Made by a program: the position numbers and the translations under genes
Shown: positions 1-64,000 of the stretch, piece by piece
How positions within the stretch are numbered: position 1 is the stretch's first letter
How the letters are laid out: every line of letters begins with the position of its first letter
The notes under the pieces: model-generated
The model's input: the letters and a program-made list of their open reading frames with translations, nothing else
Database searches by the model: none
What the model was told of the DNA's origin: nothing
Assembly (NCBI GenBank): GCA_017939755.1
Contig: JAGBAJ010000064.1
Location: forward strand, 7,023-71,022
DNA length: 64,000 bases
Reading direction: 5' to 3'
Origin: Clostridia bacterium
Lineage (GTDB): Bacteria > Bacillota > Clostridia > TANB77 > CAG-508

Positions 1-33
1 CTTTTTTAATACAAAAATTAATAGGGGGATCAT

Positions 34-711
34 ATGGAGTTCAGTGATTTAGAAAAGAGCATAGGATATATTTTTAAGAACAAAACATTATTAAAAAAAG
101 CTTTAACCCATACATCATATGCATATGAAAAAGAAATAGAGAGCAATGAAAAACTTGAATTCTTAGGGGATAGCATACTTGAATTCATATCAAGTAAATA
201 TATATATAGCAAATATTCAAATCTAAAAGAAGGAGAAATGACTAAAGTTAGAGCTGCTGTTGTATGCGAAGAAAGTTTATATAAAATAGCATGCAGACAT
301 AATTTTAGTGATTTTTTGTATCTTGGAAGAAGCCAAAAATATAGTAAAAATAGTGTAAGACCAGCAATTTTAGCTGATAGTGTTGAAGCTGTTATTGCTG
401 CAATTTATTTTGATTCGGGTTTAGATTGTGCTGAAAAATTTATTATAGATAACCTAAAAGATGAGATTGAAGTTGCAAGTACTAATGTTGGAATGAAAGA
501 TTACAAAACTGTGTTGCAGGAAAAATTACAAATTCATGGAAGCGTACTAATTAAGTACAATATTATTGGCGAAAAAGGACCAGATCATGATAAGATATTT
601 GTGGCAGAAGTTCTATGTGACGGAAAGAAGCTAGCAGAAGGAATTGGAAAGAATAAGAAAATGGCAGAGATGGAAGCAGCAAAAAGAGCACTAGAAAACA
701 TGAAAAAATAG
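34..711 (+). CDS. rnc: ribonuclease III
   Basis: 225-aa ORF with RNase III catalytic signature EKLEFLGDSILEF and a C-terminal dsRNA-binding region (GPDHDKIFVAEV...AEMEAAKRALE). Purine-rich SD aggggga lies just upstream of the ATG. Confidence 0.95.
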   Translation: MEFSDLEKSIGYIFKNKTLLKKALTHTSYAYEKEIESNEKLEFLGDSILEFISSKYIYSKYSNLKEGEMTKVRAAVVCEESLYKIACRHNFSDFLYLGRSQKYSKNSVRPAILADSVEAVIAAIYFDSGLDCAEKFIIDNLKDEIEVASTNVGMKDYKTVLQEKLQIHGSVLIKYNIIGEKGPDHDKIFVAEVLCDGKKLAEGIGKNKKMAEMEAAKRALENMKK

Positions 712-779
712 ATTCTAAAATTCAGATAACAGAATGTAATAAAAACAATTAATAATTTATAGAAATAAGGGGGTGTCAT

Positions 780-1814
780 ATGAAAAAAAAATATATCATA
801 CCAATATTTGTACCTCATTTAGGTTGCCCAAATGATTGTACGTTTTGTAATCAGAAGAAAATTAGTGGACAAACTAAGATGGTTAATGCGATGGATGTTA
901 AAAATACAATTGAGTTTTATTTAAGAAACTTTAAAAAGGGGAATAACTACGTTGAAATTGCTTTTTTCGGGGGAAGCTTTACCGGAATAGAGCCTGAAAA
1001 ACAAGAGGAGCTATTGAACGCTGCTTATAAATATATAATAAATAAAAAAGTAAATAGTATTAGAATATCTACAAGGCCAGATTATATTAATAAAGGAGTA
1101 TTAAAAAGATTAAAAAAATATGGTGTCAAAACAATTGAATTGGGTGTTCAGTCAACAAACGACTATGTACTAGAAAAAAGTAGGAGAGGACATACTTTTG
1201 AAGATGTAAAGAAAGCATCAAAGCTTATAAGAAGGTTTGGGTTTATACTTGGTCACCAGATGATGGTAGGGTTACCAGATAGCACAAGGGAAGATGAGAG
1301 AAAAACTGCAAATGACCTAATCAAATTAAAACCAAAAATTATTAGAATATATCCTGTACTTGTTATAAGTGGTACAAAATTGGAAGAAGATTATAGAAAA
1401 GGACAATATACTCCTTTATCAGTAAATCAAGCTGTTGAGATTTCTAAAGAGCTGTTAATGTTATTTAATAAAAGAAATATAAGAGTAATTAGAGTTGGAC
1501 TGCAAAATACCTCAGAGATAAATGATCCAAGTAGTCAAGATAGTCAGGTCGTTGCAGGACCATATCATCCAGCCTTTAGACAACTAGTTGAGTCAGCGCT
1601 ATGGTATGATGTTGTCGCAAAAAAGATAAAAGAAGTAAATATGAAAGTTAAAGATATTCAAATCGATGCTAATCCATATGACATAAATAATATTATTGGA
1701 CATAAGAAATCAAATATAAAAAAATTTGACGAACTATATGACATAAACGTTATTGTAAAAGCAAATAATAAAATAAAAACAGGTAAATTTAAAATATCTT
1801 CTATATCATATTAA
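780..1814 (+). CDS. radical SAM protein (ELP3/YhcC-like, substrate unknown)
   Basis: 344-aa ORF with CxxxCxxC cluster motif CPNDCTFC near the N-terminus and a GGSFT SAM-binding motif. SD aagggggtg upstream. Confidence 0.85.
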   Translation: MKKKYIIPIFVPHLGCPNDCTFCNQKKISGQTKMVNAMDVKNTIEFYLRNFKKGNNYVEIAFFGGSFTGIEPEKQEELLNAAYKYIINKKVNSIRISTRPDYINKGVLKRLKKYGVKTIELGVQSTNDYVLEKSRRGHTFEDVKKASKLIRRFGFILGHQMMVGLPDSTREDERKTANDLIKLKPKIIRIYPVLVISGTKLEEDYRKGQYTPLSVNQAVEISKELLMLFNKRNIRVIRVGLQNTSEINDPSSQDSQVVAGPYHPAFRQLVESALWYDVVAKKIKEVNMKVKDIQIDANPYDINNIIGHKKSNIKKFDELYDINVIVKANNKIKTGKFKISSISY

Positions 1815-1820
1815 TTAAAT

Positions 1821-1881
1821 GTTACTATTTACACTATATCCCTAATCTTTATTATTTAATTTCCAAGCTGTGAATTGTAAC
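1821..1881. mobile_element. MITE family A, short copy A1
   Basis: Degenerate left TIR gttactatttacact and right TIR gctgtgaattgtaac. Perfect 8-bp TSD AATTAAAT at 1813-1820 and 1882-1889. Confidence 0.75.
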
Positions 1882-1912
1882 AATTAAATAAAGATAACTT
1901 TTATGTATAAAG

Positions 1913-1952
1913 CCACCAATTAATGTAAATAAATACATTATAGGTGGTTTTT
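1913..1952 (+). terminator. rho-independent terminator after the radical SAM gene; its 3' arm contains the SD of the next gene
   Basis: ccaccaattaatgta / tacattataggtgg stem (about 13 bp, one bulge and one mismatch) followed by TTTTT. Confidence 0.55.
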
Positions 1953-2801
1953 ATGAGTTATAAAAAGATTTTTCTGATAATAAAGGAACATATATTCATT
2001 TTACTTGGAACAATTCTTATGGCATTTGCAGTATCAAATTTTTTAGTTCCAAATCAATTGTCTACTGGTGGATTTTCAGGTATTTCAACGATTTTATATT
2101 ATTTATTTAAATTTCCTGTTGGAATAACAACAATTGCTCTTAACATTCCATTATCATTAATTGCCTTTTTTAGAATAGATAAGAGTCTTTTTTTTAAGTC
2201 CGTTATTGGAACGGTCTTTTTGTCGCTCTTCATAGATAAATTTGAAATTTTTGGAACAGTAACTAATGACAGATTTTTAGCATGTATATATGGTGGAATA
2301 CTTACAGGGTTGGGCACTGCAATTATACTTAAAGTTGGAGCGTCAACAGGTGGAACAGATTTACTTTCATATATCATTAGATCATACAATAATAAATATA
2401 GAAGTAGTCGATTAATTTTAATTGCAGACATATTTATCATATCAATTAATATTTTATTTTTTAGAGAGATAGAAATTGGACTATACTCTGTAATTTCAAT
2501 ATATATAATGGGAAAATTAATAGATATTGTTTTTGAGGGATTTTATTTTACCAAGGTTATGTTTATTGTATCTGATCAGTATGAAGATATTGCTAAGTTA
2601 ATTGGAAATCGTGTTAAAAGAGGAAGTACAGGAATATACGCTAAAGGTATGTATTCAAAAGAAGATAAAGTTATGCTTTTTTGTGTAGCATCCAGAAAAG
2701 AAATTACAGAAATAAAAAACATAGTGAGTAATATTGACAAAAATGCTTTTATTGTTACAGCGGATGCTATGGAAACTTTAGGTAGAGGGTTTACAGAGTA
2801 A
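1953..2801 (+). CDS. YitT-family membrane protein (C-terminal DUF2179-like domain)
   Basis: Polytopic N-terminal half plus a soluble C-terminal domain (GIYAKGMYSKEDKVMLFCVASRKEITEIKNIV). I prefer the ATG at 1953 over the track's GTG at 1944 because SD aggtgg lies 5 nt upstream. Confidence 0.8.
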   Translation: MSYKKIFLIIKEHIFILLGTILMAFAVSNFLVPNQLSTGGFSGISTILYYLFKFPVGITTIALNIPLSLIAFFRIDKSLFFKSVIGTVFLSLFIDKFEIFGTVTNDRFLACIYGGILTGLGTAIILKVGASTGGTDLLSYIIRSYNNKYRSSRLILIADIFIISINILFFREIEIGLYSVISIYIMGKLIDIVFEGFYFTKVMFIVSDQYEDIAKLIGNRVKRGSTGIYAKGMYSKEDKVMLFCVASRKEITEIKNIVSNIDKNAFIVTADAMETLGRGFTE

Positions 2802-2866
2802 AAATAATAATGCAATCAAATGTCGAAAAATGGCATACGAAAACCTAAAAAATAGGCTCTAAAATA

Positions 2867-2895
2867 TTGTACTTGCAATAGCATGATGATAGAAT
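2867..2895 (+). promoter_or_regulatory. sigma-A-type promoter for the AgrC-like kinase gene
   Basis: TTGTAC - 17 nt - TAGAAT, about 25 nt upstream of the start codon. Confidence 0.45.
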
Positions 2896-2916
2896 ATCCA
2901 AAAAAAGGAGTGCAAA

Positions 2917-4266
2917 GTGATGTCGGATCTACAAAATTTAATACTAGATAATAATTTTGGTTTGTGGTTATTAATTGCCGTATTTCTTTCTGCACTATCC
3001 TCATTCATTGGTATACTAATGTTTATACAAATTTTCAAGGTTAGATATAAGAAAATAGCAATCGCGGTTTCTGTACTTATTGATAGTGCGGTCTATATTT
3101 TTTGCATGATTTATGTTATTATGCCAATATTTAGAGGATTGTGTATTATAGTCCTCTTTTTTATCTATAAATTTTTACTTGAACAATCGACAGAAAAAAG
3201 TATAGTAGGAGTGCTATTTAATGTTGTAATGGTTGTAATTTCAGAATTAGTCTTTTCAAAAATATTCTTCAATATTTATCCAAATATTAATATATCCATT
3301 CAGGAAAACTATAAATATAAGTATACCTTTTGGCTTATGATAGGAATATGTTTATTTAGAGCCATTGTATACGCAATTATCAAAATAAAAAAGTTATCAA
3401 TAACTATAGGAGATTACATACGAAGTTCAACAAGATATAGCATCATATTAACAACTATTGTAACTATAAGCGTATATTTTATGATTGAAGTTGTATTAAA
3501 TTTAACAAATTTCATATATCCTATTTTTTTCATAAATATTTTATTATTAATTTTTATTGCATATATAAGTATAAAATTAATTGTAAGAGGAGCAATGTTA
3601 GAAGAGAAGGATGGGAAAATACATAATTTAGAAACATATAATAAAACATTATCAATTATGTATGATAGCCTTAGGGGATTTCGTCATGACTATGCAAATT
3701 TTATACAAGCTCTTAATGGATATATACAGATGGATGACTTAGATGGAATAAAGGACTTAAGTAAATCTATAACAAAAGATTGCATTTCTATTAGAAATAT
3801 GGGAACTCTTGATTTTAAAATAATAAATAATCCTGCAGTATACAGCATAATTATTAACAAATTTTATTCGGCTCAGGATAAAAACATTCAAATGAATGTG
3901 GAAGTGATGATAGATATTAATAGTATAAAAATGTCTGTATATGAACTATGTAGAATTCTAGGAATTTTAATTGATAATGCTATAGAAGCTGCTGAAAAAT
4001 GTGAAGATAAAGTGATTAATATTAGATTTATAAAAGATGCAAAAGTAGATAGAAAGCTAATTATTATAGAAAATTCATATTATAATAAAGAAGTTGATGT
4101 AGAAAAAATATTTGAAAAAGGTGTTTCCTCTAAAGAAAGCATAGGGAACGAGCATGGATTAGGTTTATGGATAATTAGAAAAATATTGAGAAAAAATCGA
4201 AATGTAAATTTATATACGACCAAAGGTGAGCTTTTCTGCCAACAATTAGAAGTGTACGAGTTTTAG
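2917..4266 (+). CDS. AgrC/LytS-type (HPK10) GHKL sensor histidine kinase, orphan
   Basis: 449-aa ORF with 6-7 N-terminal TM helices, H-box FRHDYANFIQAL, N-box IDNAIEAA and G-box EHGLGLWIIRKIL. No response regulator or agrBD-like genes are adjacent. Confidence 0.85.
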   Translation: MMSDLQNLILDNNFGLWLLIAVFLSALSSFIGILMFIQIFKVRYKKIAIAVSVLIDSAVYIFCMIYVIMPIFRGLCIIVLFFIYKFLLEQSTEKSIVGVLFNVVMVVISELVFSKIFFNIYPNINISIQENYKYKYTFWLMIGICLFRAIVYAIIKIKKLSITIGDYIRSSTRYSIILTTIVTISVYFMIEVVLNLTNFIYPIFFINILLLIFIAYISIKLIVRGAMLEEKDGKIHNLETYNKTLSIMYDSLRGFRHDYANFIQALNGYIQMDDLDGIKDLSKSITKDCISIRNMGTLDFKIINNPAVYSIIINKFYSAQDKNIQMNVEVMIDINSIKMSVYELCRILGILIDNAIEAAEKCEDKVINIRFIKDAKVDRKLIIIENSYYNKEVDVEKIFEKGVSSKESIGNEHGLGLWIIRKILRKNRNVNLYTTKGELFCQQLEVYEF

Positions 4267-4345
4267 AAATTGGTTGACTATATAATATGACTATGGTGAG
4301 AATAAATAAAAATAATAATTCATATAAATAAAAAAGGTGAGATAC

Positions 4346-5566
4346 ATGAAGAGATTTTTATTTATACTTGTAATGGTAATAGTTATTTGTGGCTCTTGTA
4401 CAACAAATTGTGTTGCAGATGACTTTGAAGAAGAGGAATATGACGAATATATAGATGATTATTTAGCGACTACTAGCAAAGTTGATGGGGATATAAATCT
4501 AAATTCTCGAATAGCAGTAGCATATGATCGCGAAAACAATAGAGTTATTTGGGGAAAAGATGAAAATAAAAAGACAGCAATGGCATCAACTACTAAAATA
4601 ATGACAGCAATAGTAACCATAGAGAATTCAAATATAGATGATCAGGTGGAAATTTCTGCTAAAGCTGCAGCAACTGGAGGATCTAGATTAGGATTAAAAA
4701 AAGGTGACAAAATTTCATTAAGGGATTTACTTTATGGATTAATGTTAAGATCTGGTAATGATGCTGCAGTAGCTATAGCAGAATATGTCGCAGGCAGTGT
4801 ACCAGAATTTGCTAATATGATGAATCAAAAAGCAGACAAATTACATTTAAAGACTACCAACTTTGTTACACCACATGGATTAGATGACCCAGAGCATTAT
4901 ACAACCGCCACAGAGCTTGCAAAAATTGCAGACTATGCTTTGGATAATGAAACCTTTTGTAAGATTGTAGGAAGCAAAAATTATACAATTACGATTAATG
5001 GATACCCGAAAAGCATTAATAATACAAATGAACTCTTAGGGTATTTACCAAACGTGTATGGTGTAAAGACAGGGTTTACAAATAATGCTGGAAGATGCTT
5101 GGTAACATCAATAAAAAAAGATAATATGGATATTATTACTATAGTTATACAAGCTGATACAAAAAAAGACAGAACAAAAGATAGTATAAATTTAATTAAT
5201 TATATTTTTGGTAACTACGAAAAGATTAACATACAAGAAATTGTTGATAAAGAGTTTAAAGAATGGTGTGATATAAATCTAGGAAGAATACATGTAAAAA
5301 AAGCAAACATTGATTGTTATGAGGTATATAAAGATGATCTTAAACAGGATACTCTGATTCTCAATAAAAATCAAATTAGTAAAATTAAAACAGAAATAAA
5401 CGCAGTATACAACTATGAAGCTCCTATTGACGCGAACACATTAATTGGTGAGCAAAAAATTCTTGTAGATAATGAAATTATTGAGATTGATAAAATATAT
5501 TTTAAAAACTTCATAGATAAAAAATGTGTATGGGATTATTTTAAATTATGTATGACTAAACTTTAG
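4346..5566 (+). CDS. serine-type D-Ala-D-Ala carboxypeptidase (PBP5 family)
   Basis: Signal peptide plus SxxK (ASTTKIM), SxN (RSGND) and KTG (VKTGFT). ATG at 4346 is preferred because SD aaggtga lies 5 nt upstream; the track starts at GTG 4337. Confidence 0.9.
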   Translation: MKRFLFILVMVIVICGSCTTNCVADDFEEEEYDEYIDDYLATTSKVDGDINLNSRIAVAYDRENNRVIWGKDENKKTAMASTTKIMTAIVTIENSNIDDQVEISAKAAATGGSRLGLKKGDKISLRDLLYGLMLRSGNDAAVAIAEYVAGSVPEFANMMNQKADKLHLKTTNFVTPHGLDDPEHYTTATELAKIADYALDNETFCKIVGSKNYTITINGYPKSINNTNELLGYLPNVYGVKTGFTNNAGRCLVTSIKKDNMDIITIVIQADTKKDRTKDSINLINYIFGNYEKINIQEIVDKEFKEWCDINLGRIHVKKANIDCYEVYKDDLKQDTLILNKNQISKIKTEINAVYNYEAPIDANTLIGEQKILVDNEIIEIDKIYFKNFIDKKCVWDYFKLCMTKL

Positions 5567-5587
5567 GTGGTACCTAAAGTTTTATTG
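5561..5587 (+). terminator. rho-independent terminator overlapping the carboxypeptidase stop codon
   Basis: ctttaggt / acctaaag stem followed by TTTTATT. Confidence 0.6.
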
Positions 5588-5597
5588 CTCTGCAATA

Positions 5598-5809
5598 GTT
5601 ACAATTCACAGCTAAAATAAATTTATTATGATTTCAAGATATAATATCAATTTATAAGTTTCGCCCCCACTGCGAAGAATAAGTAGTTGTTGCTTCGCTA
5701 GTCACTTGCAACATCTACTTATTCTACCTTGTAGGTCCCCACCTTAACTACACATTATAAATTGATATTATATCTTGTAATCTTTATATGTATAGCAGTG
5801 AATTGTAAC
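5598..5809. mobile_element. MITE family A, long copy A2 (nested palindrome)
   Basis: TIRs gttacaattcacagc / gcagtgaattgtaac, a second-level ~25-bp IR (caagatataatatcaatttataa) and a GC-richer core with an 18-bp hairpin. TGCAATA is present on both flanks. Confidence 0.8.
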
Positions 5810-5914
5810 CATGCAATAGTAAAAATCAGAGATTTTCGGATTTGTACTATTGAAAAGTTGAGTATTAAACGATATAATATGAAGGATTTCAAGATATAAT
5901 AAGGAGGACTATAT

Positions 5915-6172
5915 ATGGCAACAAAAGATAAGAGTATATGGATATTAATAATTTTTATATTATCAGGAATAGTAGTAGGAAGTTTAATTGGAGATATTGC
6001 TGCAAAATCAGGAGGATTATGGTGGCTTGCATATGGACAAGAGTTTGGTTTAAGAGAGCCATTATCAGTTGACTTAAGTGTAATTAAATTTTCGTTTTCA
6101 CTATTAATCAAACTTAATATTTCTAGTATTCTTGGAATGATCCTTGCCGTGTTCATATATAGAAAAATCTAA
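5915..6172 (+). CDS. small two-TM membrane protein (DUF4321-like)
   Basis: 85-aa hydrophobic ORF with SD aaggagg, located directly upstream of radC-mreBCD. The family assignment is from memory of similar small proteins in Clostridia. Confidence 0.65.
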   Translation: MATKDKSIWILIIFILSGIVVGSLIGDIAAKSGGLWWLAYGQEFGLREPLSVDLSVIKFSFSLLIKLNISSILGMILAVFIYRKI

Positions 6173-6256
6173 CTACAACAGGAAAGCTATATTTTTTATT
6201 ACAAAAAGTTTTCACAAAAAAAGAGTAAGGGGTTATGGGGGCAGGAAGGATACTTT

Positions 6257-6949
6257 ATGGCTATAAAAATAAAAAAACTACCCATAACAGAAAGACCATA
6301 TGAAAAATTAGAATTGTATGGCGAAAAGATGTTATCAAATTCGGAATTATTGGCAATAATAATTAAAAATGGAACAAAAGAGCATACCGCTATCGATATA
6401 TCAAATATAATCCTTTCTAGAATAGATAATAATTTGAAAGATTTACAAGATATACCATTGGAGGAATTTAGGAATATACAGGGAATTGGAAGAGTAAAAG
6501 CCATTCAACTTAAGGCTGTTTGTGAGCTAACAAAGAGAATGTCAAGACCAATTAATGATACAAAAATTCAAATAAAAAATACAAAAGATGTTGCTGAAAT
6601 GTTTATGGATGAATTAAAGCAAGAAAAGAGAGAAATTGTAAAACTTGTTTTATTGAATGTAAAAAATGTAATAATGAAGATTATGGACATTTCATATGGA
6701 GGTACAAGCTCTGCGTCGGTTGAACCAAAGGACATTTTGATTGAGGCTATAAAGATTGGAGCTCCGAAAATGATTTTAATCCATAATCATCCAAGTGGAG
6801 ATTCGGAGCCAAGTTTTGCAGATTTTGAAATGACAAAGAAAATTGAGAAAGCGTCTAAAATTATAGGGATTGAGTTACTTGATCATATAGTTATTGGTGA
6901 CGGAAATTATGTGAGTATTTTTTTGAAAAGAGGAGATAGCAATGTTTAA
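6257..6949 (+). CDS. radC: RadC-family JAB-domain protein
   Basis: JAB/MPN motif HNHPSGDSEPS and helix-hairpin-helix GIGRVKAIQL. Overlaps the mreB start. Confidence 0.92.
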   Translation: MAIKIKKLPITERPYEKLELYGEKMLSNSELLAIIIKNGTKEHTAIDISNIILSRIDNNLKDLQDIPLEEFRNIQGIGRVKAIQLKAVCELTKRMSRPINDTKIQIKNTKDVAEMFMDELKQEKREIVKLVLLNVKNVIMKIMDISYGGTSSASVEPKDILIEAIKIGAPKMILIHNHPSGDSEPSFADFEMTKKIEKASKIIGIELLDHIVIGDGNYVSIFLKRGDSNV

Positions 6950-7976
6950 TCTATTTAAGTTGGTGTCAAAAGATATTGGAATAGACTTAGGTACAGCAAA
7001 TATTTTAGTTACATTAAAAGGAAAAGGAATTGTACTTAAGGAGCCTTCAGTTGTTGCTATAGATAAGAAGAATAATAGTATTTTATCTACGGGCTTCGAG
7101 GCAAAGGAAATGCTTGGACGTACCCCTGAGGATATACAAGCTATTAGACCATTAAAGGATGGTGTAATAGCAGATTTTACTGCAACACAATTAATGTTAA
7201 AGAATATTTTAGAAAAAGTTTGCAGAAAATATAATGTTACTAGACCTAGAGTTGTTGTAGGTGTTCCTTTTGGAATTACAGAAGTTGAGGAAAGAGCTGT
7301 TCAGGAATCCGTATTACAAGCAGGTGCTAGAGAAGTATATTTAATTGAAGAGCCGATGGCAGCTGCTATAGGCGCTAATATCGATGTTGCTGAACCAAGC
7401 GGAAATATTATCGTTGACATAGGCGGAGGAACAACAGAAGTTGCTGTAATATCTCTAGGTGGAATAGTTGTTAGTTTTTCTTTAAGAGTGGCTGGAGATG
7501 AGCTTGATGAAGACATTGTTAATTATATAAAAAGAGAAATGAATCTTGCAATTGGAACAACAACTGCAGAGGAAATAAAGAAAACTATTGGTTGTGCTAA
7601 ACCGTTAATGACAGACATGTCTATGGAAGTACGAGGAAGAGATTATGCAACAGGTTTACCAAGAACTGACACAATCTACTCTTCACAAGTACTTGAAGCA
7701 ATGAATGAATCAATTATGAAAATAGTAGATTTGGTTAAAATGACTCTTGAAAAGACACCTCCAGAGCTGTCTTCAGATATTATGGAAAAAGGAATAATTC
7801 TGGCTGGTGGTGGAGCTCTAATTCAAAATTTAGATAAGCTTTTAATTGATCATACTGGAATGCCAGTTTACGTTGCGGAGGACCCATTAGATTGCGTTGT
7901 AAAAGGGGCTGGAAAAACACTTGATGATATAGAAAGATTAAAAAATGTTTTTATAAAGTCAAGAAGACATAAATAA
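6942..7976 (+). CDS. mreB: rod shape-determining protein MreB
   Basis: Actin-fold ATPase motifs DLGTANILV, DIGGGTTEVAV and LAGGGALI. Confidence 0.97.
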   Translation: MFNLFKLVSKDIGIDLGTANILVTLKGKGIVLKEPSVVAIDKKNNSILSTGFEAKEMLGRTPEDIQAIRPLKDGVIADFTATQLMLKNILEKVCRKYNVTRPRVVVGVPFGITEVEERAVQESVLQAGAREVYLIEEPMAAAIGANIDVAEPSGNIIVDIGGGTTEVAVISLGGIVVSFSLRVAGDELDEDIVNYIKREMNLAIGTTTAEEIKKTIGCAKPLMTDMSMEVRGRDYATGLPRTDTIYSSQVLEAMNESIMKIVDLVKMTLEKTPPELSSDIMEKGIILAGGGALIQNLDKLLIDHTGMPVYVAEDPLDCVVKGAGKTLDDIERLKNVFIKSRRHK

Positions 7977-7991
7977 ATATAGGAGATTATA

Positions 7992-8813
7992 ATGTATAAA
8001 GACAATAAGAGCGGAAAATTAGGTATTATAATAACAATTGTAATTCTGATTTGTCTAGTTATATTTACAAATTTGGATAACAATATCATTGATAAAATTG
8101 TTAACCCATTTACAAAGGCTACAATGTCAATACAATGTGCATATACAAGTGTTGTAAATAAGATGACAAAAGACGAGGCGTATTTTTCGTCTTTAGAATC
8201 TGCTAAAGTTCAATATGAAGAGTTGAAAAAAGAAAACGAAAAATTAAAAGATGAGAATCAGAAAATGATTGCAATACAGGCTGAAAACAAAACCTTAAAA
8301 GAGCAACTTGGTGTTGCGGAAAATTATTTGAGTTATGAATTGGTTCCAGGTTATGTAATACAAAGAGATTTCTCTAATTATAGCAAGGTAATTGTTATAA
8401 ATGTTGGAAAAAAAGACGGAATTGAAAATAATATGACAGTGGTTACCGATAAAGGCTTGGTTGGATATGTTGTTTCAGTAGAGGACAATTCGTCAAAAGT
8501 TCAAACAATAGTTGATACTGCAAGTGCAGTGAGTTGTCTTATATCAAATTCCGAAAAAAGCATGGTGACAAGAGGTGTTTTGGATTCAAATAAGAAGATA
8601 AAAGGAACCTATATTGATAATGATGTTGTAATAAATGAAGGGGATACAATCTATAGTTCGGGTATAGGAGGGATATATCCAAAAAATATATGTATAGGTA
8701 AGATAAAAGAAATAGTAAATACGCAGAACAAAACCAATAGATATGTTTATGTAGAAACCGCTGTTGATTTTGACAATTTGAGTGATATTGTTGTGCTAAA
8801 AAAACAGAAGTAA
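7992..8813 (+). CDS. mreC: rod shape-determining protein MreC
   Basis: N-terminal TM, a coiled coil (ELKKENEKLKDENQK) and a beta-rich C-terminal domain. Lies between mreB and mreD. Confidence 0.9.
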   Translation: MYKDNKSGKLGIIITIVILICLVIFTNLDNNIIDKIVNPFTKATMSIQCAYTSVVNKMTKDEAYFSSLESAKVQYEELKKENEKLKDENQKMIAIQAENKTLKEQLGVAENYLSYELVPGYVIQRDFSNYSKVIVINVGKKDGIENNMTVVTDKGLVGYVVSVEDNSSKVQTIVDTASAVSCLISNSEKSMVTRGVLDSNKKIKGTYIDNDVVINEGDTIYSSGIGGIYPKNICIGKIKEIVNTQNKTNRYVYVETAVDFDNLSDIVVLKKQK

Positions 8814-8825
8814 GGAGGGAACCAG

Positions 8826-9359
8826 TTGAAAAAGTTTGGAGTTATAGTATCATTAATTGTTATATATTTTGTAATATATTTTTTACAAGTTAATTTTTTT
8901 AGCTGGTTTAATATAGCAGGAGTACAACCAAACTTATTTGTACTTTTTGTATTATTTATAGGCATTTTTACAAATGAAAAAATGGGTGCTGTTTGTGGAT
9001 TTATTATTGGGTTATATACAGATTTCTTGTTCTCAAATTCAATAGGAATTTCGGCAGTACTTTTAACTTTTATAGGACATTGTGGAGAAAAAATAGTTAA
9101 AAGATTTTCAAGAGATAGTAAATTAACGATTATATTAATGGGTACGATTTCAGTAGCTGTATATGAGTTATTGTGCGTTGCATATAAGTCGTTATTTTTC
9201 TCTGCTTCAATAAATTTTCTTTCATATATATATATATTGGCTATAGAGCTACTATTTAATATGCTATTGATAATAATATTTTATCCGTTGATACACAGAT
9301 TTGGATTATTTGTGGAAAGTGTATATAGTAATAATAAAATGTTAACAAGATATTTTTAG
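8826..9359 (+). CDS. mreD: rod shape-determining protein MreD
   Basis: 177-aa polytopic membrane ORF immediately after mreC. TTG start preceded by SD aaggaggg. Confidence 0.8.
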   Translation: MKKFGVIVSLIVIYFVIYFLQVNFFSWFNIAGVQPNLFVLFVLFIGIFTNEKMGAVCGFIIGLYTDFLFSNSIGISAVLLTFIGHCGEKIVKRFSRDSKLTIILMGTISVAVYELLCVAYKSLFFSASINFLSYIYILAIELLFNMLLIIIFYPLIHRFGLFVESVYSNNKMLTRYF

Positions 9360-9373
9360 GGAAGGAGAATATA

Positions 9374-11407
9374 TTGGAAGATAGAGAGAAGAAAAAGTCA
9401 AATCTTAGATATAATTTGTTAACAATAGTAGTTCTTATAATAGGATTTATTTTGCTGTGTCAGTTGATAAACCTGCAAATAATCAATGGAGATGAATATA
9501 GAGCACAATCTAGTACAAGGCTTACAAGAGAAACTATTATACATGCTGATAGAGGCGAAATTTTAGATAGAAATGGCGTAAAGCTTGTAACAACAAGTAC
9601 GGGCTATTCGTTAAATCTATATAGGACGACTACAGATAACAAACAATTAAATGAAAATATAAAAAACATTATTGAGGTATTAGAGCTAAATGATGATTCA
9701 TATATTGATAACCTGATATTATCAGTAGAGCCCTTCGGATTTACAACAGATAATGAGGAGACTATAACCAAATGGAAAAAAAATAATTCAATGGATGAAA
9801 GCTATTCCGCTGAACAATGCTTTTATAGCTTGAAAAATAAATACCAAATTGAGTACGATGATATTGTACAGGCGAGAAAAATTATGGCAATAAGGTATGA
9901 GATAACACTTAAGGGATTCAGCAATGTTAAGCCTGTCGAAATTGCAAGTAATATTAGCAAAAATTCTGTTTTGAATTTCTGCGAGGGTAGCTCAAGATTT
10001 TCTGGAATTGATATAGTAACATCTCCAGTAGTCACATATAACTATGGAAGCTTAGCCTCACATTTATTAGGATATTGTGGTAAAATTACACAAGCAGAAT
10101 TAGAAAAAGTGGGCGATGAGTATACTGATAGTGAATTAATTGGGAAAACAGGAATTCAATATGTTTTTGAAAAATATTTAAAAGGAAAAAATGGTAAGAG
10201 ACAAATTGATATGGATGTCAATGGAAATATTACTGGGGAGTATATAACAGAAGAGCCAATAGTTGGTGCCGATGTTGAGCTTACAATTGATGCAAATATT
10301 CAAAAAGTAGCTGAAGAATCATTAAAGGCAGATATAGAGAAAATTGCATCAGGTGGTTATGCAGAGCAAAGCGATGCAACTGCAGGGGCAGTGGTTGTTA
10401 TGAATACAAAAAATGGTGAAATATTAGCTTTAGCTAGTTATCCAGACTTTGAACCACAGCTATTTGTAAATGGTATTGGTACAGAGAAGTATAAAGAATA
10501 TAATGAGGTACAAGCTCTATATAATAGAGCAATTAGTGGGGCATATGCACCAGGTTCAACATTTAAAATGGTAACTGCGATTGCTGGATTAGAAAGCGGC
10601 AAGATTTCACCAAATGATAAAATAAGTTGTACAGGTGTTTATCCATATGCACATAAGCCAGTTTGTTGGTATTACACAAGTTATAAAGGTGGCCATGGAG
10701 GTCTAAATGTATCACAGGCAATTCAACATTCATGTAACTATTATTTTTATGAAATAGGAAATAGAATTGGAATTGATACTTTATCAGAGTATTCAGCGTA
10801 TTTTGGGCTTGGTAGAAAAACAGGAATTGAATTACCTAGTGAGACAAATGGAAGTATTGCATCAAAAAAGCATGCAGAGGAGGAAAACAGAGATTGGTAT
10901 TTAGGAGAAACTTTATCTGCAGCTATTGGGCAAAGCTATAATAACGCTTCACCAATTCAAATGGCAAAATATATTAGTATGCTTGTTAACGGTGGTCACC
11001 AAATAAACGTTACAACCATAAAATCTGTAAGAAATTCGGATGGAGCGGAGATTTCTAAGGATGAAGTAAATAAGTATGTTAATAATTTATTGGGAATAAA
11101 GGAAGCGGATATTGATGAAAAAACATTTAATCAAGAAAATTTACAAGCTGTACTAGATGGTATGAAAAATGTTACTACAGAATCGGGAGGAACTGCATAT
11201 TCAATCTTCAAAGATTCTTCTGTAACAGTAGGTGGAAAAACTGGATCTGCTCAAGCAGGTAAGAAAACACATGCATGGTTCGTTGGATTTGCACCTTTTG
11301 ATGATCCTGAAATTGCAGTTGTTGCAATTGTAGAAAATGGTGGTCATGGTGCATATGCTGCACAAATAGCAAGAGATATTTTTGAATCGTATTTTTATGA
11401 AGATTAG
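9374..11407 (+). CDS. mrdA: penicillin-binding protein 2 (elongation-specific transpeptidase)
   Basis: N-terminal TM anchor plus SxxK (STFKMV), SxN (SCN) and KTG (KTGSA). Located downstream of mreBCD. Confidence 0.92.
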   Translation: MEDREKKKSNLRYNLLTIVVLIIGFILLCQLINLQIINGDEYRAQSSTRLTRETIIHADRGEILDRNGVKLVTTSTGYSLNLYRTTTDNKQLNENIKNIIEVLELNDDSYIDNLILSVEPFGFTTDNEETITKWKKNNSMDESYSAEQCFYSLKNKYQIEYDDIVQARKIMAIRYEITLKGFSNVKPVEIASNISKNSVLNFCEGSSRFSGIDIVTSPVVTYNYGSLASHLLGYCGKITQAELEKVGDEYTDSELIGKTGIQYVFEKYLKGKNGKRQIDMDVNGNITGEYITEEPIVGADVELTIDANIQKVAEESLKADIEKIASGGYAEQSDATAGAVVVMNTKNGEILALASYPDFEPQLFVNGIGTEKYKEYNEVQALYNRAISGAYAPGSTFKMVTAIAGLESGKISPNDKISCTGVYPYAHKPVCWYYTSYKGGHGGLNVSQAIQHSCNYYFYEIGNRIGIDTLSEYSAYFGLGRKTGIELPSETNGSIASKKHAEEENRDWYLGETLSAAIGQSYNNASPIQMAKYISMLVNGGHQINVTTIKSVRNSDGAEISKDEVNKYVNNLLGIKEADIDEKTFNQENLQAVLDGMKNVTTESGGTAYSIFKDSSVTVGGKTGSAQAGKKTHAWFVGFAPFDDPEIAVVAIVENGGHGAYAAQIARDIFESYFYED

Positions 11408-11417
11408 TATTAAGTTT

Positions 11418-11672
11418 CCTAGGTATAAATTGATATTATACCTAGGAATATTTTCTATTATAGGAAATATTACATTGCACACAAATTTTCCTTGAAAATT
11501 TGGCGCACGAACATCGATTAGCCGTGCGAATGAAATCAAGATAGCTGTGCGAAAGAAATGAGCTACAGATATCTTATGCAAAGCTGAGTTACGGATAATA
11601 CATACACAGGAAATACGTGGCATGAGAAATAATCTAAAATGTCAGAAAATATTAATCATGCCACTTTTGTTC
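11418..11672 (+). repeat. mosaic repeat family B, copy B1 (expanded internal units)
   Basis: Contains CATCGATTAGCCGTGCGAATGAAAT..TAGCTGTGCGAAAGAAAT..TACGGATAATACAT and a terminal hairpin ggcatga..tcatgcc followed by ACTTTTGTTC. Abuts the stop codon of the minus-strand gene at 11672. Confidence 0.7.
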
Positions 11673-12013
11673 TATAATACTAAAAGAGCTAAAAGAGCCA
11701 TGTATAATAATCCGTCATTTACATTTTCTTTATATAAAAAAAATAAGAGCATTAATATAAGCAAGTCATCTTGATAAATTTGTATACCATGGAATTCTAG
11801 AATTGGTTTATCAATATTTAATTCGTTGACTTGCGTTTTTCGCTGTTCTAATTTGGAATCCGGATTTTCTTTAGAGAACTCTTGATTAGAACCAAAAACA
11901 GATGAATTTTTGTTTACAGCTAGTGTATCTATTTTGTTTGAATTAATACTAGATTTGGGATAATGAAGGGGTCGTCTTGAATTTGCATATCTTGGATAAT
12001 AATATCTATTCAT
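11672..12013 (-). CDS. hypothetical small protein with C-terminal TM segment
   Basis: The ATG at 12013 overlaps the upstream stop (ATGAATAG coupling). The C-terminus LLILMLLFFLY...LLYMALLALLVL is hydrophobic. The track extends the ORF to GTG 12031. Confidence 0.6.
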   Translation of the reverse strand: MNRYYYPRYANSRRPLHYPKSSINSNKIDTLAVNKNSSVFGSNQEFSKENPDSKLEQRKTQVNELNIDKPILEFHGIQIYQDDLLILMLLFFLYKENVNDGLLYMALLALLVL

Positions 12014-12452
12014 TTTTTTTGCTTTCACCACCTAAAGGCCCCATAACTTCTATAATCTTTGCTAGATTAAGCATTTTTATATATTGATCTAATTTTTCTT
12101 TTTTCGAATCACGAAGATAAGGTTTTAGAGAAAGAAGTAAATTAGAGCGAGAATCATTAGAGCTATTATTTATGTTTTTTAAAATAGATTGTAATTTTAA
12201 AAATGTTTGTATATCAAAGTCAAAATTTTTTGCTTTATTAGAATCACTCGTGCTATTTGATGAATCATTAATATTATCTTTTGCGTTATTGGCATTTTCA
12301 GTACTACTAGATTGTGAAGTAAAATCTGTTTTACTAGAAGAGTTATCAGATGAAGAAATATTGCCTAAAATATTTTTCAAGTTTGAACGTGTTTCTTCAT
12401 CTGATAGCATACTATTTAACTTTTGAAAAATATCATTCATATCTCCATCCAT
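12006..12452 (-). CDS. hypothetical Ser/Asn-rich protein
   Basis: 148-aa ORF with SD ggaggtag upstream. The middle is low-complexity and the C-terminus (LLLSLKPYLRDSKKEKLDQYIKMLNLAKI) looks conserved. Confidence 0.6.
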   Translation of the reverse strand: MDGDMNDIFQKLNSMLSDEETRSNLKNILGNISSSDNSSSKTDFTSQSSSTENANNAKDNINDSSNSTSDSNKAKNFDFDIQTFLKLQSILKNINNSSNDSRSNLLLSLKPYLRDSKKEKLDQYIKMLNLAKIIEVMGPLGGESKKNE

Positions 12453-12485
12453 AAGCTACCTCCATTTTATGAGAGCATAAAAAAG

Positions 12486-12659
12486 TTATTGATGCCCGTT
12501 ATTATTGTTCATTGTATTTTTCAGTTGATTAACTAAATTTTTTCCATCATTAGTGCTCAGAATATTACTTAGCTGACCGACTCCTTTTTCTAAGTCCTTT
12601 TTATCCATATGAGATAGGATATTAATTAGTTTTGACATATCAACATTATTATTGTCCAT
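12486..12659 (-). CDS. hypothetical 57-aa protein (below ORF-track cutoff)
   Basis: My own translation is MDNNNVDMSKLINILSHMDKKDLEKGVGQLSNILSTNDGKNLVNQLKNTMNNNNGHQ. SD ggagga lies 7 nt upstream. It shares an L-x-x-I/M-L-S motif with the next gene. Confidence 0.45.
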   Translation of the reverse strand: MDNNNVDMSKLINILSHMDKKDLEKGVGQLSNILSTNDGKNLVNQLKNTMNNNNGHQ

Positions 12660-12792
12660 AAATCCTCCATAAATATTTCTTATTATAATATATGCAACAA
12701 ATTCTTAAAATTCACAGCATAATTTCATTTTTTATGAATTTTCCAGGTATAAATTGGTAGTATATCTAAGATTTTTACCTAAAGCATTAGTC

Positions 12793-12892
12793 GTCTGTTA
12801 CTAGTCAGCCATATTTGAAAAGATATGTAATATAAATACTAAGACTTTTTATTACATTATAATTTGATTTAAGGCTGACTGATAACAGTCAC
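12793..12892. repeat. palindromic repeat family D, full copy D1 (upstream of spoIIE)
   Basis: An 18-bp outer IR ctgttactagtcagcc / ggctgactgataacag encloses an inner atgtaata / tattacat hairpin. Confidence 0.65.
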
Positions 12893-13118
12893 TATAAATA
12901 AGTATATATAATTTTTCTTCTAAATATTGTTTTTTGAGGATTTATGCGGTAGAATATAAAACATAATTTGTGTTATTAAGAAAGATAATAGGGAATAAAT
13001 ATAAATTATATCACAATATGTAAAAAACTTTTTATTATTTATGTATCAAATACGACAAATATTTTAGTCACAATTGTGTAAGATATGTACATAAATAAAA
13101 AAGCAAGAGGTGGTAAGG

Positions 13119-15599
13119 ATGTTTCAAGATACGACTAATGATTTTTATAAACGAAATCATAGTAAGGATGTTAAATTTGATGGCGATGAAATGAAAGAGC
13201 TATTAAAGAAATTATTTTCAGTAAAAAATATCATTATATACATAATTTCTTTTATGATCTCGATGGTCAGTTTTGGTGGAGATGCTTCGCTTGGAATTGC
13301 CCCGTTTTCACTTGCAATAGTTTCGGCAGCAGCAAGTACTGGAATTCCAATAAGTTTTGTCTATATAGCAACTCTGTTAGGTAGCTATGTGGGACTTGGG
13401 GCAGATATTACTGGAAATTATTTTTTAACTAGTATAGTGTTTTTTGCAACGTTATTTATTATAAAGGCCAAAAAACAAGATGATGTAAATGAAAAGGTTA
13501 TGTTAGGGAAAAACATATGTATATCAATTTTATTAGTAAGAATTGTTCCTATGTTGTTTACATCAATAAAAGTTTCAAGCTTGATATTGGCAATAATGCT
13601 AACTATAGTTACGTATATTTTTTATAAAATATTTGTTAATTCATTAGATTTAATTTACGAATATGGATATAAAACTGTATTTTCTGTTGAAGAGGTAATA
13701 GGTGCAAGCTTACTTCTAGCAATAGCCCTATCTGCTATTGCACCAGTACATATATTAGGATATTCATTAAAAAATATTTTATGTATTTTGATTGTTCTAA
13801 TATTAGGATGGAAATGTGGTGTATTATTCGGTACTACAGGCGGTGCTACTATAGGTATAGTGCTAGGAATAATTGGAAATGAACATCCAATTGTTGTTGC
13901 AGCATTTTCAATTGCTGGTATGTTAGCAGGAATATTTAGCAAAATAGGAAAAATTGGAGTTATCATTGGATTCGTAATAGGAAATGTTATAATAACATAT
14001 TTTTCTAATGGAGACGTAGAGCCTATAATTGTATTTCAAGAAATATTAATAGCATCACTTGGATTGTTATTAATTCCAAAAAGAGCAGAGCATGTTATGG
14101 ACGATTTATTTGATAGAACGTCAGTATTACCGGAGACAACCAAACGTACATTAAATACGAGCAAAGAAACAGCAACAAAACTAAACAATATCTCAGAAAC
14201 GATATCTGAAATTGCAAAAAGTTATAATCAGGTAGCTGCAACAACTATTGAAGAAAAAGATGAAATACAAGATGCAAACAAAAAAATATTTGAAGAAGAG
14301 CTAAAAAACAATCTTGAAGGGTTAGAGGATAATATTTTGTATCAAGATATAAGCTGTTCTAATGAAATTATGAGTGATATCTATGATTGTTTAAAGAATA
14401 ACAATGAACTTACTAAAGATATGTTAATTGCAATTTTTGCAAAATATAATAATTATATTATTGGTATCGAGAATGGAAATTCTAGCAATGCTAGTGTCGA
14501 TAACGATATAATAGCTATGATTGATGCAATAAACAAATCTTATGATTTAGCAAAGATTAATTTTGTATGGAAGAAAAAAATAGAAGAAAAAAATAAAAAT
14601 ATGTGCAACCAATTAGAAAGTGTTTCTGAAGCTATATCTGATTTAGCAGAAGATATAGAGCATGAAGATGTAGATATTTTTTCTGAAAAAAAGGAACAAA
14701 TCACAAAATTATTAGCACAAAAGGGAATTAATATTTCCGAAATTAAAATAAAAGAAAGCGATTCAAAGAGAAAGACAATTAGTATATACACAAAGCAAGA
14801 TAATTGCAAGCAAGATAGTTGCGAATACAAAAAAATTGAAAGAGTACTAGCAAAGGTATTTGAAGAGCCGATAATTTTACAAAAAAGAAAATGCGGAGCA
14901 AAGTCAAATACAAACATATGTGGATATCAATTTATCTCAAAGGATATGTATAATCTAAAAGTTGGAATTGCAAGAGCAAAAAAGCACGATTCATTGGTAT
15001 CAGGAGACACAAGTATTCAAACTAAACTTAGTGATGGCAAGTATTTACTTGCAATAAGTGATGGAAAAGGATCTGGACCGGAAGCAAGAAAATGCAGCAA
15101 AATTGCAATAAAGATGTTAGAAAAGATGTTATCATCTGGATTTAAAAAGGATGTATCTGTGAAAATGATAAATTCTACATTAGCAGCAGATATGGATGAT
15201 GATATGTATGCAACTCTTGATATGTCTATTTTAGATTTATATCAGGGAAGTATTGAGTTTGTTAAGAACGGAGCGTGTCCAACATATATTAAGCATAATA
15301 AAAGTGTAGAGCTAATAAACTCGGTTACATTGCCAACCGGAATTATAGATGAAGTTGATTTAGTTGTGTACGATAAAGATGTTGAAGATGGTGATATTAT
15401 AGTTATGTGTAGTGATGGAATTATAGAGTCAAATGAAGACTATACACATAAAGAGCTATGGCTAAAATATTTCCTTGAAGAGCTTCAAACAAATGATGTT
15501 CAACAAATTGCTGACTTAATAATAAGCCAAGCTATAGATAATAACTATGGGAAAGAAAAGGACGACATGACAGTAATAGTTGCAAAAGTGTGCAAATAG
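13119..15599 (+). CDS. spoIIE: stage II sporulation protein E (PP2C phosphatase)
   Basis: About 10 N-terminal TM segments, a central linker and a C-terminal PP2C domain (SGDTS...AISDGKGSGPEA...MCSDGI...DDMTVIV). ATG at 13119 has SD gaggtgg 5 nt upstream; the track starts at GTG 13110. Confidence 0.95.
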   Translation: MFQDTTNDFYKRNHSKDVKFDGDEMKELLKKLFSVKNIIIYIISFMISMVSFGGDASLGIAPFSLAIVSAAASTGIPISFVYIATLLGSYVGLGADITGNYFLTSIVFFATLFIIKAKKQDDVNEKVMLGKNICISILLVRIVPMLFTSIKVSSLILAIMLTIVTYIFYKIFVNSLDLIYEYGYKTVFSVEEVIGASLLLAIALSAIAPVHILGYSLKNILCILIVLILGWKCGVLFGTTGGATIGIVLGIIGNEHPIVVAAFSIAGMLAGIFSKIGKIGVIIGFVIGNVIITYFSNGDVEPIIVFQEILIASLGLLLIPKRAEHVMDDLFDRTSVLPETTKRTLNTSKETATKLNNISETISEIAKSYNQVAATTIEEKDEIQDANKKIFEEELKNNLEGLEDNILYQDISCSNEIMSDIYDCLKNNNELTKDMLIAIFAKYNNYIIGIENGNSSNASVDNDIIAMIDAINKSYDLAKINFVWKKKIEEKNKNMCNQLESVSEAISDLAEDIEHEDVDIFSEKKEQITKLLAQKGINISEIKIKESDSKRKTISIYTKQDNCKQDSCEYKKIERVLAKVFEEPIILQKRKCGAKSNTNICGYQFISKDMYNLKVGIARAKKHDSLVSGDTSIQTKLSDGKYLLAISDGKGSGPEARKCSKIAIKMLEKMLSSGFKKDVSVKMINSTLAADMDDDMYATLDMSILDLYQGSIEFVKNGACPTYIKHNKSVELINSVTLPTGIIDEVDLVVYDKDVEDGDIIVMCSDGIIESNEDYTHKELWLKYFLEELQTNDVQQIADLIISQAIDNNYGKEKDDMTVIVAKVCK

Positions 15600-15603
15600 T
15601 ATA

Positions 15604-15638
15604 GAGCCCCTATATATTAATTTTAGGGGCTTTTTTTT
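15604..15638 (+). terminator. rho-independent terminator of spoIIE
   Basis: agcccct...aggggct stem followed by T8. Confidence 0.85.
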
Positions 15639-15654
15639 GTACATTAATAAGCTA

Positions 15655-15686
15655 CTAGTTAGCCATATTTGAAAAGATATGTAATA
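15655..15686. repeat. family D half copy D2 (just after the spoIIE terminator)
   Basis: ctagttagccatatttgaaaagatatgtaata matches D1 ctagtcagccatatttgaaaagatatgtaata at 31 of 32 positions. Confidence 0.65.
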
Positions 15687-15789
15687 AAAAAAGTTCTAGA
15701 TATCATAATTAATATGTAAATCTTTACATAAAAAAATCTGTATGATATAATTATGATGGAAAATTAATATATAGGAAAGGTGCTGTAGA

Positions 15790-16785
15790 ATGAATCAAAT
15801 TTTGTCATTTCAAAATTCTGCAAACGGAAGAAGAATAATACAAAATAACCTAAAACATCTTTGTATGCTTTTAATAATATTTGCATTAGTCATGATTGGT
15901 GAAGGTGGATGGCGATTATATACAAATTTAAATAAAAAAGTCAATGTAGATAAACCGATGCTGATAGGACATAGAAATTTAAATAAAACGATATTCGATA
16001 TTAAGGCTGATAATGGTGTCCAAAAAATTATATATAAATGGATAAGTGACGATGAAACAATAATTAATGAGGAGACAACAATCGAAAAAGCAGGCGAAAA
16101 AGAGACATCTTTTGAAATAGATAATAGAATCGGTGTAAATTATTTATCAATAAAAATTATAGATTCAAGAGGAAATACAATTACATATAACGATGTTAAA
16201 ATCGTGTATGATGAGGAAGAAATTATAAGCCCAGTTACAGAGCAAGATCCTCCTTCAGATCAAAGTTGGGAAGATGCAGTTGCAAATGACAAGGTAGAGC
16301 CAACGATTGAACTAAGTGCAGAAAAAGGCAAAGTAGTAATTAATGCAAGAGACAATGTAAAAATGTCATATGTAACTTATAAATGGAATGATGGAGAAGA
16401 AACAAAAATCACGGGGTTATCAGAAGATGAAAAGTCTATAACAGCTAGTATAGATGCTATGAAAGGGGATAATGTTCTTAAAATAAAGAGCGTAGATAAA
16501 GCTGGAAATACTAAAGAATTTGAAAAAGAGGTACATGGAACAGATGGTCCTCAAATTTCAGTAAAAAAAGACCAAGAAGCGGGCAAGATAATAGCTGATA
16601 TTACAGATGAATATGGTATTACTAAAGTAGAATATAATTTTAACAATGAGCAGAAAACTATAGATAATATAGAAGGAACTTCATATAAGTTAGAATTTGA
16701 TTTAATAGATGGAGACAACTTTATAATTATTTATGCTTACGAGGGAAATGTTAAGTCAGAATATAAAGGTAAAACAACAAAATAA
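15790..16785 (+). CDS. hypothetical membrane-anchored protein with repeated beta-rich modules
   Basis: 331-aa ORF with SD gaaaggtg and one N-terminal TM (LCMLLIIFALVMIG). About three similar ~90-aa segments follow (KIIYKW.., VTYKWNDGEE.., VEYNFNNEQK..). Confidence 0.7.
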   Translation: MNQILSFQNSANGRRIIQNNLKHLCMLLIIFALVMIGEGGWRLYTNLNKKVNVDKPMLIGHRNLNKTIFDIKADNGVQKIIYKWISDDETIINEETTIEKAGEKETSFEIDNRIGVNYLSIKIIDSRGNTITYNDVKIVYDEEEIISPVTEQDPPSDQSWEDAVANDKVEPTIELSAEKGKVVINARDNVKMSYVTYKWNDGEETKITGLSEDEKSITASIDAMKGDNVLKIKSVDKAGNTKEFEKEVHGTDGPQISVKKDQEAGKIIADITDEYGITKVEYNFNNEQKTIDNIEGTSYKLEFDLIDGDNFIIIYAYEGNVKSEYKGKTTK

Positions 16786-16826
16786 AAAAGAGCAGAATAA
16801 TTTTAATATTCTGCTTCTTTTTTATT
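16785..16826. terminator. bidirectional rho-independent terminator
   Basis: agcagaata / tattctgct stem flanked by an A-run upstream and a T-run downstream. It sits between convergent genes. Confidence 0.8.
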
Positions 16827-16845
16827 TAATTAAGAAAAGTTTAAA

Positions 16846-16968
16846 TTAGCAACATCCACCCCTGTTACCACCATTACAGCAACAGCAAATTATAAGAATT
16901 AAAACTATTATCCAGATGCAGTCATCACCAAATCCAAAACCACATCCGCAATTTCTATTTTCAGGCAT
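16846..16968 (-). CDS. 40-aa Cys/Gly-rich small membrane peptide (YjcZ-like?)
   Basis: Not in the ORF track. My translation is MPENRNCGCGFGFGDDCIWIIVLILIICCCCNGGNRGGCC. A strong SD gggaggg lies 8 nt upstream and the bidirectional terminator is immediately downstream. Confidence 0.6.
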   Translation of the reverse strand: MPENRNCGCGFGFGDDCIWIIVLILIICCCCNGGNRGGCC

Positions 16969-17180
16969 TCTTCAATTCCCTCCCTTCAAATGTTTTATAT
17001 GATATATATTATTCAAACTATAAAAATCTGTTACGAAAAAGTTGAATAAAATGTGAAATTGTATGTACAAAAATGCAAGAACAATGATATAATTCGGGAA
17101 AAAGGAATCAACAAGTAAAATAAAAATTAGTATGAAAAAAATTAATTTATTAATGCACTAGAAAGGAATGATAAAATCAA

Positions 17181-19271
17181 ATGGGTAACATCGTACTTTT
17201 GGATGACTTAACAATAAACAAAATTGCAGCAGGTGAGGTTATTGAAAGACCAGCTTCAGTTGTGAAAGAATTGATGGAAAATTCTATAGACGCTGGAGCC
17301 ACATCTGTAACAGCTGAAATAAAGAATGGTGGAATCACATATATAAGGATTACAGATAATGGTAAAGGATTTTTGCCAGATGACATGGAAATCGCATTTG
17401 AAAGACATGCAACAAGTAAGATCAGAAGCGCTAAGGACTTAGAAGTAGTTAAATCTATGGGATTTAGAGGTGAGGCACTTGCAAGTATTGCAGCGATTGC
17501 TCATGTTGAATTAACATCAAGAACTGCAGATAGTGACATTGGTTATAAAATTGTTGTAGAGGGCGGAAGTGTAATTAGTAAAGAAGTTGTAGGGTGTCCT
17601 AAAGGAACTACAATTGTAGTGGAAAATCTTTTTTATAATACACCAGTTAGATATAAGTTTCTAAAAAAGGATTTTACAGAGTTGGGATATGTTGAGGATG
17701 CGGTAAAGAGAATAGCACTTGTTAATCAAAACGTGGCTGTAAAATTAGTAAGTTTGGGAAAAACAATTATCCAAACTACAGGAAACGGAAAAATAAATGA
17801 TTCTGTATATAGTATTTATGGAAAAGAGACAGCAGAAAACATTATAAATATTGATTATAAACTTGATGATATGAGTGTTTCTGGATGCGTAGGTAAGACA
17901 AACATTGCAAAATCAAACCGAACTGGTCAGTTATTCTTTGTAAATGGAAGATTTATAAAAGATAAGACTTTATCGAGTGCTGCAGAGCAAGCATATAGAG
18001 GAATGTTACCTCCTGGAAAATATGGATTTCTAATTTTAAATCTAAATATTGATCCTCATCAAATTGATGTAAATGTGCATCCTGCAAAACTTGAAATTAG
18101 ATTTCAAGAAGAAAACAAAATATTTAAATTAGTATACCACGCCATTAAGGAAGCCTTTTTACAAGAAGAAAATAAATCTAACAAAAATGAAGAAGAAGAT
18201 ATATTGGAGTTAATAAAGGAAGGCGCAAATACTAAGTTTGACTCTAAAGAGCTAGAAAAGCAAAGAGAGTTTATATATTCTACACCAGCTGAAATAGAAG
18301 AAAAATCTAGGGCAGAAGAAAGTACAGGAAATCTTATAGAAGACTTATATAATGATAAGATTAAAAAGTCAGCTCTTGGAACAGAAGAAACAATAAACGT
18401 ATACGAGAAAAATGAGATAAAAGAAAAGAGCGAAGATAACTTTTCTGCTAATATTATAGATAAAGAAATTGATGATAATATTGAAAGTAAAAAAAGCGAA
18501 CAGAAAAAGGAAAAAATATCTGCTGAAACAGAAAAAGATAGTTTAGATAGCTCTTTTGAAGAAATGTATAGAAAAACGTTTGGAAAATCTCCTATAGAGA
18601 AAAAACCCCAAGATACTGAAGATGTAAAAGAAGATTTTAGTATTCAAACAGCAGAAGATGTAAAAATAATAGAAAGCAAAAGTTTGTTTAACAAAGTAAA
18701 ATATAAATTTATTGGTCTTGCATTTGGGGCATATGTTGTTATTGAAATAGACCAGGAGTTATACATAATAGACCAGGTGTCTGCAAATGAAAGGGTTATA
18801 TACGAAAACTTACTTAAGAACTACTACAATGAAACAAAGCGAGATTCTCAAGTAATGCTATTACCGGATATTGTAGAACTATCGTCAAAGGAAATGGATA
18901 TAGCAAGGGATAATCTAAACTTATTTAATAAATCTGGATTCGACATAGAAGAATTTGGAGAAAATACAATAAAAATAACCGGAGTGCCAAGTGTTTGTAT
19001 TAACCTAGATAACAAAGATCTGTTTAAGGAAAGTTTGGAAGAAATAAATACAGTTGCAAGAACATCAAAAGATGAGATTGAGCAAAAATTTATTGCTACA
19101 ATCGCTAGAAAAGTAGCTAAAAACATTCAAATTTCTACTACATTTGAACAGATAGATTCACTAATGCAAAGATTGTTAGTACTTGAAAAACCATTTGTTG
19201 GGGCAAATGGACAATCAGTGGCTATCAAATTATCAAAAACAGAAATTGAAAAGAAACTTTCAAAAAAGTAG
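17181..19271 (+). CDS. mutL: DNA mismatch repair protein MutL
   Basis: GHKL N-terminal motifs ELMENSIDAGAT, DNGKGF and GFRGEAL, a long acidic linker and a C-terminal dimerisation domain. Confidence 0.95.
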   Translation: MGNIVLLDDLTINKIAAGEVIERPASVVKELMENSIDAGATSVTAEIKNGGITYIRITDNGKGFLPDDMEIAFERHATSKIRSAKDLEVVKSMGFRGEALASIAAIAHVELTSRTADSDIGYKIVVEGGSVISKEVVGCPKGTTIVVENLFYNTPVRYKFLKKDFTELGYVEDAVKRIALVNQNVAVKLVSLGKTIIQTTGNGKINDSVYSIYGKETAENIINIDYKLDDMSVSGCVGKTNIAKSNRTGQLFFVNGRFIKDKTLSSAAEQAYRGMLPPGKYGFLILNLNIDPHQIDVNVHPAKLEIRFQEENKIFKLVYHAIKEAFLQEENKSNKNEEEDILELIKEGANTKFDSKELEKQREFIYSTPAEIEEKSRAEESTGNLIEDLYNDKIKKSALGTEETINVYEKNEIKEKSEDNFSANIIDKEIDDNIESKKSEQKKEKISAETEKDSLDSSFEEMYRKTFGKSPIEKKPQDTEDVKEDFSIQTAEDVKIIESKSLFNKVKYKFIGLAFGAYVVIEIDQELYIIDQVSANERVIYENLLKNYYNETKRDSQVMLLPDIVELSSKEMDIARDNLNLFNKSGFDIEEFGENTIKITGVPSVCINLDNKDLFKESLEEINTVARTSKDEIEQKFIATIARKVAKNIQISTTFEQIDSLMQRLLVLEKPFVGANGQSVAIKLSKTEIEKKLSKK

Positions 19272-19285
19272 AAGGGAATAGATAA

Positions 19286-20206
19286 ATGAGTAAGGCAAAA
19301 GTAGTTGTAATAGGAGGCCCAACTGCATCTGGAAAAACGGCTATGTCAATTGCATTAGCAAAAAAAATAAACGGAGAAATAATTTCGGCAGATTCTATGC
19401 AAATATATAAGGACATGAATATAGGAACTGCTAAACCATCTGTGGAAGAGATGGATGGAATAAAGCACTATTTAATTGATTGTGTTTCTCCAGAAATACG
19501 ATATAGTGTTGCAGATTTTAAGAAAGATGCTACAAATGCTATTGAAGAGATTCTAAAGAAAGGTAAAATACCTATTGTTGTTGGTGGTACAGGTCTATAT
19601 ATTGATTCTTTAGTATATGGAATAGACTACAACGAGATGCAAGTAGACCTGAAATATCGAGATGAATTGGATAGAATTGCAGAAAAAAAAGGACTAAGGT
19701 ATCTATACGACATGGCTAGCAAAATAGATCCTGAGGCAATGAAAAAAATAAGTATAAATGATAGGAAGAGAATTTGTAGAGTTTTAGAAGTTTATAAAGC
19801 TACGGGCAAAACCAAGACCCAAATTGAAATTGAGTCAAGAAAGAATGGTGTACAATACGACTATCATGTATTTGCAATTAATATGGATAGAGAATTGTTG
19901 TACGAAAGAATTAACAAAAGAGTAGATATAATGATAGAATCAGGATTAATACAAGAGGTAGAAGACTTAACAAAAAAATATACAAATATGCCAACTGCAA
20001 TGCAGGGTTTAGGATACAAGGAAGTTGTAGAGTATTTTGAAAGAAAATTGTCAAAAGAAGAGATGATTGATAAGATAAAGCTAGAAAGCAGAAGATATGC
20101 AAAGCGTCAATTAACTTGGTTTAGGAAGAATAAAAGCATTATATGGTTGGATGCTTCAAAAGGAATAGATAAAAACACAGAAATTATTATGAGAGAAATA
20201 AGGTGA
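19286..20206 (+). CDS. miaA: tRNA dimethylallyltransferase
   Basis: P-loop GPTASGKT, DSMQIYKDMNIGTAKP and the C-terminal RRYAKRQLTWFR motif. Confidence 0.95.
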   Translation: MSKAKVVVIGGPTASGKTAMSIALAKKINGEIISADSMQIYKDMNIGTAKPSVEEMDGIKHYLIDCVSPEIRYSVADFKKDATNAIEEILKKGKIPIVVGGTGLYIDSLVYGIDYNEMQVDLKYRDELDRIAEKKGLRYLYDMASKIDPEAMKKISINDRKRICRVLEVYKATGKTKTQIEIESRKNGVQYDYHVFAINMDRELLYERINKRVDIMIESGLIQEVEDLTKKYTNMPTAMQGLGYKEVVEYFERKLSKEEMIDKIKLESRRYAKRQLTWFRKNKSIIWLDASKGIDKNTEIIMREIR

Positions 20207-20261
20207 AGATACAATAGAAAAGAAGATTAAAAAAAATAAAGATATTGATAAGAAAAAAATA

Positions 20262-21449
20262 ATGAAGGTTACTGTTATATGGATAGCAGCAATAGTAACT
20301 TTATATTTAGTTGTTTTATTAATAAACATTTTTAAGAAACCAACATCTACATTTATTGTTGAGAATGGAAGGATATATCAGGAAGAATTTGCAGAAGGGT
20401 ATGTAATTAGAAATGAACAATTAATTGATATTGACGATTCCAAAAACGGAATTGTGGCTATTAAATCTGAGTGTGATAAAGTCGGAAAAGGGGATCCTGT
20501 ATACCGTTATTGCGTTGAAAATGAATCAGAAATAAACCAAAAAATCAAAGACGTGGATAAAGAAATACAAGCTAACCTTAATATGAATGAAGAATTTTTT
20601 TCTGCTGATATAAAGATTATCAATACTCAAATAGATAGCAAACTAGATAATTTATGTAGAAGTGATGACTTAAAAAAGAATAGTCAGGACAAGAGCGATA
20701 TAAACACATATTTAACTAAGAAAATCAAAATTAGAGCAGAAGAGTCTGACAATAAGACTTTGCAAGAATTAGTTAAGAAAAGGGAAGACTATGAAAAACA
20801 ATTAAAAGAACAATCATCATATATAACAGCCGAAAATAGTGGAGTAATATCATATAGGATAGATGGATTGGAAAGTACTTTGAATGGAAATAATTTTTCG
20901 CAGATAAACGAAAATTACTTGAAGGAATTAGAGCTTGAAACAGGAGAGATTGTTGCATCAAGTACAGATCGCGGAAAAATAGTGGATAATTTTAAGTGCA
21001 ACATAGCATGTATTTTAAATTCTGAAGAGACAAAACAATGTGAAGTTGGAAAAAGCGTAAAGATTAGACTCTCTGACGCTCAAGAAATTCCAGCAAAAAT
21101 TGTAGAGAAAAAGGAACAAGAATCAGGAAAAAATTTAATTATACTCGAAATTACAGATTCAGTTATAGATTTAATAAAATACAGGAAAATTTCATTTGAT
21201 ATTATATGGTGGAGTGATTCTGGACTTAAGATAGCCAATTCAGCAATAAAGTATGAAGGTGATTTTGCGTATGTTATAAGGAATAGAGCAGGTCTAAGAG
21301 AAAAAGTATCAGTTAAAGTATTAAGATCAAATGACAAATATTCTATAGTAGAAAACTATACATATGCAGAGCTAAAAGAGGCTGGGTACGATATGTCATC
21401 ATTGTCTAATAGAAAGACAATCTCTGTACATGACCAAGTAGAAAATTAA
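20262..21449 (+). CDS. hypothetical membrane-anchored coiled-coil protein
   Basis: 395-aa ORF with a single N-terminal TM (VIWIAAIVTLYLVVLLINIF) and a central coiled-coil-like region. It resembles HlyD-type adaptors, but only weakly. Confidence 0.6.
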   Translation: MKVTVIWIAAIVTLYLVVLLINIFKKPTSTFIVENGRIYQEEFAEGYVIRNEQLIDIDDSKNGIVAIKSECDKVGKGDPVYRYCVENESEINQKIKDVDKEIQANLNMNEEFFSADIKIINTQIDSKLDNLCRSDDLKKNSQDKSDINTYLTKKIKIRAEESDNKTLQELVKKREDYEKQLKEQSSYITAENSGVISYRIDGLESTLNGNNFSQINENYLKELELETGEIVASSTDRGKIVDNFKCNIACILNSEETKQCEVGKSVKIRLSDAQEIPAKIVEKKEQESGKNLIILEITDSVIDLIKYRKISFDIIWWSDSGLKIANSAIKYEGDFAYVIRNRAGLREKVSVKVLRSNDKYSIVENYTYAELKEAGYDMSSLSNRKTISVHDQVEN

Positions 21450-21504
21450 ATGTTACAGAAATGTTACAGAAATATTAATTTTATATTACAAAAGAGCAAA
21501 AGTA

Positions 21505-21533
21505 TTGACACGATTGGAAAAAAGTTAGATACT
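21505..21533 (+). promoter_or_regulatory. candidate sigma-A promoter upstream of sepF
   Basis: TTGACA - 17 nt - GATACT. Confidence 0.4.
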
Positions 21534-21583
21534 ATATGCAAGTTAATACAAAGGAAGAGTATTAGATTTAGGAGGTTATATAT

Positions 21584-22057
21584 ATGTCAGGTGCAATAAT
21601 GAACAAGGTTTGGGATTTATTCGGTATGGATACCGCAGAAGATAAAGATGAAAATGAATACGATTATGAAGATTACGAGCAAGAAGAGGAAGTTGAAGAA
21701 AAGAAAGCTTGGGGAAAACGCTCAAAACTATTAAGTTTGCCACAAGCTCAACAAGTAAAAATGGTAATATCTCAACCTACTACTTTTGAACAATCTGAGA
21801 GTATTTGTGATCTTTTAAAAGAAAAAAAATCAGTAATAGTAAACTTAGAGTATGTGAACAAAGATATTGCTAGACGTATTATAGATGTTGTAAGTGGAGC
21901 AGTTCATGCTTTAGATGGACATATGCAAAAAGTTTCAAACTCTATATTTTTAATTGCTCCATTTAATTATGATATTACAACAGAAATGGCTAGAGAAGAA
22001 ATAAAAAATAAACTTTCTGTTTCATGGTTAAAAAACAATAATATGCCAAACGAATAA
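21584..22057 (+). CDS. sepF: cell division protein SepF
   Basis: 157-aa ORF with SD aggagg, an acidic N-terminal linker and a conserved C-terminal domain (PTTFEQSESICDLLKEKKSVIVNLE...IFLIAP). Lies directly upstream of divIVA. Confidence 0.9.
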   Translation: MSGAIMNKVWDLFGMDTAEDKDENEYDYEDYEQEEEVEEKKAWGKRSKLLSLPQAQQVKMVISQPTTFEQSESICDLLKEKKSVIVNLEYVNKDIARRIIDVVSGAVHALDGHMQKVSNSIFLIAPFNYDITTEMAREEIKNKLSVSWLKNNNMPNE

Positions 22058-22084
22058 AAACAAGTTTAAGAGGAGGGATACGAT

Positions 22085-22535
22085 ATGATTACACCATTAG
22101 ATGTAGAAAATAAGAAATTCTCTAAACGGATGGAATGGATACTGTGTTGAAGAGGTAGACGAATTTCTAGATCAAATTACAGAAGAGCTAGAAACAAAAT
22201 GTAAAGAATTATCATCTTCAACAAAAGAAATTGAGCAACTAAAGCAAGACTTAGAGCACTACAAGGGTATGGAATCAACTATCCAAAATACTTTAGTAAT
22301 TGCCCAGTCAGCTGCTGATGAGGTAAAAAACAATGCAAAACAACAAGCTTCTCAAATAATAAAAGATGCGGAAGGAACTGCAAGACAATCAGTTGAAAAC
22401 TTATCTCAATCAATTGTTATGAAAAAGAAAGAACTTGAAGATTTAGATAAACAATTAGATGTTTATAGAGCAAAAATGGAGTCTTTATTGATTTCACAAT
22501 TAGAACTAATAAAGGATGCAAAGAAAGATAATTAA
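22085..22535 (+). pseudogene. divIVA: DivIVA, interrupted by a +1 frameshift after codon ~17
   Basis: Frame 1 reads MITPLDVENKKFSKRMEW..stop at 22150. Shifting +1 at about 22136 restores the canonical FSKRME-GYCVEEVDEFLDQI and runs to 22535. The track shows only the 88-aa tail (22269-22535). Confidence 0.8.
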
Positions 22536-22553
22536 TATAGTTTACGAAAGATG

Positions 22554-22585
22554 AAACAGAGGATAGATAGTACCCTCTGTTTTTG
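22554..22585 (+). terminator. rho-independent terminator after divIVA
   Basis: aacagagg / ccctctgtt stem followed by TTTT. Confidence 0.7.
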
Positions 22586-22726
22586 ACTTTGTATATATTC
22601 TACAAAAGATAAAGCATATTATTTCAAAAAATTATAGACAATCAAAAGAAAAAACTAAAACTCCAAAAGATAAAGAAAAATCCATTCGTCTAGTGAAAAA
22701 ATTATGATTAAATATTTAATCATAGT

Positions 22727-22962
22727 TTTTTATCTAATAGGAAAGTCTTGCTAACTTTCCTATTAGATAAAGTTTTACAAAAACAAACGCACAAAAATTA
22801 TATATTGTAAAGTTTGAAACTAAACATCGATTAGTTTGAGTGAGTGAAATTTAAGGTAGCTGTGTGAGTGAAATTAGGACATCTGTGTGAATGAACTACA
22901 GATAATGATTGAATACATAAGAATTTACTAAAAATTCTTTGATTTTTCAGAATTTGTTTCGT
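22727..22962 (+). repeat. mosaic repeat family B, copy B2 (diverged)
   Basis: Hairpin TAATAGGAAAGT..ACTTTCCTATTA, CATCGATTAGTTTGAGTGAGTGAAAT / TAGCTGTGTGAGTGAAAT units, TACAGATAATGA, and a terminal ..GATTTTTCAGAATTTGTTTC. Confidence 0.65.
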
Positions 22963-23100
22963 CTAAACAATAATATTGAAAATTGTTATAGTTATATAAA
23001 TCTATATTTATGTTACAAATTTGTTAAATCTATATTACATTTTTATAATAAATATTGACATATATTGAAATATATATAAAATAATAGTAGAGTTTAATTG

Positions 23101-23261
23101 TTATATATTAGGAAAATCATACTGACTTTTCCTAATATATAACAAAGGCTTCGCCGAAAACGGATGCACATCGATTAGCCGTGCGCAACGAAGTTAGCTA
23201 CGGATAATACATGCGCCGAACAAATTGACTGAAAAAATCAAAGATTTTTTCAGATTTGTTC
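23101..23261 (+). repeat. mosaic repeat family B, copy B3 (compact reference copy)
   Basis: A 16-bp hairpin TTATATATTAGGAAAA..TTTTCCTAATATATAA, CATCGATTAGCCGTGCGCAACGAAGTTAGCTACGGATAATACATG, and a 44-nt palindrome GAACAAATTGACTGAAAAAATC-aaa-GATTTTTTCAGATTTGTTC. It ends 13 nt before the rsmD ATG. Confidence 0.8.
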
Positions 23262-23274
23262 AAGAGGAGAATAT

Positions 23275-23836
23275 ATGAGAGTTATCAGCCGGAAAGGCAA
23301 AGGGAACAAAATTAAATTCAATAGAAAGCAGTTCGACAAGACCTACACTAGATCGAGTTAAAGAATCATTATTTAATATAATAAATGATAAAATTTATGA
23401 TTCAACTATACTAGATTTATTTGCTGGGAGTGGGGCAATTGGAATTGAGTTTTTAAGCAGAGGATGTAAACGTGCATACATGTGTGATAAATCACATGAG
23501 GCAGTTAAATATATATATGATAATATTATAAAAACTAAACTGCAAGAGAACGCTATTATTTCAAATAAAGATTATGCAGAATTCTTAAAGGATTTAAAGA
23601 ATAAAAACGAAAAGTTTGATATTGTATTTTTGGATCCTCCATATGATTTGGATATAGCTAAGAATGCTGTTGCTTTAATTATAGAGTACAAGCTGTTAAG
23701 CAATGATGGAATAATAATAATTGAAACAGATCAGAAAGAACGAGAGATAAAAGGCATAGAGAATTTGAACGTGGAAATTTATGATACCAGAAAATATGGG
23801 AGAGCTAATCTTATATTTTTAGTTGAAAGGGGTTAA
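23275..23836 (+). pseudogene. rsmD: 16S rRNA (guanine966-N2)-methyltransferase RsmD, +1 frameshift at codon 6
   Basis: ATG at 23275 has SD agaggag. It reads MRVIS then leaves frame at agCCgg (about 23289). Removing one C gives MRVISGKAKGTKLNSIESSSTRPTLDRVKESLFNII...LDLFAGSGAIGIEF...FLDPPY. The track shows only 23480-23836. Confidence 0.8.
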
Positions 23837-23839
23837 GCA

Positions 23840-24277
23840 ATGGAAATATTTACTTTACTAGAAAACATTGAAGACATATTAGAAAAAAGCAAAGGTGTAC
23901 CTTTCTCTAATAAAGTTTTAGTTGATAAAGAAGAGATTCTTGAGCAAATTAGTGAGTTAAGATTAAAATTACCAGAAGAATTAAAACAAGCAAAATGGAT
24001 AAAAGAGGAACGTCAACGTATTTTAGTTGAAGCTCAAAAAGAAGCAGATGATATAGTTAAAGAAGCCGAAAACAGAATTATTTCAATGATAGATGAACAT
24101 GAAATAACTAAAAAAGCTTATGAAAAGAAAGCGGAGATTATTGAAACTGCAAATGAAATGTCTAGAGAAATTTCAAAAGGTACAAAAGAGTATGCAGATA
24201 ATGTATTAAATGGAATAGAAGTCGCACTACAGGAGGCTCTAAAAATAATACAAAATAATCGTAACGAACTTAAATAG
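23840..24277 (+). CDS. hypothetical coiled-coil protein
   Basis: 145-aa highly charged helical ORF, tightly coupled to the end of rsmD. Confidence 0.65.
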   Translation: MEIFTLLENIEDILEKSKGVPFSNKVLVDKEEILEQISELRLKLPEELKQAKWIKEERQRILVEAQKEADDIVKEAENRIISMIDEHEITKKAYEKKAEIIETANEMSREISKGTKEYADNVLNGIEVALQEALKIIQNNRNELK

Positions 24278-24290
24278 AGATAATAAAATC

Positions 24291-24340
24291 AGTAATCGGG
24301 GAATTTTAATTGGTAGATATATTCCGATTACTTTTTTTTG
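24291..24340 (+). terminator. rho-independent terminator
   Basis: agtaatcgg / ccgattact stem followed by T8. Confidence 0.8.
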
Positions 24341-24359
24341 ATAGGAGGATAAATACCAT

Positions 24360-26717
24360 ATGGCGAAGAAAAGAAAATCAAGTAGCAATAAAAAAAATCA
24401 GAAAACAAAGAAAAAAGAGATAAAAATGAATTCAGACATTGAAATTGTATTACTTTTTCTTATAAGTATTGTAATGGCAGCATTACTATATAGTAATTCT
24501 GGTTATATGGGAAATTTATTAAATGATGTATGTGGAGGAATATTTGGAATATTAAAATATCTTGTACCTATTATACCATTTACATGCGCAATATATATGG
24601 CTAGTAAGTATAAAGAGTCAATATTAGCAAAGGTTATACCTACTTCTATACTGTTACTTTGTTTGTCAACAACTACAACAATATACCAAATGTTAAATAA
24701 TGTATTAGAGTATAACATTTCATTCGGAGATGTAATGGATAGAGCATATCATTTAGGGACTACAAGTAAGGGCGGAGGAGTATTAGGAGCTCTGATTGCG
24801 TATCCATTAGCTAAACTAATGTCTCCAGTTGTAGCTTTAATTGTAATAATAGGAATTGCAATATTAGTTGTAGTATTTGTTTTCGGACTGAAACCAGGTG
24901 AATGCATTGGAAATTACATAGATAGAAAGCATGAGCAACATGAACAAAATGACGAAGAAGATAATACTATTCAAAAAAATAAGAAATCTGTAATACAAGA
25001 AGATTTTGGTGATACGATTGATGTAAGGGCAGAAACTGCAAAAGAAAGAAAAGCAAGAGAAAAAGAAGAAAAAAGAAAAGCTGCACTTCAGGTTGATGAT
25101 CAACTTACAATTAATATGATGGAAGACCAGAAAAAAAATAAGAACGAAGGTTATATCGAAAATAATTTATTTAAACAGGTAGATCAAGAAAAAGAAGATA
25201 AAACAAAAGAGGTATTACAGCTTGAGCATGCTATTGCTGTGGAAGATGAACATTACGAATATCCACCAGTTGAAATATTAAGTATGGGGGAGAAAAGAGG
25301 AAATAAAGGTAGTGCTAAATTATTAGCGGAAAATGCAGCAAAATTACAAAAAACGTTATATAGTTTTGGTGTATCCGCAAAAGTTGAAAATGTTTCGGTA
25401 GGTCCAACAATTACAAGATATGAACTAAAACCTGCTGAAGGAACAAGAGTAAGCAAAATAGCAAATTTAGCTGATGATATTGCTTTAAATTTAGCAGCAG
25501 AAACTATAAGAATTGAAGCACCAATACCTGGGAAACAGGCTGTTGGTATAGAAGTTCCAAATGACAAAAAGGAGGCCGTTCATTTAAGAGAAGTTATAGA
25601 AAGTGATGAATTTGAAAATAATAAATCTAAACTTAGTGTTGCATTAGGAAAGGATGTGGCAGGAAAAACCGTAGTAGCAGACATTGGAAAAATGCCTCAC
25701 GTTCTAATTGCAGGTTCCACTGGATCTGGTAAGAGCGTTTGTATAAATTCTATAATTACAAGTATTATATATAATGCAAAACCAAGTGAAGTTAAACTTG
25801 TAATGATTGATCCAAAAGTCGTTGAACTATCTGTATATAATGGAATACCACACTTACTAATTCCGGTTGTAACAGATCCAAAAAAAGCTGCAGGAGCATT
25901 AGCTTGGGCAGTTATAGAAATGGATGACAGATATAATAAATTTGCGCAAAAAGGTGTTAGAGATTTAAAAGGTTACAATAAGGCAATAGAAAAAGAAAAT
26001 GAGAACTTAAAATTACCACAAATTGTTGTTATTGTAGATGAGCTTGCAGATTTAATGATGGTTGCTGCTAAAGATGTTGAAGAGGCAATATGTAGATTGG
26101 CACAAAAAGCTAGAGCTGCAGGAATGCATCTTGTTATAGCAACACAGAGACCATCTGTAGATGTAATTACAGGTTTAATTAAAGCAAATGTTCCATCAAG
26201 AATTGCTTTTGCAGTTTCATCACAGATAGATTCTAGAACAATATTGGATTGTTCAGGTGCAGAAAAGTTACTTGGAAAGGGAGATATGTTGTTTAGTCCC
26301 GTTGGATCAAATAAGCCTCAAAGAATTCAAGGTGCATTTGTTTCAGATGATGAAGTTGAAAAAATTGTTGATTTCATAAAAATGAACGTTGGAGAGGTAT
26401 CATATAATGAAGAAATAATGGAAACAATAGAAAATAGTAATAAATCAGATAAAGAAATGTTAGAGAGCGATACAAGCGATAATACTTGTGATCCACTACT
26501 AGACGAAGCTATTGAAACTGTGGTAGAAACAGGGCAAGCATCAACATCTTTTATACAAAGAAAATTTAAAGTTGGTTATGCAAGAGCAGGTAGAATTATA
26601 GATCAAATGGAAGAAAGGGGCATTATATCTGGATATCAAGGAAGTAAACCAAGGGAAGTGTTAATGAGCAAGGAAAGATGGGAAGAGCTGAAAATGTCAA
26701 CAAGCAATAATGAGTAG
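24360..26717 (+). CDS. ftsK: DNA translocase FtsK/SpoIIIE
   Basis: N-terminal TM domain, charged linker, Walker A GSTGSGKS, Walker B VVIVDELADL and a C-terminal winged-helix gamma domain (STSFIQRKFKVGYARAGRIIDQME). Confidence 0.95.
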   Translation: MAKKRKSSSNKKNQKTKKKEIKMNSDIEIVLLFLISIVMAALLYSNSGYMGNLLNDVCGGIFGILKYLVPIIPFTCAIYMASKYKESILAKVIPTSILLLCLSTTTTIYQMLNNVLEYNISFGDVMDRAYHLGTTSKGGGVLGALIAYPLAKLMSPVVALIVIIGIAILVVVFVFGLKPGECIGNYIDRKHEQHEQNDEEDNTIQKNKKSVIQEDFGDTIDVRAETAKERKAREKEEKRKAALQVDDQLTINMMEDQKKNKNEGYIENNLFKQVDQEKEDKTKEVLQLEHAIAVEDEHYEYPPVEILSMGEKRGNKGSAKLLAENAAKLQKTLYSFGVSAKVENVSVGPTITRYELKPAEGTRVSKIANLADDIALNLAAETIRIEAPIPGKQAVGIEVPNDKKEAVHLREVIESDEFENNKSKLSVALGKDVAGKTVVADIGKMPHVLIAGSTGSGKSVCINSIITSIIYNAKPSEVKLVMIDPKVVELSVYNGIPHLLIPVVTDPKKAAGALAWAVIEMDDRYNKFAQKGVRDLKGYNKAIEKENENLKLPQIVVIVDELADLMMVAAKDVEEAICRLAQKARAAGMHLVIATQRPSVDVITGLIKANVPSRIAFAVSSQIDSRTILDCSGAEKLLGKGDMLFSPVGSNKPQRIQGAFVSDDEVEKIVDFIKMNVGEVSYNEEIMETIENSNKSDKEMLESDTSDNTCDPLLDEAIETVVETGQASTSFIQRKFKVGYARAGRIIDQMEERGIISGYQGSKPREVLMSKERWEELKMSTSNNE

Positions 26718-26732
26718 AAGGGGAGATTTAAT

Positions 26733-28253
26733 TTGAGAAATAAGGAAAACCTATTTTCAAAAAATAAATATGATGTGCAACTTGAGGCTCTATTAGATGA
26801 AAAAAATTACACTGATGAAGCAAAGAGTTTGGTATTAAATATTTTGTATAGAATAGAAAACGCATATAAAGATTACCAAACTATAAAGCAAAATGTAAAA
26901 CAAAAGAGCGAAATAATTGGAGACATAGTAGACACTATAAAACATAGATGTGACACATTAGAAATTTTAAACCCAGAAGAAAAACAGGCAAAATTATACG
27001 TAGACAGACGAAAGAAAATAATAAAGACATTTCCTCATGAAGTAGATTTGTTACAAGCGATATACTATATAAAAACGCCATATGCTAAAAAGATTGAAAA
27101 TATTTTTGAAAAAGCTACAATGATGATATTAGAAAAAGGAATGGCAATAAACGGTGTTGAAATAATTAGAGATTTTAATGGCTGGTCATGGAATAATACT
27201 TTGAGCAATGATAATAGCCAATATTATAATTTGATATATCAAAGCTTAATTATTTTAATTGGCGAAACGGAGTTAGAGAGCATAATAAAAAGTAATAATA
27301 TTATTGAGAAAATAAAAGAAAAAATGTTTGATATATATGGAGAAAATAAAACGGAAGATGTTATTAATAAACTTGTTAGGGTTTGTGTTCTTATATATAT
27401 GAGTAATAGTGAAAAAAATAAGAAAGATGTTGATAAATATATTGATGAGAAAAAGGATACTTTGCATAAAATGCAAGATAAAGCAAAATTTATTATGAAT
27501 ATAACGAGTCAAAATAGTGAGTACACAAGAAATATAAGTAAAATAGATTCAATATTATCAAGCGAATCATTATTAAAGAAGAAATACTCATCAAAAAATA
27601 TATCTGAAAAATATAAGGATATAGAAACATATAAAGAATCACTAGTTAAATATAAAAATAGTCTTGTAAGTAGAATGAGTGAAAATAAGAAGATAATGAA
27701 TCCTTTTGAATATATTAAGCTAAAAGAGAATACTCAGAACGAACTAAAGACATTAAACGACGTACAATTATGTTATTCAATGAATGATAGTGTATATACA
27801 AGTTTAATTGGATTACAGAGGGCAGTTATTGAATGTTTTTATAAAAAAGTGGCAGTATATGATTTAAAAAAGGAACTTATTGGTTTAGTGTATGAAATTA
27901 GATACTACAATAATTTGCCACTAGCAGAAAAAAAGATTAAGAGCATAAAAGAGCTACAAAACAACTTAGATACAATGCAAAAAGCCTTCATTAACAAATT
28001 ATGCAAAGCAAAAGTAATCGAAAAGTTTTCTAGCAATAGTAATTTAAACTACGAAATTACGAAACAAATATTTAGATCAAATATCATAGATTTAAATAAG
28101 ACTAGCGTGAAGTTGGAATATAAAGATGGAAAAATGGACATGGAATATTATGACGATCATGATGTTGAGCTTAAAAAAACAATAAAAATAGATGTAGACG
28201 ATTATAAAAATATGAATAAAAAAATTGGAAAAAAAATAAGAATATTTATTTAG
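26733..28253 (+). CDS. hypothetical Lys/Asn-rich protein (506 aa)
   Basis: Long uninterrupted ORF with a TTG start and SD aaggggag. Gaps of 15 nt to ftsK and 12 nt to the next gene suggest co-translation. No motif I recognise. Confidence 0.7.
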   Translation: MRNKENLFSKNKYDVQLEALLDEKNYTDEAKSLVLNILYRIENAYKDYQTIKQNVKQKSEIIGDIVDTIKHRCDTLEILNPEEKQAKLYVDRRKKIIKTFPHEVDLLQAIYYIKTPYAKKIENIFEKATMMILEKGMAINGVEIIRDFNGWSWNNTLSNDNSQYYNLIYQSLIILIGETELESIIKSNNIIEKIKEKMFDIYGENKTEDVINKLVRVCVLIYMSNSEKNKKDVDKYIDEKKDTLHKMQDKAKFIMNITSQNSEYTRNISKIDSILSSESLLKKKYSSKNISEKYKDIETYKESLVKYKNSLVSRMSENKKIMNPFEYIKLKENTQNELKTLNDVQLCYSMNDSVYTSLIGLQRAVIECFYKKVAVYDLKKELIGLVYEIRYYNNLPLAEKKIKSIKELQNNLDTMQKAFINKLCKAKVIEKFSSNSNLNYEITKQIFRSNIIDLNKTSVKLEYKDGKMDMEYYDDHDVELKKTIKIDVDDYKNMNKKIGKKIRIFI

Positions 28254-28265
28254 TGGGAGGTACTA

Positions 28266-29918
28266 ATGAAAGTTACTTTTTTTGGAGCAACTAAGACAGT
28301 AACAGGTTCTAATTTTCTAGTTGAAGGAGCTGGAAAAAAATTTCTAGTAGATTGTGGATTATATCAAGGATCCACTAAAGAGGAAATGAAAAATGGGGAA
28401 CCATTTCCTTATGATGTAAATGAAATTGACTTTATGTTATTAACACATGCACATATTGACCATTCAGGAAGAATTCCCAAATTATACAAAGATGGATATA
28501 GAAATAAAATTTTAGCAACATATGCAACATGTGACTTATGTGCTATTATGCTGCCAGATAGTGGTCATATACAAGAAACAGAAACTGAATGGAAAAATAG
28601 AAAAAGAATACGTAGAGGAGATGAACTTCTTACTCCTATCTATGATGCAGAGACTGCTTTAAAATCACTTGAGCTATTTAAAGGTTTTGCATATGATAAG
28701 ATAATAGAAATCGACGATGATATTCACATAAGATTTAATGATGCTGGACATATGTTAGGCTCAAGTATTATTGAGGTATGGATAAGAGAAGATGGTGTTA
28801 ACAAAAAGATTGTATTTACAGGTGATTTAGGAAACAATGATATTCCATTATTATCTGAGCCTACAATGATTGAAGATGCAGACTTTCTTGTAATGGAATC
28901 AACATATGGAAATAGATTTCATCTTGAAAGTGAAAACAAAGCAGAAAAGTTCATACAGATAGTAACAGATACAATAAAACAAGGTGGAACTGTTGTAATT
29001 CCATCATTTGCTGTAGGAAGAACTCAAGAAATACTATATGAATTAAATAAAATAAAAGAATCAGATAAAGATAGTCCTGATTTTGATGAGAGATTTAAAA
29101 TTTTGATGAATACACCAGTATATGTAGATAGTCCACTTGCAATTTCTGCCACCGAAGTATTTAGAGAGAATATGGAACTATTTGATGAAGAAACTCAAGA
29201 ACTTATACGAAGAGGAGATAATCCACTTGAGTTTCCAGGACTTGAATTTACACAAACAGTTGAAGAGTCAAAGGATTTAAACGAGAGCAATGAATCGTGT
29301 ATTATAATATCTGCTAGCGGTATGTGTGAGGTGGGTCGTATAAAACATCATTTAAAGCATAATTTGTGGGACCCTAAAAATACTATATTATTCGTTGGAT
29401 ATCAAGCAATAGGAACTCTTGGTAGAAAAATAGTTGATGGTGCAAAGTCTGTTAAATTATTTGGTGAAGAGGTTGCTGTTAATGCGAGAATAGAATATAT
29501 AGAGGGATATTCCGGACATGCAGATCAGCAGGGATTATTAAATTTTGTCTATTCTTTTATTAAAAAACCAGAGCATATTTTCCTTGTTCATGGTGAAGAG
29601 GAAGGTCAAAAGATATTAAAAAATAAAATTGTTGAGAGCACAAATTTACCAGTTACAATACCTGACTACGGAGAAACCTATGAATTAACTACAAATGTTA
29701 AGCTTTCTGATGTTTATAAGCAAGATAAAGCTAAACAATATGCAAAACTTGAGGTTATCGATAGAATTGAAACTTTAAAAGAAGAAATTTCTGATATGGA
29801 AAGTATTGTAAAAGAGGATATATTATCAAATATAGCTAATGATATCGAGGTTGAAAGATTAAATGAGAGAATAAAACAACTAGAAAGACAAATATTAGAG
29901 ATTATAATGAATAATTAG
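28266..29918 (+). CDS. MBL-fold beta-CASP RNA-metabolising hydrolase
   Basis: Metallo-beta-lactamase motif HAHIDHSG, beta-CASP-type motifs (ESTYG, the GYSGHAD region) and a C-terminal coiled-coil tail. Confidence 0.88.
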   Translation: MKVTFFGATKTVTGSNFLVEGAGKKFLVDCGLYQGSTKEEMKNGEPFPYDVNEIDFMLLTHAHIDHSGRIPKLYKDGYRNKILATYATCDLCAIMLPDSGHIQETETEWKNRKRIRRGDELLTPIYDAETALKSLELFKGFAYDKIIEIDDDIHIRFNDAGHMLGSSIIEVWIREDGVNKKIVFTGDLGNNDIPLLSEPTMIEDADFLVMESTYGNRFHLESENKAEKFIQIVTDTIKQGGTVVIPSFAVGRTQEILYELNKIKESDKDSPDFDERFKILMNTPVYVDSPLAISATEVFRENMELFDEETQELIRRGDNPLEFPGLEFTQTVEESKDLNESNESCIIISASGMCEVGRIKHHLKHNLWDPKNTILFVGYQAIGTLGRKIVDGAKSVKLFGEEVAVNARIEYIEGYSGHADQQGLLNFVYSFIKKPEHIFLVHGEEEGQKILKNKIVESTNLPVTIPDYGETYELTTNVKLSDVYKQDKAKQYAKLEVIDRIETLKEEISDMESIVKEDILSNIANDIEVERLNERIKQLERQILEIIMNN

Positions 29919-30135
29919 TTATAATTTACAGCAAGTAAAAATTTATCATGATCTCAAGATATTATATCAATTTATAATGTGAAGTTAAGGTGGGGACCAA
30001 CAAGGTAGAATAAGTAAATGTTGCAAGCGTTCAGCGAAGCAACAAGTATTTATTCTACGCAGTTGGGGCGAAACTTATAAATTGATATAATATCTTGAAA
30101 TCCGTATATATTGCTATTTGACTGTGGACTATAAC
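29918..30135. mobile_element. MITE family A, long copy A3 (inverted relative to A2, degenerate ends)
   Basis: The core is the reverse complement of the A2 core, roughly 85-90% identical by eye. The TIRs are degenerate (gttataatttacagc / actgtggactataac). It overlaps the stop codon of the beta-CASP gene by 1 nt. Confidence 0.75.
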
Positions 30136-30164
30136 AAATTTTATATTTCGGAAAGGATTTTTAT

Positions 30165-32111
30165 ATGGATAAATATTCAAATAAAGCAATCATAGGAAAT
30201 AAAAATATAGTAGCAAGTTTTAATGAAAATGGATGGCTTACAAGGTTTTGCTACCCATATGTAGATGGTAGGCAATTTGTGGATTACTTCAATGTAGGAA
30301 TTAAAATAAATGATTCTAACATTATATATATACATGATGATATTAATAATTCATATAATCAAAGATATATAGAAAATACAAATATTCTTTTAACTGAAAT
30401 AAAAAATGCTTATTTTAATATAGCCATAGAGCAAACAGACTATGTCTTAATAGAAAAAAATATATTGGTAAGAAAATATGTTTTTGAAAATAAAAATTCT
30501 ATAGATCTAGACACGAAGTTTATAGTAAATAGTAAAATACTTTCAAATAGTTTAGAAAATTATGGAAGTAAAATTATTGAAAATGGAATTATACAATATA
30601 ATCATAATTATGCCCTTTCTATATTTTCTAAGGAGCATCTTATAGGATATAAATTAAATGATGTAGCAAGTCAAATTCAAGGGGCAGTACTAAAAGATAA
30701 AGATTATATAGGTATGTCAAACGAAGCTGCAATTTCTTATAATATAGGAAAAATTGAGCCTGGTGAAAAGCAAACATTTTTCTTATATGTATATATTGAT
30801 GAGAATTCTTGTGGCATTGAAGATAAAATATTAAGTTACTTGAGATTAGACGATGAAATAGAGCTTGAAGGTGTAAAAAAATATTGGAGAGCATACTTAA
30901 ATAATCATGTATCAATAAAGTTGCCAAATGACGCAAATGAATACAACAAAAAAATTATGGAGATATATAACAGAACAATTCTATTGTATCCATTATTAAT
31001 AAATTATGATTATGGTGGAATTGCGGCAGCTTTAGAGGTTGATGACGAAAGAAACAGAAGCGGTGGCTATAGATATTGTTGGACGAGAGATGCCATATTT
31101 ATAACAAAAGCTTTTGACTTATTAAAAATGGAAAAAGATTCAGAGTTGTTCTACAATAAATTTTGTAAGAGCACACAAAGTAAAAATGGAATGTGGGAGC
31201 AAAGGTTTTATTCAGATGGAAGATTAGCACCATGTTGGGGTTATCAGGTTGACGAAACTTCAAGTGTTATATATGGAATATATAATCATTATAAGCATAC
31301 TAAAGACAAGGAGTTTTTAGAAAAAAATCTTAAAATGTGCGAAAATGCTACTAAATTTTTATTAGAATATGTCCAAAATATACTTGAATTAGATGAAAGC
31401 GATTTAGTAAAAAAGGAGCTCCAGGAGAAATACAAGAAGGTATTTAATCCAGCTAAACATGAAAGCTATGATTTGTGGGAGATGAACGAAGGTGTACATT
31501 TATATTCACTTTCAAGCATAATTGCGGCATTTAGATCAATGATAAGTATATATAAATTATTAGATGACGAAAATGAGAAAAATGCACGTTTAAAAAGAGA
31601 AAAAAGGAATAAGCTAGCCCAAAAACTTAATAAATATAATTTAATGTTAGAAGGATTTATTCGCTCTAATTTTATTGATGAAAAAACGAAAATCCTAAAA
31701 AGAAATTTAAAAGATGAACAAATGGATATTAGTGTTATTGGATCGGTATATCCATTCGAGATATTTGATATAAATGAAGAAACTATAAAAAACACAGTTG
31801 AAAAGATAAATATGACCCTAAAAACATATAAAGATGGGTATTTAAGATTTGAAGGGGATTCCTACATGAATGGTGATAAGCCATGGACTATAACAACATT
31901 ATGGATGGCTCTTTATTATCTAAAAAATAATGATAAAAGTCAAGCAGAGAAATGTTTTAAGTATGTAGTAAATACTGCCTCAAAGCATGGCTTTTTATCA
32001 GAGCAAGTAAGTAATGATGACCCTAATTTTCAATGGGTAATTGGTCTTGGTTGGGCTCATGCAATGTTTATTATAGTATTAGATGAGTTGCTGAAACAAA
32101 ACAAGGAATAG
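30165..32111 (+). CDS. glycoside hydrolase family 15 (glucoamylase-like)
   Basis: 648-aa ORF whose (alpha/alpha)6-type catalytic region contains YRYCWTRDA and YDLWEMNEG motifs typical of GH15. Confidence 0.8.
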   Translation: MDKYSNKAIIGNKNIVASFNENGWLTRFCYPYVDGRQFVDYFNVGIKINDSNIIYIHDDINNSYNQRYIENTNILLTEIKNAYFNIAIEQTDYVLIEKNILVRKYVFENKNSIDLDTKFIVNSKILSNSLENYGSKIIENGIIQYNHNYALSIFSKEHLIGYKLNDVASQIQGAVLKDKDYIGMSNEAAISYNIGKIEPGEKQTFFLYVYIDENSCGIEDKILSYLRLDDEIELEGVKKYWRAYLNNHVSIKLPNDANEYNKKIMEIYNRTILLYPLLINYDYGGIAAALEVDDERNRSGGYRYCWTRDAIFITKAFDLLKMEKDSELFYNKFCKSTQSKNGMWEQRFYSDGRLAPCWGYQVDETSSVIYGIYNHYKHTKDKEFLEKNLKMCENATKFLLEYVQNILELDESDLVKKELQEKYKKVFNPAKHESYDLWEMNEGVHLYSLSSIIAAFRSMISIYKLLDDENEKNARLKREKRNKLAQKLNKYNLMLEGFIRSNFIDEKTKILKRNLKDEQMDISVIGSVYPFEIFDINEETIKNTVEKINMTLKTYKDGYLRFEGDSYMNGDKPWTITTLWMALYYLKNNDKSQAEKCFKYVVNTASKHGFLSEQVSNDDPNFQWVIGLGWAHAMFIIVLDELLKQNKE

Positions 32112-32121
32112 GATGATATAA

Positions 32122-33489
32122 ATGGCTAAAGCAAAAACAATATTTATGTGTAATAATTGTGGATATGAATCAGCAAAATGGCTGGGAAAATGTCCAGCAT
32201 GTAACGAATGGAATAGTTTGGTAGAAGAAAAAATACAAAAGACAAATGATTTAATAATTGATAGGGACGAAAATAAAAAAGCAAATAAACCTATGTCCTT
32301 AAATTCTGTAATTGGAAAAGAAAGTTTTAGGACTTCTACAGGATTTGAAGAGCTTGATAGAGTTTTAGGTGGTGGAATTGTAAAAGGCTCACTTATATTG
32401 GTTGGAGGAGAGCCTGGTATAGGCAAATCTACTCTGATTTTACAATTGTGTGATAAAATTAATGGCAATGGAAAGGTTTTATATGTATCTGGAGAAGAAT
32501 CTGCAGAGCAAATAAAACTAAGAGCGGATAGATTAAATATAAATAATGATGATATTATGTTTTTAGCGGAGACAGATATAGATGTTATACAAGCAAGTAT
32601 AATAGAGCTTAATCCTAAATTGGTAATTATTGACTCAATTCAAACTATGTATTCTGATGAGATAACATCTGCTGCAGGAACTGTTAGTCAAGTAAGAGAG
32701 ATAACAGCAAGAATAATGAAATTATGTAAGTGTAACAATATAACAACTATAATAATTGGACATGTTACAAAAGAAGGAAATATCGCAGGTCCTAGAGTTT
32801 TAGAGCACATGGTAGATACTGTATTATATCTAGAAGGAGAGCGATACTTTTCATACAGAATATTAAGAAGTGTAAAAAATAGGTTTGGATCAACCAATGA
32901 AGTTGGTATGTTTGAAATGGTAAATGAAGGTATGGTAGAAATATCAAATCCATCAACTATTTTAATTTCTGAAAGGGACGATAACCCGCCAGGGTCAACT
33001 ATAATTGCAACAATGGAAGGAACCAGACCATTACTTATTGAACTACAAGCATTAACGAGTACAACTGTTTTTGGACTTCCACGTAGAACTGCAAATGGAT
33101 TTGATTATAATAGACTTACTTTATTAATGGCTGTGCTTGAAAAAAAAGCAAACATGAATTTGTCGAACCAAGATATATATTTAAATGTTGTAAGTGGAAT
33201 AAAAGTTTCTGAACCAGCTTGTGATTTAGGTGTAATTTTATCAGTTGCATCTAGTTATAAAAATTTAAGTATACCAAAAGATTTAGTTGCAATAGGAGAG
33301 GTAGGTTTAACAGGAGAAGTAAGAAGTGTCAATTTTATAGAAAAAAGGATAAAAGAAGTCGAAAAATTGGGATTTAAGACGTGCATTATTCCAGAAAGTA
33401 ATAAAAAACTATTGAAAGAAAAATTCAAATTAGATATAATAGGCGTGAAAAATATTAATGAAGCGATGCAAACATTAAAAATAAAATAA
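32122..33489 (+). CDS. radA: DNA repair protein RadA/Sms
   Basis: Zinc finger CNNCGYESAKWLGKCPACNEW, Walker A GEPGIGKST, the KNRFG motif (VKNRFGST) and a Lon-protease-like C-terminus. Confidence 0.96.
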   Translation: MAKAKTIFMCNNCGYESAKWLGKCPACNEWNSLVEEKIQKTNDLIIDRDENKKANKPMSLNSVIGKESFRTSTGFEELDRVLGGGIVKGSLILVGGEPGIGKSTLILQLCDKINGNGKVLYVSGEESAEQIKLRADRLNINNDDIMFLAETDIDVIQASIIELNPKLVIIDSIQTMYSDEITSAAGTVSQVREITARIMKLCKCNNITTIIIGHVTKEGNIAGPRVLEHMVDTVLYLEGERYFSYRILRSVKNRFGSTNEVGMFEMVNEGMVEISNPSTILISERDDNPPGSTIIATMEGTRPLLIELQALTSTTVFGLPRRTANGFDYNRLTLLMAVLEKKANMNLSNQDIYLNVVSGIKVSEPACDLGVILSVASSYKNLSIPKDLVAIGEVGLTGEVRSVNFIEKRIKEVEKLGFKTCIIPESNKKLLKEKFKLDIIGVKNINEAMQTLKIK

Positions 33490-33513
33490 GGTTTACATAG
33501 GGGTGATTAATAA

Positions 33514-34590
33514 TTGAACCAGAGCAGAGATGAAATTATAACCGAAATATTAAAATTAATTGCGCCAGGAACAAAAATAAGAGAAGGTTTAGAAAATATT
33601 TTAAAAGCTAAAACCGGTGGCTTAATTGTAATTGGTGACACTAAAGAGGTTTTGGAAATAGTTGATGGCGGATTTAATTTAAATGTAGATTATACTTCAT
33701 CTAGACTATACGAATTAGCTAAGATGGATGGTGCAATAGTTTTAAGTGAAGACTTAAAAAAAATTCTATATGCAAATGCACAATTAATACCATCACCTAG
33801 TATTAGCACAAACGAAACTGGAACAAGGCATAGAACAGCAGAGCGTACAGCCAAGCAAACCGGAAAAATTGTAATAAGTGTATCACAAAGAAGAAATGTT
33901 ATTACAATTTTTAAAGGTGAACTTAGATATGTATTGCAAGATAGCTCAAGAGTTATAACTAAAGCAAATCAAGCATTACAAACTGCAGAAAAATATAAAA
34001 AAGTTTTTGATGATAAATTAAATCTATTGAATGAATATGAATTTAATGATATAGTAACTTTACAAAATGTAATTGTCTGCATTCAAAGAGCAGAAATGGT
34101 ATTGAAGGTTGTCGATGAAGTAAAAATGGCTATTTATGAGCTAGGAGAGCAAGGTAGACTATTCCAAATGCAATTAGAAGAACTGCTTGGAAACATTGAG
34201 GAAGAAGAAAGCCTAATAATAAAAGATTATCTAGTTTATAAAAGAAAGAAAACAGTTGAAAAGGCATTAGACCAGATAAGAAGCATGGATCATGAGGAAC
34301 TTATGAATTCGCAGCTTATGGCAAAGGTGTTAGGATATGATGATTTTGACAATTCAGAGGAAGTAAATGTATTTACAAGAGGATATAGAATACTAAATAA
34401 AATACCAAGAATGCCAAGCAATATTGTAGAAAATTTAGTATCGTCATTCAAATCATTCCAATATATTATTCAAGCAGATATACCAGCTCTTGATGACGTA
34501 GAAGGAATTGGAGAAATAAGGGCAAAAGCTATAAAACGTTCATTAAAAAGAATGCAAGAGCAGTTTATATTTGATAATTTAAGTTTGTAA
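33514..34590 (+). CDS. disA: DNA integrity scanning protein DisA (diadenylate cyclase)
   Basis: DAC-domain motifs DGAIVLS and GTRHRTAER plus a C-terminal HhH (GIGEIRAKAIK). TTG start; lies downstream of radA. Confidence 0.95.
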   Translation: MNQSRDEIITEILKLIAPGTKIREGLENILKAKTGGLIVIGDTKEVLEIVDGGFNLNVDYTSSRLYELAKMDGAIVLSEDLKKILYANAQLIPSPSISTNETGTRHRTAERTAKQTGKIVISVSQRRNVITIFKGELRYVLQDSSRVITKANQALQTAEKYKKVFDDKLNLLNEYEFNDIVTLQNVIVCIQRAEMVLKVVDEVKMAIYELGEQGRLFQMQLEELLGNIEEEESLIIKDYLVYKRKKTVEKALDQIRSMDHEELMNSQLMAKVLGYDDFDNSEEVNVFTRGYRILNKIPRMPSNIVENLVSSFKSFQYIIQADIPALDDVEGIGEIRAKAIKRSLKRMQEQFIFDNLSL

Positions 34591-34625
34591 TAAAATACAA
34601 ATAAAAACGAAAGGAAGAAATGTAG

Positions 34626-35702
34626 ATGAAGGACAAAAGCAAAATAGTTTTAATAGTAGTAATACTAGCAGTTGTAGCGGTAATTGCATATATTTGTTAT
34701 GGAATTACAAAAGGTAAGAAGAATCCAATAGTAAGTATGGAAGTTTCTTATATTGATGCAGATGGAAATGAAAAAAATGGAATTGTAAAAATTGAATTAT
34801 ATCCAGATGTAGCTCCACAATCAGTTGCAAACTTTATAGCACTTTCAAACAATGGTTATTATGATGGATTAACATTCCACAGAATCGAAGACTTTGTTAT
34901 ACAAGGTGGAGATAAAGAAGGAACTGGTTCAGGTTCAGGAATGTATAGTGATCTAATAGAAACTTATACTATCACTAATATTGAAAATAAAAATGTAAAA
35001 TGCAAAAACACAACAACAGGTGAAGAAAAAGAATTTAAAAAGTCAGAGTTACCAAAAGATATAGAAGTTGGAAAAATGATTTGGAATATCGATGGCAAAT
35101 TTCAAACAAATGTAAACGATTATAGATATGGTATAAAGGGAGAGTTCTCTGCAAATGGTGTAAATAACTCATTGAAATTTGAAAAAGGCGTTATAGGTAT
35201 GGCTAGATCAGATTATAGTTCATATGGTATGACAGAAGAAGGATATAACTCAGCAAGTACACAATTTTTTATAGTAAATACAGATGACAAATCTGCTTCT
35301 AATAGTCTAAACCAAAACTATGCTCCTTTTGGAAAAGTAATTGAAGGTTATGAATATATCGAGGAAATAACAAAGCTATACGTTGATAAATCAAAAGAAA
35401 ATACAGACAATACAGACCAAGTAAATTCAGAAAACAATACAGAAAAAACAGATGACAAAAATAACGCTGAACAGACTGAAAATAGTGAATCCGCAGAAAA
35501 TACAGAAGAAAAAAATGTTCCAAAAATGAAAAGTATAAGAGTTGAAACTTTTGGTGCAGATTATGAAGTTCCAGAGATTATTAATGTTGAGTCAACAATT
35601 TCAACAATTAACCAATATCAAGCAACATATCAACAATTATTACAACAACAATCACAAAATAGTTCAAATGCAACAACAGGTTCAGAAGAAACAGCAGAAT
35701 AA
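34626..35702 (+). CDS. cyclophilin-type peptidyl-prolyl isomerase, membrane anchored, with low-complexity C-terminal tail
   Basis: N-terminal TM and cyclophilin motifs (ELYPDVAPQSVANF...YYDGLTFHRIEDFVIQGGD, STQFFIV). An ~80-aa insertion is present and the tail is N/E/Q-rich. Confidence 0.85.
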   Translation: MKDKSKIVLIVVILAVVAVIAYICYGITKGKKNPIVSMEVSYIDADGNEKNGIVKIELYPDVAPQSVANFIALSNNGYYDGLTFHRIEDFVIQGGDKEGTGSGSGMYSDLIETYTITNIENKNVKCKNTTTGEEKEFKKSELPKDIEVGKMIWNIDGKFQTNVNDYRYGIKGEFSANGVNNSLKFEKGVIGMARSDYSSYGMTEEGYNSASTQFFIVNTDDKSASNSLNQNYAPFGKVIEGYEYIEEITKLYVDKSKENTDNTDQVNSENNTEKTDDKNNAEQTENSESAENTEEKNVPKMKSIRVETFGADYEVPEIINVESTISTINQYQATYQQLLQQQSQNSSNATTGSEETAE

Positions 35703-35712
35703 TATAAATGAA

Positions 35713-35745
35713 AGAAGCCACTGACAATGTCAGCGGCTTCTTTTT
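35713..35745 (+). terminator. rho-independent terminator
   Basis: gaagccactgac / gtcagcggcttc stem followed by TTTTT. Confidence 0.85.
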
Positions 35746-35926
35746 AAAGAGGTATATCGAATACAATGAAGAAATCAATATATACGAGGTCGCAAATAGA
35801 CCAAATACTCACAAAATATGTGAGTATTATACAATAAAAGATTTTATTTGTAAATAAAAAGATTTAATTTGTAAATAGTGAAAAAAAGTGCTATAATTTC
35901 AATAATTTGTATAAGGGGAAATGTAT

Positions 35927-36116
35927 ATGGGAACAAATAAAAAAGAAATTATAAAAGTAAAGTTTGAACGGAAAAAATTATATATTGTATAGTGATAAAT
36001 CAATCTGTGATGAAAAATCAGGAAGGTTTTTAGATGATACAAAGATTGAAGAAAAAACAATTATTGATAAAGTACGACAACAATTTTTTAATGGAGAGTC
36101 TGACTTAATTCAATAA
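35927..36116 (+). pseudogene. small hypothetical gene split by a +1 frameshift
   Basis: An extended -10 (TGcTATAAT, 35888-35897) and SD aagggga precede MGTNKKEIIKVKFERKKLYIV-stop. The +1 frame continues NGKNYILYSDKSICDEKSGRFLDD...ESDLIQ-stop at 36116. Confidence 0.45.
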
Positions 36117-36148
36117 GTATATAAAATAGAAAGTCTATAGAGGAATAT

Positions 36149-37093
36149 ATGAAAAGAAATTGCAAAAAAAATTTTATATTAAGAAAAAAAATTTCTAAAG
36201 AACTTGAAAACATGGACATTGATAGTATATACAAGGATATAATTGTTGAAACATTGCTAAGAAGAGCAAAGCAATACAGGTTTTCGAATAGAAGAATTAA
36301 TCTAGATATTACGAATTTAAAAGCTAATTTAAGAAAAATTACAATAGTTAAAGGAGACATAAAAGACCATGAACTATCACTTGCAGTTTATGACACTAAT
36401 GAGAAGGAAATTTTAATATCTACAAAATGTTTTGAGGAAAATCCAGAAGTAGTGTTTGGAATAATATGTCACGAGTTGTATCATGTACTATATAGAAATA
36501 AGAAAGGTATTGGTAGTTTTGATAAAAAGAATGAATTATTAATTGGCTACTCAGAAGTGTATGAGGAGCTTTTTGTAGAAAAGGCTTCATATAGGACAGT
36601 TAATAAAACCAATAGATCGTATAGAGGTTTTAACAAGAATTCTTTTGGTTATGATGATATAACATTTATTTTGGATATGATAGAAGCTACATATGGTGTA
36701 AATGAGCAGGAGCTGTTATCTAATGCAATTGAAGGTAGAACGGCTTTAACAAAGTTCTTAGCTTCTAGGGGAAATGAATCCTACAATGATGCAGAAAAAT
36801 TTTTAGAAGAGCTTGAAGTGGGTGCAGCGTTATTATTTTCTACTACATATCCAAAGAGCCATCAAGCGAGAAGTACAATTGATGATGAATATAATATAAG
36901 AAATTCATTAGAGGCATTATACAATTGTTGTACAGATAAAATATTATGTAGATTGGAGCTATATCGTAATAAATCATATAGAGAGGCTGTAGAAATGAAA
37001 AACGAAATTGCATGTTGTGCGACTAGATTGAAAAATATATTATCAGACAGAATCGTTTTTTTGAGAAGTATGATAGATATAATTTATATATAG
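36149..37093 (+). CDS. hypothetical HExxH (zincin-like) protein, N-terminal part
   Basis: 314-aa ORF with ICHELYHVLY plus a downstream Glu (YEELFVEKA). It probably continues into 37141-37608 (see finding). Confidence 0.7.
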   Translation: MKRNCKKNFILRKKISKELENMDIDSIYKDIIVETLLRRAKQYRFSNRRINLDITNLKANLRKITIVKGDIKDHELSLAVYDTNEKEILISTKCFEENPEVVFGIICHELYHVLYRNKKGIGSFDKKNELLIGYSEVYEELFVEKASYRTVNKTNRSYRGFNKNSFGYDDITFILDMIEATYGVNEQELLSNAIEGRTALTKFLASRGNESYNDAEKFLEELEVGAALLFSTTYPKSHQARSTIDDEYNIRNSLEALYNCCTDKILCRLELYRNKSYREAVEMKNEIACCATRLKNILSDRIVFLRSMIDIIYI

Positions 37094-37140
37094 ATGTAAA
37101 ACGAAATGTTTCGTTCCTATCAGATGAACTGACACAAAGA

Positions 37141-37608
37141 TTGAGTGATATTGAACAAATTATCAATGAAATAAGTGAGGATAATGAGAAGTTAATGTTG
37201 AGTCTAATAGAAAATGCTCAATATGGCGACTTTACAGATGAGAGTTTTATGTCCAAGGTTGGTATAACTAGAAGAGAAAAACCATGTTTTAATAGTTCAA
37301 GGCAATATGAGAAAAAGAAATCAGAGCTTAAATGGTATTGTTCAGAATGGGATAATAATAATGTTTCTCTTATGATTATTAATCTCATAAAAAAATGGAA
37401 ACTGAAGGAAAAGGCAATTAACGACGAGAACAAAAATCCCAGAGAAGCTAGATATATTGTAACCAGAGGGGACAATCCTATTATGACTTGTGTAATGACA
37501 TCGAAAGAGAAAAAAGATTACAAAGAAAGATTAAAATTATTAAAGATGAAATCTTATACAGATTCAACTTTGAAAGAAGAGACAGAGCAGCATCCAGATA
37601 GAGAATAA
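37141..37608 (+). CDS. hypothetical protein, likely the C-terminal part of the preceding HExxH gene
   Basis: TTG start with no SD. The same frame is open back to 37027 and overlaps the end of the upstream ORF across a T7 run at 37056-37062. Confidence 0.5.
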   Translation: MSDIEQIINEISEDNEKLMLSLIENAQYGDFTDESFMSKVGITRREKPCFNSSRQYEKKKSELKWYCSEWDNNNVSLMIINLIKKWKLKEKAINDENKNPREARYIVTRGDNPIMTCVMTSKEKKDYKERLKLLKMKSYTDSTLKEETEQHPDRE

Positions 37609-37653
37609 AATAGAAGATAGATACACAAAAATATTATATAAATTTAGCTCTAA

Positions 37654-37690
37654 ATAAATCGGGAAATTTTTGATTTCCCGATTTATTTGT
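37654..37690 (+). terminator. rho-independent terminator
   Basis: aaatcgggaaat / atttcccgattt stem followed by a T-rich tail. Confidence 0.8.
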
Positions 37691-37774
37691 ATTATAGGAA
37701 TAAATGTTTGACTTTTTCATAAATATGCAGTATACTAGTATACAATATTGGTGTAGTAGTGTAGGAGGTGAAAT

Positions 37775-38350
37775 ATGAAAGAAGAGCAAATAGTTAAGGC
37801 TGCTAAAAAGTTAATTTCAAAATATGGATATAAAAAGGTATCTATGGACGAAATTGCTGAAGAGGCAAAAGTTACAAAAAAAACAGTGTACTCATATTTT
37901 TCAAGTAAAGAAGAATTACTGAAAGTATTAATAAAAGAAGAATTAGAAAAAATGAGGAAAGATATCGATGAAATACAAAATGGAGATGGCGAATTTTTTG
38001 AAAATGTTCATAATGGAATATACAGCTTACTAAAATTTAGGAAGAAAAGCAATTTGTTTAAAATTCTTTTTGAAGAAGCGGAAGTAGTAAAGAATAACCG
38101 TCTTAAAGAAATTATAAAAGTAATTGAAGAGGATATAATGAACTACATAAAAAGTTTGTTAGAAAAGGCAAAAATCCAAGGAAAAATAGAAGTAGACAAT
38201 ATAGAAATCATGTCCTTTTTGATATACAAAATGTATATAGCACTAATGATTGAATGGAACGATTCATACAAAAAACTAGACGAGAAAGAAATTGCAGATA
38301 ATATTTTACAAGTATTAGAGCATGGTTTAAAAAGAAAGGAAGTAGAATAA
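37775..38350 (+). CDS. TetR/AcrR family transcriptional regulator
   Basis: N-terminal HTH (GYKKVSMDEIAEEAKVTKKTVYSYFSSKEEL). 191 aa, coupled to the next gene. Confidence 0.9.
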   Translation: MKEEQIVKAAKKLISKYGYKKVSMDEIAEEAKVTKKTVYSYFSSKEELLKVLIKEELEKMRKDIDEIQNGDGEFFENVHNGIYSLLKFRKKSNLFKILFEEAEVVKNNRLKEIIKVIEEDIMNYIKSLLEKAKIQGKIEVDNIEIMSFLIYKMYIALMIEWNDSYKKLDEKEIADNILQVLEHGLKRKEVE

Positions 38351-38351
38351 A

Positions 38352-40736
38352 ATGAATAATCAAAAGCAACTAAAGGGGATATTTAAAACTATAATTTTTA
38401 TAGCTGTTTTACTAATACCAGTTATTTATAGTTTTTTCTATTTAAAATCATATTGGGATCCTTATGGACATTTAAGTGATATTAAAGTAGGAATTGTAAA
38501 TTTAGATAAAGGCATAGATGGTCAAAATAGAGGTAACGAGTTTGAGGAAGAGCTAAAAAAATCAGGAACATTTGATTTTGTTAGTGTTAAAAACTCAGAA
38601 GATGCAGCAAATGGATTAGGTGAAGATAAATATTATGCAGTTATAACAATTCCAGAGAATTTTTCAGAAACATTAAATAGTGCGTCATCAGAAAATAAAC
38701 AAATTTCAACAATTACATACACACCAAATAAGAGAAAGAATTATTTAGCTTCACAAATATTAAATAGTGCATTAAAAACAATAGAGCTTAATTTAGAATC
38801 AAAGGTAAGCAAGGAAGTAACAGCCACTCTTTCTAAAAGCTTGAAGGATGTTCCAGAAAATCTGCAAAAAATTGCAGATGGAGCTGGTCAAATTAACGAA
38901 GGAGCAATATCTTTAAATGAAGGATTACAAACGTTATCTGATGGGGTGAATACTTTAGATAGCAAATATACCGAATTTGATAATGGTATAAAAAATGCAA
39001 ATGAAGGAAGCAAAGAGCTATCAAATGGAATAAAACAGGTAAATGATGGGATTGATTATTTAGCATCTGGAGCTAATACTTTAGGTAGTGCCGTATCGCA
39101 AGTTAATAATGGTGTTGGAGCTCTTGCAAAAGAAGGTGGCGATGGAATAAACAAACTTACATCAGGAATTGATACATTGGATGTAGGGGCAAAATCTTTA
39201 AATGATGGAGTTAGCCAATATGTAAATGGAGCAGAAACTTTAGCCGAAGGACTAAATCAGTATATTACAGGAACAGAGCAGGTAGCAGCAGGAATAAATA
39301 CGTATGTTGATGGAGCAGAAAATTTAGCAAAAGGGACAAGCTCTTACATTGATGGAATGAGTAAAATTAACGACAACAAAACAATAGTGTTAAAAGCAGT
39401 AATTGCGGCTGCAGAGTCAAATCCAGAGCTTGCTGAGCTTGCAGCTCAATCACAAGCAATTTTAAATGCAGAAAATAATAGTGGATTGAATGAAAGTTTA
39501 GTAGCGTTAAAATCTGGGGCAAACAGCTTAATTGCGACAGATTCAACAGGCTTAACCGCAGGTGGAAAAATAAAATACGGAGCTAGTCAGTTGACTATGG
39601 CAGATAAAACTGGAATGTCAGCTGGACAAAAATTAAAGGCAGGAGCAAATCAATTAGTTGGAAAAGGCGAAGATGGAGTGTCTGCTGGAGATAAGCTAAA
39701 GGCAGGAGCTAAAACTTTAAGTAATGGAACGACAACATTAAAAAATGGTGCATCAAGTTTATATGAAATTACGAACGGAATAGGTACATTAAAGGCAGCT
39801 TTAAATCAAATTGATGATGGAACAACAAGTCTAGCCGACGGAATTGGAGCATTACAATTAGGAAGCTCTGCAGTAGGAAAAGGAGCAGAAACTTTATCTA
39901 ATGGAATACAAACTTTAAATGATAGTTCATCAATTGTAAAAGATTCATTAGAAAAACTAAGCTATGGTACTGAAACAGCAGTAGAAGGAAGCCGCCAATT
40001 AAAAGAAGGTACAGACACATTCAAGACGGAAATTCAAGAAGGATTGGATACTGCAAAAAAAGAAATAACAAAGGTAGAAGGATTAGATGAATATGTGCAA
40101 GACCCAATTAAAATAGAAGAGAAATCCTATGGTGAAGTTGACTCATATGGTGTGGCATTTGCTCCATTATTTATATCAATCGGTTTATGGGTAGGTGCAT
40201 TGATGTGTTATGTTGTACTATACTATGATCAGAAGCACAGATTTGGAATATTAGATCACGATACAAAGAAAAGTAGAATTATTCAAAATTGTATCTATAT
40301 GGCTATAGGTGCAATAATGGGTGCTATAACAGGCGTAATATTAAAAGTAGGATTAGGATATTCTGTTGAAAGTATGGGAATATATATAGTCCAATGTATG
40401 TTGACAGGCCTAGTGTTTATGAGTGTAATACAATTTTTAATAAGAAATTTCGGAGATGTTGGTAAATTTATAGCTTTAATAATTCTAGTATTGCAGCTAG
40501 CCGCATCAGGAGGAACATTCCCAGTTGAAACAATTGATAATAGTTTTAAAGGATTTACAGAATTATTACCAATGACATATACGATTAGAGCTTTAAGGGA
40601 CGCACTAGTTTCTACAGATCATAGCTTATTGGCAACAAATACATGGATATTAGTTGCAATTTTAATAGGCATATTTGTACTTGGAACTATATGTGAATTA
40701 ATAAAGGGAAAAGTAAAGAAAAGTAAAGAAGCATAA
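38352..40736 (+). CDS. YhgE/Pip domain-containing membrane protein
   Basis: N-terminal TM, a long extracellular region of repeated alpha-helical segments (LxxGxxxLxxG repeats) and a C-terminal block of about 5 TM helices. This is the phage-infection-protein architecture. Confidence 0.85.
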   Translation: MNNQKQLKGIFKTIIFIAVLLIPVIYSFFYLKSYWDPYGHLSDIKVGIVNLDKGIDGQNRGNEFEEELKKSGTFDFVSVKNSEDAANGLGEDKYYAVITIPENFSETLNSASSENKQISTITYTPNKRKNYLASQILNSALKTIELNLESKVSKEVTATLSKSLKDVPENLQKIADGAGQINEGAISLNEGLQTLSDGVNTLDSKYTEFDNGIKNANEGSKELSNGIKQVNDGIDYLASGANTLGSAVSQVNNGVGALAKEGGDGINKLTSGIDTLDVGAKSLNDGVSQYVNGAETLAEGLNQYITGTEQVAAGINTYVDGAENLAKGTSSYIDGMSKINDNKTIVLKAVIAAAESNPELAELAAQSQAILNAENNSGLNESLVALKSGANSLIATDSTGLTAGGKIKYGASQLTMADKTGMSAGQKLKAGANQLVGKGEDGVSAGDKLKAGAKTLSNGTTTLKNGASSLYEITNGIGTLKAALNQIDDGTTSLADGIGALQLGSSAVGKGAETLSNGIQTLNDSSSIVKDSLEKLSYGTETAVEGSRQLKEGTDTFKTEIQEGLDTAKKEITKVEGLDEYVQDPIKIEEKSYGEVDSYGVAFAPLFISIGLWVGALMCYVVLYYDQKHRFGILDHDTKKSRIIQNCIYMAIGAIMGAITGVILKVGLGYSVESMGIYIVQCMLTGLVFMSVIQFLIRNFGDVGKFIALIILVLQLAASGGTFPVETIDNSFKGFTELLPMTYTIRALRDALVSTDHSLLATNTWILVAILIGIFVLGTICELIKGKVKKSKEA

Positions 40737-40776
40737 AAGAATCGAGTGAATAGAGCTCAGAAATTAGAAAATCAAA

Positions 40777-40850
40777 GTTACAATTCACAGCCATATATAC
40801 ATACAAGGATTTCAAGATATAATAAATTTATATTAGCAGTGAATTGTAAC
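40777..40850. mobile_element. MITE family A, short copy A4
   Basis: TIRs gttacaattcacagc / gcagtgaattgtaac (14/15 complementary). Perfect 8-bp TSD AAATCAAA at 40769-40776 and 40851-40858. Confidence 0.85.
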
Positions 40851-41136
40851 AAATCAAAAGCAATAAACAAATCAAAATGGATGCCATTTTTTGACATGTA
40901 TATATAATTATTTTTACAATAATTATAAGAAAAATATGTGTTAAGAATTGGCATCTATTTTGACATTTTTAAATAAAAGATACATAATTGATGAAGAGAT
41001 TATGCTAAAATACATAAGCCCTGAAAACCTTGAAAAAAGGCGAATGTTAATATCAGTTGACAAAGTTCAATGCAGAGTTGGTAGAGCGCAACTAACAAAA
41101 AAGGTATAATTTTAATCAGAAAGGAAAGGTGTTAAA

Positions 41137-41802
41137 ATGAATATTGGAGAAAAATTATTTGAACTAAGAAAGGAAAAAAATCTGTCTCAAGAAGAAGTTG
41201 CAGAAAAATTAAATGTAACGAGGCAAACTGTATCAAAATGGGAAACAAATCAAAGCACACCAGATTTTGATAAAATTATACCATTATGTGAATTATTTGA
41301 AATAAGCACAGAGGAATTATTAACTGGAAATAAACAAGAAAAAATTAATGAAGAAGTAAAGGCAGAAGAAAAAACAGAAAAAATACTAACAAAAGAAGAA
41401 GTAAAACAGAAGTCTGCAGAAGTAGTAAGTACGTCAGTTTTTTTATATGTAGTATCAATTGCTTTTTTAATGGTAGCAATTCCTGTTTTTAGAATGAACC
41501 CAATTGTGGCTTCAGCAATTTTCTTATGCATAATAGCATGGGCTACAGCTAGAATTGTTAAACATTATATGTCCGTTCCTAAGTTTGAAAAAACGAAACA
41601 AGAGAAAAAAGAAGAAAAAATTATAAAAGAGGTTAATGGTATAATAGGATCCATTTGTACTGTTATATACTTTGTTGTTAGTTTCGCAACAATGGCGTGG
41701 CATATAACATGGATAATTTTTATAATCGATGGAATATTGTGCCAAATTGTAAAACTTTTCTTTATGCTTAATGAAAAGGAGGAAACAGATAATGAAGAAT
41801 AA
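41137..41802 (+). CDS. XRE-family HTH regulator fused to a membrane domain
   Basis: N-terminal HTH (LRKEKNLSQEEVAEKLNVTRQTVSKWETNQSTPD), a charged linker and 3-4 C-terminal TM helices. Confidence 0.88.
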   Translation: MNIGEKLFELRKEKNLSQEEVAEKLNVTRQTVSKWETNQSTPDFDKIIPLCELFEISTEELLTGNKQEKINEEVKAEEKTEKILTKEEVKQKSAEVVSTSVFLYVVSIAFLMVAIPVFRMNPIVASAIFLCIIAWATARIVKHYMSVPKFEKTKQEKKEEKIIKEVNGIIGSICTVIYFVVSFATMAWHITWIIFIIDGILCQIVKLFFMLNEKEETDNEE

Positions 41803-42580
41803 AGGGGTAATAGTAATAATGATTATACTTTTATCTTTTCTGTCCATAGGTTTGGCAGTGCTATTATTTTTTATGATAAATGGTAATTTTAAATTTGGAT
41901 TTAATATGGGAAAGAGAAGTGAAGAAGTAATATTTGAAGAATTTTATGAGGCAGATTCAATAAATAATATAGAAATTTTGTCATCAGCAGGAGATGTAAA
42001 GTTTGAAGAAAGTACAGATGGAAAGTTAAAAGTTATTGTATATGGTCAAAATGATGGAAAGTTAAAAGTTGACTTTTATGATAATAAATTAAAAGTGGAT
42101 TACTCTGAAAATAATAAAATCAATTTCTTTGGCATTAATTTTTATACAAATGATATAATAGTATATATTCCAAAGAGCTATGATAAGTCTATAAAAGTTG
42201 ATTTAGATTATGGTAATATTAACGTATTAGATTTAGAAAAAGCAACTATAGATATTAAGGCAGATTGTGGAGATGTACGCTTAGGAACAATAAAGAATGT
42301 TACAATAAAAAATGATTATGGAAATGTAGAAATAGGAGAAGTATTAAATAAATTAAACATTGATTCTGATTGTGGAGATATAAAAATAGAAAAAGTACAA
42401 CTACAAGAAGATTCAAAAATAAAATTAGATTTAGGAGACGTTAAAATCAGCGAAATTAATGATATATATGTCGATGCAAATGTTGATTTAGGAGAATGTA
42501 AAATTAATAGTAGTAATAGACATTCAGATGTTACATTAAAAATTGACTCTGATTGTGGAGATGTTAAAGTAGGAAATTAA
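41792..42580 (+). CDS. DUF4097-like beta-strand repeat protein (LiaG/adhesin-like)
   Basis: N-terminal TM followed by repeated D-x-GDV/I-K-I/V units (CGDVRLG, CGDIKIE, LGDVKIS, CGDVKVG). ATG at 41792 has SD aaggagg 9 nt upstream; the track starts at 41771. Confidence 0.8.
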   Translation: MKNKGVIVIMIILLSFLSIGLAVLLFFMINGNFKFGFNMGKRSEEVIFEEFYEADSINNIEILSSAGDVKFEESTDGKLKVIVYGQNDGKLKVDFYDNKLKVDYSENNKINFFGINFYTNDIIVYIPKSYDKSIKVDLDYGNINVLDLEKATIDIKADCGDVRLGTIKNVTIKNDYGNVEIGEVLNKLNIDSDCGDIKIEKVQLQEDSKIKLDLGDVKISEINDIYVDANVDLGECKINSSNRHSDVTLKIDSDCGDVKVGN

Positions 42581-42805
42581 ATACATAAGTGATTGTAATA
42601 GGCTTTACACTAAAAAGGTGGATTGTATATAATAACGGAAGGGAATGTTAGTTATAGTAAAATAAAGGAAAGTATTGCATATATAAAGAAACAAATTTAC
42701 GAGAAGTTTTATAAGAGCATAACCCAATATTATAACAATAAAAAGTGCAAACTACAATAGGTTGAGAAAAGAAAAAAAATTTTGTAGAAATATATGCAAA
42801 AAGTG

Positions 42806-42834
42806 TTGTTATGACTAATTTTATATGTTATGAT
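42806..42834 (+). promoter_or_regulatory. sigma-A-type promoter of the high-GC ORF
   Basis: TTGTTA - 17 nt - TATGAT. SD agggagg lies about 20 nt downstream. Confidence 0.5.
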
Positions 42835-42868
42835 TGCCATATCAACCGAGAAGGGAGGTATGCATCCA

Positions 42869-43174
42869 ATGGCAAAGCAGAAGAATAGGAGCGAAGGTAA
42901 AAATCCTAAGCTCAAGCCGGCAAATGCAAAAAGCGCACCAGACCCAATTAGAGTCAGAAGCACGCATGAGCAAGCCGACGCAATTCGTCAGAAAGCTTTG
43001 AAGGATGGAGCGGCTAGTGTTGCTACTATGGTCGTGGGTCCTAACCAGGTGGAGACCACTGCAGTGTTTGCAAAAAAGGCAGCTGCAAGCGTGTTTTCAA
43101 AATGGCTTCAGAGTTCTCGCAATGTTGAGCTTGTAGAAAATGCTACTGAAGGCGCAGCAAAGCCAACAGTATAA
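42869..43174 (+). CDS. hypothetical 101-aa Ala/Lys-rich protein of foreign composition (possible ribbon-helix-helix-like segment)
   Basis: The open frame lies in a ~340-bp patch of about 48% G+C (hand count) against <30% flanks. ATG at 42869 is 10 nt after GGGAGG. Codons are G/C-ending (AAG>AAA, GTG, AGC, CAG). IRVRSTHEQADAIRQKALKDG looks like a strand-helix motif. Confidence 0.6.
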   Translation: MAKQKNRSEGKNPKLKPANAKSAPDPIRVRSTHEQADAIRQKALKDGAASVATMVVGPNQVETTAVFAKKAAASVFSKWLQSSRNVELVENATEGAAKPTV

Positions 43175-43289
43175 GCATCTGCATGTTCAGAACAACGGTA
43201 AGACTCAGATGTTGACATTTCAATTAGTGACAAATATTGAAAAAGACCTAAGAGAAAAAAAGATAAGGTAGGTAAAATCAATCAAAGGG

Positions 43290-43322
43290 GAGTTCCAAGT
43301 TTCGCACAAGGGACTCTTTTTT
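43290..43322 (+). terminator. rho-independent terminator closing the high-GC transcription unit
   Basis: gagttcc / gggactc stem followed by T6. Confidence 0.65.
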
Positions 43323-43348
43323 GATGAAATATTTATAGTAAGATATGA

Positions 43349-43549
43349 TTTTTTATACATCAGGAAAGTCATACTGACTTTTCCTAATGTATAAAAAAGG
43401 TTTCGCGAAAACAGATGCACATCGATTAGCCGTGTACAACGAAGTTAGCTACGGATAATACATGAGCCTAACAAATGCACACAAAATTCATTTCATAAAT
43501 TTTGGCGCAGAACAAATTCACGGAAAATCGGAGATTTTCCGATTTGTTC
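43349..43549 (+). repeat. mosaic repeat family B, copy B4
   Basis: Same module order as B3 plus the CACACAAAATT..AATTTTGGCGC module. The terminal hairpin is GAACAAATTCACGGAAAATC..GATTTTCCGATTTGTTC. Abuts the stop codon of the minus-strand gene at 43550. Confidence 0.8.
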
Positions 43550-44614
43550 TTAAAATAGCCCAAGTATTTTTTCAGTAGAAAACTCATTTAGTTCGTATGT
43601 TGAATTGTAAATTTTTAATATATTGTCGTCATTACATTCAATTTCTTCAGAAAACTTCTGTACAATAAATATGCAATCTGTAAGTGATAATGAGTTCTTT
43701 TCAAGCCATTTACAGAAGAACATTGAATGTAAGGCAGCTACAGAAATAGCCATAAATTTTACTTTTGAAAGAGCATCTTCATCATAAACAGCATCTAAAA
43801 AGTATCTGTAGATAAAATATGTAGAAATATTTTCAAGGTATTTTTCAAGCTCGTGGGTTTCAACTATAAATTTACTAAATTCATTTTGATTTTCTTTTAT
43901 TATTTGCTTACAATCTTTTAAGTAGTTAGGCCAATTTTGGTCATTTGGTATAAGAGTTCGAAGAAAATCAAAAATAAAAGAGATATCTGATTTGGAATAG
44001 TTAGTAACCGAGAATATTTCTTCATTATCCATCATATTAAAATCAATATTTTGTTGTAAAGTGTGTGCATACCAAACAATATCTTTTATTCTTGAAAAAA
44101 TGTCTATTGATGTATCTGAAAGATATTTAAATATTTTTGCTCTAGCTATACGTAAGTAAGAATATAGCTCTTTGTTGTACTTACAATGTACGAAAGTATT
44201 TGTCTCTACTTTATATGTGTAAAATGGAGTTGACTCAGATAAAATAATTCTGGCAGCTTCTTCGCAATAAAGTCCAAGACCACATTCAATTACATCGTTA
44301 AAACACTGATAAAAACGCGGATGTTCACTACAAATTTGACACAAATGCTCTTCACCAAGATTTATATAAATATCACATAAATTTTTACTGTTTAAAAATG
44401 GACACCTACCATCAGGCTTTAAGATGAAATGTGAAGGCGGCGTAATTTCAATTCCTTTATGAAGCTTATCACCCAAAACACCGGAAACGGATTTATAATA
44501 TTTGATGGATTCTTCATCGATGTCGATTTCCCAACCAGCTGCACAGCAATTATTGTGACACCTATCTGCAATACATTTAAAATTTTTATAATAAGATGGA
44601 TAACATTTAATCAT
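43550..44614 (-). CDS. FliB-family Cys-rich protein (flagellin lysine-N-methylase-like)
   Basis: N-terminal Cys cluster FKCIADRCHNNCCAAGWEIDID and a second cluster RCPFLNSKNLCDIY...CQICSEHPRF. No flagellar genes are nearby. Confidence 0.75.
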   Translation of the reverse strand: MIKCYPSYYKNFKCIADRCHNNCCAAGWEIDIDEESIKYYKSVSGVLGDKLHKGIEITPPSHFILKPDGRCPFLNSKNLCDIYINLGEEHLCQICSEHPRFYQCFNDVIECGLGLYCEEAARIILSESTPFYTYKVETNTFVHCKYNKELYSYLRIARAKIFKYLSDTSIDIFSRIKDIVWYAHTLQQNIDFNMMDNEEIFSVTNYSKSDISFIFDFLRTLIPNDQNWPNYLKDCKQIIKENQNEFSKFIVETHELEKYLENISTYFIYRYFLDAVYDEDALSKVKFMAISVAALHSMFFCKWLEKNSLSLTDCIFIVQKFSEEIECNDDNILKIYNSTYELNEFSTEKILGLF

Positions 44615-44749
44615 ATAAAACCTTCTTTCATTTTTCCCTATTATATCATAAAAATATAATAAAATTTGCTTTTAAAGTACATAAAATAAAGCTTTCTTTT
44701 GTTGCATTTCTGATAATTATAAAATATTTAATATTTTTCTGTTAAGTAT

Positions 44750-44777
44750 TTGGAAAAAAGTAAATATATGATAGAAT
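44750..44777 (+). promoter_or_regulatory. candidate sigma-A promoter for cdd; the transcript would include repeat C1 as its 5' UTR
   Basis: TTGGAA - 16 nt - TAGAAT. Confidence 0.45.
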
Positions 44778-44794
44778 TATAGCACGAGGCGTAT

Positions 44795-44961
44795 GGAGGG
44801 AATTAGTTTGAAAATAATTACAATTTTGACAGCGTCAATATTCATTAAAAACGTGGTTACATACAGAAAGTATGCGTCCTTACCTTTTTAATGAACATTT
44901 CCTTGTCAAAATTTAATTCTTTCCAAACTATGTGTGCCTTTTAGAAAGGAATGAATTTTTT
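44795..44961 (+). repeat. structured repeat family C, copy C1 (5' UTR of cdd)
   Basis: Differs from C3 at about 5 positions over ~157 nt. A long interrupted hairpin is followed by an SD-masking helix, ending at the cdd ATG. Confidence 0.85.
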
Positions 44962-45348
44962 ATGAATGAAGAAATTAAATTAGCGCAAATGGCTAGGATG
45001 AATGCCTATGCACCAACTACAAATTATAAAGTTGGTGCCATTCTTAGAACAAAGACTGGGAAAATTTATACAGGTTGCAATGTAGAAAATAATGGAATTC
45101 AATCAATTTGTGCAGAGCGTGTTGCTTTTGTTAAAGCTATATCAGAAGGTGAGAAGGAGTTCGAATGTATAACAGTTGTTGGAGGACCAGCAGGAAAAAA
45201 GCCAAATAAAGAATGTGTTCCATGTGGATATTGTAGACAATTTATGAGCGAATTTGTCGATGAAGAATTTAGGATAAACACAGTAGAGGGAGATAGTCTA
45301 AGACAATACACAATGCAAGATTTATTACCATTTAGTTATAAGTTCTAA
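44962..45348 (+). CDS. cdd: cytidine deaminase
   Basis: Zinc motifs CAERVAF and PCGYCRQF. The true start is the ATG at 44962; the 10 upstream codons in the track (MCLLERNEFF) are repeat C1 sequence. Confidence 0.92.
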   Translation: MNEEIKLAQMARMNAYAPTTNYKVGAILRTKTGKIYTGCNVENNGIQSICAERVAFVKAISEGEKEFECITVVGGPAGKKPNKECVPCGYCRQFMSEFVDEEFRINTVEGDSLRQYTMQDLLPFSYKF

Positions 45349-45422
45349 ATAAAAAAGTATGTTATTTAGAATATCATGAGCAGCAAATTCAATTAACAAT
45401 GTATAGAAAGGTAAAGTAGCTT

Positions 45423-46028
45423 ATGAAGAAAGTAGTTTTTTTAGTATTAGCAACTATAATAATAATTACTGGAGTTATGTGTATATCATTAAAAAATGGA
45501 AATGTACAAACAACAGTTGGTCAACAAATAACGAATTCAAGTCCAATATATGAAGAGCCAATTATTGACAACGTAATTTCGACTAAGGCAAAAGAAATTC
45601 ATGACTATATTAGAGAGAATAATTATGGATATTGTACATATGATGAAAGATGTGAACACGAAGAAAAATGTGGACTAAATGCTACATTCGAAGCATCAAA
45701 AAAAGGACATCACAATACTTGCTGTGCAACATATGTTTCATGGGTATTACAAGAAACGGGGTATTTAACTAAACAAGAGCATATAGATAATTATTTGAAT
45801 GGAGCAAATAATTTAAAAAATTATCTAATAAAAAAAGGTTGGAAAGAAATAAATAATGAGGACATTATGCCAGGAGATATAATGTGTTATGATAGACATA
45901 TTGCAATATATGGAGGAAGAAGGAGGCAATATGATGCTGGAAATAAATTTTTGTTAGAAGTTGAGGCTCCATGTGAAATTAATGGGGGAATGAATACAAA
46001 AATAGTGCTGAGAGCACCAGATTTATAG
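45423..46028 (+). CDS. secreted hypothetical protein, possible papain-like (CHAP/NlpC-P60-type) hydrolase
   Basis: Signal/TM peptide, candidate nucleophile context HHNTCCATYVSWVLQ and a His context PGDIMCYDRHIAIYGG. Confidence 0.55.
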   Translation: MKKVVFLVLATIIIITGVMCISLKNGNVQTTVGQQITNSSPIYEEPIIDNVISTKAKEIHDYIRENNYGYCTYDERCEHEEKCGLNATFEASKKGHHNTCCATYVSWVLQETGYLTKQEHIDNYLNGANNLKNYLIKKGWKEINNEDIMPGDIMCYDRHIAIYGGRRRQYDAGNKFLLEVEAPCEINGGMNTKIVLRAPDL

Positions 46029-46133
46029 TTTAATTATACCTATAAAAAAATATATATTATTTTTATATTTTTTTTGACACAATATTACATTAAATGATAT
46101 AATCCATATATCAAACGAAAGGGGGAAAAAGAA

Positions 46134-46739
46134 ATGAGTTATTCATCATCAATTGACGTTGCAAAAGCATCATTGTCATCTACTATTACAATGGCAATAG
46201 TAATGCTTATTGTTTCTTATGTAGTTGAAGCAATAGCTTTTAGAGCTTGTATGAAGAAGGCTGGGGTTGAAGGATGGAAAGCATTTATTCCAGTATATAA
46301 CTTATATGTAATGTATAAAACTGTAGGATTAAATGGATTTCTTTCAGTGTTTAGAGCAATCTATATTATTGCTGAAATAATAATAGTAATAAGCACTATG
46401 TCTTTCATGGGCAAACTAGATGATTTGGTATCTGAAAGCAAGAAGGCTGAAAAGAGCATTATTTCTGCTATAGAAGTTTCAAATTCAGCTAAAAAAGTTG
46501 AAAAAGAAGTTGAAGAATTTACAGGAAACTTATTATCAGTTACAATACTTTCATATGTTGGAAGTATCGGTGCATTTATTGTAGGAATTTTCTTTGCAAT
46601 AAAGATGAGAACAGCATATAACTTACCAGGTGGATTCATTGCAGGTCTTATCATCGTTCCAGTAATTTTCTACTTTATAGTAGGATTCGGAAAATATGAA
46701 TACCAAGGTGCAAATGCTGATCCAGTTCAAAATGCATAA
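46134..46739 (+). CDS. DUF5684-like membrane protein
   Basis: Motif KKAGVEGWKAFIPVYNLYVMYKTVGL with 4 TM segments. Confidence 0.65.
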   Translation: MSYSSSIDVAKASLSSTITMAIVMLIVSYVVEAIAFRACMKKAGVEGWKAFIPVYNLYVMYKTVGLNGFLSVFRAIYIIAEIIIVISTMSFMGKLDDLVSESKKAEKSIISAIEVSNSAKKVEKEVEEFTGNLLSVTILSYVGSIGAFIVGIFFAIKMRTAYNLPGGFIAGLIIVPVIFYFIVGFGKYEYQGANADPVQNA

Positions 46740-46783
46740 ATATAATAAAAGAAAAATTATATTGAAAAAATATATACTTAAAA

Positions 46784-46820
46784 ATAGGCAAAGGTTTATT
46801 ATAATCTTTGCCTATTTTTC
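46784..46820 (+). terminator. rho-independent terminator
   Basis: ataggcaaag / ctttgcctat stem followed by TTTTT. Confidence 0.8.
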
Positions 46821-46823
46821 ATA

Positions 46824-46904
46824 TAATACATGCGCACGAACAATCATACGCGGGCTGAGCTCTATATTAAATAATTTGAGATAATAATCAGCCCACTTTT
46901 GTTC
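46824..46904 (+). repeat. mosaic repeat family B, partial copy B6
   Basis: TAATACATGCGCACGAAC, then hairpin gggctgag..tcagccc followed by ACTTTTGTTC, the same ending as B1. Confidence 0.55.
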
Positions 46905-46952
46905 TTTACTTTATTTACATAATATGGTATAATTTGGCGAGGAGTTGGTTAA

Positions 46953-48716
46953 ATGAAAAAGAATAATTTAAAAAGTGTATTTAAAAAATTATATAAACTT
47001 TTAGATGGAAAGCAAAAGTTTAAATTTTTAATAATTATAGTTATTATGATTGTATCAGCTGCTTTAGCACAAATGACACCTAAGGCAATTGGTTGGCTAA
47101 CAGATGATGTACTTAAAAAGGGAGTATCTTTTGAAAAAGCTATACCATTTTTATTATTTATATTAGTTGTAAATGTAGTTAATGAAATAATAAAAATTGT
47201 AAGACGTGTTATGGTTGAAGATACTGCAACAAGAACAGAAAAGAAAGCAAGAGGGTTAGTAATTGAGTCATTACTAAAAGCACCATTATCATATTTTAGA
47301 CAAAATATGACAGGTAACATTCACGGTAAATTAAATAGATGTTTGGATGGAACAATAAAATTAGAAAAACTTATATTTATGGATTTTGCCCCTGCAATAT
47401 TTAATAGTATAGCAGCAATTATAACAATATTTATAACATTGCCAATAAGCTTGGCAATTCCAATGATGTTTGTAATTCCAATTGGTGTATTTATTGTAAT
47501 GAAACAAATTAATAGTCAAAAGGGAATTAGAGTAGAGCTTTTAGAAAGTAAATCTAAGATGGATGGAACAATTGTAGAGCTTATTAATGGAATAGAAGTT
47601 ATAAGAATTTCTGATAGTTTGGACTTTGAAGTAAATAGATTCGACGATAAGTCGGAATTTTTGCGAAATAAAGAAATGAAACACCATAAAGCAATGGCTT
47701 TATATGATTGTTTTAAATTTATGAATCAAGCAGTGTTTACCGTATTAATTATTGGAATATCAACGTATTTAGCAACAAAAGGGATAATTTCAGTTGGTCA
47801 AGTTTTAACAGCATATTTATGTTTTAATCAACTAATGAAACCTCTAGAAGAGCTACACAGAATATTTGACGAGGTTTCAGAATGTACAGTATTAGCAGGA
47901 GACTTCTTTGATATGGTAGAAATACCAAATGACTTTTCTTTTGATGAGATAAAAACTAAAAAGAGAAATAAGAAAACCGAAGAAATGATTAATATGGATA
48001 AAGTTACATTCTATTATTCAGAAGATAAAAATAAAGTAATATTAGATAATTTTAACATTGATATAGATAAGGGAATGTATCTTGGAATTGCTGGTCCATC
48101 AGGCTGTGGAAAATCATCTCTTATAAAATCAATTTGTAAGTTGGAAAAAGCAAAGGGAACAATAATTATAGACAACAAAAATATAGCAAACTTAAGTAGA
48201 AAAGATATATCAGAAATTATTGCTTTGGTACCACAAACACCATTCTTAATTGCAGGAACTATATACGAAAATATTACATATGGATTGAATAGAGAAGTTA
48301 CACTCCAAGAGGTAGAAGAGGCTGCTAAAAAAGCATACATATATGATTATATAAATGAATTACCAGACAGATTTGATTCGATTATATCTGAAGGAGGAAA
48401 CAACCTATCTGGAGGCCAAAGACAGCGTATAGCAATAGCAAGAATATTCTTAAGAAAACCTAAAATTTTAATTCTGGACGAGGCAACGTCAGCACTAGAT
48501 AATACTTCAGAAAAATATATTCAAGCTGAAATAGAAAAAATGAAGGAAGAGAACAATACCACAATAATTGCAATAGCACATAGATTAACAACTTTGAAAA
48601 ATTGCGATAGAATTATAGTATTAGATAAAGGTAAAATTGCCGAAGATGGAAAATTCAATGATTTAATTAAACAAAAAGGTATATTTAGTAACATGTATAA
48701 GGGAAAATTAAAATAG
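46953..48716 (+). CDS. ABC transporter, fused permease/ATP-binding (type I exporter)
   Basis: Six-TM N-terminal domain, Walker A GPSGCGKSS, signature LSGGQRQR and Walker B ILILDEATS. Confidence 0.93.
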   Translation: MKKNNLKSVFKKLYKLLDGKQKFKFLIIIVIMIVSAALAQMTPKAIGWLTDDVLKKGVSFEKAIPFLLFILVVNVVNEIIKIVRRVMVEDTATRTEKKARGLVIESLLKAPLSYFRQNMTGNIHGKLNRCLDGTIKLEKLIFMDFAPAIFNSIAAIITIFITLPISLAIPMMFVIPIGVFIVMKQINSQKGIRVELLESKSKMDGTIVELINGIEVIRISDSLDFEVNRFDDKSEFLRNKEMKHHKAMALYDCFKFMNQAVFTVLIIGISTYLATKGIISVGQVLTAYLCFNQLMKPLEELHRIFDEVSECTVLAGDFFDMVEIPNDFSFDEIKTKKRNKKTEEMINMDKVTFYYSEDKNKVILDNFNIDIDKGMYLGIAGPSGCGKSSLIKSICKLEKAKGTIIIDNKNIANLSRKDISEIIALVPQTPFLIAGTIYENITYGLNREVTLQEVEEAAKKAYIYDYINELPDRFDSIISEGGNNLSGGQRQRIAIARIFLRKPKILILDEATSALDNTSEKYIQAEIEKMKEENNTTIIAIAHRLTTLKNCDRIIVLDKGKIAEDGKFNDLIKQKGIFSNMYKGKLK

Positions 48717-48787
48717 CAAAGCATCCGAGGTTGAAAGTTAAAATTACTATATTACAAAGCCGTTACTAGATAAACCATTAAATAGTA

Positions 48788-48852
48788 GTTACAATTCATG
48801 GCTTAATTTCATATAAGATTAGCGATATAATTTTATGGCTGTGAATTGTAAC
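48788..48852. mobile_element. MITE family A, short copy A5
   Basis: TIRs gttacaattcatggc / gctgtgaattgtaac. Perfect 8-bp TSD AAATAGTA at 48780-48787 and 48853-48860. Confidence 0.85.
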
Positions 48853-48968
48853 AAATAGTAACGGGACCGGATTAATTTTAAATTTTAATATTGATTTAGA
48901 GTTAATTTATTGATATTATTGTATGTAGATAAGTGTGTAATATAATAATAAGTATAATAGGAGATTAT

Positions 48969-49160
48969 ATGAGAGATTCAAAAGATAAACGAATTAGTCC
49001 TGCTGATGAGATTAAATGTATGAGTGCATTAAAAAGTAAAATGATAGTTGGAGATTATAATAAGGTTATAGCTAGTATGAGAGAAATAGCAGCTATAGAG
49101 CAAGCAATAGAAGAGAAGGATAATGCTAGTAAGAATAAAGAAAATCTAGAAAGAGAATAA
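48969..49160 (+). CDS. hypothetical 63-aa protein
   Basis: ATG at 48969 is preceded by SD aggag. The track starts at GTG 48933. Confidence 0.5.
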   Translation: MRDSKDKRISPADEIKCMSALKSKMIVGDYNKVIASMREIAAIEQAIEEKDNASKNKENLERE

Positions 49161-49183
49161 TCCAAAGAAGGCGGGTGAAATAA

Positions 49184-49642
49184 GTGTCTACAAAAGATAA
49201 GAATTTAAAATATAGAAACGCTTTTTGTGAAGTGTTATTTATAATTGAAAATTTAAGCGAAGAAAATAAAAGCAAAATTTCAAAAGATTTTATCAATTTT
49301 TTAGAAAGAAATAAAAATAAAGACTTTTCCGTTACATTACCAAAAGATGCTCTAGAGCATGAGGAGCTACTATCAAAAGAAACAAAAATAATAATATCCA
49401 TGATTTATAGAGATTATTTTTGCAATGACGAGGAAAAAGCAGAATTCGATAAAACATTAATTGAAAATGAAATTGAAAAGGAAAATGAAGCACAAGCCAA
49501 ATATAGTGTTGATAGGTTATTTAAGAATTATAAGAGGGAAAATCTTGATGAAGCTGAGGAAACAATGCAATTAATGCTATATGAAGAGGCAAAGTGGTAT
49601 AAAAAAATTTGGATAAAAATAAGAAGTCTTTTTATAAAATAA
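49184..49642 (+). CDS. hypothetical 152-aa protein
   Basis: GTG start with SD aaggcggg. The pattern FCEVLFIIENLSEENKSKISKDFINFLERNKNKDF...SMIYRDYFCNDEEK recalls small proteins that often follow phage-type repressors in Firmicutes. This is from memory and unverified. Confidence 0.6.
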   Translation: MSTKDKNLKYRNAFCEVLFIIENLSEENKSKISKDFINFLERNKNKDFSVTLPKDALEHEELLSKETKIIISMIYRDYFCNDEEKAEFDKTLIENEIEKENEAQAKYSVDRLFKNYKRENLDEAEETMQLMLYEEAKWYKKIWIKIRSLFIK

Positions 49643-49659
49643 CAGAATTAAGAAATAAA

Positions 49660-49694
49660 CGCAGGTCATCTAAGTAGGTGGTCTGCGATTTTTC
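49660..49694 (+). terminator. rho-independent terminator
   Basis: cgcaggtca / tggtctgcg stem (two G-U pairs) followed by ATTTTT. Confidence 0.6.
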
Positions 49695-49830
49695 AATTTG
49701 TTCTTCAATAGGAAAGTAACACTTTCCTATTGAAGAAAGGGCTACGCCAGAACAAATGCACACAAAATATATGAAATAAATTTTGGCGCCGAACAAATTC
49801 ACGAAAAATCTTCGATTTTCCGATTTGTTC
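49694..49830 (+). repeat. mosaic repeat family B, copy B5 (lacks the CATCGATTAGCC module)
   Basis: Hairpin CTTCAATAGGAAAGT..ACTTTCCTATTGAAG, the CACACAAAAT..ATTTTGGCGC module, and a terminal GAACAAATTCACGAAAAATC..GATTTTCCGATTTGTTC. Confidence 0.75.
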
Positions 49831-49866
49831 TTTAGCGCAGAGGCAATTTGGCAAGCATTACCTAAG

Positions 49867-49895
49867 TTGACATAAATAGATGGAAATGATATAAT
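49867..49895 (+). promoter_or_regulatory. consensus sigma-A promoter upstream of the kinase-like gene
   Basis: Perfect TTGACA - 17 nt - TATAAT, 72 nt upstream of the ATG at 49967. Confidence 0.65.
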
Positions 49896-49966
49896 TAATA
49901 AGATGTAAAGATGAACAAATGAATTTCCAGTCCAATTACAAATAAATAAAAGTAAGGAGATAAAGT

Positions 49967-51643
49967 ATGGAGAAATATTTAAATGAAATAAGATCCTACG
50001 ATAGTTCGAATGGATGTAGTCAATTAAATATGACATCGATAATCAGAAATATGATTATTGAGTGTAGATATAATCATATAGAAAATGAAAAAGTTACCAA
50101 TTTTATAGACGAAAATTTAGTAGAAATAATTGAAAAATTGACAGCAGAAGAAATAAAGATATTTTCATTGATGTATTTAAAAAATGCAGAATTTTCAAAG
50201 AGTCCAGCTAATCTACTAAAACTATATACAAATATTAATAGAAGAATTGAGTCTGAAATTGAGTCTGGAAATAAAATAAATAAAGAAATGGGTGAAGCTA
50301 TAGAGCAGATAATACAACGTATGCCAAATGTGTGTCAAACGCCAGACTATTTTGAAGATAAATTTCGTATATTGTTTGATTGTGTTGCGTTGCCTGTTAA
50401 AATAAGTGCATATAAAGCCTTGAAGGGAAAGGATGAAGCCTTTGACGATGAAATGAGAGCTGAAATACTTACAAACCTCAAATTATATCTAGATTATCAA
50501 GATGAATCATCCCTTTTAGATATTATGAAAACATTAACAAGTGATGAATTATTTGATGGGTTGTTAGAAGAAGATATTTATACTTTTGTAGACCAATTTA
50601 AAACTATTCAAACTATGGCGATGGAAGGAAAAAAAACAGAGAATATGGAGACCACATCTAAAATTTGTGAGTACTTAGATATGTATTTTAATTCATATAT
50701 TAATAGGATAAACGGAGATGAATCTCAAATTAAGGATTTAATAGATGAATCGGAACCACCATTATCTTTTATGATAATAGATAATTATAAAGATACATCT
50801 TCTACAGAGCTTAGAGATTTTATGAATGATAAGTTAGAGTCATTTAAAAATTGCTATGCCTCATGGCTATTACAAAAATTTAAATATAGTAATTCAATGT
50901 ATGATTCTAATATATATGAGGAAAATTATATAGTTCAGAATTATGAGGTAGTAAGAACCATGTTAGATGAATTACTTAAAAGTGAGAATCAAAGATTGAT
51001 AGATATTAAACAAATTGGACAAGGTGGATCTTCTAGGGTATATCAAATTAAAGATAAAGTGATTAAAATTGGTGAAAAAAGGGTAAACCCTAGAATTCCA
51101 ATGCATAGAAGACTAATACAGCCATTAGTAAGATTGGAACTTGATGATGTTTGTATAGAGGTACAAGATAGGGTGGAAATACGAGATGACATAGAGAAGG
51201 AAGATTTATATCCTATTTTTTGTGAAATGTTAGATGAAGGAATTATATGGGGAGATTCAAAATGTGAAAATGTGGGGGTGTTATTGAAGGATAATGAGGC
51301 AACGCTAAATGGAGAAGTAATATCTGTTAGTCCAGACGCTGTGAACTATGATGTTCGTGAGGGTTGTAGTGTAGCAGAACCGTTGAAAGCTGGTGAACTT
51401 GTAGTTATAGATACTGATTATGTATTTTATGAATCAGAAAGAAATAAAAGACCGAATTTTATGATAGAATGGGCAATAGAGTTTTATGAACGATACAAAA
51501 TAGAGCACCCAGAAAAATATGATCAAAATGGAGAAAGAAAGGCGAATACAATTACTCTAAGTAATAGTGATGGAGATAATAAAGGTCAAGCCGATGGCGA
51601 AAATCCTCCTGCAGAAACAGGACATGATATAGAAAATAGATAA
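49967..51643 (+). CDS. protein with C-terminal protein-kinase-like (PKL) domain and novel helical N-terminal region
   Basis: The C-terminal ~200 aa carry motifs in canonical order: Gly loop IGQGGSSRVY, lysine VIKIG, catalytic loop WGDSKCENVG (D-x-K-x-x-N) and metal-binding VVIDTDY. No motif is recognised in the N-terminal ~340 aa. Confidence 0.65.
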   Translation: MEKYLNEIRSYDSSNGCSQLNMTSIIRNMIIECRYNHIENEKVTNFIDENLVEIIEKLTAEEIKIFSLMYLKNAEFSKSPANLLKLYTNINRRIESEIESGNKINKEMGEAIEQIIQRMPNVCQTPDYFEDKFRILFDCVALPVKISAYKALKGKDEAFDDEMRAEILTNLKLYLDYQDESSLLDIMKTLTSDELFDGLLEEDIYTFVDQFKTIQTMAMEGKKTENMETTSKICEYLDMYFNSYINRINGDESQIKDLIDESEPPLSFMIIDNYKDTSSTELRDFMNDKLESFKNCYASWLLQKFKYSNSMYDSNIYEENYIVQNYEVVRTMLDELLKSENQRLIDIKQIGQGGSSRVYQIKDKVIKIGEKRVNPRIPMHRRLIQPLVRLELDDVCIEVQDRVEIRDDIEKEDLYPIFCEMLDEGIIWGDSKCENVGVLLKDNEATLNGEVISVSPDAVNYDVREGCSVAEPLKAGELVVIDTDYVFYESERNKRPNFMIEWAIEFYERYKIEHPEKYDQNGERKANTITLSNSDGDNKGQADGENPPAETGHDIENR

Positions 51644-51803
51644 TTGTTAATAAACAGCAATGAAGTTTAAAATTTTTAAGGAGATGACAGGTATGTCATA
51701 TATAGAATTTAGGGACGTTAACAAAACATAAGTATTTTCCTTAATCGTAAATAAAATTATTCATTTTTTATAAAGTTAACGCAGCGATCAAATGCCAGAA
51801 ACG

Positions 51804-51832
51804 TTGACAATATCGCGGTTATGTGTAATAAT
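51804..51832 (+). promoter_or_regulatory. candidate sigma-A promoter of the MoxR operon
   Basis: TTGACA - 16/17 nt - TAATAA/AATAAT, about 35 nt upstream of the ATG at 51865. Confidence 0.45.
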
Positions 51833-51864
51833 TGTAGTGAAAAAATTATAAGGAATGGTAAAAT

Positions 51865-52860
51865 ATGGAGGAAGAAAATATATCAAAAATATCTGAACTT
51901 GAATTACAAAAATGTAACGAGATTATAACAAAAATACAAAACTATTATAGTGAAAAAATGGTTGGTCAATATAGACTAAAAGTATCATTATTGGCAGCTG
52001 TAATTGCCAATGGACACATTTTATTAGAATCTGTTCCAGGTTTAGCAAAAACTACTGCTGCAAAAGTATTAACAGAAGCAGTATCTGGTCAATTTTCTAG
52101 AATTCAGTGTACACCGGATTTGTTACCAAGTGATATAGTTGGTACACAAACATTTAATTATGCTACAAATACTTTTGAAACAAAACTAGGTCCCGTGTAT
52201 GCAAATTTTGTTTTGTTAGATGAAATTAATAGATCTAGTGCAAAAACACAAAGTGCTATGCTAGAGGCAATGCAAGAAGGGCAAGCAAGTATTGGTGGTC
52301 AAATATATAAAATGCCAGAGGTATTCATTGTCATAGCAACACAAAATCCAATAGAGCAAGAAGGTACATATATGCTTGCAGAAGCTCAGTTAGATAGATT
52401 TTTATTAAAGGAAAAATTAGATTATCCAACAAAGAGCGAAGAATTAGAAATTTTAAATAGAATAGAAAAAGATGTATTCAGTCAAAGCAAACCTGTATTA
52501 GACTTAAAAAGCATTACTTATTTACAAAATGTTGCCAAAAAGGTCTATATAGATGACTCTATAAAGAAATATATTGTTGATATAATTGATGCAACAAGAA
52601 ATCCTTCAAATGTAATTTCAGAAGATTTAGCTCAGTATGTTACATTGGGGGCGAGTACAAGAGGTGCAATTGCTTTTATGGAAGTTGCTAAAGCAGTTGC
52701 ATTAATAAATGGAAGAAGTTACGTTACCCCAGACGATATTAAATCATTAAGATATAGCGTTCTAAGGCATAGAATATCACTTAGTTATGCCGCAATTGCG
52801 GATAACGTAAGTGTTGAAACAATAATTGATGCTATATTTGGAGCGATACCTACACCATGA
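51865..52860 (+). CDS. MoxR-family AAA+ ATPase
   Basis: Walker A ESVPGLAKT, Walker B FVLLDEINR and sensor region ATQNP. 331 aa. Confidence 0.93.
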   Translation: MEEENISKISELELQKCNEIITKIQNYYSEKMVGQYRLKVSLLAAVIANGHILLESVPGLAKTTAAKVLTEAVSGQFSRIQCTPDLLPSDIVGTQTFNYATNTFETKLGPVYANFVLLDEINRSSAKTQSAMLEAMQEGQASIGGQIYKMPEVFIVIATQNPIEQEGTYMLAEAQLDRFLLKEKLDYPTKSEELEILNRIEKDVFSQSKPVLDLKSITYLQNVAKKVYIDDSIKKYIVDIIDATRNPSNVISEDLAQYVTLGASTRGAIAFMEVAKAVALINGRSYVTPDDIKSLRYSVLRHRISLSYAAIADNVSVETIIDAIFGAIPTP

Positions 52861-53726
52861 TAATGGATTACATCACAAAAATAAAAGCAAATATATCAAT
52901 ATATTCAAATAAAAAAACAATGAATGTTTTAGATGGTTCATATAGATCTATATATAAGGGCCGTAGTATGAACTTTGAAGATTTACGAGAATACGTTATG
53001 GGGGATAATGTTAAAGATATTGATTGGAAAGCTTCTGCAAGAAGCGGAAATTTGCTAGTTAGACAATTTATAGCAGAAAAGAAACATAACATAATGATAG
53101 TTATGGATACAGGAAAAAAGATGTTGGCAGATACAAAGCTAAATGAGAGCAAGAGCAATGTTGCTCTTATGTCAGCAGGTACCATTGCATATTTAGCTAA
53201 TAAAAATGGTGATTATGTTGGATCTGTATATGGAAAAAATAATAAAATAACGTATTTTCCATTTAAATCAGATTTAAATAGCATAGAAAAAATACTTACT
53301 AGCTATAACAAAGACATTCAGACATCTAGTGAGTCTTCTTTGCAGCAGTCATTAGAATATATAAGCAAATATGTAAAAAAGAAAATGATAATTTTTGTAA
53401 TTACAGATATTGATGGAATACAAAATGTTCAAGAAAGAACCTTAAAAAATTTAACAACCATGCACGATGTGTTATTTGTCAATATTACTGATGCAGATAT
53501 AACAAATAATATGGCTTTTGATGTAGAGCGTGAATTATACATACCAAAGCTTATATTTAGTGATAAAAAACTTCACGAATTAGAGAGCAAGTTAAAAGAG
53601 CAAATTTATAAGAATTGGGAAAATAAATTAAAAAGATATGGTATTTTTATGATTTCATTAAATTCAAACAAGGAAATACCGACAAAGGTAATAGAATTAC
53701 TAGAAAGGCATAGGGTTGGAAAGTAA
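52857..53726 (+). CDS. DUF58 domain protein
   Basis: Motif DLREYVMGDNVKDIDWKASARSGNLLVRQF. ATGA overlap with the moxR stop. Confidence 0.9.
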   Translation: MIMDYITKIKANISIYSNKKTMNVLDGSYRSIYKGRSMNFEDLREYVMGDNVKDIDWKASARSGNLLVRQFIAEKKHNIMIVMDTGKKMLADTKLNESKSNVALMSAGTIAYLANKNGDYVGSVYGKNNKITYFPFKSDLNSIEKILTSYNKDIQTSSESSLQQSLEYISKYVKKKMIIFVITDIDGIQNVQERTLKNLTTMHDVLFVNITDADITNNMAFDVERELYIPKLIFSDKKLHELESKLKEQIYKNWENKLKRYGIFMISLNSNKEIPTKVIELLERHRVGK

Positions 53727-53872
53727 TTACAATTTTGGCTATGTCAAATTTCATTTAAAACGCGATTACATACAACGAGTATGCGCCCTTGCCTTTTAAA
53801 TGAAATTTTCCTTGCCAAAATTTAATTCCTTTCCAACTGGATTTATGCCTTGAGGAAGGAATAAGATTGAAA
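53714..53872 (+). repeat. structured repeat family C, copy C2 (intercistronic, DUF58 / small TM gene)
   Basis: A diverged copy that retains all helices through compensatory changes. It overlaps the last codons and stop of the DUF58 gene. Confidence 0.8.
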
Positions 53873-54331
53873 ATGCAAACATCCGTTAATCTACAGGACC
53901 CTTTTTCATATGCAATATATCCAGTTTTTTTTATAATAATTATTTTATTGGTCTACATTATAGTTTTATTTTGTAAACATAAAAATAAGGTAAAAGTTAA
54001 ATCTATATCAAAAAAGCAGGTTGTAGATATCGAAAGAATAAAACCTAGGTACATAAAAAAATTGGATGATGTTGAATATAAATTGGATAGTAAAAAAATT
54101 TCAATAAGAACAGCGTATCAAAGTACAAGCAAGATTATCAGAAACTTTGTACATGAAGTTTCTGGTATTAAAGTTCAAAATTATACGTTAGAAGAAATAA
54201 AAGATTTGAATATGCCAGTATTATATGAGCTGGTAAAAGAGTATTATACGCCAGAGTTTGCTGAGCAATCGTCTGGGAATATAAAAAATTCAATTGAAAA
54301 GACAAGAAAGGTAATAGAAAAATGGAGCTAG
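53873..54331 (+). CDS. small single-TM protein (DUF4381-like position in Bat-type operons)
   Basis: One TM (YAIYPVFFIIIILLVYIIVLF) followed by a soluble tail. ATG at 53873 is chosen by analogy with SD spacing in the other C repeats; the track uses TTG 53867. Confidence 0.65.
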   Translation: MQTSVNLQDPFSYAIYPVFFIIIILLVYIIVLFCKHKNKVKVKSISKKQVVDIERIKPRYIKKLDDVEYKLDSKKISIRTAYQSTSKIIRNFVHEVSGIKVQNYTLEEIKDLNMPVLYELVKEYYTPEFAEQSSGNIKNSIEKTRKVIEKWS

Positions 54332-55317
54332 TATATCCTTGGGTTTTAATTATAGGAATACCTTTATTAATTATTACTATATTATGGAAGATAAAAAGAC
54401 AGGACAAGTTTAAAAGTGGTAGCAAAGTAGCAAATACAAAATATGTAACGAATATGCCATATTATAAAAAAATAATGAGGAAATATAAATTCTTATCTGC
54501 CACTATAAAAGTAGTCTGTGTGTTAACCATTATATTATCACTAATACTTTTTGCTAGACCTGTTTCAGTAGATACAATCGAACCAGAAAAGTATAACAGA
54601 GATATTTTTCTATGTATGGATATTTCTACATCAGTTATTACGATAAATAAACAAGTTGTGCAGCAATTTAAGAAAATTGTAAAGGAACTGAATGGGGAAA
54701 GAATTGGAATTACCATATTTAATCGTTCAGCGGTAATTATGGTACCACTTACAGATGACTATGATTATCTGTTGGATACATTAGATAAGTTAGAGGAGGG
54801 TTTTGACTCATTCGGAGAAAATGCTAATATAGTCAGTTTGTCAGACTATTATTACAATTATGCAGGAACAATGGAAGGTCCAGATGAAAGGGGATCTTCG
54901 CTTATAGGTGATGGTTTAGCATCATGCGTTTATGGGTTTTCAAATTTAGAAGAAAATAGAGCGAGAACCATTATATTTTCTACAGATAATGATTTACAAG
55001 GAACTCCAATATACACATTAAAAGAAGCGGCGCAGGTTTGTAAAAGTAAAGGAGTAACTGTTTATGGGATAACTACAAGTTTGGTTCGTAATGAAGAGGA
55101 TTTTAAAGATGCAATGGAATTAACTGGAGGGAATTTATATCAATCAGATTCTTCAACAACAATAAAAGATATAGTAGAAAATATAAATAATAGAGAAAAA
55201 ACTCTACTTAAAGAAAATAAAAAAACAATAAAAACTGGTATTCCTCAAGTTCCATTTATAATGTTGGTTATATCAATACTAGTTTTGTTTGTATTAAATA
55301 AAAGGGTGAATTTATGA
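54322..55317 (+). CDS. vWA-domain membrane protein (BatA-like)
   Basis: Two N-terminal TMs, a vWA domain with MIDAS DISTS and a C-terminal TM. Confidence 0.85.
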   Translation: MELVYPWVLIIGIPLLIITILWKIKRQDKFKSGSKVANTKYVTNMPYYKKIMRKYKFLSATIKVVCVLTIILSLILFARPVSVDTIEPEKYNRDIFLCMDISTSVITINKQVVQQFKKIVKELNGERIGITIFNRSAVIMVPLTDDYDYLLDTLDKLEEGFDSFGENANIVSLSDYYYNYAGTMEGPDERGSSLIGDGLASCVYGFSNLEENRARTIIFSTDNDLQGTPIYTLKEAAQVCKSKGVTVYGITTSLVRNEEDFKDAMELTGGNLYQSDSSTTIKDIVENINNREKTLLKENKKTIKTGIPQVPFIMLVISILVLFVLNKRVNL

Positions 55318-56261
55318 CAATATATCCAATTATACCCATATGGATTATGGGATTAATATGCATTATATTTTTAGTATTTATAATAGTTAAAGGTAGAAAA
55401 AAATGGGGATTAGTAAGACAAATTTTAATTTTAGTGTTACTATTCGTAATAAATCTTAGACCAATGATAGTATCACCAGATGCACAAATTTTATCAAGCA
55501 ACTATGATGTTTTATTTGTGGTGGATAATACCTTAAGTATGCGTGCAGAAGACTACAATGGAAAAGAGAGAAGAATTGACGCCGTAAAAGCAGATTGCAA
55601 ATATATAATGGAAGAGCTGGATGGATCAAGGTTCTCTGTTATTTCTTTTAATAATGATTCTCAAGTATTAGTACCATATACTAGAGATACAAATTTAGCT
55701 TATGAATCAATAGAGGTTATTCGTACAATAGATACATTGTATGCTAGAGGGAGTACACTTAATGTTGCAAAAGATGCAATTAAGGAATCATTAGAGAGCG
55801 CGTCAAACGAGTCTAATAGAAAGAAAATTATTTTCTTTATAAGTGATGGAGAAATAACAAATGGAGAAAAGCTAAAATCGTTTTCAGAGATAAAAAAATA
55901 TGTAGATGATGGAGCTGTGCTTGGTTATGGAACAAAAAAAGGCGGTAAGATATTAGTTAAGGATACATTTGAAGAGGAATATTATTATTTACAAGATAAG
56001 TCAGGTTATCCATATGTAGATGCAGTTTCTGTGATTGATGAAGACAATTTAAAAGATATAGCTAAAGATATTGGCATAGATTACATAAATATGAATAAGC
56101 AATCAAATATTACATCAAAAATAAATGAGTTAAAGAAGGGAAAGGTATCTGATATTAGCCCTGAGAATATAAGCTCTTTTACAGATATATATTACTTTTT
56201 TGTAATACCATTAATTGTTTTATTGATGTTTGAATTTTTTTATTATAAAAGAAAATTGTAA
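55314..56261 (+). CDS. vWA-domain membrane protein (BatB-like)
   Basis: N-terminal TMs, a vWA domain with MIDAS-like DNTLS and a C-terminal TM. ATGA overlap with the previous gene. Confidence 0.85.
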   Translation: MTIYPIIPIWIMGLICIIFLVFIIVKGRKKWGLVRQILILVLLFVINLRPMIVSPDAQILSSNYDVLFVVDNTLSMRAEDYNGKERRIDAVKADCKYIMEELDGSRFSVISFNNDSQVLVPYTRDTNLAYESIEVIRTIDTLYARGSTLNVAKDAIKESLESASNESNRKKIIFFISDGEITNGEKLKSFSEIKKYVDDGAVLGYGTKKGGKILVKDTFEEEYYYLQDKSGYPYVDAVSVIDEDNLKDIAKDIGIDYINMNKQSNITSKINELKKGKVSDISPENISSFTDIYYFFVIPLIVLLMFEFFYYKRKL

Positions 56262-56346
56262 TTAAAAAAGAAATTTTATTGCATAAAATTTTGCACAGAA
56301 TAGATTTGCTCTTATAGGAAAATTATAATTTTAGAAAATTTTTCAT

Positions 56347-56392
56347 AATTATGTGAGCCTTTGAATGAAGTGAGAAAGGAACGAATTTTAAC
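56347..56392 (+). repeat. family C 3' module only, copy C4 (upstream of the TPR gene)
   Basis: attatgtgagcctttgaatgaagtgagaaaggaacgaattttaacATG aligns with C1 actatgtgtgccttttagaaaggaatgaattttttATG. Confidence 0.5.
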
Positions 56393-57100
56393 ATGAAAAA
56401 AACTCGCAAAGTTCATACCATAATTTGTAGTATACTCATATTGTTACTAGTTGTAATTTTATTTTTTTACATATTAAATGAGATTTTTATTTCAAATTAT
56501 GAAAAAAATGAATACAATAATAAAACATTGGAAGTGTTGAAAATGGTAAATGTTTATCAGCCATATATCGCACACTACAATAATGGTAATAGATTATATA
56601 AATTAGGAGATCATAAAGAAGCAATAAATGAATACAAAAGAGCATTAGAACTATTTCCACCAGAAAAGAAAGAATGCTCTATTAGAATAAATTTAGCTTT
56701 AGCTATGATTAATAATATAGAAAATGAATCTGAACCAAATGTGGAAGATATTTTAGATGTATTAGCTGAAGCAAAAGAAGTCCTATGCGAAGGTGGTTGT
56801 GCCAATAGAGATAATAATAAAGGACATAGCAAAAAGGCAGAGCAACTAAAAGAAGATATTGAAGAATATGAAGAAAAATTAAAAAAACAACAGAAAGAAT
56901 CGAAAGATGATAAGGAAAATAAAAAAGATAAGGATAAAGATGATTCACAAGATGACGATAACAACAAAGATGATGAACTAAAAAGAAAAGAAAAGCAGAT
57001 AAAAGAGCTACAAAAACAAAGTAATAAATCCCGTCAACAAGACGTAGGTTCAGTTAAAGATAGCAATTCCTATGAGTATTATTCGGGGAAAAAATGGTAA
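56393..57100 (+). CDS. TPR-repeat membrane protein with charged C-terminal tail (BatC-like)
   Basis: N-terminal TM, a TPR (YNNGNRLYKLGDHKEAINEYKRALELFP) and a K/D/E-rich tail. Confidence 0.8.
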   Translation: MKKTRKVHTIICSILILLLVVILFFYILNEIFISNYEKNEYNNKTLEVLKMVNVYQPYIAHYNNGNRLYKLGDHKEAINEYKRALELFPPEKKECSIRINLALAMINNIENESEPNVEDILDVLAEAKEVLCEGGCANRDNNKGHSKKAEQLKEDIEEYEEKLKKQQKESKDDKENKKDKDKDDSQDDDNNKDDELKRKEKQIKELQKQSNKSRQQDVGSVKDSNSYEYYSGKKW

Positions 57101-57103
57101 TTT

Positions 57104-57267
57104 AGGAGGTAGTTTGAAAATAATTACAATTTTGACAGCGTCAATATTCATTAAAAACGCGGTTACATACAGAAAGTATGCGCCCTTACCTTTTTAATGA
57201 ACATTTCCTTGTCAAAATTTAATTCTTTCCAAACTATGTGTGCCATTTAGAAAGGAATGGTTTTTTT
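57104..57267 (+). repeat. structured repeat family C, copy C3 (between the TPR gene and the HExxH gene)
   Basis: Near-identical to C1. It starts 4 nt after the TPR stop and ends at the ATG at 57268. Confidence 0.85.
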
Positions 57268-58119
57268 ATGAAAAAAATAGAGGATAGAGCAGAAGAAGAA
57301 AAGATAAGAGCATATTTAAAGGATTATGTAGGATATTATTGCAAAGCAATGGAAATGATTAATATTCCTGTTGATAGAAGAGCTTTAGAAGAATTAATTA
57401 ATGAAATTTCCATAGAAATTAACGAAGAAGCTGGAACCACAGGAACATTTGAGGTTAGCCAAGTAAACAAGTTTTTTCATGTTAGAAAGAACAATTTTGA
57501 AAAGAATGGTACTAAGAGAAATAATTTTTTAATGTTGCATGAAATGACACATTTAAGTAATGCATATAATAAAGAAATGAGTGAACAGCTAAACGAAAGT
57601 GTAAGAGCTTTTAATGAATATAGTAGTATCCAAAATAATGAAGATTTATCAGGCATAGATGCTGCATACGGATTAATTTCTATTGATGAGGTATTAGCTC
57701 AGTGGTGCTGTGAAAAATGCAATAGTGCGATTAGTGGAAATACAGTAGATAAACATGATGAAGTTCATACAATTTTAGGTAATGAAGTAAAAGTAGTAAC
57801 TGATTTTTCAGAGCATGATGTATATGCACCATTAGAAGAGCATGTAGAAGATTTTGCAATTAGTTTGGGATATAAAAATTTAGACGATTTTGCTAGAGCT
57901 CTAATTATAGGTGAGATAAGTTTATTTGACTACATAAATGAACAAAATATAGAGCAATTGGGTTACATAGGAATATTATGCCAAGGTATATACCAAGAGA
58001 ATGGTTTTAGAGATTGTGGGTTGCCTTCAACTGATATACCAAAGGCAGTAGAGTATCTTAAAGGAAGAAAGCAAGACGTTAGTTTTCCAACAGATCCTGG
58101 TGATGATGGAAATCGTTAA
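57268..58119 (+). CDS. hypothetical HExxH (zincin-like) protein
   Basis: LMLHEMTHLS plus a downstream Glu (SIDEVLAQW). The true start is the ATG at 57268; the track's MCHLERNGFF extension is repeat C3 sequence. Confidence 0.75.
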   Translation: MKKIEDRAEEEKIRAYLKDYVGYYCKAMEMINIPVDRRALEELINEISIEINEEAGTTGTFEVSQVNKFFHVRKNNFEKNGTKRNNFLMLHEMTHLSNAYNKEMSEQLNESVRAFNEYSSIQNNEDLSGIDAAYGLISIDEVLAQWCCEKCNSAISGNTVDKHDEVHTILGNEVKVVTDFSEHDVYAPLEEHVEDFAISLGYKNLDDFARALIIGEISLFDYINEQNIEQLGYIGILCQGIYQENGFRDCGLPSTDIPKAVEYLKGRKQDVSFPTDPGDDGNR

Positions 58120-58170
58120 GATATGCTCTGATAGAGCAGTAATTTTTAGAAGATTTGAAATATGGTGATA

Positions 58171-58214
58171 ATTTAGGAGTAGATAAAAATATCTGCTCCT
58201 AAATTATTTTTTTG
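58171..58214 (+). terminator. rho-independent terminator
   Basis: tttaggagtagata / tatctgctcctaaa stem followed by a T-run. Confidence 0.75.
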
Positions 58215-58280
58215 ATTGACTTTAGGGCAGTGAACTTATATATTTTAAGTATAGTTTAAATCAATTTTAGATGAGAAAGG

Positions 58281-59042
58281 ATGGATTTTATTATGGTAAA
58301 ACAAACAGCAGGTAGAGATTCTTTAGGAGAATTTGCACCAAAATTTGCAGAATTAAATGATGATGTATTATTTGGAGAAGTATGGAGTAGAGAGGATAAA
58401 CTTTCTTTAAGAGATAGAAGTTTGGTTACAATTTGCATATTTATGGGAAAAGGAATGGTTGATAGCTCTTTAAAATTCCACTTAATAAATGCTAAAAATA
58501 ATGGCATCACCAAAGAAGAAATGGCAGAGATTATAACTCATGCTGCATTTTATGCAGGGTGGCCAAATGCTTGGGCAGTATTTAATATGGCAAAAGAAAT
58601 ATATGCAGATAGTGATGATACTTGCGAAAAAGAGCATGGGGGATTTTTTGGACAAGGAGAGCCTAATACAGCATTTGCTCAATATTTTGTTGGAAATTCA
58701 TATTTAAAACCATTAACAAAACCAGGGGAATCAAATGTATTTCTCGCTAATGTTACTTTTGAACCTGGATGTAGAAACAATTGGCATATACACAGGGCAA
58801 CATCAGGCGGAGGTCAAATCTTAGTTTGCGTCGATGGAGAAGGCTGGTATCAAGAAGAAGGTAAGGAAGCTGTTAGCTTAAAACCTGGTATGGTTATAAC
58901 AATACCCGCAAATGTAAAACATTGGCATGGTGCAAAGAAAGATTCCTGGTTTAGTCATATAGCAGTAGAAGTGCCAGGTAGTGACACATCAAATGAATGG
59001 TGTGAACCTGTATCAGATGAAGAATACGATAAATTAGGATAG
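58281..59042 (+). CDS. carboxymuconolactone decarboxylase-family / cupin fusion protein
   Basis: N-terminal CMD-like half (DDVLFGEVWSREDKLSLRDRSLVTI...HAAFYAGWPNAW) and C-terminal cupin (FEPGCRNNWHIHRATSGGGQILVCVDGEG). The start is ambiguous between 58281 and 58293. Confidence 0.8.
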   Translation: MDFIMVKQTAGRDSLGEFAPKFAELNDDVLFGEVWSREDKLSLRDRSLVTICIFMGKGMVDSSLKFHLINAKNNGITKEEMAEIITHAAFYAGWPNAWAVFNMAKEIYADSDDTCEKEHGGFFGQGEPNTAFAQYFVGNSYLKPLTKPGESNVFLANVTFEPGCRNNWHIHRATSGGGQILVCVDGEGWYQEEGKEAVSLKPGMVITIPANVKHWHGAKKDSWFSHIAVEVPGSDTSNEWCEPVSDEEYDKLG

Positions 59043-59145
59043 GGATAGAATACTATGTATGAAGAATATTTAGTGAAACTCAATGATATGATACAGATAT
59101 AAAAGGCTCTATTATTATAAATTATAACAAAGGAGGTATAAAGAT

Positions 59146-59772
59146 ATGAAGTTATATTTATCATCATATAGATTGGGCAATGACTCACAATACTTAAAGG
59201 ATTGGATATCTAACAATGATAATAAAATACTACTAATTCCAAATGCAAGGGATGCGAAAAAGAATGCCGAGGTAGAAAAGAATAAAATTGCAACACATAA
59301 GAAAATATTAGAAGAGCTGGGCTTTGAAGTCAGAATCTTAGATTTAAAAGAATATTTTAAGGATAATGAGAAACTAAAAGAAGACATAGAAAACTATAAT
59401 GCTTTTTGTGCTATTGGAGGGAATGCTTTTGTATTAAGACAAGCAATGAAGCTTAGTGGTTTTGATAAATACTTGATTGATAATATCAATAATAAAAATA
59501 TTTTGTATATAGGTTATAGCGCAGGAAGTTGTGTTGTATCTAAATGTCTAGATGGTTTGCAATATGTTGATGAGCCAATAAATCCTTATAACAATGATGA
59601 AATTATATATGAAGGTATAAATCTAGTAGACTATACAATTGCACCACATTATAAATCCGACAATAAAGAATCAAAATTGATAGATAATGTTGTGGATTAC
59701 CTTGAAAATAATAACATAAATTATAGAGCATTAAGGGATGGCGATGTTATAAGAGTTAATTGGGATGAATGA
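59146..59772 (+). CDS. peptidase S51 / type-1 glutamine amidotransferase-like protein
   Basis: Nucleophile-elbow motif GYSAGSCV. Size and topology match the dipeptidase E family. Confidence 0.75.
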   Translation: MKLYLSSYRLGNDSQYLKDWISNNDNKILLIPNARDAKKNAEVEKNKIATHKKILEELGFEVRILDLKEYFKDNEKLKEDIENYNAFCAIGGNAFVLRQAMKLSGFDKYLIDNINNKNILYIGYSAGSCVVSKCLDGLQYVDEPINPYNNDEIIYEGINLVDYTIAPHYKSDNKESKLIDNVVDYLENNNINYRALRDGDVIRVNWDE

Positions 59773-60029
59773 TAGTAACAAAAATCTGTTATAAAAATTT
59801 TATTAAATATAGAATTCGCCAAAATTAAATGATATAATTCGGAAGATAAGGAAAGTACAAAAAAATGGAAAAAAAGAAGAAAACGAATTATACCATACGA
59901 GTATTGACTATCCGCATGTAAGATTTTATGCGTAGATATGGGTCACATAAGGATAAAGATAAGTAAAATTTGCACACGAGAAAATATACTCGGCAAAAAA
60001 AGTTTTAATTAAATAGGAGGAAAATAATT

Positions 60030-60413
60030 ATGAAACAAAAATTTTTAAAATGTAACAAGTGTGGTGCAATGGTAGGAGTTGTTAAAGATTGCACTTGCGA
60101 AAATTGCGGAATTAAATGTTGTGGAGAGCCAATGGTAGAATTAATACCAGGAGAAAGCGATGGAGCAAAAGAAAAACATGTTCCTGTATATGTAAGAGAA
60201 GGAAATAAGGTTGTCGTTACTGTTGGAGAAGTTAATCATCCTATGGCAGAGGAGCATTATATAGAGTGGATTTCAATACAAACAAAGTTTGGAAACCAAA
60301 GAAAAGCACTAAAACCAGGAGATGAGCCAAAGGCTTGTTTTGCACTATGCGAAGGCGACGAAATAGAAGCTGTATACGCATATTGCAATTTACATGGATT
60401 ATGGAAGGCATAA
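60030..60413 (+). CDS. dfx: desulfoferrodoxin (superoxide reductase)
   Basis: N-terminal desulforedoxin-like CxxC...CC and centre II motifs EKHVPV, HPM, CNLHGLW. Confidence 0.9.
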   Translation: MKQKFLKCNKCGAMVGVVKDCTCENCGIKCCGEPMVELIPGESDGAKEKHVPVYVREGNKVVVTVGEVNHPMAEEHYIEWISIQTKFGNQRKALKPGDEPKACFALCEGDEIEAVYAYCNLHGLWKA

Positions 60414-60470
60414 GATATATATTATTTTATAGATAATAATAAAGAGATATTATAATATAAGGAGATATCC

Positions 60471-61071
60471 ATGTTTAATATATTTAGAAAAAAATCTGAA
60501 GAAAATAGAATTACTACAGGAGATACCATTGAGAATAGCTCAAACAAAAATAATAAAGAAGTTGATTATAATCAATGTATAGAAATTGCAAAGAAGATAT
60601 CTAACAATAATTCTAGTGTCGTAGACGAGGTTACAGAGTGCGTAAAGAATCCAATTCAATATTTTAATAGTCATAGTGATATATATAACGAGAGAGGAAT
60701 TGAAGATGCAAATAATGTAGATGAAATTATTTGGATTAGTGGATATTTTAATAAATAATAACTATGCTTGTGAAAGAGATTATAACGACGAGTTAGAAGA
60801 TTTTATTTATTTTATGAATGAACTAAAAATGTTGAAAGAAAAGAATATATGTATAACCCAAGATGAATTAACTAATATAGAGGATGAGGAGATTCCAACC
60901 TGGTGCGAATATTTGGAAGAAAAGCCTATTGCTAAGGATATATCAATTGGTGCAATTGATATAGATAGTGATAGCTATGTCATGTTTGTATGTACAAAAT
61001 TTATATTAGATGAACTTAAATCCATTGCTGAAAAAGTAAATCATAGAATTGATAGAGCAGCTAAAATGTGA
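60471..61071 (+). pseudogene. hypothetical gene split into two overlapping ORFs by a +1 frameshift
   Basis: The 95-aa ORF (60471-60758) and the 116-aa ORF (60721-61071) overlap by 38 nt in adjacent frames. Removing one T from the TTT at 60730-60732 gives a continuous ...NNVDEIIGLVDILINNNYACERDYNDELEDF... Confidence 0.5.
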
Positions 61072-61410
61072 TTTTTAGATATTATTAAGGCAGTGATATT
61101 CTTAGTAAATTTGAAGGGGAAAATAAAAAAGCTTGAATCTATGCTAAACTTGGCTCTAGATGCTAGATAGAATCTAATATGTAAGCTAAGAATATTATAG
61201 AAGTAAGCTTTTTGTCTTTTTCTATTAAACTATAAAAACAATATTTCTACACATAAAAAATGGAAGAGATTTGAAATTGTAAATAAGGAAGAAGAAAACG
61301 ACGAATTGAATTTGTAGCTGAAGAGTGTTGTTAACAGATATAAGATATAGTGGGGAAACAATTGGCATATGTATAAGAATATAGTAGAAATACGAGAGAG
61401 AGGTAAAAAG

Positions 61411-61914
61411 ATGCAAAAGGTAATTATTATTGGGAGCCCTGGTGCAGGGAAAAGTACATTTTCGCAGAAGCTAAGAGACATTACTAAACTACCATTATAC
61501 CATATGGACATGATCTATTACAATGAAGATGGTACCCATATTTCAAAAGAAGAGTTTGAAGAGAAATTAAAAGAAATATTTAAAGAGAACAAGTGGATTA
61601 TTGATGGAAATTATCAGAGAACACTAGAAATGCGTTTGAAAGAATGCGATACCATTTTCTTATTGGACTATCCAACTGAAGTTTGTATAGAAGGTGCAAA
61701 ATCCCGTATTGGTACGAAAAGAGATGAGTTTCCTTGGGTAGAGGAAAAATTAGATGAGGAATTTAAGCAGAGAATTTTGGAGTTTTCAGAAAAGAAATTG
61801 CCAGGGATTTATCAGTTATTGGAGAAGTATGGAGATGGGAAGAATGTTGTAGTGTTTAAGGAGAGAGAAGAAGCGGAAGAGTGGATTAGAGCAAACCACG
61901 ATCAAAGTACATGA
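61411..61914 (+). CDS. P-loop NTPase, adenylate-kinase/topology-modulation (FlaR-like) family
   Basis: MQKVIIIGSPGAGKSTFS P-loop at the N-terminus. ATG at 61411 has SD gagaggt upstream; the track starts at 61369. Confidence 0.8.
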   Translation: MQKVIIIGSPGAGKSTFSQKLRDITKLPLYHMDMIYYNEDGTHISKEEFEEKLKEIFKENKWIIDGNYQRTLEMRLKECDTIFLLDYPTEVCIEGAKSRIGTKRDEFPWVEEKLDEEFKQRILEFSEKKLPGIYQLLEKYGDGKNVVVFKEREEAEEWIRANHDQST

Positions 61915-61954
61915 AAAGTAAAATAGGGGAGATTGCAGGCTGTAATCGATGTAA

Positions 61955-61999
61955 CTCATAACCCGAAGGTCGTAAGTTCGAGTCTTACCCCCGCAACCA
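61955..61999 (+). other. 3' remnant of a tRNA-Met gene (anticodon loop to CCA); putative att core
   Basis: CTCATAA loop, CCCGA, variable AGGTC, T-arm GTAAG-TTCGAGT-CTTAC, acceptor 3' strand CCCCGCA, then A-CCA. The upstream 30 nt cannot form the anticodon-stem partner, D-arm or acceptor 5' strand. Confidence 0.7.
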
Positions 62000-62005
62000 A
62001 CTAGT

Positions 62006-62042
62006 TAATCGCTGTAATCGTAAAGGTTATAGCGATTTTTTG
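62006..62042 (+). terminator. rho-independent terminator following the tRNA remnant
   Basis: aatcgctgtaa / ttatagcgatt stem followed by TTTTTT. Confidence 0.7.
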
Positions 62043-62269
62043 TTGTTTAAAAATCGTTTACAATAATGCTTTAAAATGGCACTTTTATGTCAAATTGGGG
62101 ATAAATTGGTGTGAATTTTCTCAAAAAACGTTTATATTTCTAATAAAATTTCAGTAAAAAACTATGGGAAAACCTAAAAATTAAATTAGTAGTCTTTTAC
62201 TGATAATTTTATTATTTTTTCGTGAAAAGATATAATGGCTTTTCACCATTAGTGAAATCGAAAAAAGTT

Positions 62270-63466
62270 TTAGACTAATTTTTGTGGTAGCAACAGATCT
62301 TCTAGTGCATATCCTGCTTTCTTATTATGAGAAATAATAGGATGTACGTAGAAATTATATGTTGTAGTAATTTGTGCATGTCCAAGTCTTGCTGCTACGA
62401 CTGCTATATCAATATTTTGTGCGATTAATAATGTAGCATTAGTATGTCTTAATCCGTGAAAGTTAATTACAGGTAGTCCTATTTGACCAACATATTTTAC
62501 AAACCATTTGCTTATAGTTGATGGATGCATAGGTTTGCCGTCTGCTTGTACAAATAATCTGTTTGAATTCGTCCATAAATCGCCATATAACGATTTTTGT
62601 TCTTCATACCATAATTTATATTCCTCAAGTAAAGAAATAACAAATTCGGGTATTGCTACGTCTCTAATAGAGCTTTCTGTTTTGGGTGTCTTTGTAAAAA
62701 CTCCTTTATCAGCTAAATATTGACTAGAACGATTTACACTTACAATTCCGTCATTGAAATTTATATCGTCCCATTCTAATCCCATAAGCTCACCAAGTCT
62801 GAATCCAGTAAAAATTGTTAAGATGATTGCAACTTTATATTTAATTTGATTTTCACCTAGTTGCATTAAGTTAGACAATAATATTTTAGATTGGTCATCA
62901 TCATAATATTTTCTTTTTGGTTTCATTGTTTTTGGTGGTTGAACACGTTCTGCAGGATTAGAAACTATCATTTGCCAATAAACAGCTCTATGTAGCATTG
63001 CTCTTAATAGTCTGTGATGCTCTAATATTGTTTTAGAAGATAAAGGTTTAATAGTTTTAGCTCCATTATTACCTTTTTTTCTAATAAGTTGAGTATCTCT
63101 ACTAAGTTGATCATAGAATAGCATAATATCTGTTGGTTTAATTTTGTTAACATAGAAGTGTCCGAAGTATGGTAATATCCTTGTTTCCAACATTCTTATA
63201 TATCTTTTATAAGTAGAGGGTGCAAGTTCTTTTGAACCATAATCTCTTTTCCAAATTTCAGTAAATTCAGAAAATTTAAGAGCTTTACCTTCAACAACCA
63301 TACCGTTTTGAACGTCTGCAACAAATTTTGCTAATTCTATTTTAGCGTCTTTTTTGCTACCATGAATTGTTTTTGTGTGTCTTATTGAGTTTCCATTTAG
63401 GTCGAATCCGTTATAACAAACTAATCTGTAACTATTCTTTCCTCTTTTTTCAATACTCCCAGCCAT
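62270..63466 (-). CDS. tyrosine-type site-specific integrase (phage/ICE type)
   Basis: N-terminal arm-binding-type domain (MAGSIEKRGKNSYRL) and catalytic motifs GFRLGEL, HGLRHTNATLL and LGHAQITTTYNFYVH. ATG at 63466 follows SD aaaggaggtga; the track starts at 63478. Confidence 0.92.
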   Translation of the reverse strand: MAGSIEKRGKNSYRLVCYNGFDLNGNSIRHTKTIHGSKKDAKIELAKFVADVQNGMVVEGKALKFSEFTEIWKRDYGSKELAPSTYKRYIRMLETRILPYFGHFYVNKIKPTDIMLFYDQLSRDTQLIRKKGNNGAKTIKPLSSKTILEHHRLLRAMLHRAVYWQMIVSNPAERVQPPKTMKPKRKYYDDDQSKILLSNLMQLGENQIKYKVAIILTIFTGFRLGELMGLEWDDINFNDGIVSVNRSSQYLADKGVFTKTPKTESSIRDVAIPEFVISLLEEYKLWYEEQKSLYGDLWTNSNRLFVQADGKPMHPSTISKWFVKYVGQIGLPVINFHGLRHTNATLLIAQNIDIAVVAARLGHAQITTTYNFYVHPIISHNKKAGYALEDLLLPQKLV

Positions 63467-63516
63467 TACCTTTTTCACCTCCTTTCAGGCATATCTATGG
63501 ATGGGAGAGGAATGTA

Positions 63517-63972
63517 TTATTTAAAATGATTTTTTATAATATTAAAAACCTCATTAATAGTTGTATATAAGTCTTTTCCTTCAAAATATAATTTATAGCA
63601 ATCAAATTGATAAGTAAATTTAGGATCATCTAATGGTAATGAAATCCAAAAAATATTAAAATCTGAAGGAAAAAGACTTTCTGATGGAAATAAATCATCA
63701 GAAGGAAATAATGCATATGTCTGTAAAGTATATTCAAATATTGGTTTACTATGCTTTTTTACATTATTTGCATGCCTAATTCCACTTATTTTTTTTCTTT
63801 CTATTTTATTAAGGTTATATGTATTTTTTAAACAAATTTCAAACCATCCTAATATATCACAAACAATTTCTTTTAATTCAGTTTCATCTACAAAATTCAT
63901 TTTTTTGTATTTATTATAAAGATTATTAAAAACCTTAATTTTCTTTTCTAAAATATCAATATCATCATTCAT
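63517..63972 (-). CDS. hypothetical 151-aa protein next to the integrase
   Basis: Uninterrupted ORF with SD aaggag upstream of the ATG. Contains the triple repeat LFPSDD-LFPSES-LFPSDF. No recognisable motif. Confidence 0.6.
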   Translation of the reverse strand: MNDDIDILEKKIKVFNNLYNKYKKMNFVDETELKEIVCDILGWFEICLKNTYNLNKIERKKISGIRHANNVKKHSKPIFEYTLQTYALFPSDDLFPSESLFPSDFNIFWISLPLDDPKFTYQFDCYKLYFEGKDLYTTINEVFNIIKNHFK

Positions 63973-64000
63973 ATAATGCTCCTTTATTAATAAGCTTTTT

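Follow-up and report, generated by a model that had tools for sequence, protein, structure and literature searches.

The window analysed here, a 64-kb stretch of clostridial DNA taken at its full length, contains three full copies (C1, C2 and C3) of a hairpin-forming repeat, Family C, all of which lie on the + strand and terminate at the start codon of the next ORF (Table 1). The window was searched with a covariance model of 113 family members, and the matches were exactly these three copies (135-150 bits, E 1e-24 to 1e-26); the reverse strand of the copies scored 60-70 bits under the same model. Their places, strand and abutment to start codons, as given in the original prediction, were thus confirmed by sequence and by the covariance model. 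The ~155-nt hairpin element described there is real, but the length of its hairpin had been understated, the core of C1 running from GTTTG to CAAAC.

The gene 3' of C1 was assigned to cdd by PF00383. The C1 core has arms of ~25 nt, an apex CATAC-AGAAA-GTATG and a TTG at 44808-44810, and its module carries the SD-like AGAAAGGAAT at 44943-44952. The GGAGGG 5' of the element resembles a native cdd RBS that has become separated from its ATG. In C2, the stop codon TAA (53724-53726) of the ORF at 52857-53726 falls within the 5' arm, and the TAA stop of the gene 5' of C3 lies at 57098-57100. C1 and C3 differ at five positions over 44804-44964, in agreement with the earlier estimate of about five, with identity spanning TAGTTTG to the ATG; their cores differ at two positions only (57160 and 57183 in C3). 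A further copy, C4, had been read as a 3' module only (56347-56392). This was wrong, as C4 keeps remnants of both arms together with a module of the form ..TATGTGAGCCTTT, a 10-nt insert and GAGAAAGGAACGAATTTTAAC, and has lost internal sequence. It fell below significance with nhmmer, and its local alignment score was 55 versus 24 +/- 4.4 for shuffles (maximum 40).

Table 1. Positions of the Family C copies and of associated features in the 64-kb window.
Feature	Position	Strand	Basis	Remark
Candidate sigma-70-type promoter (TTGGAA-16-TGaTAGAAT) 5' of C1	44750..44777	+	consensus scan, pattern match only	
C1 upstream orphan SD GGAGGG	44795..44800	+	sequence, family pattern	7 nt 5' of element TTG
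C1 palindromic core GTTTG...CAAAC	44806..44928	+	covariance model 137 bits	
C1 3' module TATGTGTGCCTTTTAGAAAGGAATGAATTTTTT	44929..44961	+		ends at cdd start codon 44962-44964
C2 palindromic core	53715..53837	+	covariance model 150 bits	near family consensus
C2 3' module (..TTTATGCCTTGAGGAAGGAATAAGATTGAAA)	53838..53872	+		runs to ATG at 53873
C4, decayed internally deleted copy	56320..56392	+	local alignment	abuts ATG at 56393
C3 upstream orphan SD AGGAGG	57104..57109	+	sequence	4 nt 5' of element TTG
C3 palindromic core	57112..57234	+	covariance model 136 bits	
C3 3' module with AGAAAGGAAT	57235..57267	+		runs to ATG at 57268

An outward-facing promoter, TTGTCA-17-AACTAT, had been proposed within C1 and C3. 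The hexamers exist, but the consensus scan did not call them, AACTAT matches TATAAT at three of six positions, and the hexamers are not conserved in the family (consensus CCAACCAGATTT). The better candidate is the sigma-70-type match 5' of C1, found in a scan that returned 3 sites versus 2.9 expected; if used, it would place C1 inside the cdd 5' UTR.

Throughout the family, the core is a ~123-nt imperfect palindrome within a complete element of ~160 bases. The ~25-nt arms (GTTGAAAAATAATTACAATTTTGGC / GCCAAAATTTAATTCTTTTCCAAC), with conservation above 90%, constitute terminal inverted repeats, and the variable apex occurs in two subfamilies, in which the sequence differs and the fold is kept the same by compensatory changes. 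The compensatory changes noted earlier for C2, from TTTTGACA/TGTCAAAA to TTTTGGC/GCCAAAA in helix a and from TTCATTAAAAA/TTTTTAATGAA to TTCATTTAAAA/TTTTAAATGAA in helix b, are present and hold family-wide, double changes being found in 21 of the 32 consensus pairs. Covariation across the collected copies was compared with shuffles: paired cells amounted to 96.5% versus 89.1% in shuffles, none of the 500 shuffles was as high as the observed value, and pairing in slid controls was 30-52%. These results demonstrated that the palindrome is maintained through compensatory change and supported the view of a portable, multi-copy hairpin. A conserved small protein translated from the TTG was rejected, because the reading frame is not constant and its length ranges between 3 and 60 codons. 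The frame stops anywhere from the 5' arm through the module and shifts with loop length and with a 1-nt indel in C1 and C3, which puts these two copies out of frame with the consensus. An outer helix between the upstream SD and the module GCCUU was likewise discarded, its marginal signal (p = 0.03) being explained by the outermost covarying stem pair.

Pattern scans of the window and of 117 genome tiles, representing 59 species-level gut Clostridia assemblies, yielded at least 119 hairpin-covering copies. Metagenome contigs added at least 89 further copies by the same type of scan, giving at least 208 copies in at least 59 species. The surroundings of the copies were read in 8-kb tiles, with ~1.7 Mb of flanking sequence in total. 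The downstream genes are unrelated and include cdd, dapF-, xth- and pyruvate kinase-like genes as well as unknowns, all but cdd recognised from N-terminal sequence only. The family is previously undescribed; Rfam gave no match at gathering thresholds and only noise at E up to 10, and a literature search for the arm sequences found no paper. Scans of phage, plasmid and IMG/VR collections gave no family matches, and a metagenome scan for the variant specific to C1 and C3 gave no match. Family C has probably colonised short intergenic junctions in a clade of low-GC uncultured gut Clostridia.

The copies occur in two contexts. In type I, comprising about half of them, the hairpin is followed by a conserved 3' module GTGCCTT..AGAAAGGAAT, then by 11-12 nt and the ATG, so that the end of the hairpin lies 33-34 nt from the ATG in most copies. 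These elements are situated between a native-looking SD with its spacer and the ATG, with the TTG of the element in the place of the start codon. An upstream SD, 3-7 nt from the TTG, was found in 45 of 56 type I copies versus 8 of 54 type II copies (p = 2e-12). Type II copies are hairpins without the module, placed directly against either the upstream gene's stop codon or, next to a divergent gene, that gene's RBS. A stop codon lies within -12..+8 nt in 39 of 48 of them and inside the element in 22 copies, and the element sometimes supplies the stop of the upstream gene itself, through the TGA within GTTGA or the TAA within AATAATT.

Tabulation of orientation and distance demonstrated strong co-orientation with the downstream gene (96 versus 16 copies, p = 4e-15; 70 versus 11 in the metagenome set), and 14% of the copies were antisense to genes. 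GC skew in the 8-kb tiles tracks gene direction, and the antisense copies oppose both, so that the orientation bias may stem from replication or from transcription. The position at start codons claimed in the original prediction applied to about half of the copies, the other half lacking the module and lying elsewhere.

The 3' module does not represent the ordinary RBS of the clade. In native RBSs, which are mostly GGAGG/AGGAG, the most frequent spacer is 6 nt, whereas the module has a mode of 11-12 nt; GAAAGGAAT was present in 30% of modules versus 5% of native RBSs, and GCCTT in 22% versus 1%. Among the copies collected, the module was never seen without a basal stem or a remnant of the 5' arm. 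Its position and the lack of any other SD suggest that it acts as a portable replacement RBS, in line with the earlier proposal that the element brings an SD-like sequence to start codons.

Comparison of orthologous genes revealed junctions with and without the element, which were filled, empty, stub-deleted or hairpin-flipped. The junction L029 is filled whereas its orthologue L099 is empty, with a junction of 13 nt, and L093 and L069 form another presence/absence pair. L044 carries a full copy, whereas only the 5' arm and the module are left in its orthologue L058. Moreover, the hairpin is flipped in place between L108 and L116 as well as between L225 and L133. At orthologous junctions, therefore, the element has been gained and lost, and has undergone flipping of the hairpin and internal deletion. 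An exact-protein look-up for empty C1 and C3 sites yielded nothing but the same gene arrangement and contigs that break off at the repeat. Target site duplications (TSDs) were assessed by comparing cognate with permuted flanks, which revealed no excess similarity (p = 0.26, 0.10 and 0.91). None was present at the best filled/empty pair, L029 and L099, and one case of a ~15-nt duplication was observed, between L093 and L069. The same tests ruled out that the upstream SD and the module are the two copies of a target, forming a long TSD. Orthologous copies were 85-94% identical versus 64-81% at third codon positions of the flanking genes; a host function, instead of gene conversion between copies, could account for this excess over the synonymous rate.

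The strong covariation, the 5' UTR or intercistronic position and the co-orientation with genes would be expected of a structured cis-regulatory leader, such as a thermosensor, a processing site or a riboswitch-like element, selected for the fold of the + strand RNA. A long interrupted mRNA duplex would moreover be a plausible RNase III substrate. The C-to-T differences at 44854 and 44877 yield G.U pairs in C1, as had been pointed out, but the conclusion that the + strand RNA is the folded species did not hold. The gene-sense strand folds ~12 kcal/mol worse than its complement in 112 of 113 and in 87 of 89 copies (199 of 202 together), and the paired columns show no excess of sporadic G.U pairs over A.C pairs (36 versus 42). 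The antisense copies, the hairpins flipped in place and the absence of an Rfam match also speak against an RNA leader, which we regard as improbable. A gene-specific regulatory leader is unlikely because the downstream genes are unrelated, orthologues exist with and without the element, and half of the copies lack the module and lie off start codons.

Alternatively, the element may have been exapted as a translational device. The upstream SD would load ribosomes at the TTG, and translation of the leader would melt the hairpin and set initiation or re-initiation at the module SD and ATG, either by coupling or by negative feedback of the freed 3' arm on the SD. TTG is a used start codon in the carrier genomes (77 of 723 genes), and the spacing of the upstream SD from the TTG agrees with the native mode. 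The orphan SD is kept in 75-80% of type I copies, versus 89% for working RBSs, and this near-equal retention is a hint that TTG initiation may matter. Type I hairpins are also slightly closer to the consensus than those of type II (0.932 versus 0.908, p = 0.008), which would be unexpected if type I copies were merely old survivors with a neutral hairpin, and the slow evolution of orthologous copies relative to synonymous sites fits the same explanation. With the long hairpin closed, the predicted probability that the element SD is unpaired was 0.48, versus 0.55 for native RBSs; it dropped to 0.23 when the 5' arm was held open, and only then was the SD masked. However, unrelated native RBSs grafted behind the hairpin behaved similarly (predicted 0.44 to 0.29), so that the masking is non-specific and the dedicated SD-masking helix of the original prediction was not substantiated. 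The unconserved TTG frame, the type II half of the family without upstream SD and module, and the absence of a wobble bias on the sense strand further weaken the case for a translational device, and we consider it unlikely, if less so than the RNA leader.

Of the alternatives offered earlier, the data agree best with the MITE that hijacks or creates ribosome-binding sites. Family C is small, non-coding, multi-copy, polymorphic for presence and absence and bounded by terminal inverted repeats (TIRs), as MITEs are, and differs from them in having no TSD. Known MITEs of the TIR type are Correia/CREE of Neisseria, RUP of pneumococcus, ERIC/IRU of enterobacteria and bcr1 of the Bacillus cereus group, none of which is known to deliver an RBS exactly at start codons. 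They resemble Family C in being non-coding and 100-160 bp long, in their intergenic dispersal and co-transcription with genes, and in having inverted ends able to form a hairpin; for some of them, orientation-dependent effects on mRNA are reported (PMC3184786). They generate short TSDs (e.g. TA) and sometimes have DDE-IS relatives, whereas for Family C neither a TSD nor a parent IS was found. In ~1.7 Mb of flanking sequence, read as tiles around the copies, all arm matches pair up within 250 nt, and neither a mobilising gene nor a version with these arms and a cargo was seen, so that we infer mobility from the presence/absence patterns only. The lack of a TSD and the dependence on the hairpin make a DDE transposase less likely than a mechanism that is single-strand (HUH/RAYT-like) or recombinational.

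REPINs consist of two conserved inverted arms and a less conserved spacer, occur in many strictly extragenic copies, none of them autonomous, and persist vertically within a clade (PMC3116915, PMC3337134). Family C shares with them the inverted conserved arms and variable spacer that form a hairpin, the multi-copy extragenic occurrence, the vertical persistence in a clade and the absence of hits in the mobile vectors scanned. REPINs have been described chiefly from Proteobacteria, where the REPs are GC-rich and bear a GTAG-type signature at the 5' end; they have neither an RBS module nor a link to start codons. In its strict form, a REPIN reading would mean that a single-copy HUH transposase (RAYT or IS200-like) copies Family C in the form of a single-stranded DNA hairpin, and that the element is inherited vertically in the host clade. 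The conserved ~25-nt arms with variable apex, the missing TSD, the clade restriction with none in the phages and plasmids scanned, the persistence of orthologous copies across species and the failure to find an autonomous version with the same arms in the flanking sequence all agree with this. In addition, the asymmetries of the hairpin (A.C, U.C and a bulged C) are conserved across the family, as expected if one DNA strand is recognised. On the other hand, a crude motif screen of the 906 proteins called beside copies in the 8-kb tiles revealed no RAYT or IS200-like (HUH) protein. The arms are AT-rich and show no REP signature of the GTAG type, the element exceeds typical REPINs in length, and REPINs have not been reported with an RBS module or at start codons. 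We consider the strict form possible but doubtful. It is a narrower form of our preferred explanation and concerns spread, not the effect on genes.

Family C could also be taken for an integron attC site, or for another site-specific recombination site marking gene cassettes, as it is an imperfect palindrome of attC-like length with conserved unpaired bases, has ends that read GTTG...CAAC and has one strand that folds better. The GTT/AAC triplets are, however, located at the outer and not the inner ends of the terminal boxes. The idea is contradicted by the gene-order data: the flanking genes are of the housekeeping kind and keep their order, copies are separated by several genes, and between orthologous neighbours only the ~150-nt element is present or absent. 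This explanation is highly improbable.

Mycobacterial interspersed repetitive units (MIRUs; Supply et al. 1997) are reported to be small intercistronic repeats of operons, oriented with transcription, whose ends overlap the flanking stop and start codons. MIRUs are repeated directly in tandem, and their small ORFs link the two flanking genes by translational coupling. Family C likewise ends at stop and start codons, but is palindromic and has no conserved reading frame. In function, type I copies probably resemble Neisseria REP2. REP2 (CREN) and the IR-A/IR-B repeats of Borrelia plasmids are described as 120-150-bp dispersed repeats directly 5' of unrelated ORFs, which contain an RBS, extend to the ATG and harbour internal inverted repeats with a predicted fold (PMC3184786). 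Type I similarly joins a repeat-borne RBS to many different genes, and within Family C a repeat with an RBS and the ATG at its end is found in type I copies only. REP2 has two small stem-loops and no terminal inverted repeats; it also contains a promoter, and the genes that it precedes form a co-regulated set. Family C, in contrast, is a single long palindrome in which the arms are conserved and a promoter is not. Family C also differs from REP2 in leaving an orphan native SD upstream and in having hairpin-only copies at stop codons; the two have no sequence relationship and belong to different phyla.

Taken together, Family C is likely a non-coding, multi-copy MITE/REPIN-like palindromic repeat with a portable RBS. 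The RBS in the module would let a gene survive an insertion that severs its own SD; once severed, the module would be indispensable and could not be lost, which would explain the build-up of type I copies and of "mini" derivatives consisting of a basal stem or 5' arm plus the module. In the mRNA, the arms would pair with each other and the new SD would stay roughly as accessible as a normal SD. The common orientation would be the only one that delivers the RBS, and it would also put the weaker, A.C-interrupted hairpin in the transcript. With half of the copies lying exactly at start codons, random insertion followed by selection is a strained account, and targeting or strong differential retention would be needed. 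Going further, type I may be a mobile RBS cassette that seeks start codons. It would insert precisely at the 5' edge of the start codon and put its own TTG in that place, so that the gene receives another SD, weaker and with a different spacing, and the host could not lose the element. Dozens of housekeeping genes per genome, throughout a clade of gut Clostridia, would then be translated through a selfish palindrome, and the retained SD/TTG and the hairpin would form a shared translational control point at which ribosome traffic on the leader sets initiation. We put this forward as a speculation that is rather unlikely to hold in full.

The repeat has practical consequences, as it breaks metagenome assemblies, with contigs ending within the element, and misleads start-codon calling, with ORFs extended into the element from GTG or TTG; it could also serve as a clade marker or strain-typing locus. 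Intergenic repeats of bacteria are commonly thought to survive only where genes are left undisturbed. Family C persists in the most constrained spot, between SD and start codon, apparently by bringing a replacement. If the module is a working RBS, a neutral or selfish insertion would become indispensable in the manner of an evolutionary ratchet, and many core genes in abundant uncultured gut bacteria would start translation through a common repeat.

Family C, a dispersed palindromic repeat with a core of about 123 nt, is a clade-wide, dynamic element at gene boundaries that lacks target-site duplications (TSDs), and in about half of its copies an RBS-like module abuts the start codon. A covariance model generated from 113 Family C members gave exactly three matches in the 64 kb of the window. 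These were the full copies C1, C2 and C3, all on the + strand with 135-150 bits, versus only 60-70 bits for the same sites on the reverse strand. Sequence inspection confirmed the sites originally predicted for them, and each copy indeed ends at the initiation codon of the next ORF. C1 and C3, predicted to differ at about five positions, differ at five between 44804 and 44964 and share identity from TAGTTTG through to the start codon. C2 shows about 77% identity to C1 and lies near the family consensus. The palindrome of C1 (GTTTG...CAAAC, 44806-44928) exceeds the length drawn originally. The degenerate fourth copy, C4, belongs to the family (local alignment score 55 versus 24 ± 4.4 for shuffles) but is a decayed, internally deleted copy and not, as had been proposed, a clean 3' module. 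Rfam showed no family at the C1-C4 sites, at gathering thresholds or at E up to 10.

Mechanical ORF calling started each of the three downstream genes too early, at a GTG or TTG inside the element, so that automatic start-codon annotation behind the copies is likely wrong. Two independent assemblies (L120:1-53 and L122:1-53, orthologues of window 57215-57267) begin inside the element, 53 nt before the gene, and copies also mark the ends of many genome tiles; short-read assemblies are broken up by the repeat. Two other repeat families of the window (23089-23235 resembling 43341-43486 at 82-85%; 43470-43551 resembling 49751-49832 at 88%) contain hairpins, with weak Family C model matches at 43345-43402 and 23093-23150.

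Coordinates of features in the window (plain numbers) and at loci outside it, in other genomes and metagenome contigs (L numbers)
Feature	Location	Strand	Remark
ATG at end of C1	44962	+	start of cdd (PF00383)
ATG at end of C2	53873	+	next ORF
ATG at end of C3	57268	+	next ORF
ORF extension inside C1	44932-44961		mechanical ORF calling
ORF extension inside C2	53867-53872		mechanical ORF calling
ORF extension inside C3	57238-57267		mechanical ORF calling
Better candidate promoter, TTGGAA-16-TGaTAGAAT	44750-44777		consensus scan
Filled vs empty junction	L029 vs L099		155 nt vs 13 nt (tagGGGTGAATAAAAAatg)
Filled vs empty junction	L002 vs L036, L011, L049
Filled vs empty junction	L034 vs L010, L056
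Filled vs empty junction	L058 vs the window itself, L078
Filled vs empty junction	L108 vs L068, L083
Filled vs empty junction	L094 vs L092
L093/L069 pair, filled	L093:2169-2340
L093/L069 pair, empty	L069:3906-3937
Head-to-tail arrays, 2-3 hairpins, 11-20 nt linkers	L015:3699-3961; L001/L010; L038:7145-7334; L046:3615-3849; L088:1117-1329		L001/L010 are adjacent tiles of one contig
Nested second element	L089:5875-5945; L106:6490-6530; also L137, L146, L194, L221, L230, L233, L239

A scan of one-genome-per-species contigs revealed at least 117 genome tiles with the exact pattern. Among the matches listed, these derived, bar two chance matches, from 59 assemblies named uncultured Clostridia, Clostridium or Eubacteriales, of human, chicken, rabbit, goat, rumen and mouse gut origin. 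At least 119 hairpin-covering copies were found with nhmmer, and a second scan with the other arm as the pattern added at least 89 further copies in metagenome contigs (replication set). No matches were found in GenBank phages, PLSDB plasmids or IMG/VR, and a literature search found no paper containing the arm sequences. The core consensus is GTTGAAAAATAATTACAATTTTGGC...GCCAAAATTTAATTCTTTTCCAAC, with arm conservation above 90%, and the hairpin is formed by both apex subfamilies, AAAACGCGGTTACATAC-loop-GTATGCGCCCTTGCCTTTT and GAAATTTAATCAACGTAC-loop-GTACGCCTCATAAATTTC. In L093, L002, L005, L004, L060, L006 and L088 a GCGCAGTGGCGAA-like extra segment replaces GTCAAA in the 5' internal loop, which suggests a further sub-lineage or a micro-insertion.

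Covariation, for which a statistical test had been proposed originally, was tested against shuffles, and pairing was above chance. Across 113 distinct copies, standard pairs occupied 96.5% of cells versus 89.1% in shuffles, double changes occurred at 21 of 32 pairs versus 10.8 expected, and none of 500 shuffles reached any observed pairing measure. Sliding the partner by 1-3 columns reduced pairing to 30-52%, and even the outermost pairs covary (GGTTG/CAACC, AGTTG/CAACT, GTTTG/CAAAC, GATTG/CAATC). Both compensatory changes described in C2 are thus genuine and of a sort usual in the family. The further claim that the + strand RNA is the folded species did not hold. Mean predicted folding energy was -32.4 kcal/mol for the gene-sense strand versus -44.3 for the complement (the stabler strand in 112 of 113 copies; replication set, 87 of 89). 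The sense strand folds more weakly because of conserved asymmetries. In 75 of 113 copies column 12:146 is A.C; the others are C.A in TTTCA/TAAAA, a mismatched U.C and a bulged C. A.C and C.A turn into G.U on the complement. Selection on sense-strand RNA should allow G.U and not A.C, yet G.U (36) was not commoner than A.C (42) among the sporadic departures seen at paired columns; pairing is thus kept, but not visibly as + strand RNA. The two C-to-T changes of C1 are private to that copy.

Comparison of neighbouring gene pairs across loci revealed many orthologous junctions at which one species has the element and another lacks it. Deletion alleles, counted where flanks were at least 95% identical, comprise L058, which has only the 5' arm and the module of the full copy L044, and a solo arm in flipped orientation in five samples, corresponding to the full copy L225. 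One junction may carry either subfamily (A in some species, B in another; L029 group versus L059), and L108 and L116 bear opposite hairpin orientations at one junction with the downstream SD region unaltered. Some copies form tandem arrays, some are internally deleted minis, and some have a second small hairpin element inserted within them. Strain alleles apparently one unit short through recombination between repeated arms were seen (L026 versus L236, L037 versus L070). The second element (about 50 nt, GC-rich stem ..CATACTGAGGCTGTAACAAGCAAAGCTTTAACAGCCTCAG..) has two recurrent positions, one on the apex's 5' side and one in the 3' internal loop (TTTTC^CTTGCC), and looks like another small mobile hairpin targeting Family C. 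Flank comparison tests detected no TSD, and no copy listed carries cargo between the arms. The clean presence/absence pair L093 and L069 (flanks 89-93% identical) is the sole TSD-like case seen: about 15 nt of target (AGTCGGAAAGGATTGA), diverged, flanks the hairpin on both sides, and the duplication keeps the C-terminus of the upstream gene and the SD of the downstream gene. A single-strand (HUH-type) copying route is suggested by three features: absence of TSDs, conserved asymmetries between the strands and an architecture resembling that of REPINs.

All copies listed are intergenic, and tabulation of orientation and distance, likewise proposed originally, showed strong co-orientation with genes. 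The downstream gene lies on the same strand in 96 versus 16 copies listed (p = 4e-15), in 70 versus 11 of the replication set and in 42 versus 11 of the hairpin-only copies. Type I copies (60 of 119 listed, including C1, C2 and C3) possess the conserved 3' module, C(C/T)AGATTTGTGCCTTAAGAAAGGAATGAGATTAAAA, immediately before the start codon, mostly with 33-34 nt between hairpin end and ATG; type II copies consist of the hairpin only. A native-looking SD (GGAGG, AAGGAG and the like) is located upstream in 45 of 56 type I versus 8 of 54 type II copies (p = 2e-12), and in type I it precedes the element's TTG, near the hairpin 5' end, by 3-7 nt, much as in a working RBS (mode of native spacers, 6). 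For 39 of 48 type II copies, the 5' end maps between -12 and +8 nt relative to the stop codon of the upstream gene. The element supplies the stop codon in 22 copies overall, C2 among them (TGA in GTTGA or TAA in AATAATT). Next to a divergent left neighbour, the element is 13-29 nt away from that gene's start, right against its RBS (9 of 9).

The module belongs to the element and is distinct from normal RBSs. In 723 genes without an element nearby, the SD-to-start spacer had a mode of 6 nt, GGAGG or AGGAG predominated, and GAAAGGAAT and GCCTT occurred in 5% and 1%, versus a mode of 11-12 nt and 30% and 22%, respectively, behind the element. The inserted DNA of L029/L099 takes in the module, the deletion alleles retain it, and every module HMM match was accompanied by at least a basal stem or a 5'-arm remnant. 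SD masking, as predicted from a second helix, was not supported: with the hairpin closed, the module SD is predicted to be 0.48 open versus 0.55 for native RBSs. It appeared masked (0.23) only with the 5' arm barred from pairing, and native RBSs grafted behind the hairpin would drop likewise, from 0.44 to 0.29, so the complementarity is probably largely generic, between a purine-rich SD and a pyrimidine-rich arm. The proposed promoter TTGTCA-17-AACTAT was neither called by the scan nor conserved in the family; if the better candidate upstream were used, C1 would lie in the cdd 5' UTR. A conserved uORF from the element's TTG was rejected, its length, frame and stop position all being unconserved. 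At L028:619-775 the TTG frame crosses the whole element and module into a pyruvate-kinase-like gene in frame (532 codons), which, if used, would add an N-terminal extension of 50 residues.

We infer that the module acts as a portable RBS: with it, a gene could tolerate insertion between SD and ATG, and from then on the module would be irreplaceable. This would account for the many type I copies and for minis reduced to the module with a basal stem or 5' arm. In mRNA the arms would sequester each other, leaving the new SD usable, and the prevailing orientation would be the sole one delivering the RBS, while also placing the weaker hairpin in the transcript. Frequent insertion exactly at start codons, the well-kept orphan SD and the limited decay of type I hairpins, which are slightly closer to their own subfamily consensus than type II hairpins (0.932 versus 0.908, p = 0.008), are left unexplained by a portable RBS. 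All three keep alive the alternative that a translational control device has been co-opted from the SD-TTG-hairpin-SD arrangement. Where orthologous junctions are filled, identity of the element-bearing spacer is 85-94%, versus 64-81% for third codon positions of the flanking genes; this slow divergence would reflect either purifying selection or homogenisation of copies by gene conversion.

Functionally, Neisseria REP2 and Borrelia IR repeats are the nearest precedents for a portable RBS; as described in PMC3184786, they place an RBS and ATG of their own on many genes, and type I copies would likewise supply genes with an RBS. Unlike REP2, however, Family C has terminal inverted repeats and no conserved promoter. 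By architecture, REPINs (PMC3116915, PMC3337134) and TIR-type MITEs are nearest, but Family C has no GC-rich REP, a crude motif screen of 906 proteins next to copies showed no RAYT, and of the features that define such MITEs it lacks the TSD, with no parent IS seen in about 1.7 Mb of flanking sequence. Since it departs from each in at least one defining feature, Family C fits none of TIR-type MITEs, REPINs and REP2, and is best filed with the intergenic palindromic repeats, as the first such described in its phylum and lineage.

Follow-up and report, generated by a model that had tools for sequence, protein, structure and literature searches.

Copies of a small hairpin repeat in a six-gene MoxR/von Willebrand-A membrane operon that is widely conserved among gut Clostridia

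Introduction

Does a Bat-type operon that sits between a kinase-like gene and a zincin-like HExxH gene form one multi-component system with these neighbors, and what are the repeats found at its gene junctions? Both questions arise from a same-strand block at 49967-58119 of the window, the whole 64-kb stretch of Clostridia DNA analyzed here. A first-pass annotation had proposed this block as a nine-gene system; it holds eight called genes. We here argue that the locus comprises a self-contained six-gene core invaded by a repeat termed family C, with the kinase-like gene being unrelated to it and the HExxH gene a genus-level neighbor—a reading we consider likely.

Results

Six genes in Bat-type order

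The core and its upstream signal comprise the following features.

51804-51832, plus strand: operon promoter-like site (TTGACA-17 nt-AATAAT, TG-extended, 11/12)
51865-52860, plus strand: MoxR-type AAA+ ATPase, 331 aa (AAA_3, 4.8e-57; AAA_lid_2, 5.6e-20)
52857-53726, plus strand: DUF58 protein, 289 aa (DUF58, 8e-30)
53873-54331, plus strand: small membrane protein, 152 aa, with one N-terminal transmembrane (TM) segment and a conserved C-terminal domain
54322-55317, plus strand: BatA-like vWA protein (vWA1), 331 aa (VWA, 8.2e-7; BatA_Lepto, 1.6e-15)
55314-56261, plus strand: BatB-like vWA protein (vWA2), 315 aa (VWA_2, 7e-15; BatB_Lepto, 1.4e-20)
56393-57100, plus strand: BatC-like TPR protein, 235 aa (TPR_2, 9.1e-8)

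Coordinates and domain matches bore out the previously described gene order, MoxR-DUF58-small TM-vWA-vWA-TPR, and the label ‘Bat-type’ holds, as this order equals that of Borrelia bb0176-bb0171 and the Bacteroides layout (PMC5700661, PMC11834572). It is likewise the order common to the Bat cluster, Borrelia burgdorferi bb0176-bb0170 and Leptospira batA/B/D. Unlike the Bat cluster, the window's operon lacks BatD and BatE (TPR+SH3), stopping after the TPR gene, and two of its junctions carry repeat insertions.

Directly 3' of the MoxR gene lies the gene for the DUF58 protein, whose sequence, upon inspection, revealed no DxSxS MIDAS motif. The small membrane protein (TM segment at residues 17-35, followed by a K/R-rich flank) had no Pfam match of its own; among its homologues, weak matches were found to DUF4381 (4 of 12, best E-value 4.8e-4) and DUF4446 (8 of 12, best 0.0025), and the protein is possibly DUF4381-like. 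The first vWA protein has TM segments at 3-21, 60-78 and 307-325 and the MIDAS motif DISTS at residue 100, a layout equal to that of Borrelia BB0173 (TM ~7-25, 57-77 and 310-328, MIDAS near residue 100; PMC3557215, PMC11834572, PMC5700661). The second has three TM segments and a MIDAS-like DNTLS. BatA_Lepto and BatB_Lepto are the closest NCBIfam models of vWA1 and vWA2, respectively, both matches falling below curated cut-offs that are genus-specific. The Pfam BatA N-terminal (‘aerotolerance regulator’) domain, another feature of the Bat cluster, was found on neither protein at E ≤ 0.01, even though vWA1 does possess two N-terminal TM helices. The BatC-like protein combines a TM segment (10-28) with one detectable TPR and a charged, low-complexity tail. 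Overall, the hydrophobic segments agree with vWA and TPR proteins that are TM-anchored.

SpoIIE is encoded on the same chromosome as the operon (13110-15599), supporting the earlier notion of a sporeformer. The host appears to be of the Clostridium type and so probably has no periplasm, in which case the vWA domains would lie outside the cytoplasmic membrane, exposed on its outer face.

The core is conserved among relatives, its neighbors are not

To place the locus in context, we compared it with 25 other loci from uncultured Clostridia, retrieved via the DUF58 gene. All 25 kept the core, 23 of them in full and two truncated where the contig stops, and the six-gene order was preserved in 14 genome loci as well as in the full-length metagenome loci. 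MoxR is the most conserved protein of the operon, with 64-76% identity across these genome and metagenome loci (also given as 68-76% for the Clostridia operon loci); the small TM protein occupied the same position in all relatives, and the BatC-like gene was the last core gene there too. Genes 3' of the core varied, with a pyrR-pyrB pyrimidine cluster in the rumen clade and a different gene set in the relative L149. The operon is thus of a known and ordinary kind: a MoxR/von Willebrand-A membrane unit of six genes that gut Clostridia conserve widely.

The features flanking the core are listed below.

49660-49687: terminator-like site at the 5' outer end of the block
49867-49895, plus strand: promoter-like site of the kinase-like gene (12/12 consensus match)
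49967-51643, plus strand: kinase-like protein, 558 aa, with a helical-repeat N-terminal part and a protein-kinase-fold C-terminal domain
57268-58119, plus strand: zincin-like HExxH protein, 283 aa
58167-58208, plus strand: terminator-like hairpin and T-run, end of the transcription unit

Both flanking genes were aptly described. The C-terminal domain of the kinase-like protein matched the folds of CaMKII, Kin28 and CDK2 with probabilities of 0.97-1.0, although no E-value was ≤ 0.001 (best 4.3e-3), and its G, K, D..N and DxD motifs are invariant. The protein has the fold and these motifs (G-loop, Lys, D..N, DxD) in common with eukaryotic-type protein kinases, yet is much larger and has extra domains. 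No Pfam or NCBIfam family was found for it, and only 11 homologues were detectable among 5.8 billion clusters. As to the HExxH protein, its HEMTH motif was invariant in 21 homologues and its structure model reached a pLDDT of 93; there was again no Pfam or NCBIfam family, and in sequence as well as fold searches the minigluzincin selecase was the one meaningful match, at weak E-values (best fold match: probability 0.96, E 0.09). In both this protein and selecase MJ1213 the HExxH helix follows a small beta-sheet; the window's protein is much larger, with extra domains.

Might the six Bat-type genes and their kinase-like and zincin neighbors constitute a single eight- to nine-gene stress or conflict system, with a sensing or regulatory role for the kinase and an effector role for the metallopeptidase? 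All genes lie on the same strand, and terminator-like sites occur at the outer ends of the block only—as annotated, save that we place them at 49660-49687 and 58167-58208 instead of 49660-49694 and 58171-58214—with none between the TPR and HExxH genes. Besides, both flanking proteins have enzyme-like folds with conserved catalytic motifs, and an HExxH gene comes after the operon in the sister lineage as well. However, neither flanking gene was present within ~10 kb of the core in any of the 25 other loci. The flanking genes are hence not conserved with the core in relatives, which is the outcome named beforehand as refuting the proposed system. The nearest homologue of the kinase-like protein (61% identity) retains the same two small genes upstream, whereas downstream of it there are ABC/FtsX and GH25 genes instead of the operon. 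Within the window, the kinase-like gene and MoxR are separated by a 221-nt gap and each has its own strong promoter-like site; that of MoxR, 33 nt 5' of its start, is a consensus match only, of a kind not enriched across the region. The HExxH gene adjoins the operon in the sister lineage only; its more distant homologues, at 59% and 50% identity, lie elsewhere, in unrelated contexts. PADLOC returned no match for such a system either. Comparative context therefore largely refutes the extended system, which we regard as very unlikely. Judged by its neighborhood, the kinase-like gene is a separate, unrelated upstream unit outside the operon, while the HExxH gene is, by the same kind of evidence, a genus-level neighbor and not a conserved operon member, albeit probably co-transcribed with the operon in the window.

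A narrower proposal would assign the operon itself to the MoxR-vWA systems that computational work has linked to NTP-dependent biological conflict, giving it an anti-phage role. MoxR indeed gave a secondary match (9.2e-10) to the bpMoxR model of MoxR-vWA-beta-propeller systems, but that to AAA_3 was far stronger (4.8e-57), and Pfam and NCBIfam searches revealed no beta-propeller, VMAP, protease, nuclease or other typical effector or partner. Related genomes differ in this region, and ~4 kb downstream there is a gene for an integrase; against this, the six-gene order is kept across several Clostridia lineages beside housekeeping genes such as the pyr operon, and no gene had a convincing PADLOC match, none rising above noise. 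We consider an anti-phage role extremely unlikely.

Family C copies at the gene junctions

The four positions related to family C are given below.

44799-44966, plus strand: copy C1, outside the operon, 5' of a dCMP-deaminase gene
53708-53875, plus strand: copy C2 at the DUF58/TM junction (inserted element 53714-53870, ~157 nt)
56262-56392, plus strand: apparent decayed copy, forming the 131-nt vWA2/TPR spacer
57105-57267, plus strand: copy C3 after the TPR gene (repeat match to 57272), 96% identical to C1

Family C is real and non-random: the search pattern found three copies in 64 kb, with 0.00 expected by chance, and C1, C2 and C3 all form long hairpins, at z values of -4.2 to -7.3. C2 consists of a hairpin at 53714-53838 (-46.7 kcal/mol, z -7.3) and a tail with the Shine-Dalgarno (SD) sequence GAGGAAGGAA 5' of the small TM gene. 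It encodes the last three DUF58 codons together with the stop codon (53724-53726), which, as previously noticed, falls inside the repeat, here placed in its 5' arm; the DUF58 C-terminus accordingly reads ...LLERHRVGK* in the window as compared to ...LLERHRNANIR* in L149. At this position, L149 has an empty site, GAAAGGCATAGAA/ATGCAAAC (also given as GAAAGGCATAGAA/ATGCAAACATCC), with the 157-nt insert of the window located at the slash, meaning that C2 landed between the SD and the ATG of the small TM gene. No target-site duplication was identified at C2, where at most 0-2 nt could be duplicated.

The vWA2/TPR spacer spans 131 nt in the window vs 1 nt in both L149 and the sister lineage L157. 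The first-pass annotation had recognized merely a 3' module here; the spacer, in fact, aligned to C3 end to end with gaps (score 55.4 vs 32.7 ± 5.3 for shuffles; a single gapped alignment whose score was reached by 0 of 500 shuffles). It had no stable fold (z +1.1), and its tail, TATGTGAGCCTTT...GAGAAAGGAA, is kept and positioned as the SD of the TPR gene. The spacer hence looks like a decayed whole family C copy that lost its hairpin and retained its SD tail. C3, in turn, has an orphaned AGGAGG (57104-57109 region) on its 5' side and the HExxH start codon on its 3' side, with AGAAAGGAATGG as its tail SD; in L157, the spacer at this junction is unrelated, measures 84 nt and includes a GGAGG-4 nt-ATG of its own. 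The claim that three cistrons (small TM, TPR and HExxH) take their SD from a repeat is thus corroborated at the level of predicted ribosome-binding sites. Of the remaining junctions, all annotated as 4-nt ATGA overlaps, MoxR/DUF58 and vWA1/vWA2 are such overlaps, whereas TM/vWA1 is a 10-nt overlap (ATGGAGCTAG).

No family C copy was found in the relatives' operons. Because the corresponding junctions of the closest relatives are tight and repeat-free, the copies in the window's operon are secondary, lineage-specific insertions of a genome-wide repeat and not a design feature of the operon.

Family C across genomes

Family C, for which no Rfam family matched, comprises a ~125-nt hairpin and a ~35-nt tail with a Shine-Dalgarno sequence (~160 nt overall), and was detected at 119 or more loci in at least 74 species-level assemblies, with arms nearly invariant across these species. 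Of 92 copies, 72 had the tail SD and 70 were followed by an ORF. Immediately 5' of the hairpin, 38% of scorable copies showed an SD-like motif, compared to 7% at a control position. Neither a longer element bounded by family C arms nor a cognate transposase was found in the 846 kb of fetched loci. Family C is probably a small mobile hairpin element that brings its own putative ribosome-binding site.

Several of its properties would suit selected cis-regulatory RNA devices rather than merely tolerated selfish insertions: processing or stability sites, for instance, or translational uncouplers that fix how much of the cytoplasmic subunits (MoxR, DUF58) is made relative to the membrane subunits (TM, vWA, TPR). 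The genes of these two groups meet precisely at C2. Family C is strongly co-oriented with transcription (~90%; 42 vs 5 upstream genes and 37 vs 3 downstream genes), compensatory base changes, seen in 15 of 40 pairs, preserve its stem, and apparently orthologous insertions are kept across species, as inferred from equal downstream ORF lengths, with one or two members per group searched against Pfam. Yet the closest relatives do without family C, having tight or overlapping junctions, and one copy in the very same operon lost its hairpin and kept the SD tail alone. Moreover, the antisense strand was more stable than the sense strand in all copies (89 of 89), rendering the role of a sense-strand mRNA hairpin uncertain, and the genes downstream of family C copies are unrelated housekeeping genes without a functional theme. 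A regulatory device is therefore an unlikely explanation in our view; tolerated insertion of a mobile repeat is the reading we pursue below.

Discussion

With respect to the operon product, family knowledge and predicted topology suggest a cytoplasmic AAA+ remodeling ATPase, MoxR, that works with its cytoplasmic vWA-fold partner DUF58 and with a membrane complex made up of a single-pass small protein, two three-pass vWA proteins and a single-pass TPR scaffold. The two vWA proteins would expose their MIDAS-bearing vWA domains on the outer face of the membrane, and the complex may assemble, mature or maintain envelope-associated proteins. Envelope and stress roles have been reported for Bat/MoxR clusters of Bacteroidota, spirochaetes and Francisella (PMC3557215, PMC11834572, PMC5700661); Leptospira bat mutants showed no oxidative-stress defect (PMC3557215). 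By analogy with these clusters, the operon probably contributes to envelope or oxidative-stress tolerance. It also resembles the MRP-subfamily MoxR operons of Riemerella anatipestifer and Francisella tularensis, in which MoxR likewise leads the operon as the most conserved protein and the partners are the same (DUF58, VWA and TPR proteins). Regulation by PhoP and MoxR autoregulation have been reported for such operons elsewhere.

As for the repeats, family C entered the operon at least three times in the window's lineage. With C2, the DUF58 protein acquired three new C-terminal residues and its gene another stop codon; the overlap present in the ancestor was lost, and a new putative SD took the place of translational coupling, while the old SD of the small TM gene remained inside the 3' end of DUF58. 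We infer that the elements were tolerated and later retained because their tail restores translation initiation. Family C elements have neither a sigma-70-like promoter nor a terminator T-run, and no plus-strand promoter-like match was found inside C2 or C3; the operon should therefore form one transcript, from the 51804 site to the 58167 site.

The insertions are the operon's one unusual feature, and the repeat family is a more interesting lead than the operon. MITE- or REP-like intergenic repeats co-transcribed with genes include the Correia elements of Neisseria, ERIC/IRU of enterobacteria, RUP and BOX of pneumococcus, and bcr1 of the Bacillus cereus group. Like these, family C is an imperfect long palindrome of ~160 nt with many dispersed copies at intergenic or intra-operon sites, has empty and filled sites, and can give upstream genes their stop codons. 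Unlike them, it ends in a conserved 3' tail that is not palindromic and whose SD is placed for the downstream start codon; it also has a preference for sites between an existing SD and ATG, a predominant co-orientation with genes, and arms that hardly vary from species to species.

A Bat-type operon of six genes

The stretch is chromosomal DNA (29% G+C) on a 90-kb metagenome contig from an uncultured Clostridia bacterium. Because the window also encodes SpoIIE, MutL, FtsK/SpoIIIE, a PBP and an RNase J-like protein, the first-pass annotation was reasonable in calling the host a sporeformer. The operon under study reads as follows.

51865-57100, + strand: six genes, for a MoxR-class AAA+ ATPase, a DUF58 protein, a 152-aa protein, two vWA proteins (vWA1 and vWA2) and a TPR protein

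Domain searches assigned the first product to the MoxR class (AAA_3, 4.8e-57, plus AAA_lid_2) and the second to the DUF58 family (8e-30), and the nearest NCBIfam models were BatA for vWA1 (1.6e-15) and BatB for vWA2 (1.4e-20). The 152-aa protein had no family match in Pfam or NCBIfam. Hydropathy and charge scans gave this small protein one transmembrane (TM) segment with a K/R-rich C-flank, each vWA protein three such segments (two N-terminal, one C-terminal) and the TPR protein a single N-terminal one. MIDAS-type motifs are present in vWA1 (DISTS) and vWA2 (DNTLS); a scan of the DUF58 protein for such a motif found none. The layout of vWA1 is nearly identical to that of Borrelia BB0173, for which experiments placed TM segments at 7-25, 57-77 and 310-328, the MIDAS at 99-103 and the vWA domain away from the cytoplasm (PMC5700661).

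Gene order and domains thus support the proposed resemblance to the Bacteroides aerotolerance (Bat) operon, but membership is partial: BatD and BatE are missing, and so is the Pfam BatA N-terminal domain. Of the junctions described as ATGA overlaps, MoxR/DUF58 and vWA1/vWA2 are of this type, whereas TM/vWA1 is a 10-nt overlap. The observation as a whole was confirmed, with three small corrections. A PADLOC search with all eight proteins, flanking products included, returned nothing above noise.

The operon itself is an already known kind of system. MoxR and DUF58 would work in the cytoplasm upon a membrane complex with outward-facing vWA and TPR parts, and family knowledge together with topology points to a likely role in envelope-protein maturation or maintenance and in stress tolerance (PMC11834572, PMC3557215, PMC5700661). 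The poorly understood MoxR-DUF58-BatA/B/C module now extends to SpoIIE-encoding gut Clostridia, hosts that probably have no periplasm. The minimal six-gene core defined here, without BatD and BatE, is unsurprising and may aid research on the function of the module.

The core is conserved, its flanks are not

One-genome-per-species and metagenome collections were scanned with the DUF58 protein, returning 14 + 8 loci in MAGs of Clostridiales, Lachnospiraceae, Ruminococcaceae and Oscillospiraceae, along with a distant locus in Treponema. Gene order was identical in all of them, and all six genes were present wherever the contig was long enough. When the kinase-like, HExxH and other neighbour proteins of the window were searched against the same loci by tblastn, none was found. 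The six-gene unit is therefore conserved and its flanks are not, the outcome that the first-pass annotation had itself named as refuting, and the proposal of one multi-gene system that joins the kinase-like, Bat-type and HExxH genes is not supported. A conserved seventh gene in relatives was also considered and rejected: in the rumen clade, translations identified pyrR and pyrB as the first genes after the TPR gene, so the downstream genes from there on form an unrelated pyrimidine-biosynthesis cluster.

The kinase-like protein (gene at 49967-51643) had only 11 homologues in a search of 5.8 billion clusters, and a scan of the genome collection with it returned zero relatives. Its closest homologue (61%) has the same pair of small genes upstream, and downstream of it come ABC/FtsX, GH25 and desulfoferrodoxin genes; the window's own desulfoferrodoxin gene is found ~2 kb past the operon. 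Remoter homologues have the C-terminal domain alone in common and are located elsewhere. In the structure model (pLDDT 79), a helical-repeat N-terminal half is joined to a C-terminal domain similar to CaMKII, Kin28, S6K1 and CDK2 (probability 0.97-1.0; best E-value 4.3e-3, none <=0.001), with invariant Gly-loop, Lys, D-x4-N and DxD positions.

For the HExxH protein (57268-58119), 40 homologues were found. The closest (73%) is encoded directly after vWA-TPR in a sister lineage; identity between the operon proteins of this lineage and those of the window is 71-81%. Homologues at 59% and 50% occur beside an HD-domain gene close to ftsZ/spoIIGA/sigE or within a region rich in integrases. The HEMTH motif is invariant in the family. 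Sequence and fold searches, the latter with a model of pLDDT 93, gave the minigluzincin selecase and BlaR1 as the only non-trivial matches, with weak E-values of 0.55 and 0.09. Searches of both flanking proteins against NCBIfam and Pfam found nothing, and against PDB sequences only matches with E > 0.1. The kinase fold with its invariant motifs, and HEMTH with the selecase match, bear out how the two proteins had first been described.

Promoter-like sites precede the kinase-like gene (12/12) and, separately, MoxR (11/12, TG-extended), and the only terminator-like hairpins are those at 49660-49687 and 58167-58208. We read the kinase-like gene as a separate unit. The HExxH gene, judged by these signals, is probably co-transcribed with the operon here; in our reading it is a genus-level neighbour outside the system.

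Several further features of the flanks were recorded. The kinase-like gene (49967-51643) and the 63-aa and 152-aa genes upstream of it (48969-49160 and 49184-49642), both kept by the closest homologue, may represent a small trio of conserved genes. Between the 49660 terminator and the promoter-like site of the kinase-like gene sits a copy (49751-49832) of another window repeat family, a hairpin plus 'AACAAATGCACAC...TTTTCCGATTTGTTCTT', also found at 23089-23235 and 43341-43551. The 221-nt gap that separates the kinase-like gene from the promoter-like site of MoxR contains a 12-codon mini-ORF at 51693-51731 (MSYIEFRDVNKT*) with a good AAGGAG Shine-Dalgarno (SD) sequence. The HExxH family is one of uncharacterised putative metallopeptidases of gut Clostridia: 41 members of ~280 aa were found, neither Pfam nor NCBIfam has a model for it, and its only structural match is local and minigluzincin-like. 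In the sister-lineage locus L157 (L157:3599-3784 and L157:3803-4393), a duplicated 3' fragment of the HExxH gene lies between NUDIX and CMD-cupin genes. The CMD-cupin of that locus is 97% identical to the window's (58281-59042), as compared to 71-81% for the operon proteins, which may reflect recent exchange or very strong conservation.

Family C repeats interrupt the operon as secondary insertions

The repeats that had been noted at the operon junctions (family C) are real, with three copies in the window.

44799-44966: family C copy C1
53708-53875: family C copy C2, at the DUF58/TM junction
57105-57272: family C copy C3, after the TPR gene

C1 and C3 share 96% identity, and C2 shares 68% with either. 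Each copy forms a ~125-nt hairpin far stabler than shuffled sequence (z -4.2 to -7.3), followed by a ~35-nt non-palindromic tail (consensus ...ATTTGTGCCTTnAGnAAGGAATGnGATTAAAAATG) that carries an SD sequence at the correct spacing to the next ATG. The DUF58 stop codon does lie inside C2, namely in its 5' arm.

In L149, the closest relative with the whole operon (DUF58 69% identical), junctions overlap or are 1 nt long throughout, and family C copies are absent. Its DUF58/TM junction reads ...GAAAGGCATAGAA|ATGCAAACATCCGTTAAT..., as opposed to ...GAAAGGCATAGG[~157 nt]ATGCAAACATCCGTTAAT... in the window. The TM gene's SD, GAAAGG, lies within the DUF58 coding end; C2, hairpin and tail, was thus inserted between this SD and the ATG. 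Thereby, the DUF58 protein lost its end ...NANIR* and gained an element-derived ...VGK*, and a 17-nt coupling overlap gave way to a gap of 146 nt in which a new SD is present.

At the vWA2/TPR junction, relatives have TAA-T-ATG, compared to 131 nt in the window. The 3' part of this spacer contains the tail motif TATGTGnGCCnTT, whose exact occurrences are restricted to C1, C3 and the spacer, and a gapped alignment of the whole spacer to C3 beats all 500 shuffles. Its folding is lost, and the old TPR SD, AAAGGAG in L157, has become AAAGAAA in the window. We read the spacer as an old family C copy of which only the now-indispensable SD tail would have been maintained. C3, in turn, lies between an AGGAGG (4 nt past the TPR stop) and the HExxH ATG; in the sister lineage, the TPR and HExxH genes are separated by 84 nt of unrelated sequence that has a GGAGG-4 nt-ATG of its own. 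These comparisons show that C2 and the 131-nt spacer arose by insertion; family C copies are secondary insertions. From sequence, a single transcript would run from the promoter-like site at 51804 to the terminator-like site at 58167, on which the TM, TPR and HExxH cistrons would use element-supplied SDs.

Other functions of the element were considered and rejected. Promoter carriage was dismissed since neither C2 nor C3 contains a + strand promoter-like site, and intrinsic termination since no T-run follows the hairpin. An SD-sequestering mini-hairpin in the tail folded no better than shuffles (z -0.2, -0.4). A small ORF in the hairpin, starting at a 5'-arm TTG behind the upstream SD, was rejected on two grounds: a difference of 1 nt shifts C1 and C3 of the window out of the family-consensus frame, and variable positions co-vary as stem pairs, not as codons.

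Family C beyond the operon

A 24-nt pattern from the 5' arm matched at least 119 loci, spread over 74 or more species-level assemblies. These belong to uncultured gut Clostridia and derive from human, rabbit, chicken, mouse and ruminant samples. Phage and plasmid collections (blastn with C2) and IMG/VR (arm pattern) gave no match, and no autonomous parent element was present among the fetched loci. Rfam searches, with the whole window at gathering thresholds and with C2 and C3 at E <= 10, gave nothing beyond noise from miRNA models of plants and animals. A full-text literature search yielded no relevant report of an RBS-carrying MITE or an SD-targeting repeat.

Across 92 scorable copies, 72 carry the tail SD and 70 have a downstream ORF of at least 60 codons. 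A strong SD-like motif just 5' of the hairpin was present in 38% of 85 scorable copies, compared to 7% at a control position, which fits the geometry of C2 and C3. Compensatory double changes were seen in 15 of 40 stem pairs, including those that define two subfamilies by apical stem (CATAC/GTATG vs CGTAC/GTACG).

Flanking genes are co-oriented with the element at 42:5 upstream and 37:3 downstream (same 92 copies). This bias of ~90% exists despite a stabler antisense fold in 89 of 89 copies (the window's three and 86 from the fetched loci L020-L138; mean -45.6 vs -33.2 kcal/mol for sense), so the RBS tail is a likelier cause of the bias than selection for a sense-strand mRNA hairpin.

Twenty downstream genes have housekeeping functions unrelated to each other and therefore follow no regulon logic; they include those for RsmG, DapF, GuaA, a MiaB-like enzyme, pyruvate kinase, RecJ, ATCase, MscS and YpeB. 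The recurrence of a downstream gene type across species, taken from equal ORF lengths with Pfam searches on one or two members per group, suggests old, vertically inherited insertions.

Tentatively, and with somewhat more doubt than confidence, we propose family C to be an undescribed small mobile element, widespread in uncultured gut Clostridia, that prefers the gap between SD and ATG and carries a replacement RBS in its conserved 3' tail. If so, even essential genes and operons with tight coupling would be open to its invasion: the upstream protein could be shortened or lengthened, translational coupling lost, and the element fixed once its tail is the sole working RBS. In the Bat-type operon, which would illustrate this well, one copy would be fresh, one older and one decayed. 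Family C would also be a clean, dated case of a selfish hairpin that enters an operon with translational coupling without destroying it, thanks to the ribosome-binding site that it carries, and that rewrites the end of the upstream protein as well. The repeat family has more potential than the operon and merits its own follow-up.

Elements of this type can cause errors in gene calling and breaks in short-read assemblies. Inside C2 lie the ends of two Logan contigs (public short-read data, same species; L018:3906-4021, L019:3128-3243), indicating that the repeat breaks assemblies at the operon.

In several family C copies from other MAGs, a second, smaller hairpin element of ~48 nt (AGCTATGCATACTGACCTTGTAACAGGCAAAGCCTTAACAAGCTCAGCAT) is nested at differing positions and looks like an independent mobile mini-element.

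L048:2565-region (-), ~48-nt nested element
L050:7164-region, ~48-nt nested element
L099:3846-region, ~48-nt nested element
L132:4879-region (-), ~48-nt nested element
L103:6150-region, ~48-nt nested element
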